Source: an uncultured Pirellulales bacterium
Lineage (GTDB): Bacteria > Planctomycetota > Phycisphaerae > Sedimentisphaerales > Anaerobacaceae
Direction: 5' to 3'
Assembly: GCA_964536225.1 (NCBI GenBank)
Contig: CAZHVR010000003.1
Coordinates: 6,102-70,101 of the forward strand
DNA: 64,000 nucleotides
Position numbers and translations under genes: made by a program. How positions within the stretch are numbered: position 1 is the stretch's first letter; every line of letters begins with the position of its first letter. The notes under the pieces are model-generated. The model was given only the letters and a program-made list of their open reading frames with translations, did not search any database and was not told where the DNA came from. Positions 1-64,000 of this stretch are shown here, one piece after another.

Positions 1-1290
1 AAGACGCTGCTGGCAAAGGCCATCGCAGGTGAGGCCGACGTCCCGTTTTTCAGCATTTCCGGCAGTGACTTCGTCGAGATGTTCGTCGGCGTCGGGGCGT
101 CGCGCGTGCGCGATTTGTTCAAGCAGGCCAAAGACAACTCCCCCTGTATCATATTCCTCGACGAGATTGACGCGGTGGGTCGAAGACGAAGCGCGAGTTT
201 CGCCGGCGGCGGACACGACGAACGCGAGCAGACACTAAACGCCATCTTAGTCGAGATGGACGGCTTCGATACCGACGACCAGGTAATTGTAATGGCGGCC
301 ACGAACCGCTCTGACATACTGGATAGCGCATTGACCCGGCCGGGCAGGTTCGACAGGCAGGTTGTAGTGCCTCTGCCCGACCTGAAGGGCCGGCTGGAAA
401 TCCTGAAAGTCCACGCCAAAAAGGTCAAGCTCGGCCCCGATGCCGACCTCGAACGCCTGGCCCGCGGAACACCGATGTTCAGCGGGGCGGACTTGGCGGC
501 GATTATTAACGAGGCGGCCCTGGCCGCAACTATGGCCAATAAAGACGCTATCGGGAGGGCCGACCTTGAGGAGGCAAGAGACAAGGTGCGATGGGGCCGC
601 GCCAAAAAAAGCAGGGTCAGCGACCAAACTGAAAGGAACATTACCGCTTTTCACGAGGCGGGGCACACGCTTGTTCAGTCATTGTTGAAAGACGCCGACC
701 CGCTGCACAAAGTCAGCATTATTCCAAGAGGACCGATGGGCGGAGCTACTTTCGCGCTGCCCGAAAAGGACAGGACCATCTTTACCAAAAAATATTGCAT
801 GGCTTTGCTGCAGGTCTGCTTCGGAGGCAGAATCTCAGAAGAAATGTTCTGCGAGGATATCTCAAGCGGGGCACAGGCAGATATTATGCAGGCGACCAGA
901 ATTGCTAAACAAATGGTGCTGAACTGGGGTATGAGCGAGCGGCTGGGGCCGGTAAGCTATGAGTCGGACTTCGGCTCAAAGGATGCTTACTTCGTTATGC
1001 CGGGGGAAAAGGACTATTCTGAAAAGACAGCCGAAACTATCGACGCCGAGATCAAACGGATTACCGACGACGCCTACAACAAGGCAAAGCAGCTTATCGA
1101 AGCAAACAGCGACAAGCTCGAACGGATTGCCAAAGCACTTCTAAAATACGAGACGCTCGATGCAGACGACGTGAAAACCATCCTGGAGGGGGGCCGGCTC
1201 GATAAGCCGACGGTGACGGATTTGCTCGCCGCGGAGCAGAAAAAGGACAAAAAGCCGGAACCCGAAAAGCCGGCCAAAACACAATCGTGA
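1..1290 (+). CDS. ftsH: ATP-dependent zinc metalloprotease FtsH (5' end upstream of window)
   Basis: Frame 1 is open from nt 1 ([40 protein letters not shown]). Walker [34 protein letters not shown], zinc site HEAGH. Stop at 1288-1290. Confidence 0.97.
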
Positions 1291-1334
1291 CCAAAAAGGC
1301 ACCAGAAATCTTCCCTATTTTAAACAGAATATAT

Positions 1335-3122
1335 ATGAAGGGCAAAAGAAGCGGGGTTTTACTGGCGTTTGCGCTGATGGTTGCTTGCGCCTTCGGTGTC
1401 GAAGCCGCGGAGAAACAAAAAGTTGACGTCGTCAGTTTCTGGGCCGAGCAGCAATATGCCGCTGTGGCGCCGGGAGGCAAAAGCGCCGTAGCAATTCACT
1501 TCGAGCCGGAAAAGGGCTGGCATTTTTACGCCTCAGCCGATACGGCCCCCGGCGGGACGAACCTGAAATTCGAACCCAACGAACAGGGCTCACATTTCCT
1601 GACTTTTTCCAAACCGATATTTCCCAAAACGGACTGGCTCTATGACGAGGCACTCGACAAAAAAATTGAGGTCATAGGCGGCAATTTCACAGTTTTCCTG
1701 CCGTTCGAGGTCGCCGCCGATGCCGCTTCGCCGAAGACCGTGGCTGTTAATATCGGCATAGCAGGCGCGGTATGCTCCCAGACACAGTGTCGCGTGCCGG
1801 ATTTCGGCAGCGTAAGAACAGAAGTAAAAATATCGAAGGACACAGCAGGTCAGCAGCCGGCCTTTACTGTGCCCAAGGCGCAGCCGCCGGCAAAAACTAC
1901 GTCAGGTTCTGTGGGGCAATTCGCAAGCTATTCGGTTTGGGCGGCTTTAATTCTGGCATTTGTGGCCGGCCTGTCGCTGAACATTATGCCGTGTGTCTGG
2001 CCGGTATTGCCTATAATCGTGATGCGCCTTGTCGAGCAGGCAAAACAGGGCAGGGGCAAATCATTTACATTGGGACTTTCGTTTTGCCTGGGGATGATAC
2101 TGTTTTTTGCCTGCCTTGCCGGCGCCAACATCGTGCTTCGGCTGGCCTACGGGACCACTCTGCAATGGGGCGACCCTTTCAGGAGTCCGGCAATATTGAC
2201 TGCGCTTGTCTTGATTCTGGTTGTGCTGTCATTGTTTATGTTCGGCCTTTTCTCGATAAGCGTCCCTTCTTCACTTGCCGGCAAAGCCGGCCAGGGCAGG
2301 GGATTCAGCGGCGCGGTCGGTATGGGTTTTCTTGCGGCTGTTTTGAGCACGCCGTGCAGCTTCGGGATATTAGCAGGCGCCGTCGCCTGGGCGCAGGTCC
2401 AGCCCCTGCCGTTAGCGACGTCGGCAATACTGATAATCGGCGTGGGCATGGCCGCCCCTTACGCGATACTGACCACGATACCGTCGCTTTTGAAAAAGGC
2501 GCCGAAGCCCGGGCGATGGATGGAACTCTTTAAGCAGGCCATCGGCTTTGTGCTTCTCATTATCGCCGTCAAATTCCTGTCCTCGCTGCCGGGCAATTAC
2601 AAAATGGACGTTTTGTATTTTGCGATTGTGCTGGCTTTTTGTGTGTGGATGTGGGGCGGCTGGGTCAGTTTCGCTACGCCGGCATTAAGGCGATGGGTCA
2701 TCAGGGCCATTGCAGCCGCGCTGGCGGTTGTCGCCGGATTCGCCTTTTTGAAAGCACCCGCGCCCTCGCTGATTGCCTGGCAAAAATACGACGCGGGGAC
2801 GATAAATAAGACGCTTTACGAAGGCAAACCCGTCCTCATAGATTTTACCGCCGACTGGTGTCTTAGCTGCCAGATCGTTGACAGGACCGTATATTCGCGC
2901 AAAGATATTGCTGAATTGATAAAGCAAAAAGGGGTCATGGCCGTTAAGGCCGACACCACTTTGCAGGACTATCCCGCCACGATTGCCCTTAAAAAAATAT
3001 ACGATGAGCCGGGTGTGCCGGTAAGCATATTACTCGTGCCGGGAAAAGAGCCGGTACGCTGGAACGGTATCGCCTTCGGCGGAGAATTAAAAAAGGCGCT
3101 GGAAAAACTGCCGGGACAATAG
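1335..3122 (+). CDS. dsbD: Thiol:disulfide interchange protein DsbD-like (N-terminal domain + CcdA-type membrane core + thioredoxin domain)
   Basis: Signal peptide MKGKRSGVLLAFALMVACAFG. Cys pair CSQTQC in the N-domain. Membrane-embedded Cys motifs MPCVWPVLP and TPCSFGIL. C-terminal thioredoxin motif WCLSCQ. The ORF is open from GTG 1287, overlapping the ftsH stop; ATG 1335 gives the canonical signal peptide. Confidence 0.85.
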   Translation: MKGKRSGVLLAFALMVACAFGVEAAEKQKVDVVSFWAEQQYAAVAPGGKSAVAIHFEPEKGWHFYASADTAPGGTNLKFEPNEQGSHFLTFSKPIFPKTDWLYDEALDKKIEVIGGNFTVFLPFEVAADAASPKTVAVNIGIAGAVCSQTQCRVPDFGSVRTEVKISKDTAGQQPAFTVPKAQPPAKTTSGSVGQFASYSVWAALILAFVAGLSLNIMPCVWPVLPIIVMRLVEQAKQGRGKSFTLGLSFCLGMILFFACLAGANIVLRLAYGTTLQWGDPFRSPAILTALVLILVVLSLFMFGLFSISVPSSLAGKAGQGRGFSGAVGMGFLAAVLSTPCSFGILAGAVAWAQVQPLPLATSAILIIGVGMAAPYAILTTIPSLLKKAPKPGRWMELFKQAIGFVLLIIAVKFLSSLPGNYKMDVLYFAIVLAFCVWMWGGWVSFATPALRRWVIRAIAAALAVVAGFAFLKAPAPSLIAWQKYDAGTINKTLYEGKPVLIDFTADWCLSCQIVDRTVYSRKDIAELIKQKGVMAVKADTTLQDYPATIALKKIYDEPGVPVSILLVPGKEPVRWNGIAFGGELKKALEKLPGQ

Positions 3123-3131
3123 TGACGGCCT

Positions 3132-3836
3132 ATGGCAAAAAAGAAGGTAAAAAAATTCAACCCGCCGGGCAAAAGGCGGGTAAAAGTCGATAAAAAAGAA
3201 GCGGCAGGCCGGGTCAAAAAGATACTGCCGGTCCTGAAAAAATTATATCCCGGCGCGACTGTGGCGCTGCGGTTCGGCAATCCTCTCGAATTGCTGATTG
3301 CGACGATACTCTCGGCCCAGTGCACCGACAAACGCGTCAATATGGTGACGCCGGGCCTGTTCGCGAAATACAGGTCCACAGAAGATTGGGCCAGGGCGAA
3401 GCTTGAAAATATCGAAAACGACATACGCAGCACCGGCTTTTATCATAATAAGGCCGTCAGCATTAAAGGCGCCAGTCAGGCGATAATTGAAAAATTCGGC
3501 GGCAGGGTGCCCGACACGATGGATGAACTGGTGACACTGCCCGGCGTCGGCAGAAAGACAGCCAACTGCGTTTTAGGCAACGCATACGGCCAGCCGGCGA
3601 TAATGTGCGACACGCATGTTATTCGGCTCAGTCGGCGGCTTCGGCTGTCGGAAAATTCAGACCCTGTAAAGCTTGAGTTCGATTTGGCCGAAATAGTCCC
3701 TAAGAAGGACTGGACGATATTCAGCCATACGCTGATTCTTCACGGCCGAAACGTCTGTCAGGCGCGAAAACCGGACTGCGACAACTGTGCGATATCGAAG
3801 TTCTGTCCTTCGGCGTTTAAACCGGCCCTGTGGTGA
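3132..3836 (+). CDS. nth: Endonuclease III (DNA glycosylase/AP lyase)
   Basis: HhH-GPD motif LPGVGRKTANCVL. C-terminal 4Fe-4S cluster ligands CQARKPDCDNCAISKFC (C-x6-C-x2-C-x5-C). Confidence 0.93.
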   Translation: MAKKKVKKFNPPGKRRVKVDKKEAAGRVKKILPVLKKLYPGATVALRFGNPLELLIATILSAQCTDKRVNMVTPGLFAKYRSTEDWARAKLENIENDIRSTGFYHNKAVSIKGASQAIIEKFGGRVPDTMDELVTLPGVGRKTANCVLGNAYGQPAIMCDTHVIRLSRRLRLSENSDPVKLEFDLAEIVPKKDWTIFSHTLILHGRNVCQARKPDCDNCAISKFCPSAFKPALW

Positions 3837-3903
3837 TGTCCGGGATATACTCGGCGAAGAATCCGCCACAGGCGGACAAGAAAGGTTTTGAAGGAATATT
3901 TCT

Positions 3904-4596
3904 ATGATGTCCAACGTAACAAGTCAGCCGGTCGAAGACCTTTGGCGCATATTTCGGATAATGTCCGAATTCGTGGAAGGTTTTCAGGAGTTGTCCACAA
4001 TCGGTCCTGCCGTCTCGATTTTCGGCTCCGCCAGAATAGACCGCGAGCATAAGTATTACAAGCTCGCCCAGAAAACCGCTTATGAAGTTGCAAAAGCGGG
4101 ATTCGGGGTCATAACAGGCGGCGGCGGCGGAATAATGGAGGCGGCAAACAAAGGGGCCGTCGCGGCCGGCGGCAAAAGCGTCGGACTGAATATCGAGCTT
4201 CCCAAGGAGCAGATGCCGAATGAATATCAAAATATATCCCTGAGTTTCCGTTATTTCTTCTGCCGTAAAGTGATGTTTCTCAAGTACGCGCACGGCTTTA
4301 TAGTTTTCCCCGGCGGCTACGGCACGATGGACGAATTTTTCGAGTCCGTAGTCCTGATTCAGACCCTTCGACAGGCATCATTCCCCGTCATTCTTATGTG
4401 CAGCGATTTCTGGCGGGGACTGATTGACTGGACGGCCGAGAAAATGCTCAAAGAAGACGAATTCATATCCGCCAAAGACCTGCACGTTTACTCACTTGTC
4501 GATGAGCCGGCCGAGGCAGTGAAGATTATAACCGACTTCAGGGAAGGCAAGGGCCAGGCCGGCCTGCAGCTTCCCGGCGGGATGAAAACATCGTAA
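3904..4596 (+). CDS. LOG/TIGR00730-family Rossmann-fold nucleotide-binding protein (lysine-decarboxylase-like)
   Basis: Motifs ITGGGGGIMEAANKGA and PGGYGTMDEFFE are typical of the LOG family. Confidence 0.85.
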   Translation: MMSNVTSQPVEDLWRIFRIMSEFVEGFQELSTIGPAVSIFGSARIDREHKYYKLAQKTAYEVAKAGFGVITGGGGGIMEAANKGAVAAGGKSVGLNIELPKEQMPNEYQNISLSFRYFFCRKVMFLKYAHGFIVFPGGYGTMDEFFESVVLIQTLRQASFPVILMCSDFWRGLIDWTAEKMLKEDEFISAKDLHVYSLVDEPAEAVKIITDFREGKGQAGLQLPGGMKTS

Positions 4597-4604
4597 CTGC
4601 GTCA

Positions 4605-6470
4605 TTATTGCTGTGGCGATATTTTTTCGCGAATCTCGGTAAAATGTTTCAGCAGATATTCTTTCTCCGGGCCGCCTAAGTGTTCCCAGGGTAAAATTTC
4701 ATCGGTTGCGAATTGCCTTTGTGCGGCGGTATCGAGATTCATCCCGAATTTCAAGAAGGCGTCTTCCCAGATTTCCGGCTTAAATGATTCTCTCCACAAG
4801 TCGAACTTGGCCTCATTTCGCCAGGCATATTCAATAACGTCTGCTAATCGCTTGTCGCCTCGGCCGATGGCCGATTCGAGAATAGATTGTTCGATATCGT
4901 GAAATTTGAACTGCAAAAACTTCGCACCGAGCTTCTTTTTCTCATCGATTATCAGCCATTTCGCCTTTTCAAAATACTCCCTCGGTTTCTGCGCCAGCCA
5001 GCCGAAGGGCGTATGCGGCTTAGGCACAAGCCAGCTTACTGTTATATTGACCGAGGCGGTCCTGCCGTCAATTTCTCTGCGTAATTTCGCCAATGTATCC
5101 GCCAGGTGCACGATTTGTTTTACGTCGTCCTCAGTTTCGCCCGGCAGGCCGGTCATAAAATATAGTTTCAGTTTTTGCCAGCCCGCCTGGTACGCAGCCG
5201 ATACGGCGGCAAACAAGTCCTCGTCCTTGATGGGTTTATTGATGATTTGACGCAAGTGTTCTGTTGCGGCCTCCACGGCAATTGTCATACCGCTTTTACG
5301 AACCGACGAGACCAGCTTCGCCAATTGTTGCAGGTTTTTATCGACACGCAAGCTGGGTAAAGACAGTCCCACGTATTTGTCCGCGAAATAATCGTGAAGC
5401 TGCTCAATGAGCTTTTCAAGGTCGGGATAATCGGCGGTTGACAAGCTCAGCAAACTCACGGTATCGAAGCCGGTGGCCTGGTAACAGGCCTTTGCAATCT
5501 CAACGATTTTTTCGATACTGCGATAGCGGACCGGCCTGCGACAGAAGCTTGCCTGGCAAAACCTGCACCGGCCGGGACATCCCCGCATTATCTCGATACT
5601 GACCCGCTCCTGGACCGCCTGCGTGAAAGGAACAATCGGTCTTAAAGGCACAGGCGCGCTATCGAGGTCATCGACGACGGCGTTTGTTAGCCGTGTTGGC
5701 AGCCCTTCTTCAACGGCGTCGAACGATGTGATTTTGTCGCCCGCGTACTCGAATTTGTAAAGCGAGGGCACATATGCCCAGTCGAACTTTTTCGCTGCGG
5801 CAAGCAGAATATCCTTTTTCGTCGAACCATTTCTTTTCATTTCGATAATCAGCTTCGCCAGTTCCGCGACGGCCTCTTCCGCCTCGCCTAAGACAAAAAG
5901 GTCAATGAATGCAGCCATCGGCTCGCAGCAGTTTGCCATCCCGCCGCCTGCGATGACAAGCGGATCGGTCTCGCTTCGGTTTTTGCTTCGAACGCCCAGC
6001 CCGGCCAAATCCAGCATATTCAGGACGTTGGTATAGCAAAGCTCATTAGTCAAACTGAAACCGATTACGTCAAAGCTATTGAGGGCTGCTTTGGATTCGA
6101 GGGAGAAAAGCGGGATGTTCTTTTTGCGGAGGATGTCTTCGGCATCCAGCCACGGCGCAAAGACCCGCTCAGCCGCCACTTTGTCCATCCTGTTAAGCAC
6201 GTCGTAAACGATTGCAAGCCCCGTATGGCTCATACCGACCTCGTACGTATCAGGAAAGCACAAAGCAACGGTCAAATCGCAGTCGGCGAGGCCCTTTTTA
6301 ATCTGGTTTATCTCGCCGCCGATGTATCGGCCGGGCCTGCGAACGTACGGCAGGAATTCCCGCTCGACCCTGTCAACCAGTATTGTCGGTTCTTTTCTGT
6401 TCACGTCCGCATTATAGCGTATAATTGCTGCGAATATGAAGGATAACAAACGGCAAATCCTATTCGGCAT
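4605..6470 (-). CDS. Radical SAM protein with N-terminal B12-binding-like domain (TIGR03960-like)
   Basis: CxxxCxxC motif CPGRCRFCQA. N-terminal RPGRYIGGEIN is typical of this family. The maximal ORF overlaps the divergent apbE start by 35 nt; the alternative GTG start at 6404 is equally plausible. Confidence 0.85.
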   Translation of the reverse strand: MPNRICRLLSFIFAAIIRYNADVNRKEPTILVDRVEREFLPYVRRPGRYIGGEINQIKKGLADCDLTVALCFPDTYEVGMSHTGLAIVYDVLNRMDKVAAERVFAPWLDAEDILRKKNIPLFSLESKAALNSFDVIGFSLTNELCYTNVLNMLDLAGLGVRSKNRSETDPLVIAGGGMANCCEPMAAFIDLFVLGEAEEAVAELAKLIIEMKRNGSTKKDILLAAAKKFDWAYVPSLYKFEYAGDKITSFDAVEEGLPTRLTNAVVDDLDSAPVPLRPIVPFTQAVQERVSIEIMRGCPGRCRFCQASFCRRPVRYRSIEKIVEIAKACYQATGFDTVSLLSLSTADYPDLEKLIEQLHDYFADKYVGLSLPSLRVDKNLQQLAKLVSSVRKSGMTIAVEAATEHLRQIINKPIKDEDLFAAVSAAYQAGWQKLKLYFMTGLPGETEDDVKQIVHLADTLAKLRREIDGRTASVNITVSWLVPKPHTPFGWLAQKPREYFEKAKWLIIDEKKKLGAKFLQFKFHDIEQSILESAIGRGDKRLADVIEYAWRNEAKFDLWRESFKPEIWEDAFLKFGMNLDTAAQRQFATDEILPWEHLGGPEKEYLLKHFTEIREKISPQQ

Positions 6471-7464
6471 AGGTTTCGCGTTATGTCTGTTTATAGCGTT
6501 ACTTCTGATTAACAGGCGGACTCGCCCCGTCCAAATTGACGGCGGCTACCGCGAGGTGATGGGGACATTTGCCCGGATAGTCGCCGTGGCCGACAATGCT
6601 CAACAGGCCAGAAACTGCATCAAAGCCGGATTCAAAGAATTAAAACGAATCGACGCACTGATGAGCGATTACAAGGCCGACTCGGAGCTTAGCAAAGTAA
6701 ATCGCAAGGCCTTCCCCGGTCCCGTCAAGGTCAGCGACGAGCTTTTCGGTATTTTACAGAAAAGCGTGGAGTTCAGCCGACTGTCAAACGGCGCGTTCGA
6801 TATTACCGTCGGGCCTTTAGTTGACCTATGGCATAAGGCGGGCGAGGCCAATTCGATGCCCGATGCGGATGCACTGGCGGACGCGAGGGCAAAGGTCGGA
6901 TATGAAAAACTGATTTTAGACGCAAACGAGCAGACAGTGCGGTTCGCAGTCGATGGTATGCGGCTGGATTTGGGCGGCATTGCCAAAGGTTACTCCGTCG
7001 ATACAGCCGTCGAAGTAATGAAACAAAAAGGTGCGGTTGCCGGCATGGTCGATTCGGGCGGCAATATATACTGCTTCGGTAAACCCGCAGATAAAAATGT
7101 ATGGTTGATTGGTATCCAGGACCCCTGTTTAGAAAACGAAGAGCCGTTGATGGTTTTGAAATTGACGGATTACGCCGTAGCAACAAGTGGTGATTACAGG
7201 CGATTTGTTACGGTAGGCGGTAAAAAGGTTAGCCATATTATCGATACCAATACAGCAACGGGCGCTCACAAATTAGCAGGCGACACCATCATCGCTCCCA
7301 CCGCACTGCAAGCCGACGCACTATCGACTATTGTAAACGTGCTGGGGGCTGAAAAAGGCCTTGCCCTTATCAAATCCCTTTCCGGCATCGAATGTATCCT
7401 GATAACCCAAGGCCCTGAATACAACGTTATCAAAAGCGACGGGGCAAAGGCGTATATAAGGTAA
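6436..7464 (+). CDS. apbE: FAD:protein FMN transferase ApbE
   Basis: N-terminal membrane anchor. ApbE motifs DITVGPLVDLW, LDLGGIAKGYSVD and ATSGDYRRF. Confidence 0.9.
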   Translation: MKDNKRQILFGIGFALCLFIALLLINRRTRPVQIDGGYREVMGTFARIVAVADNAQQARNCIKAGFKELKRIDALMSDYKADSELSKVNRKAFPGPVKVSDELFGILQKSVEFSRLSNGAFDITVGPLVDLWHKAGEANSMPDADALADARAKVGYEKLILDANEQTVRFAVDGMRLDLGGIAKGYSVDTAVEVMKQKGAVAGMVDSGGNIYCFGKPADKNVWLIGIQDPCLENEEPLMVLKLTDYAVATSGDYRRFVTVGGKKVSHIIDTNTATGAHKLAGDTIIAPTALQADALSTIVNVLGAEKGLALIKSLSGIECILITQGPEYNVIKSDGAKAYIR

Positions 7465-7662
7465 CGTGGTTTGCAGCAACATTTTGAAAAATGGCTTGAT
7501 GAGGGAAGCCAAAAGTTGTATAAACAATTGCCTTAAAAGGCGCCCTCGACGTATAACACATCAGAGGTTTGGCCTGAATAGAAAGCTAAAATCAGAAAGT
7601 TACGTAAGGGAATCTTTTTTCCCATAGGTTTAACTATCGATTTTTTGAGAGGTTAAAGCAAT

Positions 7663-10600
7663 ATGGCTAGTTCGACAAAGCTCACTACAGGACGCAAAAT
7701 GGTAACGATAGACGGCAACGCAGCCGCGGCACACGTCGCGCACGCAACAAATGAAGTTATAGCAATATATCCGATAACTCCCAGCTCGCCGATGGGCGAG
7801 ATAGCAGACGACAAGACGGCCAGAGGCCAGAAAAATATCTGGGGCACGATTCCGTCGGTTACGGAGATGCAGTCGGAAGGCGGGGCGGCAGGGGCAGTTC
7901 ACGGCGCGCTTACGGCAGGCGCACTGACGACGACCTTTACGGCCTCACAGGGCCTTTTGCTGATGATACCGGATATGTATAAAATCGCCGCTGAGCTTTT
8001 GCCGGCGGTATTTCATATATCGGCCCGTTCGCTTGCGGCGCATGCTTTGTCGATATTCGGCGACCACGCGGACGTTATGGCCTGCCGGCAGACCGGCTGG
8101 GCGATGCTCAGCTCGAACAGTATTCAGGAGGTTATGGATTTTGCGCTGATAGCCCAGCAGGCGACGCTTGCCTCGCGAATCCCGTTTCTGCATTTCTTCG
8201 ACGGTTTCCGCACAAGCCACGAGATACAAAAAGTCGAGGAGCTTACATTAGACGATATGCGTGCGATGATTGACGACGAGCTTGTCTCGGCGGCAAAGGC
8301 GAGGGCGTTGAATCCCGACAGGCCAATGATTGCCGGCACCTCGCAAAACCCGGACGTTTATTTTCAGGGCAGGGAAGTGGCGAACAAATTTTATCAGGCC
8401 GTGCCCGGCATCGTGCAGGAAACGATGGACAAGTTCGCCAAAATAGTAGGAAGGAATTACCACCTGTTCGACTACATCGGGGCCGCCGACGCCGAAAAGA
8501 TTATTGTGATAATGGGTTCCGGCGCCGAGACAGCTCACGAGACAACCGAATTTTTGGCTTCGAAGGGGCAAAAGGTCGGCGTCGTGAAGGTTCGCCTGTT
8601 CAGGCCCTTCAGCACCGAGGCCTTTATTAACGCGCTGCCGAAAACAGCGAAGAAAATCGCCGTCCTTGACCGGACCAAAGAGCCCGGCTCGCTGGGCGAG
8701 CCGTTATATATGGACATTCGCACGGCGATTGGCGAGGCAATGGCGAAAAGGCAAACCAGCTTCAAGGAATATCCCGTAGTCGTCGGCGGCAGATACGGGC
8801 TTGGCTCAAAAGAATTCACGCCCGCGATGGTAAAGGCCGTCTTCGACAACCTCGATGCCAAAGAGCCGAAAAACGGCTTCACGGTCGGAATCATTGACGA
8901 CGTTGCCAACACAAGCTTGGATGTTGACGAATCATTTGTGCTGCCGGCGGAGGGAATTTACACGGCGATGTTCTACGGCCTCGGCTCGGACGGCACGGTC
9001 GGCGCCAATCATAACTCGATAAGAATTATCGGCGAGCAGACCGACAACAACGCCCAGGGTTATTTCGTTTATGACTCGAAAAAGGCAGGCGCGATAACAA
9101 TATCACACCTTCGCTTCGGCAAAAAGACCATTCGCAGACCTTATCTGATAAACAGGGCCGATTTCGTTGCCTGCCATAATCCGAGCTTCCTCGAAAAATA
9201 CGATATGCTCTCGGCGGCCAAAGAGGGTGCGACGTTTTTGCTGACCAGTATGTATCCGGCTGACAAGGTCTGGGACACGCTGCCGCAGGAGGTGCAAAAG
9301 CAGATTATCGACAAGAAACTCAAGCTTTACGTCGTTGACGCGATATCGATTGCACAGGAAATCGGACTTGGCGCGAGAATCAATACTATTATGCAGGTGG
9401 CGTTCTTCAAGATAAGCAACATTATCCCGATTGATACGGCAGTCAAGGCCATCAAGGACGCTATTCAGAAAAGCTACGGCAAAAAAGGCGAGCGGATAGT
9501 AAAGATGAACAACGACGCCGTGGACACCGCCCTTGAACGGGTTTACGAGGTCAAAGTGCCGGACAAGGCAACGAGCAAAATAGGAATGCGAGAGGTCGTG
9601 CCCGGCGATGCGCCCGATTTTGTCAAAAGCGTTACGGCTGAGATTATGGCGCTTCGCGGCGACAAGCTGCCCACGAGCAAATTCCCCATTGACGGCAAAT
9701 GGCCGACAGGGACGACCCGGTATGAGAAACGCAATATCGCCGTAAACATCCCTGTATGGGAACCGCAGGTCTGTATCCAGTGCGGGACCTGCTCGTTTGT
9801 ATGCCCGCACGGAACAATCCGGCTAAAGGCCTACGATGCCAAATTCCTCGAAAAGGCCCCTGCCGCATTCAAAAGCACAGACGCAAAAGGCAAAGACCTG
9901 GCAGGGATGAAATTTACCGTGCAGGTCGCCCCGGAGGACTGCACCGGCTGCGGGGTGTGCGTGCAGATGTGCCCCGCGCAGGAAAAAGACGCCAACAAAC
10001 AGCCCACCGGCCGAAAGGCCATAAATATGTCGCTGCAGGAACCGCTGCGGGCCCAGGAGCGGGAAAATTACGCACACTTCCTGTCGATTCCGAACACTGA
10101 CCCGAAGCTGTTCAAACGCGAAAGCGTCAAGGGAAGCCAGCTGATTATGCCCCTGTTCGAATATTCCGGCGCTTGTGCCGGCTGCGGCGAGACGCCTTAC
10201 GTGAAACTGCTCACACAGCTCTTCGGCGACAGGGCAATGATAGGCAACGCCACCGGCTGCTCGTCCATTTACGGCGGCAACCTGCCGACGACGCCCTACA
10301 CCAAAAGGGAAGACGGCCGAGGCCCCGTGTGGAGCAACAGCTTGTTCGAGGACAATTCCGAGTTTGCGCTCGGTATGCGATTGACGGTTGATAAGTCCAA
10401 GCAGCAGGCGGTCGAGCTGCTCGATATAGTCGCCCAAAAGGGCTGCGTCGATGCAGGCCTGGCGGGCGAAATAAACGCTGCTGCGGCTGCAAATGACCCC
10501 TCGCAGGACGCCATTGAGCAGCAGAGGACCCGCATAGCAAAACTCAAAGAGCAGTGCAAAAAGAGTGATTGCCCCGAATGCAGGCGGCTACTGACGTTTG

Positions 10601-11277
10601 CCGATTACCTTGCTCGCAAATCGGTCTGGGCGCTGGGCGGCGACGGCTGGGCTTACGACATCGGTTACGGCGGACTTGACCACGTCCTGGCAAACGGGGC
10701 TGATATTAACGTGCTGGTCCTCGATACCGAGGTTTACTCCAATACAGGCGGGCAGATGTCAAAATCGACACCCCGCGCAGCGGTCGCAAAGTTCGCCGCA
10801 GGCGGAAAGCCCGCGCCGAAGAAAGATTTGGGTTTGCTGGCTATGACTTACGGCAATATCTACGTCGCCAAAGTGGCGATGGGCGCAAATACAAACCAGA
10901 CCGTCCGGGCGTTTGTCGAGGCCGAATCATACCCGGGCCCGTCACTGATAATCGCTTATACACAGTGCATCAACCACGGCATCGATATGACGACGGGTTA
11001 CGATGAGCAGAAAAAGGCGGTGGCCTGCGGACACTGGCCGTTGTATCGGTTCGACCCGCGATTGAAAGAGCAAGGCAAGAATCCGCTGCAGCTCGATTCG
11101 AAGCCGCCGACTATGAAATTCGAAGAATACGCCTACGGCGAGACCCGGTACCGCAGCCTGCAAAAGTCAAAACCCGAGGCGGCCCAGCAGCTGATGAAAC
11201 TGGCCAACGCCGACGCCGCCGACAGATACGCTTTGATGGAGCAGTTGGCCAAACTGCAGTGCGGCAAAACCGAGTGA
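7663..11277 (+). CDS. nifJ: Pyruvate:ferredoxin (flavodoxin) oxidoreductase, single-polypeptide type
   Basis: 1204 aa. Two ferredoxin-type clusters CIQCGTCSFVCP and CTGCGVCVQMCP. TPP-binding GGDGWAYDIGYGGLDH. The end-to-end layout is typical of NifJ/YdbK PFOR. Confidence 0.97.
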   Translation: MASSTKLTTGRKMVTIDGNAAAAHVAHATNEVIAIYPITPSSPMGEIADDKTARGQKNIWGTIPSVTEMQSEGGAAGAVHGALTAGALTTTFTASQGLLLMIPDMYKIAAELLPAVFHISARSLAAHALSIFGDHADVMACRQTGWAMLSSNSIQEVMDFALIAQQATLASRIPFLHFFDGFRTSHEIQKVEELTLDDMRAMIDDELVSAAKARALNPDRPMIAGTSQNPDVYFQGREVANKFYQAVPGIVQETMDKFAKIVGRNYHLFDYIGAADAEKIIVIMGSGAETAHETTEFLASKGQKVGVVKVRLFRPFSTEAFINALPKTAKKIAVLDRTKEPGSLGEPLYMDIRTAIGEAMAKRQTSFKEYPVVVGGRYGLGSKEFTPAMVKAVFDNLDAKEPKNGFTVGIIDDVANTSLDVDESFVLPAEGIYTAMFYGLGSDGTVGANHNSIRIIGEQTDNNAQGYFVYDSKKAGAITISHLRFGKKTIRRPYLINRADFVACHNPSFLEKYDMLSAAKEGATFLLTSMYPADKVWDTLPQEVQKQIIDKKLKLYVVDAISIAQEIGLGARINTIMQVAFFKISNIIPIDTAVKAIKDAIQKSYGKKGERIVKMNNDAVDTALERVYEVKVPDKATSKIGMREVVPGDAPDFVKSVTAEIMALRGDKLPTSKFPIDGKWPTGTTRYEKRNIAVNIPVWEPQVCIQCGTCSFVCPHGTIRLKAYDAKFLEKAPAAFKSTDAKGKDLAGMKFTVQVAPEDCTGCGVCVQMCPAQEKDANKQPTGRKAINMSLQEPLRAQERENYAHFLSIPNTDPKLFKRESVKGSQLIMPLFEYSGACAGCGETPYVKLLTQLFGDRAMIGNATGCSSIYGGNLPTTPYTKREDGRGPVWSNSLFEDNSEFALGMRLTVDKSKQQAVELLDIVAQKGCVDAGLAGEINAAAAANDPSQDAIEQQRTRIAKLKEQCKKSDCPECRRLLTFADYLARKSVWALGGDGWAYDIGYGGLDHVLANGADINVLVLDTEVYSNTGGQMSKSTPRAAVAKFAAGGKPAPKKDLGLLAMTYGNIYVAKVAMGANTNQTVRAFVEAESYPGPSLIIAYTQCINHGIDMTTGYDEQKKAVACGHWPLYRFDPRLKEQGKNPLQLDSKPPTMKFEEYAYGETRYRSLQKSKPEAAQQLMKLANADAADRYALMEQLAKLQCGKTE

Positions 11278-11306
11278 GAAAAAAACATTGGTTGATGGAA
11301 TAAATT

Positions 11307-12086
11307 ATGGGACAGGTCAGGGCGATAGTTCTGCGAGCGGCAGGGATTAACTGCGACCTGGAGACGCAGAACGCCCTCAAACTGGCCGGCGCCAAGGCCG
11401 ACCGCGTTCATATAAACAGAATAATCGAAGATAAATCGCTTCTCGACCGGTATCAGATACTCGTAATCCCCGGCGGTTTCAGCTACGGCGACGACGTCGC
11501 GGCGGGAAAAATCCTGGCCAACCAAATCAAACATCATCTCTTCGAGCGGGCACAAAAGTTCATCGACGACGGCAAACTGGTCCTCGGCATTTGCAACGGT
11601 TTTCAGGTGCTCGTAAAAACAGGAATATTGCCCTTCACCGATACCGCCGGCCAGGCGGTCACCGTCACTTATAATGACAGCAACAAATTCGAGGACAGGT
11701 GGGTTTATCTCGCCCCGCAAACCAAAAAGCGTGTGTTTATTGAGCCGGACAGACAGATTTATCTCCCCGTTGCTCACGGCGAGGGCAAGGTAGTTACCAA
11801 AGATGAGCAGACGCTCGGAAAACTTCTCTCGGAAGATTTCGTCGCTTTCAAATACGTCGATGAAAACGGCAATGTTGGTGATTACCCCGTCAATCCCAAC
11901 GGCTCGGTTGATTCCATCGCCGGACTAACCGACGCAACGGGCAGGGTACTGGGCCTTATGCCCCATCCCGAGCGGCACGTCAGACACACGCAGCACCCAC
12001 GATGGACCCGTCACAAAGATGAAAAAGACCCGGATGGAATGACCATTTTAAACAACGCTGTAAAATATGTAAAGACGAACCTGTGA
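11307..12086 (+). CDS. purQ: Phosphoribosylformylglycinamidine synthase, glutaminase subunit PurQ
   Basis: Class-I amidotransferase nucleophile GICNGFQ. HGEG and MPHPER motifs. Confidence 0.88.
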   Translation: MGQVRAIVLRAAGINCDLETQNALKLAGAKADRVHINRIIEDKSLLDRYQILVIPGGFSYGDDVAAGKILANQIKHHLFERAQKFIDDGKLVLGICNGFQVLVKTGILPFTDTAGQAVTVTYNDSNKFEDRWVYLAPQTKKRVFIEPDRQIYLPVAHGEGKVVTKDEQTLGKLLSEDFVAFKYVDENGNVGDYPVNPNGSVDSIAGLTDATGRVLGLMPHPERHVRHTQHPRWTRHKDEKDPDGMTILNNAVKYVKTNL

Positions 12087-12177
12087 CTCCATTGTAGCTG
12101 CCCCCAAAATATTCACGGCAATATTATTTCTGCATCTTTTCAGAACAGGCCAAAGGCCTTTTCGCAAAATCCCGCAT

Positions 12178-12525
12178 TTAACTGTCCGCCGTTTTCCGCC
12201 GGCGCATCAGAAACCCGGAAAGCCCTAACAGCGCGACCGTCGTCGGCTCCGGCAGCCAGTTAATAATCGCAGTATTAGTTACCCGTTCGTCTGGTTTGCC
12301 CGGCGGTTGTACGGCTTCCTCCAAGCACACGATATAAACAGAGCCGCTGTTATCCTGTATCTCAAACACGGTGACTGCCGAGGCCGTCAGCACAATATTA
12401 TCTGAAACAGCAATTTCATTCGACGGACGCCTTATTCCCGCCTCTGCTCCCGCTGCTTCGACTCTTTCGACTGCGCTCAAGACAGGCACGCCCAAAACAA
12501 GCATTGAAATCAGCACCTTTTTCAT
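12178..12525 (-). CDS. Small secreted PEP-CTERM sorting-domain protein
   Basis: Signal peptide MKKVLISMLVLGVPVLSA. C-terminal PEP-CTERM signature LPEPTTVALLGLSGFLMRRRK. Strong SD (GGAGGTGA) upstream of the ATG. Confidence 0.85.
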   Translation of the reverse strand: MKKVLISMLVLGVPVLSAVERVEAAGAEAGIRRPSNEIAVSDNIVLTASAVTVFEIQDNSGSVYIVCLEEAVQPPGKPDERVTNTAIINWLPEPTTVALLGLSGFLMRRRKTADS

Positions 12526-12699
12526 TTTTCACCTCCCTGTCTGAAAGTTTTTCAGACCACACTTTCTTTATGTCACCATTGTTGTTTGATATGCAAAAAC
12601 TGTCTATTGGCAAAATGCCTAATTGGAGTGTCGAAAATGCTCATACTACAGCGGGATTCGGCAGCATGGTGACACGCGTGCCGTAGAACCGAGAGCGAA

Positions 12700-14496
12700 T
12701 CAGTCGGAGGTATCTAAGATGCTCATAAAGGCCTGCTGGGGGATTTGCACCGAGCCGATGCTTTTCATTCTTTTTTTGCCTTCTTTTTGCCTTTTGAGCA
12801 CCTTCATTTTTCTGGTGACATCGCCTCCATAGAGTTTCGCGGTGACGTCTTTTCTGAAGGGCTTGATTGTTTCCCTGGCGATGATTTTGCCGCCGATTGC
12901 GACCTGCAGCGGTATCTCGAACTGGTGGCGTGGAATGGCCTTTCGCAGGCGGATGAGCATCTTCCGGCCCCTCGCCTCAGCCGTATTGCGATGAACAATC
13001 AAAGACAGGGCATCGACGGCAACTTTGTTGACTAAGATATTGATTTTTACAAGGTCGCTGGCCTCGAAGCCGGTGAATTCGTAATCCATAGTCGCGTAGC
13101 CGTGGCTGACACCCTTGAGCAAATCGTAAAAGTCATAAACAATTTCCGCCAAGGGCGCCTTGTATTCGAGCATAACGCGCGTCTGGCTGAGATAGTCCGT
13201 TTTGAGCAGCTTGCAGCGCCGGCTCTCGGCCAGTTTCATAATCCCGCCTATGGAATCGGTGCCGGTGATAATCTCAAGTCGGACAAACGGCTCGCGCAGC
13301 TCCTGTATATGAGTCACATCGGGCAGGTCGGCAGGTGAATCGATTTTTCTGACCAATCCATCCGTGGTTAAGACCTCGTAGCTTACGGTCGGCGCGGTCT
13401 GAACGACGTCGATATCGTGCTCGCGTTCCAGGCGTTCCTGGATGATTTCCATATGTAAAAGCCCAAGAAAGCCGCACCTGAAGCCGAAACCCAGCGCCGG
13501 GGAATTCTGAGGCACAAAGGAAAAACTCGCATCGTTGAGGGCAAGCTTCTCGAAGGCACTGCGCAGTTTCGGATAATCGGTATTGTTGCCGGGATAAAAA
13601 TCCGAAAAGACCATCTGCATCGGCGTCACGTAACCCGGAAGCGGCTTTGCCGCGGGCTTGTTATCGTCGGTAATCGTATCGCCGATGGTGACATCGGACA
13701 ACTGGCGAATATTGGCGATAACGTAGCCGACCTCGCCGGAGCCCAGTCGCTCGATGGGGGTCATCTTCGGAGCGAACTTTCCAAGCTCGGTTACGAGATA
13801 AGTCCTGCCAGCCCCCATAAACCTGATTTTCTGTTTTACTTTAAGCTCGCCCGCAAAGACCCTGACGTAACATATTACGCCGCGATAATCGTCATTGATA
13901 CTGTCGAAGACAAGCGCCGCCGTCGGCTCGCCGCTCCGGTCCGGCGGCGGCGGAAGCAGCGTTACAATCGCGCCCAGAAGCTCGCGGACGCCGAGACCGG
14001 TTTTTGCGCTGATGCGAAAACAATCGTGCTTTTTAATCCCTAAGATATGCTCGATTTCCTCCGCCGTGATTTCCGGCTGTGCCGACGGCAGGTCAACCTT
14101 GTTGATTACGCCAATAAGCTCAGCGTTTGACTCGGTCGCCAGATAGGCGTTGGCTACCGTCTGGGCCTGTACCCCCTGGGTCGCGTCAACAACGAGAAGC
14201 GCTCCCTCACAAGCCGTAAGGGCGCGCGAGACCTCGTAATGAAAATCCACGTGGCCCGGCGTATCTATCAGGTTGAGCATATAATCCCTGCCTTCAAAAC
14301 GGTATTTCATCGTTACCGCCGAGGCCTTTATGGTGATGCCGCGTTCCCGCTCGATATCCATATCGTCGAGCAGCTGGTCTTTCTTATCGCGGCCGCTCAC
14401 GGAGCCGGTAATTTCCAGCATGCGGTCGGCCAGCGTGCTCTTGCCATGGTCGATATGCGCTATTATCGAAAAATTTCTTATGCGTTCGGTACTCAT
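12700..14496 (-). CDS. lepA: Elongation factor 4 (LepA)
   Basis: G1 motif IIAHIDHGKSTLADR, DTPGHVDF, NKVDL. Full-length LepA-type C-terminus. Confidence 0.97.
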   Translation of the reverse strand: MSTERIRNFSIIAHIDHGKSTLADRMLEITGSVSGRDKKDQLLDDMDIERERGITIKASAVTMKYRFEGRDYMLNLIDTPGHVDFHYEVSRALTACEGALLVVDATQGVQAQTVANAYLATESNAELIGVINKVDLPSAQPEITAEEIEHILGIKKHDCFRISAKTGLGVRELLGAIVTLLPPPPDRSGEPTAALVFDSINDDYRGVICYVRVFAGELKVKQKIRFMGAGRTYLVTELGKFAPKMTPIERLGSGEVGYVIANIRQLSDVTIGDTITDDNKPAAKPLPGYVTPMQMVFSDFYPGNNTDYPKLRSAFEKLALNDASFSFVPQNSPALGFGFRCGFLGLLHMEIIQERLEREHDIDVVQTAPTVSYEVLTTDGLVRKIDSPADLPDVTHIQELREPFVRLEIITGTDSIGGIMKLAESRRCKLLKTDYLSQTRVMLEYKAPLAEIVYDFYDLLKGVSHGYATMDYEFTGFEASDLVKINILVNKVAVDALSLIVHRNTAEARGRKMLIRLRKAIPRHQFEIPLQVAIGGKIIARETIKPFRKDVTAKLYGGDVTRKMKVLKRQKEGKKRMKSIGSVQIPQQAFMSILDTSD

Positions 14497-14533
14497 AAAT
14501 TTCAGAGTCGGCTATTATACCAAAGACACATTA

Positions 14534-15730
14534 TTATACGTCTGAAAAATCGCACAGAACCGAATCTGCAATTGGAATCGCCGCCCGCGCAAGAAACAAT
14601 CGACCGTCGGCCATCTCAATCAGGCCAAGCTCTCTGTGTTTACCGATTGTATCTGCGAACAACTCCATCGCATCGAAGCCGGTTCGGCTTTTGAATTCTT
14701 TCAGGTCAATGCCGCAACGTCTGCGGAGATTCAAAACCGCCGTTTCACAGGCAATCTGAGTTTTGCTCGGAATTTCACTTTCGGCTGTCGCATCCACTCC
14801 CTTTTCAATTGCTTCTATGTATTTTTCTATATCGGCGACGTTGAGCGTCCGCCTGCCCTGCCGGTACGAGCCGGCTGCAGGACCTACGCCGATGTAGGGA
14901 TTATTCTGCCAATAGTTGAGGTTGTGTCTGCACTCGAATCCGGGCCTTGCGAAATTCGATATCTCATATTGCTTGAAGCCGGCACGTTCGAGCACTTCAA
15001 TGGCCGTCTCATACATCGCCCGGTCGGTCTCTTCATCAACGGGCCTGACTTCACCCGCGGCAGCCGATTTTTTAAGAGGCGTTTTTTCTTCGTAAGTCAG
15101 TGCGTAAGCGGAGATATGCTGAATATCCAGGTCAATCGCAGATTGCAAGCTGCATTTCCACGAATCGAGCGTTGAACTGCCTGTCCCGAGCGAAGTCGAG
15201 GGAGGGATAGCGAAAATCAAATCAAGGCCGATATTCCCAAATCCCGCCTGTTTGGCCGCCTCGACAGTCCTGAAAATGTCATCGACAGTGTGCAATCTGC
15301 CTAAAAATTGCAGTTCGTCGGCGTTGAAGGATTGTGCCCCTATTGAAATCCGGTTTACGCCTGCGGTGCTTAACCGGCTCAATATTGTTTTATCCGCTTG
15401 GCCGGGATTGACTTCTACAGTAAACTCCTGGGAATTAGGGAATTTTGAGGTAATTTCACCAACCAGCCGCAGAAGCTGATTTCTCGGCAGACAGTTTGGA
15501 CTTCCCCCGCCTATATAAATCGTTTGGGGCGGAAAAGGGGGCAGGCACCTTTTTTGGTCAAGTTCGGCTAATATCGCAGAAATCAGCCGGCCGGAGTCGT
15601 GGTTTTTGATCGGCTCTGAGTAAAAGCCGCAGTAACGGCACTTCGCCTCGCAAAAAGGTATGTGCACATAAAAGCCAACAGTCCCCCTGCCCGGCGGGCA
15701 AAATTTACTGTCAAATTTTTCACTGTTCAT
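14534..15730 (-). CDS. hemW: Radical SAM heme chaperone HemW / HemN-like oxygen-independent coproporphyrinogen oxidase family
   Basis: CEAKCRYCGF radical SAM motif near the N-terminus, IYIGGGSP, HemN C-terminal domain. Adjacent to lepA, as is commonly seen. Confidence 0.9.
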   Translation of the reverse strand: MNSEKFDSKFCPPGRGTVGFYVHIPFCEAKCRYCGFYSEPIKNHDSGRLISAILAELDQKRCLPPFPPQTIYIGGGSPNCLPRNQLLRLVGEITSKFPNSQEFTVEVNPGQADKTILSRLSTAGVNRISIGAQSFNADELQFLGRLHTVDDIFRTVEAAKQAGFGNIGLDLIFAIPPSTSLGTGSSTLDSWKCSLQSAIDLDIQHISAYALTYEEKTPLKKSAAAGEVRPVDEETDRAMYETAIEVLERAGFKQYEISNFARPGFECRHNLNYWQNNPYIGVGPAAGSYRQGRRTLNVADIEKYIEAIEKGVDATAESEIPSKTQIACETAVLNLRRRCGIDLKEFKSRTGFDAMELFADTIGKHRELGLIEMADGRLFLARAAIPIADSVLCDFSDV

Positions 15731-16423
15731 TTGCTAATTTTAGCACAAATACCCCATTTTGACAGTATTTGTTCTTGGTATTCAGAAAGTTAGTAAGGTC
15801 ATATAAATTCGGGGTTAAAACACTGATTTGAGGCAATCGTGTATCTTAGAATGGGCAGCCTTATCAGGAAACAGGAGACAGACGAAAATTTTGCCCCAAA
15901 ATCAGCGATTTTGTACTGATTTTTGTTGACCGGATACCAAAAAAAGTTTACCATCGTTCCAAGTTTGCCGATGCAACTCTGTAACAAGAGTTGAAAGCGT
16001 AATTGCGGGACAACTTTGATGATACGAGGCAACGGATTAAGCTACACTCACCCCCGCTGCTTCGCTTTGCGAAGCAAAATGTGGGTGTGAATCCAGGAAT
16101 GAATAGTGCGGTAATGAAATCTGAACTTTTGACTCGCCGAAAGTAAGGCGAGACAGTAAAAGGAGCCCAGATGTATCGGGCAAACGTAAAAACACCCGGA
16201 GTTGCCGTCAAAGGCGGCTCTAACTTCGAAAAAAAACCGGATTCCCCATTCAGGGAAAGAGTCCGGATTGCAGGTGTTTTTACGTTTTAATCAAGAATTT
16301 CATACCGTAACACATTTCTCGAGCTTCGGCTTAACAAGCCGAAAAGTGGCTTTTCTGTTCTAAATCCCGCAATATGCTTCGGCACTAAGATTGTGTTTTT
16401 AAACATTTGGGAAGGCGAAGAAT

Positions 16424-18004
16424 ATGAACGGGATACTAATGCAAGTTGACGTCACCGCTATCCTTGCCGTAATCTCCGGCCTTTTAGTTGGAATGTCCAT
16501 TACCATTATCGTGGACAGGTTCATCATAAAGGCAAAGGCCAAGACCTTTAAGGAAGACCTCCAGCGACAGCTCGACGGCGCCAATAAGGAAGCGGAAAAC
16601 ATCATCAAGGCCGCACAGATAGAAGCGGCCGCTGAAACCATCAAGAAAAGGGAGCAGTTTAACTCTGAGGCGAATCAGATTCGCGCGGAATTCAGGGAAA
16701 CTGAACTTCGGCTCACTAAACGCGAGGACACGCTGGACAAACAGCTCGAGCAGACAAGACAAAAGGAAAAGACGCTTGAGGAGCAGGGGAAGGAGATTGA
16801 AAGACGCCTGCAAAACATCGACCTCAAAGATAAGCAGCTTTCGACGGTGATTGCGCAGCAAAAGAATCAGCTGCTGAAAATGACGGCTATGAGCGTTGAC
16901 GAGGCCAAGGAAATGCTGCTTAAACGGCTGGAAGACGAATGCGAGCTTGAGATGTCCGCCCTGATTCAGCGAAAAACAGAGGAAGCAATGGAAAAGGCGG
17001 CTGAAAAAAGCAGAGAGATAATAAGCACGGCGATTCAGCGATACGTGGCCGAGCAGACCTGCGAAGTGACCGTCTCGACGGTCGAGATTCCAAACGACGA
17101 TATGAAAGGCCGGGTCATCGGCAGGGAAGGACGCAACATTCGCGCCTTTGAAAAGGCAACCGGCGTTGACGTCATTGTGGACGATACCCCGGGTATGATT
17201 GTCGTCAGCGGTTTTGACCCGGTCAGGCGCGAGGTGGCACGCCTCTCAATGGAACGGCTGATTCAGGACGGACGAATACATCCTTCCAGAATCGAAGAGC
17301 TTGTCGCACAAACCAAAAAAGAGATAAACGCCAAGGTCCTGCAGCTCGGCAAAGACGCCGCCGTGGAAACAAACGTCCGGGGCCTGAACAATCGCGTGTT
17401 GAGCATGATTGGCGCTCTGAATTACCGGACAAGCTACGGCCAGAATATCCTGCGACACTCGGTCGAGGTTGCGTTTTTGGCTCAGGTTATGGCAGACGAG
17501 CTTGACCTGGACGGCTCAATCGCACGTCGAGCGGGCCTGCTGCACGATATCGGCAAGGCCCTCGACCACGAAATCGAAGGAAGCCACCCCGTAATAGGCG
17601 CCAATTTCCTGCGAAGATTCAACGAGTCGCCCGTGATACTAAACGCCGTCGAAGGCCATCACGGAGATTTGCCGCCTAATAATCCTTACACGGTGCTGAT
17701 TTCCGCCGCCGACGCAATCAGCGCATCGAGGCCCGGCGCCCGGAGAGAAACGCTCGAAAGATATATCAAGCGGCTTGAAAAACTCGAAGAGATAGCCAAC
17801 AGCTTCCAGGGCGTCGAGAACGCATACGCCATTCAGGCGGGCCGCGAGATTCGCGTAATAGTCAGCGCCGAAAAAGTGCCCGATGAGGCGGCGGCCAAAG
17901 TGGCACGCGACATCGCCAAAAAAGTCGAAGACGAAATGACCTATCCGGGCGAAATACAGGTGACGCTGCTGCGAGAGCTTCGCTGTGTCGAATACGCAAG
18001 ATAA
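16424..18004 (+). CDS. rny: Ribonuclease Y
   Basis: N-terminal TM helix, long coiled coil, KH domain GRVIGREGRNIRAFE, HD domain LLHDIGKA. Confidence 0.95.
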   Translation: MNGILMQVDVTAILAVISGLLVGMSITIIVDRFIIKAKAKTFKEDLQRQLDGANKEAENIIKAAQIEAAAETIKKREQFNSEANQIRAEFRETELRLTKREDTLDKQLEQTRQKEKTLEEQGKEIERRLQNIDLKDKQLSTVIAQQKNQLLKMTAMSVDEAKEMLLKRLEDECELEMSALIQRKTEEAMEKAAEKSREIISTAIQRYVAEQTCEVTVSTVEIPNDDMKGRVIGREGRNIRAFEKATGVDVIVDDTPGMIVVSGFDPVRREVARLSMERLIQDGRIHPSRIEELVAQTKKEINAKVLQLGKDAAVETNVRGLNNRVLSMIGALNYRTSYGQNILRHSVEVAFLAQVMADELDLDGSIARRAGLLHDIGKALDHEIEGSHPVIGANFLRRFNESPVILNAVEGHHGDLPPNNPYTVLISAADAISASRPGARRETLERYIKRLEKLEEIANSFQGVENAYAIQAGREIRVIVSAEKVPDEAAAKVARDIAKKVEDEMTYPGEIQVTLLRELRCVEYAR

Positions 18005-18063
18005 TTGTTGACCCGTCCGACTTGCCTGACGTATCTGGCAGGTCGGACCCGTCGGAAAAAATT

Positions 18064-18915
18064 ATGAAACTCAATATTCTCTGCATAGGTGATATTGTCG
18101 GCAGGCCCGGCAGGCGCGTGTTGGCGGACAAGCTCAAAGAGCTTGTAAGCAAATGGGAGATTGACTGCGTAATCGTCAACGCCGAAAACGCCGCCGGGGG
18201 CAGCGGCCTCACACCGCAGATATACAACAAACTCTTGCACTACGGAGTGAATTTAATCACGCTGGGCGACCATACCTACCGCAAGAAAGAAATAATCGAG
18301 ACCCTTGAGACACAGGACAATATCGCCAGGCCCGCCAACTGGTCGGAGCTGGCCGCCGGCAGAAGCATCGCGCTCTACAAAACAGCCAAAGGCCCGACGG
18401 TCGCGGTGATACCATTGATTGGCCGGCTTTTTATGAAGCCGGCCGAATGCCCCTACAACACAATAGATAAACTGCTGCCCAAAGCAGACACTCAGGCGGA
18501 AATTATCTTCGTTGATTTTCACGCCGAGGCGACCAGCGAAAAAATCGCTATGGGCTATCATCTTGACGGCAGGGTAAGCTGCGTTTTCGGGACCCATACC
18601 CACATCCCGACCGCCGATGAGAAAATCCTGCCCAAGGGCACCGCTTATATCACCGACATCGGTATGACCGGGGCCCACGATTCGGTAATCGGCCGGGGAG
18701 CCGAAAGTGTGCTCAAATCCTTCAGGACGCGAATGCCCGTGCCCTTTGAAGTGGCCACAGGCGACGTTAAAATTAACGGAATAATCGTGACTGTGGACAG
18801 CGCTACGAAAAAAGCCGAGCATATCAAGCGAGTCAGAATCGACGCCGAGACCGCCGATACGACCCGATACGACCGTGATGACGGCAAACCCGAATACTAC
18901 GGCAGTTTCGAATAG
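18064..18915 (+). CDS. ymdB: TIGR00282/YmdB-family metallophosphoesterase (2',3'-cyclic-nucleotide phosphodiesterase)
   Basis: MKLNILCIGDIVGRPGR start motif, NAENAAGG, DFHAEATSEK. Conserved rny-ymdB adjacency. The ORF is open from 18022 but the canonical N-terminus starts at 18064. Confidence 0.9.
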   Translation: MKLNILCIGDIVGRPGRRVLADKLKELVSKWEIDCVIVNAENAAGGSGLTPQIYNKLLHYGVNLITLGDHTYRKKEIIETLETQDNIARPANWSELAAGRSIALYKTAKGPTVAVIPLIGRLFMKPAECPYNTIDKLLPKADTQAEIIFVDFHAEATSEKIAMGYHLDGRVSCVFGTHTHIPTADEKILPKGTAYITDIGMTGAHDSVIGRGAESVLKSFRTRMPVPFEVATGDVKINGIIVTVDSATKKAEHIKRVRIDAETADTTRYDRDDGKPEYYGSFE

Positions 18916-18929
18916 CTTACCGCAGCCGC

Positions 18930-19859
18930 TCACGTTGTCGGCGGAGAAAGATTTTTTTCTGCTGAAATTGCCAGCGCCGACCCGGCCACAAGGACAATTC
19001 CGAAAACCCACTGCATCGGATTCAACGCCTCGCTGAAAACAAAATAAGAAATGATCCCAACAACGAACGGCTGGGCAAGCTGGACCAGCGACGGGACCGT
19101 CGAGCCGATACGGCGAATAGACGTATAATACAGCACGTGTCCCAAGGCAATGCCGACAATTCCGGAAACAATGGTTGCGACCCAGCCCGCCGTCGGCATT
19201 TGAAGCGACTCCGCCGGCCGGCCCCGGAATAGTATCAGAACGAACAATCCCGCCACGGTATAAATGCTGACGACCGAAAAACCTGTCCTCGAATCAATGT
19301 CTCGAAACGCGATTTTTACCGCCACCCCGTAAAAACCCCATATAAGGCCGTAAAGCAGGACTATCGTGATTCCGATTTTCGTGTATGACTGCATAAAGGC
19401 GGGATGAAAAAGCATCACGCCCGCCAGGCCGACCACCGACAGGAGAATGCTTAATCGAAAAAGCCGGTTCCCAAGCAATTTTCTCTCCTCAGCGAAAATT
19501 ATAATCGACAGTATTATGACCCAGAGAAACCCAGTCATCGATAACAGCGACGCAAAGCCGGGATTAATGTAATAAAATGCCGCCGCCCACAGATTCTGCA
19601 TAATAATGTTGGGTATAAAAGGCAATAACGCCCTTTTCCAGACCGCCTTCGGCAGACGCCCCGCCTTTATCTGGTAAAGCAGAAAAGGCAGCCAGAACAA
19701 CGATGCCGCGGCGTATCGCAGCACGTTCTGCGTCCATAAATCGAGGTATCCGGTCAGATACTTGATAAATAATGGTGCGCTCGACCAGCATATAAGAGTT
19801 CCGATACAGCTCAATATGGCCGGCAGACGATAACGGCTGGATGTTGTTTCGTTCATCAT
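18930..19859 (-). CDS. EamA/DMT-family transporter
   Basis: About ten predicted TM helices in two EamA-like halves. Start set at MMNETTSS (19859), where it overlaps the stop of the upstream MBL gene by 1 nt. The Arg-rich 102-aa extension of the tracked ORF overlaps the MBL gene in another frame and is rejected. Confidence 0.8.
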   Translation of the reverse strand: MMNETTSSRYRLPAILSCIGTLICWSSAPLFIKYLTGYLDLWTQNVLRYAAASLFWLPFLLYQIKAGRLPKAVWKRALLPFIPNIIMQNLWAAAFYYINPGFASLLSMTGFLWVIILSIIIFAEERKLLGNRLFRLSILLSVVGLAGVMLFHPAFMQSYTKIGITIVLLYGLIWGFYGVAVKIAFRDIDSRTGFSVVSIYTVAGLFVLILFRGRPAESLQMPTAGWVATIVSGIVGIALGHVLYYTSIRRIGSTVPSLVQLAQPFVVGIISYFVFSEALNPMQWVFGIVLVAGSALAISAEKNLSPPTT

Positions 19860-20491
19860 TATTGCAGAAACGGGTTGTCCGCTTTTTCCCTGCCGATTGT
19901 AGTTTTCGGGCCGTGACCCGGATAAACCACTGTTTTCTCGGGCAGGATGAGAAGTTTTTGTTTTATGCCTTCGACAAGTTTTCCCATATCGCCGCCGGGA
20001 AAATCCGTCCTGCCGATGGAACCGGCAAAAAGGGTGTCGCCGACGAATATTACGCCGTCCTGCTCGCAGTAAAGGCACATTCCGCCGGGCGTATGTCCCG
20101 GCGTGTGCATGACACGTAACCTGATTCCCGCCCGGTCGATTTCGTCGTCTTTTTCCACAATACAATCTGCCTTCTCGGCGATGAAGGAGTCGCCGGTCAT
20201 AAGTGATAAATTACCGACCGCATCGCTCAGCAGTTTGGCATCGAGCTTGTGAATATAGGTCGTCATCGCCGGAAATTTTTTACGCAGGGTATCAGCGCCC
20301 GCGATATGGTCAACGTGTCCGTGAGTGATAACCAGCGCCTCCGGCGTCAGCTTATGCCTGTCGAGAAAGACCGTCAAAGGCACGACATCAAGCCCCGTGT
20401 CGATAATAATGCACCTCTGCGCCTGCGAGCTGCTCCGCAGAACGTAGCAGTTGGTCTCGAAATCCCCAAGAACCAGCCGGTCAACTTTCAT
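19859..20491 (-). CDS. MBL-fold metallo-hydrolase (glyoxalase II-like)
   Basis: THGHVDH metal-binding motif. HTPGHTPG and PGH later in the sequence. Confidence 0.88.
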   Translation of the reverse strand: MKVDRLVLGDFETNCYVLRSSSQAQRCIIIDTGLDVVPLTVFLDRHKLTPEALVITHGHVDHIAGADTLRKKFPAMTTYIHKLDAKLLSDAVGNLSLMTGDSFIAEKADCIVEKDDEIDRAGIRLRVMHTPGHTPGGMCLYCEQDGVIFVGDTLFAGSIGRTDFPGGDMGKLVEGIKQKLLILPEKTVVYPGHGPKTTIGREKADNPFLQ

Positions 20492-20659
20492 TCGCTTATA
20501 TTCTTGAAAAGACGTTTTACTGTCGCCTTTTTCGATTCCCGCATTCGGCGGCTAAATTTGATGGTTGATTATTTACCAATATCAGCCATAATCATCAATA
20601 ACAATTCATAAATTCAGTAGCACGGCTATCTTGGCCGTGCCTGTACGGGCTGGACGCTC

Positions 20660-22834
20660 GTGCTACGTATATTTAAGAGGCGCAGAGTGAAGTCATTTAA
20701 ACGCGTATTCGAATATATCTGGCCGCAGTGGCCCCGCATCATCGTTGTCGTCGTAAGCGCGATAGTGGTGTCTGCATTGCTGTCGATTAGCATTATGACG
20801 GCTATTCCGATGCTGAAGGTGATGACGGGCGAGGAAGGACTTCGCGGCTGGCTCGACAGGAAGGCCTGCGAGCTTCGTTACGGGATGACTTTTTTTGTCC
20901 CCCAGAGCGTCGATTTCACACACAATCCGACCAGCAACCTGGCGAATTCCCTGCAGATAACCTCCGTGGTCAAAGACAGTATCGCCGCCCGTGCCGGATT
21001 GAAACCGCAGGAAAAGATTGTCGCTATAGGCAGCACCGGGTCGGCACAAAGCTCCCTTATCAACCTTATGGATTCGCTTGCAAACGCGCCAAGCCCGACG
21101 ACAACGATTACCGTCAGCCGGCTAAATGAAAATACAGGCAAACTGGAACAGGAACAGCTTGCGCTCAATACGACGTGGAAAAACGACCTTCACGGGCGCC
21201 TTGCGCAGCTTGCTCTCAAAGCGGCACATATCGTCCCGATTGAACAGGCGGCAAATGACAAAACCAAAGCTATCGTATTTATAATTATTGTAATCGGTAT
21301 TGTCACGATAATCAGGTGCATAGCAAAATTTTACCAGAGCTACCTTGCTCAAAAAATCGTCCAGGTGGGTATCAACCGGCTCAGGGAAGATGCCTTCCTG
21401 CACGTGATGGGTATGCCGATGAGCTTTTTCGCAGCCGAAAAGCCCAGCGACGTGGTCAGCCGCCTTGTTCGAGATACCGGCGCTATGGGGACCGGCATCA
21501 AGGTGCTGCTTGGCAAGGGGCTTCGCGAGCCGCTCAATGCCGCAGGTATGCTTGCCGCCGCTGCTATCCTCGACTGGCAGCTTTCTCTTATTTTCCTTTG
21601 CGGCGCGCCGCCGACGGTGTGGATGGTTTCATTTCTCGGCAGGAAGATGAAACGGGCCTCGAAAAGGTCCCTTATGGCCTGGTCGCAGATGCTCGCCAAG
21701 CTGCAGGAGGTCATGACGGGCCTGAAAATCGTTAAGGTTTATAACCAGCAGAAATACGAGCATTCGTCTTTCCACGGAATAAATAAAAGATTATTAAAAC
21801 AGCTGTTGAGAATATCGAAGGTGGATTCGGCGACTAGTCCGGTCCTCGAGGTGTTCGGGATGGCGGCCATGTCAGCCGCATTGATAGTTGGGGCAAGCTG
21901 GGTTACCAGCAGCAAGATGGATGGAAGCACATTTCTGGTGATGCTCATTCTGCTGGGAGGCGCTGCCGATGCCGTCCGCAAGACAAGCGATATCTGGAAC
22001 AAAATCCAGGAGGCCGAAGGCGCCGCCGACCGTGTATTTGTTATGATGGATGAGCCGCTGGAAGCTGAAAAGCAGGGCGCCGCTGAGCTGCCGGTGCTCA
22101 GGAATAAAATTGAATTCAATAACGTTGTCTTTACTTATTCCGGCGCCGACCAGCCGGCCCTTAAAGGTATCAATCTTGCCGTGCAGGCCGGACATACAAT
22201 TGCCTTAGTCGGCCCCAACGGCTCAGGAAAAACAACACTGGCAAATCTCATACCCCGGTTTTACGACCCCGGCGGCGGACAGATTCTCATTGACGGAATT
22301 GATATACGGGACGTTACGCTGCGCAGCTTGCGAAATCAGATTGCCCTGATGACACAGCAGATAGTAACCTTCAACGACACTATAGCCGCCAACATCGGCT
22401 ACGGCAAAGCGGACGCAGACAGACAGGATATTGTAGAGGCCGCAAAGAGGGCCTTTGTTCACGAATTCGTAGAGCTTTTGCCTGGCGGCTACGATACCGT
22501 CATAGGCGAGCAGGGCGCCGGACTCAGCGGCGGACAATTACAGAGAATCGCCATAGCAAGAGCCATTCTTAAAAACCCTCCCGTTTTGATTTTCGACGAG
22601 GCGACAAGCCAGATTGATGCCGACAGCGAATCCAAGATTCACAGGGCAATCGAAGAAATTATGCAAAATAGAACAAGCTTCATAATCGCACACCGCTTCA
22701 GCACGATAATAGCCGCCGACGTTATTGTCGTCATGGATAAAGGCCGGATTGTGGCGCAGGGTCAACACGAAGCACTGATGCAAACCTGCCCCCTTTATCA
22801 GCGATTGTACGAGACACAACTGGTAAAGGCATAA
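20660..22834 (+). CDS. ABC exporter, fused permease/ATPase (MsbA-like) with a ~145-aa insertion in the first external loop
   Basis: Walker A GPNGSGKTT, signature LSGGQLQR, Walker B VLIFDEATS, H-loop IIAHR. GTG start at 20660 (alternative GTG at 20687). Confidence 0.9.
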   Translation: MLRIFKRRRVKSFKRVFEYIWPQWPRIIVVVVSAIVVSALLSISIMTAIPMLKVMTGEEGLRGWLDRKACELRYGMTFFVPQSVDFTHNPTSNLANSLQITSVVKDSIAARAGLKPQEKIVAIGSTGSAQSSLINLMDSLANAPSPTTTITVSRLNENTGKLEQEQLALNTTWKNDLHGRLAQLALKAAHIVPIEQAANDKTKAIVFIIIVIGIVTIIRCIAKFYQSYLAQKIVQVGINRLREDAFLHVMGMPMSFFAAEKPSDVVSRLVRDTGAMGTGIKVLLGKGLREPLNAAGMLAAAAILDWQLSLIFLCGAPPTVWMVSFLGRKMKRASKRSLMAWSQMLAKLQEVMTGLKIVKVYNQQKYEHSSFHGINKRLLKQLLRISKVDSATSPVLEVFGMAAMSAALIVGASWVTSSKMDGSTFLVMLILLGGAADAVRKTSDIWNKIQEAEGAADRVFVMMDEPLEAEKQGAAELPVLRNKIEFNNVVFTYSGADQPALKGINLAVQAGHTIALVGPNGSGKTTLANLIPRFYDPGGGQILIDGIDIRDVTLRSLRNQIALMTQQIVTFNDTIAANIGYGKADADRQDIVEAAKRAFVHEFVELLPGGYDTVIGEQGAGLSGGQLQRIAIARAILKNPPVLIFDEATSQIDADSESKIHRAIEEIMQNRTSFIIAHRFSTIIAADVIVVMDKGRIVAQGQHEALMQTCPLYQRLYETQLVKA

Positions 22835-22937
22835 CCGGCCTGATTTCACAGGTGCAGTAAACCGGGCCGTCTTGCCGATGAAAATAGATGTAATGTAAGC
22901 ACTTTCTACACATGGTACGCTTGTAAACGGACTGATT

Positions 22938-23897
22938 ATGATTGACCTCCAAAGACAAAAAATAGCACACGAGCTTTTCAAACGGTACGCGGGCAATCCC
23001 ATACTGACCACGCACAACTGGGCCTACGCCGTAAATGCCGTTTTCAACCCCGGCGTCGTCAGAATAGACGGTGAAACTCTTATGCTGGTCCGATGCGAGG
23101 ATATGCGAGGGTTTTCCCATCTGACAGTCGCCCGCAGCGCAGACGGACTGACCAACTGGAAGGTGGATTCGGCGCCCACAATCGAGGCCGACCACGACTC
23201 ACGTGAGGAAAGATGGGGACTTGAAGACCCTCGCATTGTATGGCTGGAAGAGCAAAAGCAGTTCGCGATTACTTATGTGTCTTTCAGTGAAGGTGGTCCG
23301 GTTGTCTCGCTGGCAATTACGAAAAATTTCAGGACCTTTGCCCGGCTCGGCGGGCTTTTGCCCCCCGAAGACAAGGACGCCTGTCTTTTGCCGCGAAGGT
23401 TCAAAGGCCGCTTCGCGCTGATTCATCGCCCGATTGTCAGAGGTGAAGCGCACATGTGGATTAGCTTTTCACCTGACCTCAAGCACTGGGGCGACCACCG
23501 CGTCCTGATTATGACGCGCTCGGCCTACTGGGATTGTCACCGTGTAGGGCTTGGCTGTCAGCCGATTGAGACCGAGGCGGGCTGGCTTATCTTCTATCAC
23601 GGCGTGCGGGATACCGCCGCCGGCGCAATATACCGCGTCGGGATTGCCCTGCTGGACCTGCACGAACCCTGGAAGGTGCTCAAAAGAAGCGACGAATGGG
23701 TGCTTGGGCCTCAGGCGCCTTACGAACGGGTGGGCGACGTCGGTGATGTAGTGTTTCCCACAGGAGCGGTCATCAATAAAAAAACCAATGAGCTTCGCCT
23801 GTATTACGGCGCCGCTGACTGCGCCGTCGCCGTCGCATCCGCCAATCTCAGCGATATCCTTGATTATGTGATGACCTGCCCTGACGGCGAAAGCTGA
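22938..23897 (+). CDS. Glycoside hydrolase family 130-like protein (beta-mannoside phosphorylase/glycosidase family)
   Basis: Five-bladed-propeller GH130-type motifs NPGVVRIDGETLMLVRCED, WGLEDPRIVW, LFYHGV and LRLYYGAAD. Confidence 0.8.
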   Translation: MIDLQRQKIAHELFKRYAGNPILTTHNWAYAVNAVFNPGVVRIDGETLMLVRCEDMRGFSHLTVARSADGLTNWKVDSAPTIEADHDSREERWGLEDPRIVWLEEQKQFAITYVSFSEGGPVVSLAITKNFRTFARLGGLLPPEDKDACLLPRRFKGRFALIHRPIVRGEAHMWISFSPDLKHWGDHRVLIMTRSAYWDCHRVGLGCQPIETEAGWLIFYHGVRDTAAGAIYRVGIALLDLHEPWKVLKRSDEWVLGPQAPYERVGDVGDVVFPTGAVINKKTNELRLYYGAADCAVAVASANLSDILDYVMTCPDGES

Positions 23898-23989
23898 ACA
23901 ACCGGAATAGAAATTGAAACTGTTGCTGTCTGTGTCGAATATATCGCCCCGGCCTACGGGAGCTTGAACTGCTTGTAGAATTGTATCGT

Positions 23990-25129
23990 ATGTATAAAAT
24001 CGTGAAAATTGTGGGCCGCTTAAAACTTACGATTGCTAAGCTTGTTCTGTCCGCAGCAGTAATTTGCCTTGTGCTCGGCGGGCGTGGTCAGGCCGCTGTT
24101 GAGTCAGCTATGCCGGTTACGGCTTCATCGCAGAATCCCGAACCGTCCGAACAACAGAAGTCAAAGGTGCTGCGAGGTATAGGCCAGGACTGGATTCTGG
24201 TCGGTTTGACCCAATACAATAGAGGTCTTTACCATCAGGCCGAAGAATCGTTCCTCAACGCCGCAGAATTTCAGGAATATCTGACCGCCGAAGAAAATAA
24301 GCAGCTCAAAGAGCATCTGGGGCAAACTCGCAACGCCGCCACGGAAAAACAGGCCGTGCTGGAACGTGTAAAAATCGCCAACGACCTGCTCAGTCAGGGC
24401 CAGCCAATCAAAGCAAGGGCCTATTATGAGCAGGTGCGTAACAGCCCTTACCTTACCGACCAGCAGCGCAGTCAAATCGCAGATGAGATTCAAAACGTAG
24501 ATGAAAATTTCGACAAGCAGATGAAGGAAATTACCAAGCTGTACAACCGAAGCGTGGAGCTTTATCGCACCGGCGAGTTTGAAAAGGCCAGAGAGGGTTT
24601 CGCCGATGTTGCCAGATACGGCCAGTACGTCGCTCCCGAAGGCCGGTCTGCCGAAGATTATCTGCTTCAGATAGATAATATTCTCACCGAGCGGTTTAAG
24701 CAGCGCTCATCCGCCGAATCGACTCCTCCGCCTGTATCGCAATCTGCTGTGCCCCCGGCGCAAAAACCACAAAATAGCGGACCTGCTGCTCTCGCGATAA
24801 GTAATCAGCCGGCTCAAAGCGACCAGCAGCGAGCGGCTGAGGTCGCAGCGATTTCCGAACCGGCACCGGCGCAACCCGAACCTGACGTCGAAGCAAGGGC
24901 AAAAATCCTTCGCACATACACAAAAGCCGTGGTCGAAGATACCGTAGCCCAGGTCCAGAAGCACATCGTCCGGCGCGACTTCGACAAGGCTATCGATTCT
25001 GTCCGCAACGCGACCGGCGTCGTCAGTAAAAATCGTTCCTTTATCGGCGATAAGTTGTTTGCAAAGTATAGCATCCTGCTCAAACAGCTTACCGATAAAA
25101 TCATCGAGGCCCAAAAGGCACCGCAATAA
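23990..25129 (+). CDS. Exported/anchored helical protein, paralog of the N-terminal third of the downstream secretin
   Basis: N-terminal hydrophobic segment LTIAKLVLSAAVICLVLGG. Residues ~55-175 and the last ~70 aa align by eye with secretin residues ~45-165 and ~250-320. A Pro/Gln/Ala-rich linker lies between them in both proteins. Start uncertain (TTG 23981, ATG 23990, GTG 24001). Confidence 0.7.
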   Translation: MYKIVKIVGRLKLTIAKLVLSAAVICLVLGGRGQAAVESAMPVTASSQNPEPSEQQKSKVLRGIGQDWILVGLTQYNRGLYHQAEESFLNAAEFQEYLTAEENKQLKEHLGQTRNAATEKQAVLERVKIANDLLSQGQPIKARAYYEQVRNSPYLTDQQRSQIADEIQNVDENFDKQMKEITKLYNRSVELYRTGEFEKAREGFADVARYGQYVAPEGRSAEDYLLQIDNILTERFKQRSSAESTPPPVSQSAVPPAQKPQNSGPAALAISNQPAQSDQQRAAEVAAISEPAPAQPEPDVEARAKILRTYTKAVVEDTVAQVQKHIVRRDFDKAIDSVRNATGVVSKNRSFIGDKLFAKYSILLKQLTDKIIEAQKAPQ

Positions 25130-25573
25130 TCAAAAGCTGATATCACATCTCAAACTACTCTGTAAAAATTACTAACTTTGTTATGCCGAATGCAGAACGT
25201 TCTTAATGATGCTGTATGCTCCTTTTCAAGGTTAATCCCAAAACTTGCAAATCTTGTCATATTACCCTAATTAACAGCCGATTTAGCGGCAAAATTTTCT
25301 ATTTTAACAGGCAAAACAAATTGCCTCATTTAGCAAAAAAAGCTTGATTTCAGTGCTGCTGTATGCAATAATATAGGACTCTGAATGAGTCGCTGGCTTT
25401 AGTTGCCTCTGAATACACGTCAGGGAAGATTTTTTACTTGAAAAAATGGGGGTTTTTGTATAAACTGACTATCAGAGGTATAACCTTTCCTAAAGCGGCG
25501 GGTATAGACATTAGTAGTTTTTAGGAAGTATGAATAACCCTGTAAAATAACAGTATTTTGGAGGAGGTCGGCT

Positions 25574-28645
<3,072 letters not shown>

Positions 28646-28697
28646 ATTAATAACTTAGGGAAAAGTAAAAATCGATTTACTTTGTACGAGGTTTGTT

Positions 28698-31600
28698 ATG
28701 ATACGCAAGTTCGTGTTGTGTGTGGCGGTCTTGTTGACCGCGACTTCTTTGTTATCAGCCCAGCAGCCCGTCTATAAGCCGGGCGTCGTGCTCGTCAGAT
28801 TCGCAGACGTTGACAACAAACCTCCGACCACGACAATTAAAAACGATACATTGAATTCACTTCTTGGCTCCAGTGGTACCCGCGTCAAGCACGAATACTC
28901 CCTCGTCAGGGGTTTGACACAAGTGTCCTTGCCAGCCGGCGTCCCGGTCGAAAATGCCTTAGGTTCCCTTAGACAGTCCCCGTCAATTTTATACGCTGAG
29001 CCGATATACAAACTTGAATTATGTGCCGTACCCGACGATACGAGGTTTGGCGAGTTATGGGGGATGAATAACACCGGCCAATCAGGCGGAACAGCAGATG
29101 CCGACATCGATGCGCCCGAAGCGTGGAATATCTCCACGGGCTCCAGCAACATTATAGTTGCAGTCACTGATACAGGCGTCGATTACAACCACCCGGACCT
29201 GTCGGCTAATATATGGCACAATCCTGGTGAAATCCCCGGAAACGGCATCGACGACGACGGCGATGGTTATGTTGATGACGTTTACGGCGTCGATACGGGC
29301 GATAGCGATGGCAACCCAATGGATGACTCCGATGACCCCGGTCACGGCACACACGTCGCCGGAACCATTGGCGCGGTAGGCAACAACGCCAGGGGTGTTA
29401 CCGGTGTCTGCTGGGATGTGAGTATAATGGCTGTCAAAATCGCTGACGCTAATGGCGATCTTTTTACCGATGCGGCCATACGAGGCATTCAGTATGCCAT
29501 CGACAAAGGCGCAAAGGTTATGAATGCTTCCTGGGGCGGTTACGGCTACTCGCAGGCATTATATGACGTGATTGCATCTGCAGGCAGCAACGGAATTGTT
29601 TTTGTGGCCGCGGCCCATAATTACGGCCTTAGCAACGACATTTATCCCATTTATCCCGCAAGTTTTGATCTGGATAATATTATCTCGGTATTGGCAACCA
29701 CGGACACCGACCAAAGGGCCTACTATTCAAACTATGGTCTTATGTCGGTCGATATCGGTGCACCGGGTGGCACCGGATTCGGCGGCACAAGAGACATTCT
29801 CAGTACCCTTCCGAACAACGGATACGGATATATGGCGGGCACCTCAATGGCCTCTCCGCACGTTGCCGGCGCCTGTGCATTGCTGCTATCCATCGACCCG
29901 ACACTCACATACTCCCAGGTAAAGCAAATCCTTCTGGATACGGTTGACCCGACCCTGCCCGGACTTTGCGTCTCCGGCGGACGTATGAATCTGGCCGCGG
30001 CCGCTCAGGAAGCGGTAACTGATACCACCCCGCCCACGCCGGGTGTGGCCGGCTGGGAAATAGCTCCACAGGCAACCGGACGCTACACAATCGCGATGGA
30101 GGCAAAAAATGTTTACGACCGCTCGGGCGTCGAGTATTACTTCGAGTGCGTCAACGATGTAAATATAAACAGCGGCTGGATTTCAAATACCCTGTATAAA
30201 TTTACCGACCCTACAGAAACTATTTTCCAGCCGGGCGGCACATATAGTTTCAGATGCAAGGCACGCGATAAATCACCGCAGCATAATGAGACCGAATGGT
30301 CAAGCGCTCTGTCCGCAACAACGTGCAGCACCGTTTTGGACTCTCTTCCGCCCGCACCCGACCCTGCAAGATGGGCTATATCACCCAAAATTACCCGGTC
30401 CGGAATCTCTATGAAAGCAAAAGGTAAAGGTACTGATGAAAACGGCCCTGAGATGTTCAATTTCTCCGGAAGTTTCAATAGCGGCTGGCAGACCAGCGAT
30501 ACCTTCATTGTCCCATCTTCGAGCCTTGCTATCGGGGTTACCTATCACTTTGAGGTTTCGGTTATGGATTCGCTTGGTAACGAAACAACTAGTTCCGAGG
30601 TGGCCTCAGCGACTTGGGCGACAGGTACGAGGATTCTGAACGTGCCCTCACAATTTGAGACAATTCAGGACGCCATTGATAACGCCAACTACGGCGATAC
30701 TATTGTAGTCAGTCCCTGGCCAAATCCGCCTTATACCTATAGAGGCCGCGGTGAAAATAACTACTACGGCAACCTCAACATCCGATTTCGCGGGAAAAAA
30801 ATAACTGTAAGAAGCATTAATCCTGAAGACCCCAATATAGTGGCCGCAACTATTATCGACTGCCAGGGAACGACGTTCCCCATTGACCCCAACTTCCCGC
30901 GGCGGGCCTTTATTTTCGATGGTGGAGAAGGACCCCAGAGCGTTCTGGCGGGTTTCACCATCAGGAATGCTTATGTAAAAGGCGCTCTGGGCGCAAATGG
31001 CGGAACCATCGATGTCAATGATGTAAACGGACAGGACGGCGGCTATGCATTCGGCGGGGCGATACTTTGCGGCGACCCGAACTACTCTCCAACGCCTTCA
31101 CCAAGCAGTCCCACAATTCGCAATTGTGTCATTGAATACAGCGTTGTAGAAGGAGGCGACGGCGGCTTCGGAACCGACGGTAATGACGGTCTGGACTATC
31201 AAGCTCCTGATGTTAACGGTGAGGGTGGTCAGCCGGCATCCCCTGGCCAAGCAGGCGGATACGGCGGCAGCAGCGGGTTCGCCGCAGGCGGCGGCATATA
31301 TTGTGAACCCGGCAGCAGTCCCACTATACAGAACTGCACCATCAGACATTGCTATGTCCGCGCCGGCATAGCCGGCGACGGAGGCAACGGAGGCAACGGA
31401 GGCAACGACCCCAATCTTGGCCCGGCGCCCGGCGGCGACGCCGGCTGGGGTGGTGGTGTTGCATCAATTTACGGCGGCGGCATCTTCGCCGATTTAGGTG
31501 CTGCTCCCCCGATTATCGGCTGCACGATTACAGATTGTAATTCTATTAACTATTCCCTGCCGGGAACACCCGGCCTGCCGGGAACAGGCAACCCGAACGG

Positions 31601-34600
31601 AAACATCGGCTATTTCTTCAATTATGGTACCGCATATGGCGGCGGTGTATATTATGTAACGGGGATTGCCCCTGTTAATATCAGTTCTTCTACGTTTTCA
31701 CAAAATCAGTCGGCTTCACCCCCGACCGGCATTAACGCTCCTGGCGCAGGTATTTTCTTTGGTGTTTCCGACACGGCAGCTACTACTGTTAGCGATTGTG
31801 TTTTCAATGAAAATGATGCTAACGGCGACGGAGGCGGTATCGCATATTGGGGGGGAAACGGCAATCTGGTTCTTAGAAACTGCGATTTTACTGATAACTT
31901 TGCCGGTTGGGCCGGCGGCGGCCTGGGATTTTGGACAAACGTCCCAGATGTCGTAGGTGTGTATGACTCCAATTTCACCGGCAATACTGCTTTATATGGC
32001 GGAGGAATGTATCTCGATACAACCATACTTACCCTTTCCAATGGAAAACTCCTAAATAATGAGGCCCAGGAGGGTGGTGCAATCTGGGGATACGACTGTG
32101 ATGTTGATATAAGCTCCTCTGAAATAACAGGCAACTCCGCAGTTGCACCATCGGCGATTGCAGGCGGGCTTGGCGGCGGAATGGCCTTCTGGAACAGCTA
32201 TGGGTCTGTCACAGATTCCGTAATGCAGTCCAATACTGCCGACGATACCGGAGGAGCAGTATTTGTGGCCGGCTGGAGCGATCCAATGCAGTTCAAAAAT
32301 TGCCTTATAGCCGATAACAGTGCATTATACGCAGGGGGCGGCCTCGCGGCCCATATAAGCGGATGGGCACAACTGTTTAACTGCACGGTCGTGGACAACC
32401 AGGCAAACGGCCTATACGGCACCGGCGGCGGCATAAGCTGCGAGGAAGGTCTGGCTGAAGTTGACCTCTATAACAGTATCGTATGGGGCAATTCCGCGAA
32501 CTACGACACCTTCGGTGGTCGGCAAATTGCCGTAGGTTCGTATTATCCCACTTACAGCGACCCCACCGCAGATGTCTATGTCAATTACACAGACGTCGAA
32601 GGCGGCGAAGGACAGGTCTTCATAAATGACCCCTTACATCAGGCCGTCTGGTGGCAGCAAAGCAACCTCGACACAGACCCGCTGTTCGCGAGCACCAGAG
32701 TCGATGAGCCGACCTACTATCTCAGCCAAATCGCGTCAGGCCAGTTGGTCAACAGCCCCTGTGTCGATGCGGGTAACAACACTGCGGCAAATCTCGGCCT
32801 TGATACATTAACAACCCGGACCGACCAGACACCCGATAGCGGTATCGTCGATCTGGGCTATCACTACCCGCCCGAAGAGATGACCGGAAAATATCAATTG
32901 ACCATTCAGGTCTATGTCTTTGACCCCAGTTACGGCGGTTACGGCCGGCTTAAAGCCGAAAGTGACGGTGATAATCCGTTTTCTATTTACGACTCTAATA
33001 CAATCCTGGTAAATCAGGGAACCGTTGTTAACCTGACGGCAGAGCCAAACGAAAGTTTTAGAGTCCAGTACTGGGACGGCACCGACAATGACGGCTCAAC
33101 GGCGGCAAACAATGCCGTTACTATGAATTCCGATAAAACGGTGGTCGTCGCTTTCGAGCCGGATGGACAGTATTTTCTGACTGTTACCGTTATAGGCAAT
33201 GGAACAGTCGATCCGAACGGCCGAACCCTGCGGACGCCCGGAGAGCTTGTGGCGCTTACTGCAACGCCGGACAATCCCTCGGACGCAATTATCTGGACCG
33301 GAACCGACAATGATAATTCAGGGGCCGGGACAAACAGTGTAACTATGAACGGGCACAGGAACGTTACCGTTAAGTTCTACTCGCCGAGAGTTCTCTATGT
33401 CGGAGGCGACACCGGCTATCCGACGATTCAGGCGGCTATCGACGACGCACAAGACAGGGACATAATCCAGCTTATGCCGTCGGGTCAGCCCTATTACACT
33501 CAGTGGGGCTATGAAATAATCGGCAGAAATATTACTATAACAAGCGTTGACCCCACAGACCCGGATGTAGTTGCCTCAACTGTTATCCAGTTCGCCTCCG
33601 GGCAAAATGTTACTATTACGCCGGCATTTTACTTTCAGGACGTAAGTCCTCTTATGCGGCTTCAGGGCCTTACAATAAGGGGATTTTCTGTTTACCAGGG
33701 AACTGGTTTTGACGGCAACCCGCAGCAGAACGGCCATTATGACGGTCAACCCGGCGGGACAGACGGAGGGTATGGTATTTACTGCCTCGATGCCTCTCCA
33801 ACCATTGAGAATTGTGTAATAGATAATTGCCACAATCGTGGCGGCAACGGTGGAAACGGCGCAGGCGGCGATGAAAACCATCCAAATGGCGGCAACGGCG
33901 GCTGGGGCGGCGGTGCCTACGGCGGCGCGATATACTGCAACGCTTACAGCAGCCCCAGATTCATAAACTGCACATTCTCCAACAATAGCGCAACGGGAGG
34001 CAGCGGCGGCGACGGCGGAAATGCTGCCAGCCCCCCAAATAGCGGAAGAGGCGGCCGTGGCGGAAGCTGGTACTATGGATATAATCCGTTTTCACCGTGG
34101 GACTGGTCGCCACCGCCGGTCGATATTTACGACCTGCCCAAAAACTACAGCGGTCTGGGCGGTGCGGTTTATGTCGGCTTCGGCTGTGAGCCCATCTTTG
34201 AAAGTTGCTCCTTTATCAATAACCGTGCCGCAGGCGGAGTAAACGGAATCTGCGGCGAGAACACCTACACCGCTACAGATGAGCCGAGCGTACGCTACAA
34301 GATAGATAATCTCGGCGGCGCAGCTTATATCGATGAAGGCGGAACCGCTGAATTCAAAAACTGCACCTTTACAGGCAATACCGCCGACCCCAACAAGTTA
34401 CCGGCCAGCAACGATTCATTTGTCGGCTTCGGCGGGGCAATAGGTGTCGAAAAAGGCGCTTCAGTAATTCTTGATAACTGCCATTTCAGCAACAATATAA
34501 GCGACATCGGCGGCGGACTTTACTCGGATTCGTCATATCCGGACATTAACGACAGCAGCTTTTCTGAAAATTTGGCCTATCACGGCGGCGCCATATTGGT

Positions 34601-36632
34601 GACCGGCGGAACCACAATAATCTCCGACTCGAACTTCATAGCTAATGAGGCCAATCAGCCCGGCAGCGAAGGAGGCGCAATCGCCCTGCTCGGAGCAGAC
34701 GCTGAGATTACCGACTGCAATTTAACAGACAACATGTCGAGCGGTTCAGGCGGCGGTATCTACATTTCTAACAAAGACATAGACAGCATCGAGTTTTCCG
34801 GCGGCAACAGTGTCCTGTTACGAAATTGCCTCATCACTGGCAATTTCGCCATCCAGAACGGCGCCGGTATCCTTGCCGGCTGGCATTCAGACCCCAACAT
34901 TGTCAACTGCACCATTGCAAACAATGCGGCCGAACTGGGATTAGGCGGAGGTCTGTACGCCGCCTACGGCAGCTATACCCAGGTAATTAACTCAATACTC
35001 TGGAACAATATGGCGCCGGGCGGGTCCCAGATCGCCGTAAGAGACGACGCCAATCCCACTTACATGAAGGTTGTTTACAGTGATGTTGAGGGTGGAGCTG
35101 CTCTTGTGTGGGTTGACCCTGGCGCAGTTCTCGAGTGGGACGTACCTGCCGGAGACCCTGCCTATCCGACCAATATACATTTAGATCCTTTGTTTGTAAC
35201 AGGGCAGAAGGGGGACTTTTACCTTAGTCAGATATCAGCGGGACAACCACAGACCAGTCCCTGTGTTGATGCAGGCAGCGGCCCGGCAGAGGACCTCGGA
35301 TTTACACTCTATACGACCCGTACTGATGAAGCACCCGACAGGGTCGCCGTGGATATGGGTTATCACTATCCGATTCTCGAGCCGTGCAGGTTCTCCGATC
35401 TGATGAGAGACGGGACAATTAATTTCTACGATTTTGCAATTCTGGCAGCTTCCTGGCTGGACGAAGGATGCGGCGAGCCAAACTCCTGGTGCGGAGGTGC
35501 AGATTTGACGCATGATACTTTCGTCAATATTAATGATCTGACGCTGGTGACCGGCTGCTGGCTGGCTCATGATACTTACCCGCCACAACCCGACCCAAGC
35601 CAGTGGGCAATTGAGCCGTATGCCGCGTCATCAACCTCGGTTAGTATGCGTGCCGTAGAATCGGTGGATGAGTTGTGGGGCTTCCCTGTCCAGTACTGGT
35701 TCGAGTGCGACAGCGGTGACTGTCATACGAGCGGCTGGCAGTTAGAGCCGGCTTACACCGACGTCAATCTTGCTTCTGACACCGAGTACAGCTACAAAGT
35801 AAAGGCACGCGATACTGTGGGCAACGAGACCGGTTTTTCCGTTGTTCGCTTCGTCACAACTACAATCGGTCCGGGCTCTGACACGACACCACCGACACCG
35901 AATCCAATGACCTGGTCCGTTGCGCCTTACGCCAATACAGATACATCGGTCACAATGATTGCAACGACAGCCGCCGACAACAGCGGCGGTCTCGTCCAGT
36001 ATCAGTTCGAAGAAACCACCGGCAATGCGGGCGCGACAGACAGCGGCTGGCAAAACGACCCGTGTTATGTCGATACGGGCCTCAATCCCGCCAGCGAGTA
36101 TTGCTACAGGGCCAGAGCACGTGACCAGTACGGAAACATCACTGACTGGTCAACAGAAATCTGCGTGAGCAATCTGGGCGACCCCAATCCACCGACGCCG
36201 GCTCCTACGGTTGTCATATCGCCGGACGTAAACTTCGTCCTCGCAGAGTCATACGACCTCAGCGGTCAGTTTTTTGATTCCAGCTACAGGTACTGGCATA
36301 AGATAGTAATCAACGTGACCGGCATCACCGACGACGTTACACCGACCGGGAACCTCGAAGTCCGCTTTATCTGCGACAAGGGCAGCTTCAGCAGCACCAA
36401 TGCGGTTCCTGTGCCAATAACCCTGGGCGAGACAGCAGGAACAGTGTATGGAAGCATCGGCAACGGCTGGCGAGTGACTTTCCTCGGTGACACCATTGTA
36501 TATGACGTGGACGTTGACAGTTATTCGGCCGCGTGCCACTACTGGAGGGTGTGTGTTTATGATGAGGCGGGCAACTTTGTGTGCTCTTCGACGCATCAAA
36601 TCAGTCAGGGAGGCGGTTTTCCGTGTTTTTAG
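28698..36632 (+). CDS. Giant (2644 aa) secreted multidomain protein: subtilisin-like S8 protease + FN3-like modules + two beta-helix cassettes + B-repeat Ig-like domains + dockerin-like pair
   Basis: Signal peptide. I9-like propeptide. S8 triad D158 (VAVTDTGVD), H216 (HGTHVAG), S383 (GTSMASPHVAG). Many PbH1-type turns (IRNCVIEYS, IQNCTIRHC, LRNCDFTDN, FINCTFSNN, IVNCTIANN and others). Two cap modules ending DLGYHYP / DMGYHYP. Dockerin-like DGTINFYDFAILAASW and DLTHDTFVNINDLTLV. Confidence 0.9.
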   Translation: MIRKFVLCVAVLLTATSLLSAQQPVYKPGVVLVRFADVDNKPPTTTIKNDTLNSLLGSSGTRVKHEYSLVRGLTQVSLPAGVPVENALGSLRQSPSILYAEPIYKLELCAVPDDTRFGELWGMNNTGQSGGTADADIDAPEAWNISTGSSNIIVAVTDTGVDYNHPDLSANIWHNPGEIPGNGIDDDGDGYVDDVYGVDTGDSDGNPMDDSDDPGHGTHVAGTIGAVGNNARGVTGVCWDVSIMAVKIADANGDLFTDAAIRGIQYAIDKGAKVMNASWGGYGYSQALYDVIASAGSNGIVFVAAAHNYGLSNDIYPIYPASFDLDNIISVLATTDTDQRAYYSNYGLMSVDIGAPGGTGFGGTRDILSTLPNNGYGYMAGTSMASPHVAGACALLLSIDPTLTYSQVKQILLDTVDPTLPGLCVSGGRMNLAAAAQEAVTDTTPPTPGVAGWEIAPQATGRYTIAMEAKNVYDRSGVEYYFECVNDVNINSGWISNTLYKFTDPTETIFQPGGTYSFRCKARDKSPQHNETEWSSALSATTCSTVLDSLPPAPDPARWAISPKITRSGISMKAKGKGTDENGPEMFNFSGSFNSGWQTSDTFIVPSSSLAIGVTYHFEVSVMDSLGNETTSSEVASATWATGTRILNVPSQFETIQDAIDNANYGDTIVVSPWPNPPYTYRGRGENNYYGNLNIRFRGKKITVRSINPEDPNIVAATIIDCQGTTFPIDPNFPRRAFIFDGGEGPQSVLAGFTIRNAYVKGALGANGGTIDVNDVNGQDGGYAFGGAILCGDPNYSPTPSPSSPTIRNCVIEYSVVEGGDGGFGTDGNDGLDYQAPDVNGEGGQPASPGQAGGYGGSSGFAAGGGIYCEPGSSPTIQNCTIRHCYVRAGIAGDGGNGGNGGNDPNLGPAPGGDAGWGGGVASIYGGGIFADLGAAPPIIGCTITDCNSINYSLPGTPGLPGTGNPNGNIGYFFNYGTAYGGGVYYVTGIAPVNISSSTFSQNQSASPPTGINAPGAGIFFGVSDTAATTVSDCVFNENDANGDGGGIAYWGGNGNLVLRNCDFTDNFAGWAGGGLGFWTNVPDVVGVYDSNFTGNTALYGGGMYLDTTILTLSNGKLLNNEAQEGGAIWGYDCDVDISSSEITGNSAVAPSAIAGGLGGGMAFWNSYGSVTDSVMQSNTADDTGGAVFVAGWSDPMQFKNCLIADNSALYAGGGLAAHISGWAQLFNCTVVDNQANGLYGTGGGISCEEGLAEVDLYNSIVWGNSANYDTFGGRQIAVGSYYPTYSDPTADVYVNYTDVEGGEGQVFINDPLHQAVWWQQSNLDTDPLFASTRVDEPTYYLSQIASGQLVNSPCVDAGNNTAANLGLDTLTTRTDQTPDSGIVDLGYHYPPEEMTGKYQLTIQVYVFDPSYGGYGRLKAESDGDNPFSIYDSNTILVNQGTVVNLTAEPNESFRVQYWDGTDNDGSTAANNAVTMNSDKTVVVAFEPDGQYFLTVTVIGNGTVDPNGRTLRTPGELVALTATPDNPSDAIIWTGTDNDNSGAGTNSVTMNGHRNVTVKFYSPRVLYVGGDTGYPTIQAAIDDAQDRDIIQLMPSGQPYYTQWGYEIIGRNITITSVDPTDPDVVASTVIQFASGQNVTITPAFYFQDVSPLMRLQGLTIRGFSVYQGTGFDGNPQQNGHYDGQPGGTDGGYGIYCLDASPTIENCVIDNCHNRGGNGGNGAGGDENHPNGGNGGWGGGAYGGAIYCNAYSSPRFINCTFSNNSATGGSGGDGGNAASPPNSGRGGRGGSWYYGYNPFSPWDWSPPPVDIYDLPKNYSGLGGAVYVGFGCEPIFESCSFINNRAAGGVNGICGENTYTATDEPSVRYKIDNLGGAAYIDEGGTAEFKNCTFTGNTADPNKLPASNDSFVGFGGAIGVEKGASVILDNCHFSNNISDIGGGLYSDSSYPDINDSSFSENLAYHGGAILVTGGTTIISDSNFIANEANQPGSEGGAIALLGADAEITDCNLTDNMSSGSGGGIYISNKDIDSIEFSGGNSVLLRNCLITGNFAIQNGAGILAGWHSDPNIVNCTIANNAAELGLGGGLYAAYGSYTQVINSILWNNMAPGGSQIAVRDDANPTYMKVVYSDVEGGAALVWVDPGAVLEWDVPAGDPAYPTNIHLDPLFVTGQKGDFYLSQISAGQPQTSPCVDAGSGPAEDLGFTLYTTRTDEAPDRVAVDMGYHYPILEPCRFSDLMRDGTINFYDFAILAASWLDEGCGEPNSWCGGADLTHDTFVNINDLTLVTGCWLAHDTYPPQPDPSQWAIEPYAASSTSVSMRAVESVDELWGFPVQYWFECDSGDCHTSGWQLEPAYTDVNLASDTEYSYKVKARDTVGNETGFSVVRFVTTTIGPGSDTTPPTPNPMTWSVAPYANTDTSVTMIATTAADNSGGLVQYQFEETTGNAGATDSGWQNDPCYVDTGLNPASEYCYRARARDQYGNITDWSTEICVSNLGDPNPPTPAPTVVISPDVNFVLAESYDLSGQFFDSSYRYWHKIVINVTGITDDVTPTGNLEVRFICDKGSFSSTNAVPVPITLGETAGTVYGSIGNGWRVTFLGDTIVYDVDVDSYSAACHYWRVCVYDEAGNFVCSSTHQISQGGGFPCF

Positions 36633-36689
36633 CAATCGCTATGACTGGGAACGCGCCAGATTAAAAACATTATAGAAATTAGCAAAATC

Positions 36690-36722
36690 AAAGGCCCCGG
36701 TAAAAGCCGGGGCCTTTTTTTC
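36690..36722. terminator. Bidirectional intrinsic terminator between the convergent giant gene and aroC
   Basis: GGCCCCGG (36693-36700) / CCGGGGCC (36707-36714). T7 run on the plus strand and A-rich run on the other side. Confidence 0.8.
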
Positions 36723-38058
36723 ATTTGTCCTGACTGCTTTTATCTTTAAGCTGCTGGTAGCCGAAGTGTGCCAGCAAATGGTCAAGCAAAACGATTGACG
36801 TGTAATTTTCCGCAACGGGCCAAATCCTGGCGGTGATAGTAGGGTCGCGCCTGGTTATAGCAGCAAGCTGCTTGTTTTCGAGGGTATATTTGTCGATTGT
36901 ATGCTGCGGCTTTGCGATTGTCGGCGTCGGCTTGACGGCAAGGCGGACAATTAGCGGCTGTCCGGTTGCCAGACCGCCCGTGACGCCGCCGGCGTTATTC
37001 GAGTCAAACACAACCGAGCCCTTTTCTGAATGCATCTGGTCGTTATCCTGACTTCCAGTCATATCCTTGACGGCCATACCTGCACCGACTTCCACGGCCT
37101 TGACCGCGCCTATACCGAGCATCCTGCCTAATTCTGCGTCGAGCTTGTAAAAGACGGGTTCGCCAAGACCGGTAGGGACGCCGAGGGCAACCACCTCGAC
37201 TACGCCGCCTGCCGAATCGCCTGTGGCTGAAATTTTGTTGCAGGCATCTGTCATCGCCTGCGCCGCCTCGATATCGGGCGCGTTTACAATGTGGTGAACA
37301 CCGTATTTGTCCTCGATTTCTTTTGCGCCGGTCTTCGGCGCATTATCACGGATGTCGTCGATCTCCTTCTCAATTTGCGCCAAGACGGCCGCCTTTTCGA
37401 GAAAGCGCATATCCATATTGACCCGGCCCCTGATGTAAATTTCCTGGTAGAACGGGTCGAGGTCGCACCGCATTTTCTTGTAGTTTTCAGTATATTGAAA
37501 GGCCTTGTCGTGTTCGATGTCCGGGCATCGCACGCCTGCGATTTCCTTTACGTAAGAAAAGACCCTGATTCCGCATCTCCTGAGCACTTTCTTCGCCACA
37601 CAGCCGGCAGCGACTATCGTCGAGGTATATCGCCCGCTGAAGATGCCCGCACCGATTGCATCATCATCAGGGCCGTATTTGACAAACGTCGCCCACGAGG
37701 CATGACCCGGCCGGGGCGTGCGGTTAGTGTCCTGATACTGTTTTATGTGTATGAAGTGTCGGTCGAGGTTCGGTATCAGTATGGTCAGCGGCGTGCCGTT
37801 GGTGTGGTTTTTGTTACCTGCGCCTTCGATTGTGTCGGCGGCGTTAAGCCCCGAGTAAATTATCGGCAAATCCGGTTCTTTTCGCGGGCTTGACAGCTCG
37901 TCTGCGCCGGGCTTTCGCAGAAGCAAATCTCCGTAGATTTCCTGCTCACTGAGCAACATTCCCGGCGGATGGCCCTGCACAATGGCAGCCAGCCCGTCCT
38001 GGTACGAGCCGCCCGCGACCGTTACCTGAAACATTCGACCTATATGACAGCCAATCAT
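36721..38058 (-). CDS. aroC: Chorismate synthase (long form with internal insertion)
   Basis: Aligns by eye with AroC along its whole length (RKPGADELSSPRKEPD, RPGHASWA, GVPTGLGEPVFYKLDAELG, GGVTGGLATGQP, RRDPTI). It is 445 aa, versus about 360 aa for E. coli AroC. Confidence 0.92.
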   Translation of the reverse strand: MIGCHIGRMFQVTVAGGSYQDGLAAIVQGHPPGMLLSEQEIYGDLLLRKPGADELSSPRKEPDLPIIYSGLNAADTIEGAGNKNHTNGTPLTILIPNLDRHFIHIKQYQDTNRTPRPGHASWATFVKYGPDDDAIGAGIFSGRYTSTIVAAGCVAKKVLRRCGIRVFSYVKEIAGVRCPDIEHDKAFQYTENYKKMRCDLDPFYQEIYIRGRVNMDMRFLEKAAVLAQIEKEIDDIRDNAPKTGAKEIEDKYGVHHIVNAPDIEAAQAMTDACNKISATGDSAGGVVEVVALGVPTGLGEPVFYKLDAELGRMLGIGAVKAVEVGAGMAVKDMTGSQDNDQMHSEKGSVVFDSNNAGGVTGGLATGQPLIVRLAVKPTPTIAKPQHTIDKYTLENKQLAAITRRDPTITARIWPVAENYTSIVLLDHLLAHFGYQQLKDKSSQDK

Positions 38059-38068
38059 ATTTTTCTCC

Positions 38069-39346
38069 TTACTTTATCTCCATATCTGCACCGATACTCG
38101 TCATTAAATTCACATATTCCGGGAACGTGACGTTAATCGCCTCGGCTGAGTCGATTTCACACTGCCCTTCGAGCATCATACCGGCCAGCGCCATCGCCAT
38201 AACAATCCGGTGGTCGCCCCTTCCGTCGAGCCCGGCTGCGGTCAATTTGCTCTGTCTTATTACCAGGCCGTCCGCCAGCTCCTCGACGTCGGCGCCGAGT
38301 TTTTTAAGCTCCTCGGCCATACATTTTATGCGGTCGGTCTCTTTACCCCTGGCCTGCGGGACGTTAACCAGGCGCGTTTGTCCCTCGGCAAAAGCCCCGA
38401 CAACCGCCATAGCCGGCAATGCGTCCGGCGTGGCATTCATATCTATCTCGGTGCCTTTGAGCGGTGCGGCTTTTATCGTAACCGCTTTTTGCTCAACCCT
38501 TATTTCGGCGCCCATTGCCCTTAGATATTCAACGACCGCCTTGTCCGGCTGACTGTCGGCAAAATCAAGCCCCAGCAACGTCACCTCGTCACCGGCAAGC
38601 GCCGCCGCACACAAAAAAAACGTTGCGCCGGAAAAATCGGCCGGTATCGTTTTATCGAAAGAACCGTAGCCCTGTCCGCCTTTGACCCTGAACCGTCGCA
38701 TACCATCGTTTTCGTACCTGATTGCCTGGCCGTCCAGCCAGTCGAGCGTCATCTGCACGTATCCCGGCTCATTCAACAGGGTAACATCGATTTCGCTGTC
38801 TCTGGCCGCAAGCGGTGTGCACAACAGCAGCGACGAAAGATACTGGCTGCTGACAGCCGCTACCGAAGTTTTGCCGCCTCTAATTCTGCCTGTAACAGCG
38901 ACAGGGGGTTTTCCATTGTTTTTGATGCTGATGCACTTTGCGCCCAGCTCGTTCAAAGACCTGATTAAGGGCTCGGACGATCTGGACAGAATCTGGGCGT
39001 CTCCCGTGAAGTTTGTTGTCTGTCCGTCAGGCGCAAGGGCCGCTGAGCCAAGTGCGAGATTAAGCGTTGTGCCCGAGTTGCCGACGTCCACTGTCTGCTC
39101 AGGCACGAGGATTCGGCCGCCCGTGCCTGTGATCTTCCAGAGAGTGCTTTGCGACGTATCTATTTGTGCACCCAACAGGCGGTAGCAGCTTACCGCTGAT
39201 AATGTATCGCCCGAGCCAAGCGGGCTGCGGATGGTGCTGGTTCCTTCGGCCAATGAGGCGATTGCCACGGCGCGAATTGTGTGCGATTTTGAGCCGGGAA
39301 TCGTGACCGAACCCTTCAGCCGGGATTTCCTTGCAATTAACCGCAT
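38069..39346 (-). CDS. aroA: 3-phosphoshikimate 1-carboxyvinyltransferase (EPSP synthase)
   Basis: PGSKSHTIRA, GNSGTTLNL, ETDRI and DHRIVMA motifs. Confidence 0.95.
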   Translation of the reverse strand: MRLIARKSRLKGSVTIPGSKSHTIRAVAIASLAEGTSTIRSPLGSGDTLSAVSCYRLLGAQIDTSQSTLWKITGTGGRILVPEQTVDVGNSGTTLNLALGSAALAPDGQTTNFTGDAQILSRSSEPLIRSLNELGAKCISIKNNGKPPVAVTGRIRGGKTSVAAVSSQYLSSLLLCTPLAARDSEIDVTLLNEPGYVQMTLDWLDGQAIRYENDGMRRFRVKGGQGYGSFDKTIPADFSGATFFLCAAALAGDEVTLLGLDFADSQPDKAVVEYLRAMGAEIRVEQKAVTIKAAPLKGTEIDMNATPDALPAMAVVGAFAEGQTRLVNVPQARGKETDRIKCMAEELKKLGADVEELADGLVIRQSKLTAAGLDGRGDHRIVMAMALAGMMLEGQCEIDSAEAINVTFPEYVNLMTSIGADMEIK

Positions 39347-39402
39347 AGCGGGTCGTATCTTAATCTTTTTTACGGCTTTTGTCCTGTAAAAATGCGAGGC
39401 AC

Positions 39403-39453
39403 AAAAGAAGACCCGCCGGTCTGTTTCTCGGCAGGCCGGCGGGTCGGTTTTTT
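39403..39453 (-). terminator. Intrinsic terminator downstream of lipoprotein gene 39466-40194
   Basis: Perfect 10-bp stem GACCCGCCGG (39410-39419) / CCGGCGGGTC (39436-39445). On the minus strand it is followed by UUCUUUUG. A T-run is also present on the plus side. Confidence 0.75.
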
Positions 39454-39465
39454 TACGTTTATGGC

Positions 39466-40194
39466 TTAGTTCCAGACCTTGATTCCGGGCACTTCCTTGC
39501 CCTCAGCGTTAACGACGCGGAACATAAACTCGTACTCGCCCCAGTCCTGAGTAACTTTCATCAGGACGAGATTCATTCCCTTATTCAATTTTACTTTGTA
39601 TGTTTCCTGGTCCATCTCCATCGAGCGGTAAACATTCTGCTCACCGACCAGCTTGTGATTGAGCCAGAGCTTATAGCCGTCGTCCGAGCCGACGCGCAGC
39701 TCCACCTCTTTATCGGCGTCGGAATCGAGCCAGCAGGCGACGTAACAAAGAATGTCTTCCTGCTGCGGCTCTAGGCCGAGACCTTCGATGGCAAAGAAGG
39801 AGATGTCCGTAGTGGTTCCCTCGTACTGCTGCCACTTGAAGACGTTTCCGTTGGCGTCTTTTACCTCCAGGCCTTTCGTGGGAACATAAGCGGCCTCGCC
39901 GCCATAGTTTTTCAAATAATCGACGTTGAAGCCGGCGTTGTCCGGCCGTTCACCCGGGTTGGGGAATGGGCCGATGACAAGCCAGTGGTCCACAAAACCC
40001 GGCTCGTCCATCCAGTTCATTGCCAGCTTGTACGGGCCCAGGGTAGGGCCTTTGGCTTCGGCCTTTTTTGCCTCGGCTTTTGTGTCTTTTGCCGGGTCCT
40101 GCCCTGCCGCCTGGCTCTGGCATCCCGCTATTATCGCGTACACAGCCATAAGGCACAATACGCCCATCAAAATGCGGATTTGACTCTTGTTCAT
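39466..40194 (-). CDS. Hypothetical lipoprotein
   Basis: Lipobox IIAGC after a signal peptide. AAGGAG SD upstream. No family recognised; the C-terminal part is probably a beta-sandwich. Confidence 0.75.
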   Translation of the reverse strand: MNKSQIRILMGVLCLMAVYAIIAGCQSQAAGQDPAKDTKAEAKKAEAKGPTLGPYKLAMNWMDEPGFVDHWLVIGPFPNPGERPDNAGFNVDYLKNYGGEAAYVPTKGLEVKDANGNVFKWQQYEGTTTDISFFAIEGLGLEPQQEDILCYVACWLDSDADKEVELRVGSDDGYKLWLNHKLVGEQNVYRSMEMDQETYKVKLNKGMNLVLMKVTQDWGEYEFMFRVVNAEGKEVPGIKVWN

Positions 40195-40350
40195 AACTCA
40201 GCTCCTTTCTAAAAATGCTGACTACTGTAATAATCGCTATTAAACTGCCCGGCCGATAAGCTAACAATATCCGGCCGATTCTGCAAGTATTTTCTGGCCG
40301 CAATACTGGCACTTGTTCCGTGGGGTATTGTTGAAAAAGCTGATTTGAAC

Positions 40351-40941
40351 TCAAACGGTCTGGAGCTGCTGCCGTGCCTTCAGGACCGTAGCGGCGGCGT
40401 TGAGGACGAGCTGCTCTATTAAGCCGGAAGGGACCACCGTCAGGTCCATACTGAAGACCCTCTCCTCCACCATCGAGGCAACGGCTCTGGCAGAATACCT
40501 GTCCATCCACTGCCCGCTGACAAGGTCTTCGACAATCCTCGATTTGTCCCACCTGCTTCTGACCTGTTTTTTAACGCCCTCGGAAAATATCCCGGCATCG
40601 GTCAAATCCGTCTCTTTTCCGTGAACAACCTCGACCCGGCCTCGACTGAGCTTGCGCTGAAAGTAATGCTCGCTGAGGGCTATCGCTTCCTGGAGACATC
40701 CCGTGTCGGCCAGGACCGCCTCGATTATCGAAAATATCTCGCCTGAATCGATGTTTCGGCGCCCGTCGTTATTGTGAAGGTAAAACGTTATCGCCTCTGC
40801 AAACTGTTCGGCGGCGGTTATATCGGGCCGGCCGGTCGCGTCGAACGCTTTTATTATGGTGCCCAGGACCTTGGTATGAAAATATTCCTCCCTTGCGCCG
40901 TCGCGCTTGATAACCTTCAGCTTCAACACCCTCCGTGACAT
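40351..40941 (-). CDS. Stand-alone ATP-cone domain protein (apparently two ATP-cone-like modules)
   Basis: N-terminal VIKRDGAREEYFHTKVLGTIIKAF resembles the ATP-cone of the adjacent NrdR (VIKKDNSRVPYDREKVITGLQKAC). The second half, RSRWDKSRIVEDLV...ARAVASMVEERV, resembles RNR-type ATP-cones. Confidence 0.7.
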   Translation of the reverse strand: MSRRVLKLKVIKRDGAREEYFHTKVLGTIIKAFDATGRPDITAAEQFAEAITFYLHNNDGRRNIDSGEIFSIIEAVLADTGCLQEAIALSEHYFQRKLSRGRVEVVHGKETDLTDAGIFSEGVKKQVRSRWDKSRIVEDLVSGQWMDRYSARAVASMVEERVFSMDLTVVPSGLIEQLVLNAAATVLKARQQLQTV

Positions 40942-40979
40942 ATTCAGCTTCCCTGCTTTTTTTGCGACCGCCCGGGCGG

Positions 40980-41468
40980 CTACTGAAAAAGCTTCTGCTG
41001 CCCGGCCAGGTCGGCTTGTGATATAACCTGACTTATTTCCTGAATCAGCTCACCGGCGTCCTTGAAATCACGATACACGCTGGCGAACCTAATATACGCG
41101 ACCTTGTCCACCTCACGCAAGTGTTTTATAACATTTTCGCCGATAAAGGAGCTGGTCACCTCCTTGTCGAAATTCCGGAATATGTCCTCTTCAACCTTGT
41201 CGGCGATATCGCGTATCTCCTCGACGGAGACGGGCCTTTTGTAGCAGGCCTTCTGCAGGCCGGTGATAACTTTCTCCCTGTCGTAAGGAACGCGAGAATT
41301 GTCCTTCTTTATCACATACATCTTGAAACTCTCGCTGGTCTTCTCGTAAGTCGTGAAACGCTTGTTGCACACCAGACACTGGCGTCTTCGTCTGATTATC
41401 CGTCCCCCGTCGCTCGAACGCGAGTCGATTACCTTGTCGCTGTCTTCTTTGCAGAAAGGACATCTCAC
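40980..41468 (-). CDS. nrdR: Transcriptional repressor NrdR
   Basis: Zinc ribbon MRCPFC...CLVC followed by an ATP-cone. Typical length of 162 aa. Confidence 0.95.
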   Translation of the reverse strand: MRCPFCKEDSDKVIDSRSSDGGRIIRRRRQCLVCNKRFTTYEKTSESFKMYVIKKDNSRVPYDREKVITGLQKACYKRPVSVEEIRDIADKVEEDIFRNFDKEVTSSFIGENVIKHLREVDKVAYIRFASVYRDFKDAGELIQEISQVISQADLAGQQKLFQ

Positions 41469-41547
41469 AGCTTATCCCCGCCTCGTTTTTTCAATTCCAC
41501 TATTGTGCCGCCTGACGTTCAACACATCACCAACGACGCATAGTAGA

Positions 41548-41577
41548 ATTGTAAAAGCCCGACACAAGATATGTCAA
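41548..41577 (-). promoter_or_regulatory. Sigma70-like promoter upstream of nrdR
   Basis: Minus strand TTGACA (41577-41572), an 18-nt spacer, then TACAAT (41553-41548). About 80 nt upstream of the nrdR start. Confidence 0.4.
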
Positions 41578-41604
41578 AAGAAATCCGCACGAAGAAGCGT
41601 TATT

Positions 41605-42762
41605 TCAATCCAACATCGACAGGGCTGTTCCTGCTACGGTGCCGCCGGCTTTTTTAACCACTAACGGCTGCACGATTGATAACAGCTCTGAATTGATTTT
41701 TGTCAGCCGGCCCCTGTACTCGAACAGGTCCCCAACTGCCTTTACGACCGGTTCAACTGAGCGAAAATACGGCATAAACTCCGGGACAAGTCGTCGGTTT
41801 GCCAGAATGTTTACCAGCGACAGATATTTTGTAGTGACCAGCCATCGGCCGAGTATGTGCCACATCACAGGACTGGTCTTGTACATAATCGCCATCGGAC
41901 AGCCGGCTGAAGCCACCTGAAGCGTGGCAGAACCGCTTGCGACAAGGGCAAAGTCGCACTCTCCGGCCGTCCGATATACCGAGTCAATCGCGTAAGAGGT
42001 CCTGAATTCCAACAGGCGAGTCGAATCCAGCGCTCCCCTGGTCGCCTCGTCCACGGCCACTGTTACAAACGTCAGGTGCGGGTATTTTTTCCGCAGGTTT
42101 ATCGCTGTCTGCTGCATCGGCCTCCAGAGCGCTCCCACCTCTGCGGCCCTCGAACCGGGTATGATTGCTATTTTCGCATTGGCGGGATTGAAGCCGCTGT
42201 AATCGCGCCTCGCTTTTGTCAAATCCGACTGTGTAAGCCCATCGAGTAAGGGATTGCCCACGAACTCGGCGGGCACACCTCGGCCGGCGAACCAGTCCTG
42301 CTCGAAAGGCAGGATGCAGCAAAGCTTGTCGCAGTATTTCCGCAGCTTGCCAATCCGCCAGGGCGCCCAGGCCCAAAGCTGCGGCGCGACGTAGAAGAGT
42401 GTCTTTATGCCTGAATTTTTGGCCTGCTTTGCGACGTGAAAATTAAAGGCGGGCGAATCACAAACGATAACGAGGTCGATTTTATTGTTCGCCAGAAATT
42501 GGGCTGTCCGTCTTATAAGCCCGTAAAAGTGAAATATATGCGCAAAGGCGTTATGCGTCATCACGGCCCGGCCGACGGTTTCCTGCGGCTTATTTATAAG
42601 CGTGCAGCCGGCCTCGGCCATCTTCGGACCGCCTATGCCCGTAAGCTCGACATCACGCCGCTTCTGACGAAGCGCCCGAATTAACCCGGCGCAATGGCTG
42701 TCTGCGCTGGGTTCGATAGCGCTTAAGAAAATAATCTTTTTTTGGTCATTGCCGGACATCAC
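41605..42762 (-). CDS. lpxB: Lipid-A-disaccharide synthase
   Basis: N-terminal IFLSAIEPSADSHCAGLIRAL. GT19-type layout. 385 aa. Confidence 0.92.
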   Translation of the reverse strand: MMSGNDQKKIIFLSAIEPSADSHCAGLIRALRQKRRDVELTGIGGPKMAEAGCTLINKPQETVGRAVMTHNAFAHIFHFYGLIRRTAQFLANNKIDLVIVCDSPAFNFHVAKQAKNSGIKTLFYVAPQLWAWAPWRIGKLRKYCDKLCCILPFEQDWFAGRGVPAEFVGNPLLDGLTQSDLTKARRDYSGFNPANAKIAIIPGSRAAEVGALWRPMQQTAINLRKKYPHLTFVTVAVDEATRGALDSTRLLEFRTSYAIDSVYRTAGECDFALVASGSATLQVASAGCPMAIMYKTSPVMWHILGRWLVTTKYLSLVNILANRRLVPEFMPYFRSVEPVVKAVGDLFEYRGRLTKINSELLSIVQPLVVKKAGGTVAGTALSMLD

Positions 42763-42765
42763 GAC

Positions 42766-43707
42766 TTATATTGCCTGCCCGCCGAATACGTCGAATTGTG
42801 CCCCGAACTGACGCAGATAGAAAAGCGAATACGCCCTTTTGAACGCGACAAGGGGCAGCAGAATCACCGTCCCTATGTATGGTATAAATAACAGCACGCT
42901 GATACAGCAACAGCAGCACCCAATCAGACAAACAGCCGCAGCGATTACGCCTATGACTATCGATATGACTATCTGAAAGAGTATGTAAAGGAGCATACGC
43001 GCCTTGTTGCAGCCGATAAGCGCCAGCAGCTCCCTCCAGCCGGCCAGGGCGCTCGATGTTTGCAGAAACATAATCGGAACCGCGAAATCAGTCGTAAATT
43101 TCGAAATCAGCAGGAACACAACGGCGACAAAAACAAAGGCAAAAATAGCCACAATCAGGCCCGACACCGCCGCCGCACCCGGTCCTGACGACGCTAATGA
43201 AACAATCGTGATTATCATCAGCACAACCGGCAGTCCCAGGGCCAATAAATTTATCAATCCTACAACAATGCGGAACAGGAAAAGTGAATTTCCGTGGCTG
43301 GAAAATGCCTTCCAGGGGACCACGACCTCGGCCTTGTTGCCTGCGACGCAGTGGACAAACATAAACCGGCCCCTGCTGCTTAGCCAGGTAAAGACCAGCC
43401 ACAATATGATTACTATGGGGATGATTATCGCAGCACCCAGAATTATCCAGGGCAGATGTGCCTGCAAGGCCTCTTTGGCCTTTGCCAGCTCTGATGCACA
43501 ACTATTAACTCGGTGGTGGTGGTTGTTAAATCCGAAGTTGAAATTCGGCCCGCCGCCGCCCTGCCCTAATTGTGCCAGCCAGGCGCAAAAGCCGATTACA
43601 AACCATTTCGACAGGTTAAAAGGCCGAAAAAGCAATAGGCGAACGTGCTCGATTGCCGGGCCGACAGGGTCTATTACACTTACGTGCTGCGGACGCAAAC
43701 TATCCAT
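42766..43707 (-). CDS. Hypothetical polytopic membrane protein with CCCCC run
   Basis: AGGAGG SD. About 6 hydrophobic helices. Gly/Asn/His-rich loop GQGGGGPNFNFGFNNHHHR. TM-embedded LIGCCCCCISVLLF. No family recognised. Confidence 0.7.
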   Translation of the reverse strand: MDSLRPQHVSVIDPVGPAIEHVRLLLFRPFNLSKWFVIGFCAWLAQLGQGGGGPNFNFGFNNHHHRVNSCASELAKAKEALQAHLPWIILGAAIIIPIVIILWLVFTWLSSRGRFMFVHCVAGNKAEVVVPWKAFSSHGNSLFLFRIVVGLINLLALGLPVVLMIITIVSLASSGPGAAAVSGLIVAIFAFVFVAVVFLLISKFTTDFAVPIMFLQTSSALAGWRELLALIGCNKARMLLYILFQIVISIVIGVIAAAVCLIGCCCCCISVLLFIPYIGTVILLPLVAFKRAYSLFYLRQFGAQFDVFGGQAI

Positions 43708-43739
43708 AAGTTCCTCCTGCGCATTCTCAACAAATGATA

Positions 43740-44078
43740 TTAACCTTCCTGTGCCGGCTCATCCGGCTCGCCTTGCGTCCGGTCTTCGGCCCGCTGCGGC
43801 AGACGCTGACCGGCGCTTTCCTGGACCTGCTGTTTTAGCCGGCGAAGCTCACTCAGCACGGGCCAGTCGCCCATCGCCAGGACGCACAGCATAATTATAT
43901 TGACTATCGGCACCAGCATCAGCAGTCCCAATGCCCAGCCATAGCCCGCCTTGGCGAAAATTTTGCAGTAAATCCAGATTATGGCTATGGTCAGAATAAT
44001 GCCGACCACTCCCCCCAGAACCGCTAGCACAAACACAACTACCGGCATCGCCTCACTGCTAATACCTGAAGAGTCCAT
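43740..44078 (-). CDS. Hypothetical small membrane protein (two TM helices)
   Basis: ATG at 44078 preceded by AAGGGGAAG. Two hydrophobic helices, then a charged tail. The tracked ORF extends to GTG 44093. Confidence 0.6.
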   Translation of the reverse strand: MDSSGISSEAMPVVVFVLAVLGGVVGIILTIAIIWIYCKIFAKAGYGWALGLLMLVPIVNIIMLCVLAMGDWPVLSELRRLKQQVQESAGQRLPQRAEDRTQGEPDEPAQEG

Positions 44079-44231
44079 ATCTTCCCCTTTCACCGAGTTT
44101 TGAATAAATTGCTGTCGGGCAGTTTACAATCCGGACTGTCGTTTGAAAAGAACAAAATTGCTAATCTGCGCAGCAGTTTGTCTGCGGAAAAACCGTGCAA
44201 TCCTCACCTCCATCGGCTAAAACTGTTATCT

Positions 44232-45653
44232 ATGAGTGACATTGAAATGCTGAAACCGCCGAAGGGCTTATTGATACTGGCAATGGTGGGGCCGTCGTTC
44301 GTCTGGTGCGCCGAATACATCGGCTCAGGCGAGCTTGTCCTTGCCACCCGTACAGGCGCAATCCTCGGCCCGGGCATCCTCTGGGCGGTCATCCTGGGCA
44401 TATTCCTGAAATACTGGATTGGGATGAGCGGCGGCCGGTACACGGTCTGCACGGGCGAGGCGATGATAGATATGTTCGACCGCATCCCGGGCCCTCGCCA
44501 CTGGGTCATCTGGGTCATACTGGTCGTTCAGGCGATTGCCGCCATCATCGCCATCGCGGCGCTGGCCAATGTCGCGGGCATGTTCTTCGCCTCTATTTTC
44601 GGCGCGAATACTCGCATAGCGCAAATTTTATGCGGCTGGGCGGTATCGCTTACCGCCGCCGCATTCGTCTGGTCCGGCACATTCAAAGTGCTAAAAATGG
44701 TAATGAGCGTGCTTGTTTCGATTATAGTCGTCGGAACAATTTACGTGGCCGTTCGCGTGTTTCCGGGTTTATCGGAATTTCTGCATTCCCTCATACCCAA
44801 TGTCCCTGCCGTCCCCGCCTGGGCGATTGAGAAAGGCGCCTCCGAAAACAGCTGGAAGGAAATTCTGCCCCTAATCGGCTGGGGCGCGGGCGGCTTCGCT
44901 TCGCAGGTCTGGTACACCTACTGGGTCCTCGGGGCCGGCTACGGCGCTACAAGGGGCAGGGGCGACGGCAGGCCCGCGGATACCGATATGCTAAAATCAA
45001 TGTCCACCGAAACCGCGCACAAGCTCAAGGGCTGGTGCCGAGTCCTTTACACCGACGCCACGATAGCCGTCCTGATTGGTATCTTTGCCACCGGAGCATT
45101 TCTTATCGCCGGGGCAGGCATACTGGGACCTCGCCGGCTTGCACCGGAAGGGGCCACCGTGGCGGTTACGCTTTCCGAAATCTTCTCCGCTAACTGGGGC
45201 AAAATTGGCGCGTTTCTGTTCCTGCTGGCAGGCGCCGCGGCTTTATTATCAACCCAGATAGGTCAACTCGCCGGCTGGCCGCGTCTATTGAGCGACTGCT
45301 GCCGAATCTGCCTGCCTTCGGTTGCCAAAAAATTCCCCTGGAAAACACAGTACAGGTTTTTCCTCGTGGTCTTTTTCCTCACCAGTATGGTCATCATTTA
45401 TACGCTGGGCTACAAGCCCGTATATCTCGTCAAGGCCGGCTCGGTCCTCGACGGCTTACTGCTCACGCCTTTACAGGCGGGCTGTGTTCTTCTTGCCCTT
45501 TTTTACATCCAGCCGAAGCTCCTTTCAGCCGAGGCCGCCCGTATTCTGAAACCCAACGTGATCTTCTTTGTCGGACTATGTGCCGCAGCTGTATTTATTG
45601 TTGTTGTCTGCCTTTGCTACTTTCGAGTCCCGGCCGTCCTGTTCGGCGGGTAA
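44232..45653 (+). CDS. Divergent Nramp-like/APC-superfamily metal or solute transporter
   Basis: About 11 TM helices. The N-terminal GPSFVWCAEYIGSGELV resembles the Nramp-family first-helix region but lacks the canonical DPGN. Start set at MSDIEM (44232) rather than the ORF start at 44100. Confidence 0.6.
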   Translation: MSDIEMLKPPKGLLILAMVGPSFVWCAEYIGSGELVLATRTGAILGPGILWAVILGIFLKYWIGMSGGRYTVCTGEAMIDMFDRIPGPRHWVIWVILVVQAIAAIIAIAALANVAGMFFASIFGANTRIAQILCGWAVSLTAAAFVWSGTFKVLKMVMSVLVSIIVVGTIYVAVRVFPGLSEFLHSLIPNVPAVPAWAIEKGASENSWKEILPLIGWGAGGFASQVWYTYWVLGAGYGATRGRGDGRPADTDMLKSMSTETAHKLKGWCRVLYTDATIAVLIGIFATGAFLIAGAGILGPRRLAPEGATVAVTLSEIFSANWGKIGAFLFLLAGAAALLSTQIGQLAGWPRLLSDCCRICLPSVAKKFPWKTQYRFFLVVFFLTSMVIIYTLGYKPVYLVKAGSVLDGLLLTPLQAGCVLLALFYIQPKLLSAEAARILKPNVIFFVGLCAAAVFIVVVCLCYFRVPAVLFGG

Positions 45654-45833
45654 TCCGCAAACGGATTGAACATCGTTTTTTGCCCCAATCAAATCGAAAT
45701 GGCTTATAATTTGATGTGTTATCAACCGTGCCCGTGACGCCGCTGCAATAAAGTATCACAGCAAATTTGCGAGATTAACTTTTCCGCAAGAAACAGATTT
45801 GTCGCAAAAGCACTAAAATTTTTCTCTGCGTGC

Positions 45834-46448
45834 TCAGCGTTGAGGAAGTATTCGTTTGAGCAGCTCCATAGGCAGACCCATAACGTTTGTCAGAGAGCCG
45901 TCGATATGGTCAACGAACGGGTCGCGTTCGCGAATCGCATAAGCCCCGGCCTTGCCCTGCCAGATACCGCTTGCGATATGTCCGGCGATTTGGGAATCGG
46001 TAAGCTTTTTTGGGAAAACTGTCGTTGTGTCGGCCTCGACAATTTCAACCCGACGGCCCTGCCCTGAGCTATGTCGAAGGGTTTTGAAGACAACGGCAAC
46101 GCCGGTAATGACCCTGTGAGGCCTGCTGAAAAGCATCCGTATAATCCTTTCAGCGTCTTCGGCGTCGGCGGGCTTGCCGATAATCCGGCCCTGGTAATCG
46201 ACGACGGTATCGGCCCCGATAACGAGATAATCAGGCAGCTTTGCCGCGACGTCCTTTGCCTTTGCAAGGGCCAGCTTCTTGGCGTACTCGACGGGTGCGA
46301 CGCCTTCACTGGCGAAAACGCTCTCGTCAACGGTCGAAGGGACAACCTCGAACTCATAGCCGGCTGCCGCGAGAAGCTGCTTGCGCCTTGGTGAGGCAGA
46401 TGCGAGGATTAAGGGGAGTTTATTATTTGCGATTTTCAATTTTTTCAC
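45834..46448 (-). CDS. maf: Maf-like nucleoside-triphosphate pyrophosphatase
   Basis: LILASASPRRKQLL, GADTVV and KAGAYAI motifs. Confidence 0.92.
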   Translation of the reverse strand: MKKLKIANNKLPLILASASPRRKQLLAAAGYEFEVVPSTVDESVFASEGVAPVEYAKKLALAKAKDVAAKLPDYLVIGADTVVDYQGRIIGKPADAEDAERIIRMLFSRPHRVITGVAVVFKTLRHSSGQGRRVEIVEADTTTVFPKKLTDSQIAGHIASGIWQGKAGAYAIRERDPFVDHIDGSLTNVMGLPMELLKRILPQR

Positions 46449-47482
46449 TTGAGCCGGACGTTATAGACGATTTTCCGGCAGAAGTTCAGGTACTCTTTTT
46501 CTATTGTCGCATAATCGCCGCCGATGTATTTTTCGAAAAGCATCGAGCCGACCATTCTGTTCCAGCCGACGGTCATCGGGATGTTCCTGTCGGCTGCGAT
46601 TCTCTGGCCGGTTTCGTCTAACGGCCACCGGCCGTTCAGGCCGTCAAGCAGAAGCTTCTGGTAATTAGCCAGGCGCCTGCCGTAATCATCTTCACGCAGA
46701 AACCGCACAAGCGCGTATGCCTCGCTGTAGAACGCCGCCACCGCCTGGTCGCTTTCAATGACGACTTCGCCCGGGTTTATGCTGACAAGCTCCTGCAGCG
46801 GTATGGTCTCGTTTTTGAGCAGGGTTTTCTTCAGCGATGCGAGGCGGTAGCCGTTGCGTTCCGGCTGGAAAGTGAAAAGTCCCCCGTCGTATTTGCTAAT
46901 CTCGAATTGCATCGCGATGCCCTCGTCGAGCCAGCTCGGCAGCCGATACCTGAACAGGCGAGAATTGAACTGGTGCCAGCCCTCGTGGCCTATAGTCGCA
47001 AAGGTGCGCTCCCGGCCGATGTTGTATGCGACACACGCGCCATTCGTGTAATAAGCGCCGGCTTTGATTTTGAGATAGAGGGGGGCCTGGGGGCCGACGA
47101 AATCCTTAGTGAAGCTTTCCCACTGCTGCCGGTTGGCGAAGATGTAAAGCGTGAAAGGGGCGGTGGTCTCGATGGACCTGGGAAGCTGGCCCTGGTAGCC
47201 GCGATACGCCGATTCCACGAAGCCGGGGACCTGCGACAACATAAGCGGTTCGAGAAGGGTTGTGTAAATCTCGTAGTGGGCGGTGGTCATTTTGAGACCC
47301 GGGCCGAACTGATTTTGCCACGGCTCGACCGATTCCAGCGGCGGCAGGTTCTGGGCGCGAAGCCAGATAATCATACCGTCGGGGGTGTTAATCGGCGGTG
47401 CGGCCGTCTGGGCAGACGGGGTCGATGCGCAGCCGATAAGGCAAAAACCGCAGATTACACAGATTACGCTGATTTTGCTCAT
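46445..47482 (-). CDS. Putative zinc-metallopeptidase lipoprotein (HExxH; DUF1570-like)
   Basis: Lipobox CLIGC. HExxH motif in ATIGHEGWHQF. 4-nt overlaps with both neighbours. Confidence 0.7.
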   Translation of the reverse strand: MSKISVICVICGFCLIGCASTPSAQTAAPPINTPDGMIIWLRAQNLPPLESVEPWQNQFGPGLKMTTAHYEIYTTLLEPLMLSQVPGFVESAYRGYQGQLPRSIETTAPFTLYIFANRQQWESFTKDFVGPQAPLYLKIKAGAYYTNGACVAYNIGRERTFATIGHEGWHQFNSRLFRYRLPSWLDEGIAMQFEISKYDGGLFTFQPERNGYRLASLKKTLLKNETIPLQELVSINPGEVVIESDQAVAAFYSEAYALVRFLREDDYGRRLANYQKLLLDGLNGRWPLDETGQRIAADRNIPMTVGWNRMVGSMLFEKYIGGDYATIEKEYLNFCRKIVYNVRLK

Positions 47483-48069
47483 ATATCTTTATACGCAGAA
47501 CCGAAGACCTCGGCTGTAAAAAGAAATACTTCGGTTTTCGGGTCTTTCCAAGCGTCCGGCGAAAGCCCCGCCTTGTGCGAACAACAATACGACAAAAATT
47601 CCTCCTTCGACCAGCCCGTCTCCTCGGCGACTTGGGGAAGGAAACAGCCGGAGGTGAAGCCGCGTTTGATGTAGATGCCGTCGATGCCGAGGCGAAGGGA
47701 GAGGGGGTCAGAGGTTTTTTTCAGGGGCGAGAGGACGGAGATTTCGATGTGGAGGTCGGCCAATTCGTCAGGGGTGATAGGGTCGGAAAAGAACCGGGGG
47801 TCGGAGGTTGCGGAGGCCTTAGCCATTTCGAGGACCATATCAACCAGCGGCCTGTCGGCTATGAATTGACCGATACAGCCGCGAAGCTGCTCGCCGCCGC
47901 CGCCGGCTGAACGGGCAAGGTTCTTTATTGTGACAAAACAGCCGCAATGGGCGGCGAGGTCGGGGTCATCCGTTTCTACTTTTGGCAGCGGCCTGTGCTT
48001 TATTACGGCCTCGATGGTATCCTTGGCGATTTTCAATAATGCGTGTTTTTGGGATTCGTTCATAACCAC
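47479..48069 (-). CDS. AMMECR1-domain protein (AmmeMemoRadiSam system protein A-like)
   Basis: GCFVTIK...LRGCIGQF...ASATSDPRF...IEISVLSPL is the AMMECR1 signature. Confidence 0.88.
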   Translation of the reverse strand: MVMNESQKHALLKIAKDTIEAVIKHRPLPKVETDDPDLAAHCGCFVTIKNLARSAGGGGEQLRGCIGQFIADRPLVDMVLEMAKASATSDPRFFSDPITPDELADLHIEISVLSPLKKTSDPLSLRLGIDGIYIKRGFTSGCFLPQVAEETGWSKEEFLSYCCSHKAGLSPDAWKDPKTEVFLFTAEVFGSAYKDI

Positions 48070-48164
48070 CCGTCTTTTAACTTACATTTACAGACAAATC
48101 ATACCGCTAATACGATACTCTGACAACAACGAAGAACAAAGGCGGAAGTTTTTTACTCATTGAC

Positions 48165-49232
48165 TCATTTACTCATCAACCGCTTCACCTTTTGCTCGTT
48201 CGGCTTTTCGATTACTCCTTTTTCGGTGATTATCGCGGTTATATTTTTCGCAGGCGTAACGTCGAACGCAGGATTGTAAACATCAACTCCTTTGGGTGTT
48301 ACCGTTCTGCCTGCCAACTGCCGGACCTCGTCGGCCGGCCGCTGTTCGATGGGAATATCTTTGCCCGTTTTTGTTTTCAAATCGAATGTGCTCGACGGCG
48401 CGGCGATATAAAACGGTATATGATGCGCCTTGGTGAGCACGCTGAGAGAATATGTCCCGATTTTATTTGCGGCGTCGCCGTTTGCGGCGATTCTGTCGGC
48501 CCCGACGATGACCATATCTATTTTGCCCTCGCTCATCAAGGCCCCTGCCATATCGTCGCAAATCACGGTAACGTCAATTCCCGCCTGTTTCAATTCCCAA
48601 GCCGTAAGTCGCGCCCCCTGCAATAACGGCCTTGATTCGTCGGCGTAAACTTTGAAGCGCTTGCCTTGTTTTTTGGCTTCGTAAAGAACTGATAACGCTG
48701 TTCCCTGTCCGGCCGTGGCAAGAGCACCCGCGTTGCAGTGCGTCAAAACCGAGAATCCTTTTTTAACGAATCTTGCGCCGTTTCTGCCGATTTTGGCGCA
48801 CATTTGCACGTCTTGTCTGAAAATTGCCTCAGCTTCTGCCAATACGACCTCCCGCAACTGCGTGGCCTTTGCGGCCGGATTGCGTTTGACAAAGTCCTTT
48901 GCCTTTTTTTCTACCCTGTTCAGCGCCCATTTCAGATTCACCGCCGTCGGCCGCGACCTCTCTAAGTATCTACAGCCCAGCTTAAAGACCGCCATTACCT
49001 CCCTCGGCAGGGCCTTGGCCGATACGCCTTTCAAAGCGATTACCGTCCCGAACGCCGCCGCCACTCCTATCGCGGGCGCGCCGCGGACCGCCAACGTCTT
49101 TATCGCGTTATACAACTGCTTTACGTTTATACAGCGTATGATTTTATATTCACCGGGAAGCCGTCTCTGGTCGATGATTTCGAGGCAACCGTCAATTCCG
49201 CCGACCCACTGAAGTGTTTTTACCATTTTCAT
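48165..49232 (-). CDS. mtnA: S-methyl-5-thioribose-1-phosphate isomerase
   Basis: eIF-2B alpha/beta/delta-like family: LEIIDQRRLP, VRGAPAIGVAAAFG, THCNAGALAT, VGADRIAANGD. Start set at MKMVKT (49232). The basic 51-aa extension of the tracked ORF overlaps the uvrA 3' end. Confidence 0.9.
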   Translation of the reverse strand: MKMVKTLQWVGGIDGCLEIIDQRRLPGEYKIIRCINVKQLYNAIKTLAVRGAPAIGVAAAFGTVIALKGVSAKALPREVMAVFKLGCRYLERSRPTAVNLKWALNRVEKKAKDFVKRNPAAKATQLREVVLAEAEAIFRQDVQMCAKIGRNGARFVKKGFSVLTHCNAGALATAGQGTALSVLYEAKKQGKRFKVYADESRPLLQGARLTAWELKQAGIDVTVICDDMAGALMSEGKIDMVIVGADRIAANGDAANKIGTYSLSVLTKAHHIPFYIAAPSSTFDLKTKTGKDIPIEQRPADEVRQLAGRTVTPKGVDVYNPAFDVTPAKNITAIITEKGVIEKPNEQKVKRLMSK

Positions 49233-49266
49233 CTCGCCTGCCCTACACAAATACAAAATTTCAAAG

Positions 49267-52143
49267 TTATCCCGTTTTGACTTTCTTTTTCGCCGACGAC
49301 GGCTTTTCATCGAGTTTTTTTCGCAGATAGCTGCCGGTGAAACCCGCGTTGTTTTTGGCGATTTCTTCCGGCGAGCCGGTAGCAACGACCGTTCCGCCTG
49401 CGTCGCCGCCTTCGGGGCCGAGGTCGATTATATAATCGGCCATTTTGATTACGTCTAAGTTATGCTCTATTACCACGACGGTATTGCCCATATCGCACAG
49501 CCGCTGCAGGACGTTGAGGAGATTGTGAATATCTGCGAAATGCAGACCCGTCGTCGGCTCGTCGAGGACGTAAAGCGTATGGCCGGTCGCGGCCTTACCC
49601 AGTTCCGACGCCAGTTTCACCCGCTGCGCCTCACCGCCCGAAAGCGTCGTTGACGGCTGCCCTAATCGCATGTAGCCGAGGCCGACGTCGTTTAGCATTT
49701 TGAGGAAGCGGACGACGGTGGGGAAATTGGCGAAGAATTCGAGGGCCTCCTCAACCGGCATATCGAGAACATCGGCGATTGTTTTGCCCCTGTAAGTTAT
49801 CTCAAGGGTTTCGGGGTTATATCGTTTGCCCTTGCATTGCTGGCAGGTCACATACACATCCGGGAGGAAGTGCATCTCGATTTTCATTGTGCCCTGGCCC
49901 TTGCAGTTTTCGCACCGGCCGCCGCGTGTATTGAAGCTGAACCGCCCTGCCTTGTAGCCGCGGATTTTGGCCTCGCGCGTTTTGGCGAATAATTTACGAA
50001 TCTCATCGAGGGCGCCGGTATATGTCGCGGGGTTGCTGCGGGGTGTTTTACCGATGGGCGACTGGTCGATTTCGATAACCTTGTCGATTTGGGAGGCGCC
50101 GAGGATGGTTTTGTGTTTGCCGGGGTGCACTCGCGAATTATACAGGCGCCGTCGAAGCGCCCTCAATAATACCTGGTCAACGAGGGTCGATTTTCCAGAG
50201 CCGGAGATGCCGGTCACACAGACAAAAACACCGAGGGGGAACTTGACGTCGATATTTTTGAGGTTGTGCTCGGCGGCGCCTTTGACCTCGATACACTTTC
50301 GAAGGTTGTATACGCGTCTTCTGGGGGGCAGGGCGATTTTCTTTCTGCCTGCGAGGTAATCGCCGGTCAGCGACTTTCTGCATTTGATAACGTTCTGCAG
50401 CGTTCCTTCGACCACGACTTCGCCTCCGTGGGCGCCGGCGGCAGGGCCGATATCGATTATGTGGTCGGCGGCCTTGATAATATCCTCATCGTGCTCGACG
50501 ACGATGACGGTATTTCCGATTTGCGTCAGCCGCTGCAGAATTCTGAGGAGCCGGTCGTTATCGCGTTTGTGAAGGCCGATGGTCGGCTCATCGAGGACGT
50601 AGCAGACGCCGACGAGGCCGGAGCCGACCTGGGTGGCGAGACGAATTCGCTGTGCCTCGCCGCCTGCCAACGTGCCGCTTCTGCGGTCGAGCGTGAGGTA
50701 ACCGAGGCCGACATCAACCATAAAGCCGAGACGCAGCTTGATTTCTTTGAGGATTCGTTCGGCGATTATGGTTTTTCCCTTATCGAGCTTCAGGGTATCG
50801 AAAAACTTCTGCGCCTGCTCGATACTGAACATCGAGAGCTGGTGAATATTCATACCGCCGACGGTTACCGCAATCGCTTCGGGTCGCAGGCGTGCGCCGT
50901 TACATTTTGTGCAGGGCAGCTCGCCGAAGAAGCTGTGCAGCCGCTCCTTGACGTATTCGCTTTCGGTGTTCTTCCACCTTCGCATAAGATTGGGAATGAC
51001 GCCTTCGAATTCGTAGCCGTATTTGTCCTCGTCTTCTTCTTTCGTGCCGTACATCAAAATCCGCCGAATGCGTTCGGGCAGGCGGTCGAAAGGTATCTTT
51101 CGATTAACTTTGAAGTCCTTACAGAATTCGTGGATGAGCCAGCCGTAATACATATTCATCTGCTTGCCGCCCTTTCGCCAGGCGTCGATTGCGCCATCTT
51201 CGAGCGACCTCGATTTATCCGGCACAATCAGGTCGGGGTCGAATTCGAGGGTCACACCCAGTCCGTCGCAGCTTTTGCAGGCACCGTAGGGGCTGTTGAA
51301 GCTGAAAAGACGCGGCGAAAGCTCCGCCAGCGAGGCCTCGGGATGTTCGGGACAGGCGAATTTCTCGCTGTATATCGTTTCGGCCCACTTACCGTTGCTT
51401 TGTTTATCATCCGGCTCCTGACTTAATACAACGACAAGGCCGTCGGCGAGCTTCAAGGCGGTCTCGACCGAATCGGCGAGACGAATCCGCACCTGCTCAT
51501 TTATAATCAGCCGGTCAACGACGGCGGCAATACTGTGCTTTTTCTTCCTGTCAAGGGCCGGCGTATTTCGAATGTCGTAAATCGAGCCATCCACCCGGAC
51601 GCGGACGAATCCCTCGCGCTGTATTGTCTTGAAGACGTCCTTATGCTCGCCTTTTTTGCCTCGAATCAGCGGCGCGCAAATCTGAACCTTTGTTCCCGCC
51701 GGGCTGTCGAGTATCCAATCGACAATCTGCGACGAGTGCTGGCTGGTGATTTCCCTTCCGCAGACCCAGCAGTGAGGTATGCCGACGCGTGCGAAAAGCA
51801 GGCGGAAGTAATCGTAAATTTCGGTCGTTGTGGCAACCGTCGAGCGGGGATTCGCGGTGGCGCTACGCTGCTCGATGGCTATTGTGGGGGGAAGGCCCGT
51901 GATTTCGCCTACGGCGGGCTTTTGCATCTGCTCCAGGAACTGCCTGGCATACGAGCTTAGCGATTCGACGTATTTGCGTCTTCCTTCGGCGAAAATGGTA
52001 TCGAAGGCCAGCGAGCTTTTACCTGAGCCGCTTATTCCGGTAATAGCGACTAATTTATCGCGGGGAATTTCAAGGTTGATATTTTTGAGATTATGCTCGG
52101 CCGCCGCGGTTATCCGAATAACTTTCTCGCCCGGTTGTGCCAT
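49267..52143 (-). CDS. uvrA: Excinuclease ABC subunit A
   Basis: Two Walker A sites (GISGSGKSSL, GISGSGKSTL), zinc-finger Cys pairs, two LSGGEAQR signatures. 958 aa. Confidence 0.98.
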   Translation of the reverse strand: MAQPGEKVIRITAAAEHNLKNINLEIPRDKLVAITGISGSGKSSLAFDTIFAEGRRKYVESLSSYARQFLEQMQKPAVGEITGLPPTIAIEQRSATANPRSTVATTTEIYDYFRLLFARVGIPHCWVCGREITSQHSSQIVDWILDSPAGTKVQICAPLIRGKKGEHKDVFKTIQREGFVRVRVDGSIYDIRNTPALDRKKKHSIAAVVDRLIINEQVRIRLADSVETALKLADGLVVVLSQEPDDKQSNGKWAETIYSEKFACPEHPEASLAELSPRLFSFNSPYGACKSCDGLGVTLEFDPDLIVPDKSRSLEDGAIDAWRKGGKQMNMYYGWLIHEFCKDFKVNRKIPFDRLPERIRRILMYGTKEEDEDKYGYEFEGVIPNLMRRWKNTESEYVKERLHSFFGELPCTKCNGARLRPEAIAVTVGGMNIHQLSMFSIEQAQKFFDTLKLDKGKTIIAERILKEIKLRLGFMVDVGLGYLTLDRRSGTLAGGEAQRIRLATQVGSGLVGVCYVLDEPTIGLHKRDNDRLLRILQRLTQIGNTVIVVEHDEDIIKAADHIIDIGPAAGAHGGEVVVEGTLQNVIKCRKSLTGDYLAGRKKIALPPRRRVYNLRKCIEVKGAAEHNLKNIDVKFPLGVFVCVTGISGSGKSTLVDQVLLRALRRRLYNSRVHPGKHKTILGASQIDKVIEIDQSPIGKTPRSNPATYTGALDEIRKLFAKTREAKIRGYKAGRFSFNTRGGRCENCKGQGTMKIEMHFLPDVYVTCQQCKGKRYNPETLEITYRGKTIADVLDMPVEEALEFFANFPTVVRFLKMLNDVGLGYMRLGQPSTTLSGGEAQRVKLASELGKAATGHTLYVLDEPTTGLHFADIHNLLNVLQRLCDMGNTVVVIEHNLDVIKMADYIIDLGPEGGDAGGTVVATGSPEEIAKNNAGFTGSYLRKKLDEKPSSAKKKVKTG

Positions 52144-52318
52144 ATAAGTCCCGTTATTTGCAAAAGCACTAATACGCCAAATTTCGACAATAATCCAAAC
52201 CTGCTATTGTAGCAAAGTATGCGGGAAAAAGCAAATTCGATGATACTTGTTTACGACCTCGCAATGACAAGCAGGAATGACAATCCACCAGAAAGAATTG
52301 GGAGCCAACCAGCAGATT

Positions 52319-53026
52319 TTATTTCGGGTAGCCGACGGTCTGGGCAACGATGATCTGGTCGGGTTTGAGTTTGACAATCTCGCTGAATTTTTTCTGGTCA
52401 ATCATTCCCCGGACCACCGTCGCCAAGCCCTCCGACGCACAATAGAGATAGACGTTTTGCACAATGCAGCCGACCTCGACATCACCCCAGATTTTTCGTT
52501 TCTCTACCGGGACGGGCGCGGGTGCATCTTTGCGATTTCTGAGGGTAAAAGTATAAACGAGGTTGACGGGAGCAATATAAACGAAATCCTGCATGCCGGC
52601 CGATTTTCGAAAATCGCCTTTGGCGACGGGCTTAAGCTCGCTTTTGGCGGGGTCGTATAGGAAGACACCCTCGGGCAGCACAACGTAAATATCAATGCAG
52701 TAAATACCCATTGCGGCGGGCGAGGTGCGTTTGCCGTCGGGCCTGTTGACGCCGTCGGCGGCCCAGAGCAGGTCCGAGAGCTGCCGGAGGGTGAGCTTTT
52801 TGTCCGAGATATCACGGGTAGATTTTCTTTTCTTCAGGGCCTGCATCAGGGAGATTCCGCGGTCCAGCTCGGGCGGATTGAGCTTGATTACACCGAATTT
52901 CTGCGGGACCTGCTGCGACTGTCCGGCGGTATCGGCATTCTGTGAAAAACCGAGTTTCGTAACGCCCAGCGCGCTTAATGCGGGCACTGTTTTCAAAAAT
53001 GTTCTGCGGTTCATAAGCACCTCCAA
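52319..53026 (-). CDS. Tat-signal nitroreductase-family protein
   Basis: Twin-arginine signal NRRTFLK...ALGV. Nitroreductase/SagB-like core (RKSTRD, LLWAADGVNR, RKIWGDVEVGCIVQNVYL). Confidence 0.8.
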   Translation of the reverse strand: MEVLMNRRTFLKTVPALSALGVTKLGFSQNADTAGQSQQVPQKFGVIKLNPPELDRGISLMQALKKRKSTRDISDKKLTLRQLSDLLWAADGVNRPDGKRTSPAAMGIYCIDIYVVLPEGVFLYDPAKSELKPVAKGDFRKSAGMQDFVYIAPVNLVYTFTLRNRKDAPAPVPVEKRKIWGDVEVGCIVQNVYLYCASEGLATVVRGMIDQKKFSEIVKLKPDQIIVAQTVGYPK

Positions 53027-53090
53027 ATAATCAGAAATTGCAATGCCTTATACTGTTAGCCGATTTTAGCTGCGGGCCGGGTAAAATACA

Positions 53091-53129
53091 AAAAAATAAA
53101 AAAGCCCCCGAAGTCGAGGATTTCGGGGG
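53091..53129 (-). terminator. Intrinsic terminator downstream of hsp20
   Basis: Minus strand CCCCCGAA-N9-UUCGGGGG followed by CUUUUUUAUUUUUUU. Confidence 0.8.
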
Positions 53130-53204
53130 TTAAATATGAAAGGGCCGCGTCGGCCAACACAGCCGATACGGCCCTTTTCCTGCAATTACCAAACCGGTGT
53201 GGAA

Positions 53205-53645
53205 TTATTGTTCTTTTACCTTGACCTTTACGGCCTTTGCACGTTCGGATTTGGGCAGCTTGAGGGTGAGGATGCCGTTCTTGTAGGAAGCGTCAACCTT
53301 CGAGGCATCGACTTCCGAGCTTAGCGTGAGGTCACGTCTGAATGAGCCGTAGTTTCTTTCCTCGTAGAAGTAGCCCTTTTCCCTTTTCTCTTCTTCGTGT
53401 TTTTTCTCGCCGCTGATGGTCAGCGTGTTGCCCTGCACCGAGATGTCGATATCGTCTGGTTTGCAGCCGGGCACCTCGGCCTTTACTGTAATGTTGTTTT
53501 CATCCTCGGCGATATCAATTGCCGGCCATACTTCGCGTTCGGCCCAGAAGGGTCTGCCGCCAAAGAACGAACCGATTAAGTCGTCCATATCCCTGTGCAG
53601 CCGGGCCAGTTCGCCCTTTTCTCTTGTGAATGGTACGAGTTTCAT
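53205..53645 (-). CDS. Hsp20/alpha-crystallin small heat-shock protein
   Basis: Alpha-crystallin domain with AEVPG and ASYKNGILTLKLPK. Confidence 0.93.
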   Translation of the reverse strand: MKLVPFTREKGELARLHRDMDDLIGSFFGGRPFWAEREVWPAIDIAEDENNITVKAEVPGCKPDDIDISVQGNTLTISGEKKHEEEKREKGYFYEERNYGSFRRDLTLSSEVDASKVDASYKNGILTLKLPKSERAKAVKVKVKEQ

Positions 53646-53960
53646 AATTGTGCCCCCTTTCTTAATTAAACCTTAAATATCTTCGCTTCTTCTACTATTT
53701 ATACGATGCAAACCGCGCGCCAATCCGGGCAAATCTTTTATTGCCCCAAAATCGAGGCCGAACCGTCTTTTAGGACGTTTTGCAGTGACAGCCGGCCTGC
53801 CAATTTGGCAAGGTCAATTTTTTGCAGAAATTTGTTGAATATTGTGGGTCTTTGGGGTATTTTTTAAGCGGTGTAAGGGGCGCTTTTTTAACAATCCCCG
53901 GAAAGCGCTTTTCGGGAACAACGGGGAGATTAAGTGGTAGTGGTTTTCAAGGAGAAAGAC

Positions 53961-54164
53961 GTGGCTACAGGCAAGGTAAAATGGTTTAACGAGAAAAAGG
54001 GTTTTGGTTTTATCATCCCCGACGACGGCGGCGAAGACGTGTTTGTTCATCACTCCAAGATCGTTGCAGAGGGCTTCAGGACGCTGAAGGAAGGCCAGGC
54101 GGTGGAATACGACCTCGGAGAGGGAAAGAAAGGGCCGGAGGCGACCGACGTAAAGCCCTCTTAG
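53961..54164 (+). CDS. cspA: Cold-shock protein (CspA family)
   Basis: GTG start giving (M)[20 protein letters not shown]1 KGFGFI and RNP2 VFVHH. Confidence 0.93.
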
Positions 54165-54190
54165 AAGTTATAGCAGGACTAAAAACCCGC

Positions 54191-54220
54191 AGTCCCGTCG
54201 AAACAGGCGGGACTTTTTTA
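54191..54220 (+). terminator. Intrinsic terminator downstream of the cold-shock gene
   Basis: AGTCCCG (54191-54197) / CGGGACT (54208-54214) followed by a T-run. Confidence 0.7.
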
Positions 54221-54266
54221 TGCGCGTATTTTTGGTTATCAGGAAATCAGGGCATCAGGGTGCAGG

Positions 54267-54512
54267 TTAACTCTGCGGGGTGTTGGTATTCTCGGGAGGT
54301 GAGTCATCTTTTTTGTATTCGGGTTTTTTGAACTCGGCCAGTTTTTTGGCATAATCGGCGACGGAACTTGTCGCCTGCTTGTAGCGTTCGGACCTCTGTT
54401 TGGGCATTTGCTCTTCGAGCTTGTTCTGCCGCCAGTTCCATATCCCGTAAACAAGCCAGCCCAAGCCAACCAGCGCTGCAGAAACGATTATTATTATCCA
54501 AAACAAAGTCAT
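54267..54512 (-). CDS. Hypothetical small membrane-anchored protein
   Basis: One N-terminal TM helix (LFWIIIIVSAALVGLGWLVYGIW), then a Lys/Glu-rich tail. No clear SD. Confidence 0.35.
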   Translation of the reverse strand: MTLFWIIIIVSAALVGLGWLVYGIWNWRQNKLEEQMPKQRSERYKQATSSVADYAKKLAEFKKPEYKKDDSPPENTNTPQS

Positions 54513-54627
54513 AGTTTCAGAATATACATTCGGCGCCTGTAATCGTCAACCCGTTAATTACATCAACAGGCCTGTTTTTTTGTCGGTAAAATGTATTGTG
54601 GCGGGCTAAAAATGTCGAAAAAACAAT

Positions 54628-54656
54628 TTGACAGGGTAGTGAGTAAATACTACAAT
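54628..54656 (+). promoter_or_regulatory. Sigma70-like promoter upstream of ilvB
   Basis: TTGACA (54628-54633), a 17-nt spacer, then TACAAT (54651-54656). Implies a leader of about 180 nt before ATG 54843. Confidence 0.45.
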
Positions 54657-54842
54657 TAAGTTGTATTCGGTTGAAAACAGCCGGATGCAATCCTGAGATT
54701 CGCCTGTCGGCGTGATTTCGGGAATATGGTTGGGCCTGAAACTTTGTTTTGGCAGGTCGGCCCTGTGGCGGGGTCGGCAGGCCATGCGAAGCGGCCCGAG
54801 AAACTGTAGTTTACCGGGATATTGTCAGGAAAGAGGTGTAAA

Positions 54843-56615
54843 ATGAGTGCCAAATCTACCGGCTCGGCTGGTTCGGCCGAGAAATCCTCCATTCTCAAGA
54901 CCCCCGACAAAAGCATTCAAGGGCAAGCAGGCCTGAAGACAGGAGCTGAGATTGCCGTTCAAACACTTATCGACCAGGGCGTCGATACGATGTTCGGCTA
55001 TCCAGGGGGGGTGATCCTCCCATTTTTTGACCGGCTGTATGATGCGCCGATAAGGTTCATAATTCCGCGTCACGAGCAGGGCGGCTGTCACATGGCCGAC
55101 GCTTACGCGCGGGCCAGCGGCAAGGTCGGCGTGATAGTCGTAACCAGCGGGCCGGGTGCGTGCAACATAGTAACGGGCCTGGGCACGGCGATGATGGATT
55201 CGATTCCTATTGTCGCAATAACGGGGCAGGTCCGCACAGAGCTGATAGGCAACGACGCCTTTCAGGAAGCCGACACGACGGGCATTACCCGGCCGGTAAC
55301 AAAATACAACTGTATCGTCAAAGACATCAAAGACCTCGAGCGGACAATCAAGGAGGCGTTCTATATCGCATCTACGGGCAGGCCGGGGCCGGTCGTTATT
55401 GATTTGCCGGTCGATATTCAGGTCGCAAAAACAAACTTTGACGGCAAAGCTGAAATGAAGCTGCGCGGGTATCGACCCAGGCCGAAGGGACATTCACGGC
55501 AGATATCGATGGCGGCCGAGGCGATAAACAAGTCCGAAAGGCCGGTCCTTTACGTCGGCGGCGGTATCATCATCGCAAACGCGGCAGAAGAAATGAGGGC
55601 GCTTGCGAAAAAAGCGCATCTGCCTGTTACGATGACGCTGCTTGGGCTGGGCAGCTTCGACCAGAATGAGCCGGAGTCGCTGGATATGTTAGGGATGCAC
55701 GGCTCGGCGTACGCAAACTACGCGGTCCAGGAGTGCGATTTGCTAATCGCGGTCGGTGCCAGGTTCGACGACAGGGTAACAGGCAAGGTAAAGACGTTTG
55801 CCCCGCACGCGAAGATTATCCACATTGATATCGACCCGGCGAGCATTGCGAAGAACGTTCGCGCGAACATCCCCGTCGTCGGCGACGCAAAATACATACT
55901 TGCGGAGATGGCCAAAGAGGTCGAATACCGCCAGCGCAAGGAATGGTTTGCGAAGATTGCGCAGTGGAAGAAAAAATATCCGCTTACTTACGACAAGAAA
56001 TCGACGAACATCAAGCCGCAATACGTCATCGAGCAGATTTGCGAGCTGACCGGCGGCGATGCGATAATAACAACCGGCGTCGGGCAGCACCAGATGTGGA
56101 CGCCTCAGTTTTATAAGTTCAGACGGCCGAGGCAGCTTATTACGTCGGGCGGATTAGGGACAATGGGGTTCGGACTGCCCGCGGCGATAGGCGCACAGGT
56201 CGCACAGCCCAGCGCGACGGTTGTTGACATCGACGGCGACCACAGCTTCAATATGACGATGACCGAGCTTCGCACGGCTGTCGAATACGAGCTGCCGATA
56301 AAGGTCTGCATCCTCAATAACGGATATATGGGGATGGTTCGCCAGTGGCAGGAGCTTTTCTACAACAGGCGCTACTCAAAAACCTACCTTGCAAACCCTG
56401 AATATGCACAAGTAGCCGAGGCGCTGGGCGCAGTTGGTATGACGGTTGACAAAAAGGCAGACGTCCCAAAGGCAATAAAAAAGGCGCTTGGCGAGAAAAG
56501 ACCCTGCGTTATTGATTTCAAGGTTGAGCGTGAAGAGAATGTCTGGCCTATGGTCGCGGCAGGCAAATCGCTCAATGAAATGGACGGCTTGGACCTGCTG
56601 GAGAGTATGGCTTAG
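54843..56615 (+). CDS. ilvB: Acetolactate synthase, large subunit
   Basis: ATG 54843 preceded by AGAGGTG. TPP motif GGLGTMGFGLPAAIGA...NNGYMGMVRQWQ. 590 aa. Confidence 0.95.
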   Translation: MSAKSTGSAGSAEKSSILKTPDKSIQGQAGLKTGAEIAVQTLIDQGVDTMFGYPGGVILPFFDRLYDAPIRFIIPRHEQGGCHMADAYARASGKVGVIVVTSGPGACNIVTGLGTAMMDSIPIVAITGQVRTELIGNDAFQEADTTGITRPVTKYNCIVKDIKDLERTIKEAFYIASTGRPGPVVIDLPVDIQVAKTNFDGKAEMKLRGYRPRPKGHSRQISMAAEAINKSERPVLYVGGGIIIANAAEEMRALAKKAHLPVTMTLLGLGSFDQNEPESLDMLGMHGSAYANYAVQECDLLIAVGARFDDRVTGKVKTFAPHAKIIHIDIDPASIAKNVRANIPVVGDAKYILAEMAKEVEYRQRKEWFAKIAQWKKKYPLTYDKKSTNIKPQYVIEQICELTGGDAIITTGVGQHQMWTPQFYKFRRPRQLITSGGLGTMGFGLPAAIGAQVAQPSATVVDIDGDHSFNMTMTELRTAVEYELPIKVCILNNGYMGMVRQWQELFYNRRYSKTYLANPEYAQVAEALGAVGMTVDKKADVPKAIKKALGEKRPCVIDFKVEREENVWPMVAAGKSLNEMDGLDLLESMA

Positions 56616-56618
56616 CTT

Positions 56619-56646
56619 GATACTCGATGCTGGATGCTCGATACTC
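56619..56646 (+). repeat. Four tandem heptamers GATACTC GATGCTG GATGCTC GATACTC immediately upstream of the four-helix-bundle gene
   Basis: Read directly from the sequence. Starts 4 nt after the ilvB stop. Confidence 0.8.
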
Positions 56647-56679
56647 GAAATCAACAGCTTATATAGTGAGGAAATATAA

Positions 56680-57087
56680 ATGGCTTTTAAGAGCTACAAA
56701 GATTTGGATATTTACAAAAAAGCTCATAAATTAGCCATTGAAGTCCACCAAATGAGCTTAAAGCTGCCAAAATTCGAGATGTTTGAAGAGGGCAGCCAGA
56801 TAAGAAGGTCAAGCAAATCTGTCAAAAGCAATATAGTGGAAGGTTTTGGAAGACGGAGATATAAACAGGAATTTATCAAGTTCCTGACATACTCTCTGGC
56901 TTCCTGTGATGAAACTATGGACCATTTAAGAACATTATACGAAACTAATTCACTCAACGACGAAGACGGTTATCATTACTTTTGCGAAGAATATGACCAT
57001 CTTGGCAGGATGATAAATAACTTCGTCAAGTCGGTCGAGAACACCCATAACGAGTTTCGAGAATCAAGAATCGAGGAACGAATATGA
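56680..57087 (+). CDS. Four-helix-bundle protein (23S rRNA intervening-sequence protein / Avd-like family)
   Basis: Typical family N-terminus [55 protein letters not shown] and [11 protein letters not shown]. Strongly AT-rich relative to its flanks. Its stop overlaps the ilvN ATG (ATGA). Confidence 0.88.
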
Positions 57088-57599
57088 AACATATAATAAG
57101 CGCGTTGGTTGAGAATAAGCCGGGGGTCCTGGCGAACGTCGCGGGGATGTTCGCGGCAAGGGCGTTTAATATCGATTCGTTAGTCGTCGGGCGGACGGAG
57201 GACCCGGAGCTTAGTCGGATGACGATAGTCGTCGTCGGCGACGATAAGGTGCTCGAACAGGTCCGCAAACAATTGGCCAAGCTGATTCCGGTTGTGAAGG
57301 TCCAGGATTTTGCCGGCCAGGCGGTGGTCGCTCGTGACCTGATGCTGGTAACGTTTGCGGCGTCTGCCGAGAAGCGGGCCGAGGTCCTGGCGCTGATTGA
57401 GACATTCAAGGGCAAGGTCGTCGATATCGGGCAAAAGTACGTTATGGTCGAAATCAGCGGACCTGAGGAAAAAATCGAGGCGTTTATCGAGATGTGCCGG
57501 CCATACGGCATAAAAAATGTCGCCCGGACCGGGACCATCGCAATGCCGAGACAAGAGAAGAGCGCCGCTGCGGCAGCGGTTCAGGAAGACGCGTCTTAG
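57084..57599 (+). CDS. ilvN: Acetolactate synthase, small (regulatory) subunit
   Basis: ACT domain [29 protein letters not shown]. 171 aa. Confidence 0.95.
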
Positions 57600-57704
57600 A
57601 ATCAGGTAAGGCCGGTTTGCAAAAGCTTTTCTTCGGGGCCGGTTTGGTGTATAATTCTGATGATTAAATCAAACGGTGATTTTGTATAAGCAAGGAGATA
57701 CGGT

Positions 57705-57845
57705 ATGGAACAGCATCGGATGAGCAAGGTAAAAAGGAAACGCAAGAGCGGCTTTCTTGTGCGGATGCGGACGAAGAAGGGGCGACAGATGATAAACCGC
57801 AAAAGAAAATGCGGAAGAAGCGTCAACGTAAGAAAAAGTAAATAG
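57705..57845 (+). CDS. rpmH: 50S ribosomal protein L34 (not in ORF track, 46 codons)
   Basis: Manual translation gives MEQHRMSKVKRKRKSGFLVRMRTKKGRQMINRKRKCGRSVNVRKSK. It matches the L34 pattern K-R-K-R-x-x-GF-x-x-RM-x-T-x-x-GR-x-x-x-x-R-R. AGGAGA SD 7 nt upstream. TATAAT at 57650-57655. Confidence 0.85.
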   Translation: MEQHRMSKVKRKRKSGFLVRMRTKKGRQMINRKRKCGRSVNVRKSK

Positions 57846-57902
57846 GTGAGCAATGCACAGCACCCTGCAAAACCGGCTTACTGCTCCGCCACGGCGGATA
57901 AA

Positions 57903-57921
57903 TTTCGCGGGAATGACAAAA
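57903..57921 (+). repeat. 19-nt repeat copy A (TTTCGCGGGAATGACAAAA), upstream of ilvC
   Basis: Exact 19/19 match to 58979-58997. Confidence 0.9.
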
Positions 57922-57943
57922 TAGAAATAAGGAGAACGATACA

Positions 57944-58948
57944 ATGGCGTTGAAGATTTTTTACGAGAAGGACGCGCCGATTAAGCCGTTGAAGGGCAAA
58001 AAGGTGGCGACAATAGGTTACGGTAGCCAGGGGCACGCGCACAGCTTGAATTTACGCGACAGCGGCGTGAAGATCGCGGTGGCGGAGCTGCCGGGGACGG
58101 CAAATTACAAGCTGGCGAAAAAGCACGGTTTTTCGCCGACAAATATAACGTCGGCTATGAAAGGCGCATCGCTGATAATCATCACCCTGCCGGACGTGGT
58201 CCAAGCGAAGGTTTACGAGGGACAAATCAAGCCCAATCTCGTAGCGGGGCAAACCTTAGGATTCTGTCACGGTTTTAACATTCATTTCAAATACATCGTG
58301 CCGCCCAAAGGCAACAACGTGGTTATGATTGCGCCGAAGGGGCCGGGGCATTTAGTCAGAAGCGAGTTTCAAAAAGGCGGCGGGGTACCCTGTCTTGTTG
58401 CGGTGGCCAGGGACGCGACGGGCGACGCAATGAAAACGGCGCTTGCCTGGGGCAACGGCATAGGCGGCGCCCGTGCAGGGATTATAAAGACGACGTTCAA
58501 GGAAGAGACCGAGACGGACCTGTTCGGCGAGCAGTGCGTGCTGTGCGGCGGGCTGACGTCGCTGATAAAGGCGGGCTTCGAGACGCTCCTGGAGGCAGGT
58601 TATCAGCCGGAGATTGCCTATTTCGAATGTATGCACGAGGTGAAGCTCATTGTTGACCTGATGTATCAGGGAGGGATGAGCTATATGCGGTACAGTATTT
58701 CCGATACGGCTGAATACGGCGATTTGACGCGAGGCCCGAGGATTATCACGTCGAAAACAAAGGCCGAGATGAAAAAGATTCTCAAAGAAATCACCAGCGG
58801 GAAATTCCCCAAAGAATGGATGAAGGAATACCGGACGGGCCTGAAGAAATTCAACAAGCTTTACAAAAAGGACTACAACTGCAAGCTCGAAAAGGTGGGC
58901 AGGAAGCTGCGAAGAATGATGAAGTGGATTGACTCCAAGGAAGTGTAA
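57944..58948 (+). CDS. ilvC: Ketol-acid reductoisomerase
   Basis: GYGSQGHAHSLNLRDSG NADP-binding motif. Class I length of 334 aa. Confidence 0.97.
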   Translation: MALKIFYEKDAPIKPLKGKKVATIGYGSQGHAHSLNLRDSGVKIAVAELPGTANYKLAKKHGFSPTNITSAMKGASLIIITLPDVVQAKVYEGQIKPNLVAGQTLGFCHGFNIHFKYIVPPKGNNVVMIAPKGPGHLVRSEFQKGGGVPCLVAVARDATGDAMKTALAWGNGIGGARAGIIKTTFKEETETDLFGEQCVLCGGLTSLIKAGFETLLEAGYQPEIAYFECMHEVKLIVDLMYQGGMSYMRYSISDTAEYGDLTRGPRIITSKTKAEMKKILKEITSGKFPKEWMKEYRTGLKKFNKLYKKDYNCKLEKVGRKLRRMMKWIDSKEV

Positions 58949-58970
58949 AAAGAAAAGTAAAAAGGACTGG

Positions 58971-58997
58971 ATTCCCGCTTTCGCGGGAATGACAAAA
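58971..58997 (+). repeat. 19-nt repeat copy B embedded in the hairpin ATTCCCGC-TTTC-GCGGGAAT, downstream of ilvC
   Basis: Perfect 8-bp stem at 58971-58978/58983-58990. The 19-mer at 58979-58997 is identical to copy A. Confidence 0.9.
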
Positions 58998-59012
58998 GCA
59001 AAAGGAATCGTG

Positions 59013-59765
59013 ATGCCGGCGAAAATGATAAGATTGTCGGTTCTGGTATTGTGCGGGTTAGTGTCGGGCTGCATGGTGGTGGAGTTTTTTAAGCCGGCTG
59101 GACCGCCCTCTAATCAGGAGATTTATGACGTTTATCGTCAAATCACATTAGACCAAAGCACAAGCGCGGACGTGATTCTGTTGTTCGCAAAGCCCGAATA
59201 CGGCCTAATCAGCCAGAGCAAAAGTATTATCGCCCAGGCGGGCCAGAAGAAAAAAGGCCATAAGTCGTGGTTTAATATGGCGGCGTTCGACGAGAACTCG
59301 CTGATAGTGAACCGCAAATACGTTTTCATTGTCGATGAGCGTCCCAAGCAGCTTTTCGTCGAGCCGTGGGAGGGCGTCTATTTCGATTGTCAGATAACTG
59401 TTCCTGAAGAGGTCCTCAACGAACCTTATGCCAACGATAACGCCAGGCGCATCGCCATACTCAAGCAGGTCGGGGCGGACACCCGGGAGGACACAAAAGA
59501 GGTCGGCACCGACAATGCGGTCATCGCAACGGACGGAATGATAGTCGGCCAGGCGATAGACGCCGCGGTTGTTAAACTAAATGCCTCGCCGGCGCTGGCA
59601 GCCGAATTGAGTGAGCCGCAGGGCCTGGCGTTCGAGGAACTCAGCTTCGACAAGGGCCGGCTGCGGATGGTGGTGGACGGCAGCGTCGCTACTGTCAAAT
59701 TGCGGCTCGGCTCATACGCGAAGAAGTGGAAGGTCAGCTTAGAAAAGCCCGTCGAGCCGAAATAA
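59013..59765 (+). CDS. Hypothetical lipoprotein
   Basis: MPAKMIRLSVLVLCGLVSGC lipobox. SD AAGGA. The tracked ORF start at 58929 adds a repeat-derived IPAFAGMT extension, which is rejected. Confidence 0.7.
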   Translation: MPAKMIRLSVLVLCGLVSGCMVVEFFKPAGPPSNQEIYDVYRQITLDQSTSADVILLFAKPEYGLISQSKSIIAQAGQKKKGHKSWFNMAAFDENSLIVNRKYVFIVDERPKQLFVEPWEGVYFDCQITVPEEVLNEPYANDNARRIAILKQVGADTREDTKEVGTDNAVIATDGMIVGQAIDAAVVKLNASPALAAELSEPQGLAFEELSFDKGRLRMVVDGSVATVKLRLGSYAKKWKVSLEKPVEPK

Positions 59766-59805
59766 GGCACCGTCTTTTCAACTGCAACAGGTCATTTCGA
59801 GAAAA

Positions 59806-60170
59806 ATCAAAAGAGCGGGCCCGTAAGCCGAGTTTTGTTTTAGGCAGCCATTTATCTGGGCCGACCGTTGCCGGCCGGCTCAAGCGACCTACCCGCCGGC
59901 ATTGCCCGGGCAAGGCGCCGGCTTCTTGGTCTTGCAGGCGGTGGGGTTTGCCGTGCCGGGATTGTCGCCAACCCCGCGGTGCGCTCTTACCGCACCATTT
60001 CACCTTTGCATGTCTCGATTGCTCGGGACATCAGCCGTGTATTTTCTGTGGCACTGTCCCGTCCCGATAAATCGGGAGGTGGCCGTTAGCCATCACCGTG
60101 CCCTGTCCTGCTCGGACTTTCCTCCCCGTCCTCGAAACGAGGACGAAGCGACCGCCCGACCCGCTCTTTC
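59806..60170 (-). ncRNA. rnpB: RNase P RNA, bacterial type A
   Basis: Minus-strand read contains GGAGGAAAGUCCGAGC (P4 5' strand), AAAGGUGAAAUGGUGCGGUAAGAGCGCACCGCGGGG, GGGUAGGUCGCUUGAGCC and ACAAAACUCGGCUUAC (P4 3' strand). It is closed by P1 AGAGCGGG/CCCGCUCU. The order and spacing match E. coli M1 RNA. Ends are +/-10 nt. Confidence 0.92.
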
Positions 60171-60228
60171 GGTTTTCAATTGAAATCCGTTCAGTTAATT
60201 CGACGTTATTATACCAAAAAAACGGCTA

Positions 60229-61830
60229 TTATTCTCTTTTAATTTCGGTGTGTCTTTTGAAATGTTCGTCGTCGATGACAGGGTAATCGTTTCGGAAGTG
60301 GACGCCCCTGCTTTCTTTTCGGGCAAGGGCGGACTGCGCTATGAGCTGGCAGACGGTGAGCATATTCTGAAGCTCCCAGCCCTGAGGGGAGTCGAAGGCC
60401 TTATCCATTACATATCGCTGCCAGAAGCTGATGATTTCCTGGGCCTCTTTTAACGGCTGTGCTTTTCGGGTAATCCCTGCGTTTCTCCACATAAGTGCGC
60501 GGAGAGAGTTTTTGACGTCTGTTGCATCGAGTCGAGAGCGGTCGGAATGCGGGATTTGGTACCTGATAGCCGGCTCCCCGCGGTCGGCAGTATTCGATTC
60601 AGAAGCCGCCCGGCCTGCGATTCTTCCGAATACGAGGCCTTCGAGCAGCGAGTTGCTGCCGAGGCGGTTTGCGCCGTGAAGCCCGGTGGAAGCGACCTCG
60701 CCACAAACGTAAAGGTTTTCGATTCCGGTTTTGGCACCAAGGTCGGTCTTGACGCCCCCGACCATATAGTGAGCGCTTGGACGGACGGGTATGAGGTCTT
60801 TGCTGATATCGATATCGAAGCTCTCGCAAAGCTCGCTGATTACGGGGAACCGTTTGGCGAATTTCTGTTTGTCGAAATGGCGAATATCGAGATAGACGTG
60901 CGTGGATTTTGTTTTGAGCATTTGCTCGAGGATGGCCCTGCTGACAACATCTCGCGAGGCAAGCTCGGCGGCGGGGTTGTAATCCTTCATAAAAGCCCTG
61001 CCTTTGGCGTCCAGCAGTACCGCGCCTTCACCGCGAAGTGTCTCGGTAATCAGTGCGCGCGATGCGCCGGCGATATAAAGCGTCGTCGGGTGAAACTGGA
61101 CGAATTCGAGGTCGCACAGAACTGCGCCCGCACGACAGGCAATGGCCAAGCCGTCGGCCGTGGCGCAGGAGGGATTCGTGGTCTCGCGGTAGAGCTGTCC
61201 GGCACCGCCGGTTGCGAGGATTGTATTTGCGGCCCGGACAATCCGAAGCCCTTTGTCTTTCTCCCAGCCGATAACGCCGAGACAACTACCGTCGGTCGTA
61301 AGCAAATCTATGGTGAAAAAGTTTTCGATTATTTTTATGTTTCGCTGCTCTCGTGCCTTCGCGATGAGCGTCTGGGCGATGATTTTGCCGGTTTCGTCAC
61401 CGTGGGCATGAGCAATTCTCGGGTGACTGTGGCCGCCTTCGAGGGTGGTCGCGATTTTGCCGTGGGTGAGGTCGAAGCCGGCCCCCCATTTGAACAGTTG
61501 GCCGACGAGCTGCGGCGCCTGGCGGACGACAAGCTCGACGGTGTCCCGCCGGCAAAGACCGCAGCCGGTGCGGAGCGTATCCTCGATATGTGATTCGAAA
61601 GAGTCGTCTTTGTTCTGGACCGAGGCGATACCGCCCTGGGCGTGCCAGGTGTTGCTGTCCTCGACGGTGCCTTTTGTGAGGACGGTGACGCTGCATTTCC
61701 CGGCGGCCTCGATGGCTGCGCGCAGGCCTGCGACGCCTGCCCCTATAACCAGACAATCGGTCGATTGCTGTGGGAGCGAGGCCGAGTCAATATCGACAAG
61801 ATAGCGTCTGAAGTCCGGCGAAGGGGTCAT
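60229..61830 (-). CDS. nadB: L-aspartate oxidase
   Basis: FAD-binding DCLVIGAGVAGLRAA. Fumarate-reductase/succinate-dehydrogenase-type flavoprotein motifs HAQGGIA and GANRLGSNSLLEGLVFG. 533 aa. Confidence 0.95.
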   Translation of the reverse strand: MTPSPDFRRYLVDIDSASLPQQSTDCLVIGAGVAGLRAAIEAAGKCSVTVLTKGTVEDSNTWHAQGGIASVQNKDDSFESHIEDTLRTGCGLCRRDTVELVVRQAPQLVGQLFKWGAGFDLTHGKIATTLEGGHSHPRIAHAHGDETGKIIAQTLIAKAREQRNIKIIENFFTIDLLTTDGSCLGVIGWEKDKGLRIVRAANTILATGGAGQLYRETTNPSCATADGLAIACRAGAVLCDLEFVQFHPTTLYIAGASRALITETLRGEGAVLLDAKGRAFMKDYNPAAELASRDVVSRAILEQMLKTKSTHVYLDIRHFDKQKFAKRFPVISELCESFDIDISKDLIPVRPSAHYMVGGVKTDLGAKTGIENLYVCGEVASTGLHGANRLGSNSLLEGLVFGRIAGRAASESNTADRGEPAIRYQIPHSDRSRLDATDVKNSLRALMWRNAGITRKAQPLKEAQEIISFWQRYVMDKAFDSPQGWELQNMLTVCQLIAQSALARKESRGVHFRNDYPVIDDEHFKRHTEIKRE

Positions 61831-62513
61831 TGCGTTTTCACTTTCAGCTCAACAGGTCTATCGTTGGCGTCCGGCATCGCAGGTTTCGTCTGGTTGGCAT
61901 CTTTGACCGGTCCGGATGCTTTTCGGGTCATTATATTCTCGTTGGGAAACAGCCGGTCATCATCGGCGTATTTGAGGACAAACAACTGGATTTGCCCGGT
62001 CTGGGAAGTCAAAACAGGAATCCCCTTAACGGACTCGTATCTGACCGCATTGGGGTCCGCCTTGATAAGCTCGTCGAATTTGTCGTCGTCCGTGAGCCAA
62101 ATCTTCAATTGCGATTCGGAAATTGCGACTTTTACGAATGTATGGACAGGTATCATAAAGAACGAATCGATGGGCCATTTGAGCCGGTTAAGCTCATCCT
62201 CGTCTCCCCAGGGCGCTTCTTTGGGAAAGATATCCAAAAATAAACGCCCGTCGAGATTGACCAGCCGTGCCTCGAAAATACCTTTCAGCACGTTCGGGTC
62301 GTCCTTTGACTCGGCGGTATAGATTAGCTGATATACGTTCGGGTCTTGCGAACGAGTGAATTCCCAGGTCACGTCCTTGGCCTCGAACATGCCGAGTAAT
62401 TTCTCGTCGAAAGCCAGCGTTTGATTGTCATACAGGGGGTTTATCGACATAACGGGGACGCAGCCGGCGAGGGTGCCCGCAAGCAGATAAAAAAGCACTT
62501 TTTTGAATTTCAT
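61827..62513 (-). CDS. Hypothetical lipoprotein
   Basis: MKFKKVLFYLLAGTLAGC lipobox. AAGGAG SD. 4-nt overlap with the nadB start. Confidence 0.72.
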   Translation of the reverse strand: MKFKKVLFYLLAGTLAGCVPVMSINPLYDNQTLAFDEKLLGMFEAKDVTWEFTRSQDPNVYQLIYTAESKDDPNVLKGIFEARLVNLDGRLFLDIFPKEAPWGDEDELNRLKWPIDSFFMIPVHTFVKVAISESQLKIWLTDDDKFDELIKADPNAVRYESVKGIPVLTSQTGQIQLFVLKYADDDRLFPNENIMTRKASGPVKDANQTKPAMPDANDRPVELKVKTQ

Positions 62514-62674
62514 AATTGTTCTCCTTAAATCAGTAAGGAATTATGGTATTGTAGCGATTTTGCGGACTGCGGCAATAAGGGATTGTGCAATGACGGGGGC
62601 GGATTTGTCAGGCCGGGCACCGGCCACAGCGAAATGATTTGCAAAAATGCGGTGTTGAGGGGATTATTATCGTT

Positions 62675-63337
62675 ATGTATTACGGGGTGGACGACAACGC
62701 GTTTGAGCGCCAGCGCAAAAAAATGGTGGAAAAAGACCTTATGCCGAGGGGCATCAGTGAAGCGGGTGTGCTTTCGGTTATGGGCCGGCTGCCGAGAGAG
62801 GAGTTTGTGCCGGAGTCGTATCGCACACAGGCATACGACGATTGTCCGCTGCCGATTGGGATGGGCCAGACGATTTCACAGCCGTATATCGTCGCGCTGA
62901 TGACGCAGGAGCTTCGGCTGAATAATTTTTGCGAGGTCCTGGAAATCGGCACCGGCTGCGGTTATCAGACGGCAATCTTGGCCAAACTGGCGAAAAGGGT
63001 CTATACGGTTGAGCGCTTTGCTCCGCTCTCAGAAAAAACGCAGGCGGTACTTGGCCGATTAGGGATTACCAACGTCGAATTTTGTATCGGCGATGGCAGC
63101 GCCGGCTGGTTGGAAAAAAGAAAGTTCGACAGGATTATTGTCACGGCGGCCCTGCCGAAGGTGCCGCAGGAACTGATTGACCAGCTCGGCTCAGGCGGCC
63201 TGATTGTTGCGCCGGTCGGCGGCAGCGGCGTGCAGGAGCTTGTCGTCGGGACAAAAAAACAGGGTAAACTCGTAGAGCGAATGGTGTGTGATGTCAGGTT
63301 TGTCAAACTCATCGGCAGATGCGCATTTGAAGAGTAA
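62675..63337 (+). CDS. pcm: Protein-L-isoaspartate O-methyltransferase
   Basis: PIGMGQTISQPYIVA, SAM-binding LEIGTGCGYQTAILA, IIVTAA. Start set at MYYGVDD (62675); the ORF is open from 62639. Confidence 0.9.
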   Translation: MYYGVDDNAFERQRKKMVEKDLMPRGISEAGVLSVMGRLPREEFVPESYRTQAYDDCPLPIGMGQTISQPYIVALMTQELRLNNFCEVLEIGTGCGYQTAILAKLAKRVYTVERFAPLSEKTQAVLGRLGITNVEFCIGDGSAGWLEKRKFDRIIVTAALPKVPQELIDQLGSGGLIVAPVGGSGVQELVVGTKKQGKLVERMVCDVRFVKLIGRCAFEE

Positions 63338-63350
63338 GGGGGCTAATCGT

Positions 63351-64000
63351 TTGGAACCATCTGCTTCTAAACAGTCCGGCGATATCGACCTCTCGATGGC
63401 GGTGCAGTATTTGAAGGGGGTGGGGCCTGCCAGGGCACAGACGTTCGCAAAGCTTGGGGTCAACACCGTCGCGGACCTGCTGGAATACTATCCGCGTGAC
63501 TGGGTCTTCGCACCGCAGCCGACGAAAATAAACCGGTTAAAGGCGGGCGAAACGGCGACGGTCATCGGGCTGGTCGAATCGACCGATTATCAACCGTATC
63601 GCAGGCAGCCGATTTTCGAAGCAACTGCCAGCGATGATACGGGCATCTGCAGGATAATATGGTTCCACGGCGGGTACCTGAGGGACAAGTTACAGCCGGG
63701 GCAGGTGATAATGGCGTGGGGCAAGGTCAACGAATACAGGCACCAGATTCAGTTGGCCAACCCGAAGTTTGTAACAGTCGAGCAGGAAGCGGAAAAACCC
63801 TGGGAGTATTTCAGCGGAGGGGTATATCCGGCGGTCGCCGGGCTGTCGAGCGGGCAGATAAAAAAGATAATCCGGCCGGTTCTCGACGGTCTGGACCGGG
63901 TCATCGGCGAGTTTTACGACGATGAGTTTCTTAAAAAAACAGAGTTAATAAGCCGAAAGAACGCGCTGCAGTGGATACATCTGCCGCCCGACGAGGACAA
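63351..64000 (+). CDS. recG: ATP-dependent DNA helicase RecG (N-terminal wedge domain; continues past the window end)
   Basis: Frame open to nt 64000 and not in the ORF track. Manual translation: ...LSMAVQYLKGVGPARAQTFAKLGVNTVADLLEYYPRDW...GETATVIGLV...GQVIMAWGKV. Start tentatively TTG 63351 after AAGGGGG; ATG 63396 is the alternative. Confidence 0.85.
   Translation, partial: MEPSASKQSGDIDLSMAVQYLKGVGPARAQTFAKLGVNTVADLLEYYPRDWVFAPQPTKINRLKAGETATVIGLVESTDYQPYRRQPIFEATASDDTGICRIIWFHGGYLRDKLQPGQVIMAWGKVNEYRHQIQLANPKFVTVEQEAEKPWEYFSGGVYPAVAGLSSGQIKKIIRPVLDGLDRVIGEFYDDEFLKKTELISRKNALQWIHLPPDED

Follow-up and report, generated by a model that had tools for sequence, protein, structure and literature searches.

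A secretin gene and a giant beta-helix exoprotein gene kept as a pair in Sedimentisphaerales-type Phycisphaerae: a putative channel-and-cargo unit

The secretin superfamily is marked by a gated outer-membrane pore of 12-15 subunits, and to our knowledge each secretin studied so far is part of a larger, energy-coupled machine. Little is yet understood of how type II secretion achieves cargo specificity. Some cargo genes lie beside those of their own type II secretion system (T2SS): PulA with PulS and PulC-O, SslE/YghJ with T2SS-beta and the pilotin YghG, and LapA with Hxc. In these loci, the gene of a large Sec-dependent exoprotein adjoins, and is co-regulated with, the exporting secretin, and an accessory secretin-assembly factor is encoded alongside. 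Within the PVC supergroup, Omnitrophota carry T2SS-like loci ahead of their giant genes (West-Roberts et al., bioRxiv 10.1101/2023.11.21.568195).

The locus described here, also from the PVC supergroup, recalls both arrangements. As in Omnitrophota, a very large surface/adhesion-type gene stands immediately downstream of secretin-containing genes, and class III signal-peptide genes occur near giants in both. However, the Omnitrophota locus comprises more than 10 genes, including gspD, gspE, gspF, rcpC and pilins, whereas the only counterpart here is a secretin, accompanied in some lineages by a TPR paralog; across about 90 loci, neither an ATPase nor a platform gene lay within 10 kb. The Omnitrophota giants span the membrane and measure 10,000 to 85,000 aa; those described here have 2,000 to >3,800 aa and a plain Sec signal. 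The PulA, SslE and LapA loci differ in that the whole T2SS is present, with a canonical GspD carrying N0-N3, small lipoprotein pilotins and cargos of <=170 kDa.

We analyzed a 64-kb stretch of planctomycete DNA (the window). Three co-directional genes on the + strand lie together in it, as an earlier sequence-only reading had described: ORF-A (23981-25129), the gene of a TPR-secretin (25574-28645) and, after a gap of 52 nt, the gene of a giant exoprotein (28698-36632). That reading had also placed the trio among housekeeping genes, in agreement with our Pfam results. The other ORFs of at least 180 aa were either without a Pfam match or housekeeping, including FtsH, DsbD, PFOR, LepA, RNase Y, GH130, aroC, aroA, LpxB, UvrA, ilvB/C, NadB and an ABC exporter with a PDZ domain. 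The bidirectional terminator seen earlier is intrinsic (36690-36717, both strands; 12-bp stem, 8 G-C pairs, T-runs on either strand); it closes the unit and is common to the convergent aroC. The terminator scan found none between the secretin and giant genes in the window.

The 1023-aa protein is a member of the secretin superfamily (PF00263). Pfam Secretin matched residues 809-1006 (E 2e-28; 99.6 bits against a cut-off of 27.5) and the hallmark C-terminal motif GVPVLSKIPILGRIF was present, which bears out the secretin core that had been proposed for this C-terminus. Secretin_N, a domain that the same reading had considered, was not called by Pfam in this protein, nor was STN. The gene encodes, in order, a signal peptide (residues 1-31; 25574-25666), a TPR/helical domain (residues 41-161; 25694-26056), a Pro/Gln-rich linker (residues 162-233), a long-helix/TPR domain (residues 234-421; 26273-26836), an N0-like domain (residues 453-573; 26930-27292), a poly-Gly linker (residues 577-628; 27302-27457), an N3-like domain (residues 631-698; 27464-27667) and the barrel (residues 701-1006; 27674-28591). 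Domain pLDDT in the AlphaFold2 model (121 sequences) was about 85-93, and the N0-like and N3-like regions were modelled as alpha/beta domains at about 90. N0 and N3 are partner-docking sites in other secretins. The protein presumably assembles as a putative multimeric gated outer-membrane pore.

In Foldseek searches, E ranged from 3e-20 to 5e-11 for matches of the model to BfpB, PilQ, InvG, GspD, RcpA and pIV, and no class was favored. The alignments to BfpB, PilQ and InvG spanned 570-640 columns. The NCBIfam class models all scored far under their cut-offs. We rejected T2SS GspD (TIGR02517; 91.3 bits against 351), with a poly-Gly linker standing in place of N1/N2, and T4P PilQ (TIGR02515; 65 bits against 284), with no AMIN domain and no pil genes nearby. 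MshL (91.5 bits against 250) and Amuc_1098 (112.7 bits against 750) were rejected likewise.

ORF-A (382 aa; true start likely the ATG at 23990) encodes an exported TPR/helical protein. Its proposed paralogy to the secretin N-terminus was confirmed by two BLASTP matches (31% identity over 165 aa, E 8e-23; 29% identity over 187 aa, E 4e-11). Pfam gave TPR matches alone, behind a hydrophobic N-terminal segment; TPR_2 was detected in 19 of 28 family members, and a profile search found no PDB relative. About 35 of 80 loci have ORF-A ahead of the secretin; about half of the lineages are without it, so it is accessory, not universal. Of the earlier idea of an accessory or pilotin-like partner, a classical lipoprotein pilotin is unlikely, since the lipobox is inconsistent across the family, and the window copy has none. 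Dedicated TPR proteins are known for other secretins (PilF/PilW/Tgl, TadD, MshN); here the secretin has a fused TPR part, of which ORF-A is a duplicate. Those proteins are outer-membrane lipoproteins; ORF-A lacks a consistent lipobox, showed no detectable sequence relationship to them in the PDB profile search and is dispensable in about half of the lineages.

The giant exoprotein has 2644 aa. Pfam, AlphaFold2 and Foldseek delimited a Sec signal peptide (residues 1-21; 28698-28760), a prodomain with an S8 subtilase (residues ~25-445; 28770-30032), an FN3-like region (residues 446-640), beta-helix 1 (residues ~645-1320; 30630-32657) and its cap (residues 1323-1392). These are followed by two InlB-B/Flg_new_2 repeats (residues ~1395-1564), beta-helix 2 (residues ~1589-2144; 33462-35129), a second cap, dockerin-like helices (residues ~2229-2286; 35382-35555) and three FN3-like domains (residues ~2303-2635; 35604-36602), all on the + strand. 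Pfam placed Peptidase_S8 at residues 150-416 (E 1.8e-55), Beta_helix in four stretches (E 4e-25) and Flg_new_2 twice, so the exported subtilase/beta-helix protein read from the sequence was correctly recognized. Inhibitor_I9 and Dockerin, two further domains envisaged for it, gave no Pfam call at E <= 0.01. The Asp-His-Ser triad within Peptidase_S8 (D158/H216/S383) and the oxyanion N276 are intact, marking the window giant as a predicted S8 subtilase. It also carries 22 GGA[ILV]-type and 16 FxxN-type Pmp-like motifs. Residues 1495-2644 were modelled by AlphaFold2 with a mean pLDDT of 84.9 and a pTM of 0.69, and the C-terminus resembled tandem FN3 domains by Foldseek.

We scanned 19 giants, the window giant included, with Pfam. 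S8 was found in 11, Flg_new_2 in 18, Beta_helix in 17, Fervidolysin_NPro-like in 5 and Dockerin_1 in 4. Tandem FN3 domains stand at the end of most family members. In L004 and L005, the nearest relatives, the giants are without the first 1,490 residues. The giant therefore evolves as a mosaic with an optional subtilase head and a constant beta-helix core, a make-up that suits surface-exposed cargo. Domains of the autotransporter, TPS, RTX and PEP-CTERM kinds were not found in the window giant, nor were T1SS, T5SS, TPS or sorting-anchor domains in the 19 giants, and the giant C-terminus showed no covalent anchor signal.

Two-partner secretion (TPS; TpsB/TpsA, FhaC/FHA) follows the same plan, in which a single gene for an outer-membrane channel adjoins a single gene for a giant beta-helical exoprotein, and the subtilase head recalls the maturation of FHA by SphB1. 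The GGA[ILV]/FxxN repeats are shared with chlamydial Pmp proteins, and Chlam_PMP was called in 5 of the 19 giants. However, there is no homology, the channel being a secretin and not an Omp85/POTRA barrel. We rejected two-partner secretion (T5bSS) as Pfam found neither an Omp85/POTRA TpsB nor a Haemagg_act TPS domain among the window proteins and the 19 giants, and the resemblance is, as had been suggested, one of logic. An autotransporter/Pmp (T5aSS) was rejected on the giant C-terminus, which by AlphaFold2 and Foldseek consists of three FN3-like domains and no beta-barrel.

The conservation of the pair was determined in two sets of loci. First, the secretin was followed by a co-directional giant homolog in 67 of 68 GTDB species-representative loci, counting those with at least 3 kb of room downstream. 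In addition, the pair was kept in 22 of 22 metagenome contigs, an independent replication that brings the count to 89 of 90 assessable loci. The gap between the genes had a median of 135 nt and was <=400 nt in 64 of 67 loci. The adjacency from which the sequence-only reading had argued is thus conserved among relatives. Finally, the flanks varied with relatedness. The closest clade has a 10-gene syntenic block in common, the closer clade the left flank (ABC-PDZ, GH130, ORF-A) and the distant clade the right side only (aroC/aroA); the secretin-giant pair is the sole constant across clades. It is also present in L211 (CP070675.1), a 6.2-Mb Phycisphaerales chromosome in which the downstream genes differ and aroC is absent. 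The L211 secretin is short, 46% identical over the core (E 5e-97), and lies directly before an S8/beta-helix protein.

The convergent aroC adjoins the giant in 24 loci despite a plainly unrelated function. Therefore, synteny alone is no proof of a functional link, and part of the secretin-giant adjacency is simple inheritance. The pair might then be uncoupled altogether: a general T2SS/T4P secretin, with a giant whose place between secretin and aroC reflects descent and which is periplasmic or exported by another route. The block common to the closest clade is consistent with this, as are wider-family secretins without a giant and L029, in which an intact secretin, ORF-A and promoter are followed directly by aroC with no giant gene. 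The distant clade has a secretin-giant spacer of 230-360 nt that includes a conserved block of its own, perhaps a separate promoter, which could make the giant independent. We nevertheless regard the absence of coupling as unlikely, if worth serious consideration. The pair stays close and co-directional although the upstream flank is reshuffled and the downstream flank of L211 differs, and it does so in nearly all assessable loci. Moreover, the giant has a Sec signal peptide, surface-type domains and no other outer-membrane export signal, and no terminator separates the two genes in the window. A functional link between secretin and giant is likely, since their adjacency is kept far beyond chance, including in L211, which belongs to another order. 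Beta-helix relatives were seen without a secretin in L206 and L207.

The earlier claim that the 64 kb hold no T2SS/T4P genes was reproduced: Pfam on the ORFs gave none, and a search of all frames of the window found no GspE/PilB/PilT Walker-A motif and no class III signal peptide. The Walker-A motif was likewise missing from ~1.5 Mb around 80 GTDB loci, nor did the metagenome loci (0.8 Mb) have it beside the pair, and no gsp, ATPase or platform genes lay within 10 kb of the pair in about 90 loci. These absences, together with the near-universal pairing, would fit an autonomous two-partner system. The secretin would be the giant's own conduit, without ATPase, platform or pseudopilins, its TPR module and ORF-A would serve as cargo receptor or chaperone, and export would be driven by folding of the beta-helices outside. 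The cargo has Pmp-like beta-helices, a fold whose vectorial folding powers T5SS; the secretin matches no class model, has a poly-Gly tether instead of N1/N2 and bears a unique, highly conserved TPR module. If the secretin acts alone, this would be a new secretion route and the first secretin known to work outside the type II, type III, type IV-pilus, Tad and phage machines.

We consider such autonomy improbable. All three distant secretins of the same build that we examined are solitary too, in housekeeping context with no giant after them, so the absence of T2SS/T4P genes nearby, from which independence had been argued, is no argument for it. Because these three lack a giant, the channel is older than the cargo and probably serves other clients too. 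With L029 also lacking a giant, the earlier proposal of a dedicated secretin is borne out for adjacency but not established for dedication. A wide gated secretin pore would also be an odd conduit for an unfolded chain. The genes of secretion machines are usually scattered in Planctomycetota genomes. Many Sedimentisphaerales MAGs carry prepilin-type (N_methyl / H-X9-DG) genes, which adjoin the pair in L062 and L211 and were also seen in L084 and L205; given these genes, a type IV filament machine is probably encoded elsewhere in the genome. Planctomycete genomes with PilB/C/D/T/MNO/Q sets have been reported (PMC7397252), and it is established that characterized secretins all act with an inner-membrane partner (Denise et al. 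2019, PMC6668835).

Upstream of the secretin, the claimed 444-bp spacer with promoter-like hexamers was present, and the hexamers proved strongly conserved. Motif scans predicted a family-specific promoter/operator at 25431-25466 (+ strand), a T-tract and near-palindrome followed by a -10-like TATAAAC. The near-palindrome (consensus TTTTTGC-TT-GCAAAAA; window copy TTTTTACTTGAAAAAA) includes the -35-like TTGAAA/TTGCAA and is the single match in the whole window. In 56 of 63 loci, a copy with <=2 substitutions precedes the secretin, nearly always about 30-165 nt from its start. Nearly all remaining matches in 2.4 Mb precede split secretin ORFs or ORF-A paralogs, and of 109 assessable matches in the metagenome scan, 92 stand before members of the secretin/ORF-A gene family. 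The motif was never found before giant genes in the 2.4 Mb of loci or the metagenome. This promoter may drive both the secretin and giant genes, since in the window they are 52 nt apart with no terminator between.

These results suggest a channel-and-cargo pair not previously described. We favor, with about equal measures of confidence and doubt, a co-expressed unit of a secretin and its principal cargo in Sedimentisphaerales-type Phycisphaerae, probably served by machinery encoded elsewhere. The giant would pass the inner membrane via Sec, fold as a thin rod and exit lengthwise through the secretin pore. Once outside, it would serve as an adhesin, a protease or a binder of polymers on the cell surface or close to it. 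The secretin TPR module and, where present, free ORF-A would form a docking, chaperoning or assembly module. An inner-membrane machine of the type IV filament (T2SS-like) kind, with genes elsewhere in the genome, would most likely open the gate and supply the energy. Alternatively, the giant might stay threaded through or docked on the secretin, its periplasmic end held by the TPR/N0 modules, in analogy to the retention of LapA in an outer-membrane pore. The ratio of about one giant gene per secretin gene, the rod-like beta-helix with terminal FN3 domains, a C-terminus free of covalent anchor signals and the long helical periplasmic module of the secretin are compatible with such a fiber. However, this is purely inferential, no retention module was identified, the giant N-terminus varies (S8 head or none) with no conserved plug evident, and a secretin so plugged would be closed to other clients. 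We regard it as highly improbable.

Throughout an order-level radiation, one secretin and one very large, easily recognizable cargo have remained side by side behind a private promoter. A functional pairing, if such it is, would offer a natural one-channel, one-cargo model for how a secretin recognizes and passes a rod-shaped protein of 250-400 kDa. It would also be a model for what TPR modules do for secretins and for how abundant anaerobic sediment Planctomycetota display a main surface protein.

The promoter is followed by a conserved leader (ACTATCAGAGGTATAACCTTTCCTAAAGCGGCGGG...; 25467-25573, + strand) with the RBS GGAGGAGG at 25560-25567. Between relatives, the last ~240 nt of the spacer, comprising leader and promoter region, show 72-88% nucleotide identity, even where secretin identity falls to 55-65%. 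RNAalifold gave no convincing consensus fold for the leader RNA (-1.5 kcal/mol). Farther upstream, the promoter scan found a distal promoter-like element (TTGATT, 17 nt, TGnAATAAT; 25344-25372, + strand), which is conserved in the closer clade alone, as seen when the window was aligned with loci of that clade.

Three co-directional genes lie together in the window: ORF-A (23981-25129), encoding a 382-aa protein, the secretin gene (25574-28645; 1023 aa) and the giant gene, ORF-C (28698-36632; 2644 aa), with 52 nt between the last two. This is the arrangement that the sequence-only reading had described, and its account of the proteins was borne out. First, the 1023-aa protein matched Pfam Secretin over residues 809-1006 (E 2e-28), confirming the secretin core. 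In addition, the proposed subtilase/beta-helix nature of the giant agreed with its Pfam matches, which comprised Peptidase_S8, four Beta_helix stretches and two InlB-B (Flg_new_2) repeats. Finally, the claimed paralogy of ORF-A to the secretin was genuine and covered the first ~315 residues of the latter (E 8e-23 and 4e-11). No terminator was found between secretin and giant in the window, and the unit is closed by the strong bidirectional terminator already noticed on the right (36690-36717). The ORFs of at least 180 aa elsewhere in the 64 kb were housekeeping genes or had no Pfam match. Neither a GspE/PilB-type Walker-A motif nor a prepilin signal was present in any frame of the 64-kb window, as the initial survey had stated. 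No tRNA genes were found in the window, and its sole Rfam match above the gathering threshold was the bacterial class A RNase P RNA at 59808-60167 on the minus strand (282.6 bits).

The secretin was modelled by AlphaFold2 with 121 homologs. The model predicts a signal peptide, a TPR-like domain (residues 41-161), a disordered Pro/Gln linker, a long-helix/TPR domain (234-421) that includes one 73-residue helix, an N0-like alpha/beta domain (453-573), a poly-Gly tether, an N3-like domain (631-698) and a beta-barrel (701-1006). The tether is a 33-residue Gly-rich run (residues 583-615; window 27320-27418) that joins the N0-like to the N3-like domain; with ~29 Gly it is unusual, and it is Gly-rich throughout the secretin family. 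Canonical GspD has N1 and N2 domains, whereas the window secretin has the tether in their place. Neither its sequence nor its fold placed the protein in a class. The PDB profile matches were confined to the secretin core, covering the last ~70-195 residues and mostly the last ~70. Foldseek matched BfpB, competence PilQ, InvG, GspD, RcpA and phage pIV about equally well, and the NCBIfam class models all scored far under their cut-offs (GspD 91 vs 351, PilQ 65 vs 284, Amuc_1098 113 vs 750). Therefore, the window protein is a genuine secretin that belongs to none of the described classes.

Full-length homologs of this secretin number in the hundreds (42-81% identity, ~900-1100 aa) in MAGs of Sedimentisphaerales, Phycisphaerae and Planctomycetota. 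GTDB species representatives were scanned and yielded 133 relatives; 80 loci were kept and analysed by an ORF/BLASTP script. In 68 loci at least 3 kb of sequence was available, and a co-directional giant homolog followed the secretin in 67 of these. The gap between the two genes had a median of 135 nt and was at most 400 nt in 64 of the 67; the larger gaps came from giants that were broken up, which we attributed to frameshifts. Complete giants (n = 32) had a median length of 2,294 aa, and 35 more ran off the locus, mostly beyond 2,000 aa. The pair also occurred in 22/22 independent metagenome contigs, and the adjacency of secretin and giant is thus kept in relatives. Chromosomes with the pair include CP070715.1, OY970359.1, CAVYKU010000001.1, CP070830.1 and CP070675.1. 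The flanks are less constant. The closer clade of relatives shares a left flank of RNase Y, YmdB, EamA, ABC-PDZ, GH130 and ORF-A; the distant clade has only aroC/aroA on the right in common. In the window, the ABC exporter (724 aa, N-terminal PDZ domain) and the GH130 phosphorylase lie upstream and co-directional at 20660-23897, and both are syntenic with the module in ~15 closer-clade loci. A third setting was seen in L211 (CP070675.1, a 6.2-Mb Phycisphaerales chromosome), where a short secretin is immediately followed by an S8/beta-helix protein (8384-14155). This secretin, with 46% identity over the core (E 5e-97), has a Gly/Met-rich linker between its signal peptide and the N3 domain, after which comes the barrel; no TPR or N0 part is visible in the gene, which is partly masked by Ns. 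L211 has no aroC downstream and a different downstream neighbourhood, with GH130 and a prepilin-type gene just upstream. Because the flanks differ among the closer clade, the distant clade and L211 while the pair persists, these comparisons argue for selection on the pair and not mere inheritance. That the adjacency was passed down with no functional coupling is, in our judgement, unlikely.

The sequence-only reading had gone further and regarded the secretin as dedicated to the adjacent giant. The pairing on which this view drew stands, but the dedicated, machine-free part of it was weakened by several loci. In L029 (CAZFDE010000011.1, 9992-15694), an ORF-A-like gene, the promoter motif described below and an intact 977-aa secretin are kept without a giant, and a convergent aroC begins 80 nt past the secretin stop. 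Convergent aroC is also kept beside the giant in 24 loci. Conversely, the L206 and L207 loci contain beta-helix relatives but no secretin.

The promoter-like hexamers proposed in the 444-bp spacer before the secretin are present and conserved. The last ~240 nt of the spacer keep 72-88% DNA identity even in loci whose secretins share only 55-65%. This region holds a candidate promoter/operator at 25431-25466, in which a near-palindrome (TTTTTnCTTGCAAAAA) contains a -35-like hexamer and is followed by a -10-like TATAAAC. The near-palindrome follows a T-tract, has the consensus TTTTTGC-TT-GCAAAAA and reads TTTTTACTTGAAAAAA in the window (25431-25446). A second promoter-like element further upstream (25344-25372) is kept in the closer clade only. 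The motif was found upstream of the secretin start in 56/63 loci, ~30-165 nt away in nearly all, and the near-palindromic promoter/operator is conserved in more than 50 species. A structured RNA leader or riboswitch was rejected in favour of a promoter/operator, as Rfam was empty for the spacer and RNAalifold supported no consensus fold (-1.5 kcal/mol). Almost all other matches in 2.4 Mb were followed by an ORF-A paralog or by a secretin ORF that is split. In the metagenome-wide scan, 92 of the 109 assessable matches preceded the secretin/ORF-A family and the remainder were chance matches. The motif is thus almost exclusive to this gene family, and we rejected it as a regulon mark of T2SS genes. 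No giant gene was preceded by it, an absence consistent with the window's giant being transcribed by read-through from the promoter of the secretin. The distant clade has a longer secretin-giant spacer (230-360 nt) with its own conserved block, ...GAAAAAAAGTGTAACAtAAc..GTTaGGTGCACaT..TAGTAtA, seen in L018 (13070-13430), L017, L020, L023, L026, L027, L062, L019 and L021. This block may be a separate promoter/operator for the giant gene, so separate transcription of the giant is possible there.

The giant is predicted to begin with a Sec signal peptide, a prodomain and S8 domain and an FN3-like region, to continue with two beta-helices (the first Pmp-like), each followed by a cap and with the InlB-B repeats after the first cap, and to end in three FN3-like domains preceded by a dockerin-like segment. 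The S8 domain has an intact subtilase triad (D158/H216/S383), and there are 22 GGA[ILV]-type and 16 FxxN-type motifs. The C-terminal 1150 residues gave a confident model (pLDDT 84.9, pTM 0.69). As to the function of the beta-helix, a PDB sequence search with residues 641-2644 gave no match and Foldseek matched the FN3 tail only. An autotransporter barrel, a TPS domain, an RTX region and a C-terminal sorting anchor are all missing from the giant. A surface fibre tethered to the secretin is a further reading of the pair, which we consider very improbable. When 19 complete giants (ORF-C and 18 relatives) were compared by domain, 18 had Flg_new_2 and 17 had Beta_helix, but S8 was limited to 11 and Chlam_PMP to 5. 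The giants of the nearest relatives (secretin 80-85% identical) are without the first ~1,490 residues. Given these differences, the predicted cargo is a mosaic that evolves fast while its beta-helix core stays constant. The signal peptide MKRQILISLLILL... is nearly identical in most giants of L017-L074, across clades and before either an S8 head or a beta-helix; that of ORF-C (MIRKFVLCVAVLL...) departs from this common form. In L014, L042, L052, L082 and L205, the giant is split into 2-5 consecutive ORFs with the secretin intact, which may reflect frameshift errors of long-read/MAG assemblies or real pseudogenisation. Protein-database matches to the giant core did not exceed ~2,013 aa, although the loci encode 2,000-3,800 aa; the collection seems to omit or truncate proteins above ~2,000 aa, which biases giant-based searches.

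ORF-A had been proposed as an accessory or pilotin-like partner. Its paralogy to the secretin held, but it did not match a known pilotin: Pfam found TPR repeats only, no relative beyond generic TPR was found in PDB/Pfam and none was detected among known pilotins, and a consistent lipobox is absent from the family. ORF-A was found in only ~35/80 loci, which also counts against the dedicated, machine-free reading.

We searched all ORFs of 83 loci, the window and 119 metagenome loci for GspE/PilB/PilT with a Walker-A regex, and found none beside the pair. Walker-A matches in L129 and L172 were discarded, as both loci come from unrelated AT-rich organisms in which a coding sequence happens to match the promoter pattern. 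When cluster representatives were searched exhaustively, 823 relatives were obtained at E <= 1e-30, among them a second tier of 29-35% identity and 1000-1500 aa with the same helical/N0/N3/barrel build. The three second-tier contexts examined, L208 (10001-14149), L209 (10001-14074) and L210 (10001-13255), encode secretins of 1084-1382 aa in genomes of 51-64% GC. All three are solitary amid housekeeping genes; neither a giant gene after the secretin nor the promoter motif was found in them, and prepilin-type genes are scattered nearby. Judged from these neighbourhoods, a solitary position is the norm for the wider family and therefore not evidence of autonomy, and the channel is older than its putative cargo. 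L062 and L211 also have prepilin-type (N_methyl / H-X9-DG) genes next to the pair, L205 has them close to it, and such genes are widely distributed among Sedimentisphaerales MAGs. Full PilB/C/D/T/MNO/Q sets are reported in planctomycete genomes (PMC7397252). Based on these two observations, a type IV filament machine is very likely present elsewhere in the genome. Both the solitary second-tier secretins and the implied machine weigh against an autonomous secretin-cargo pair driven by extracellular folding, which we hold to be quite unlikely. We give about even chances to a co-expressed unit in which the lineage's solitary TPR-secretin is joined with its principal cargo. The giant, a presumed Sec-exported beta-helical surface protein, would exit through the secretin pore, most probably helped by type IV filament machinery encoded elsewhere, and the TPR module together with the free paralog ORF-A would serve as a docking or assembly module.

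A literature search for a description of the secretin-giant pair found no paper. The classical parallel is that of cargo genes adjoining complete T2SS operons, namely PulA, SslE and LapA/Hxc. The nearest described case is in Omnitrophota, where a T2SS-like locus of more than 10 genes precedes giant genes (bioRxiv 10.1101/2023.11.21.568195). Two-partner secretion and Pmp autotransporters share the logic and the beta-helix/Pmp repeats but use a different channel.
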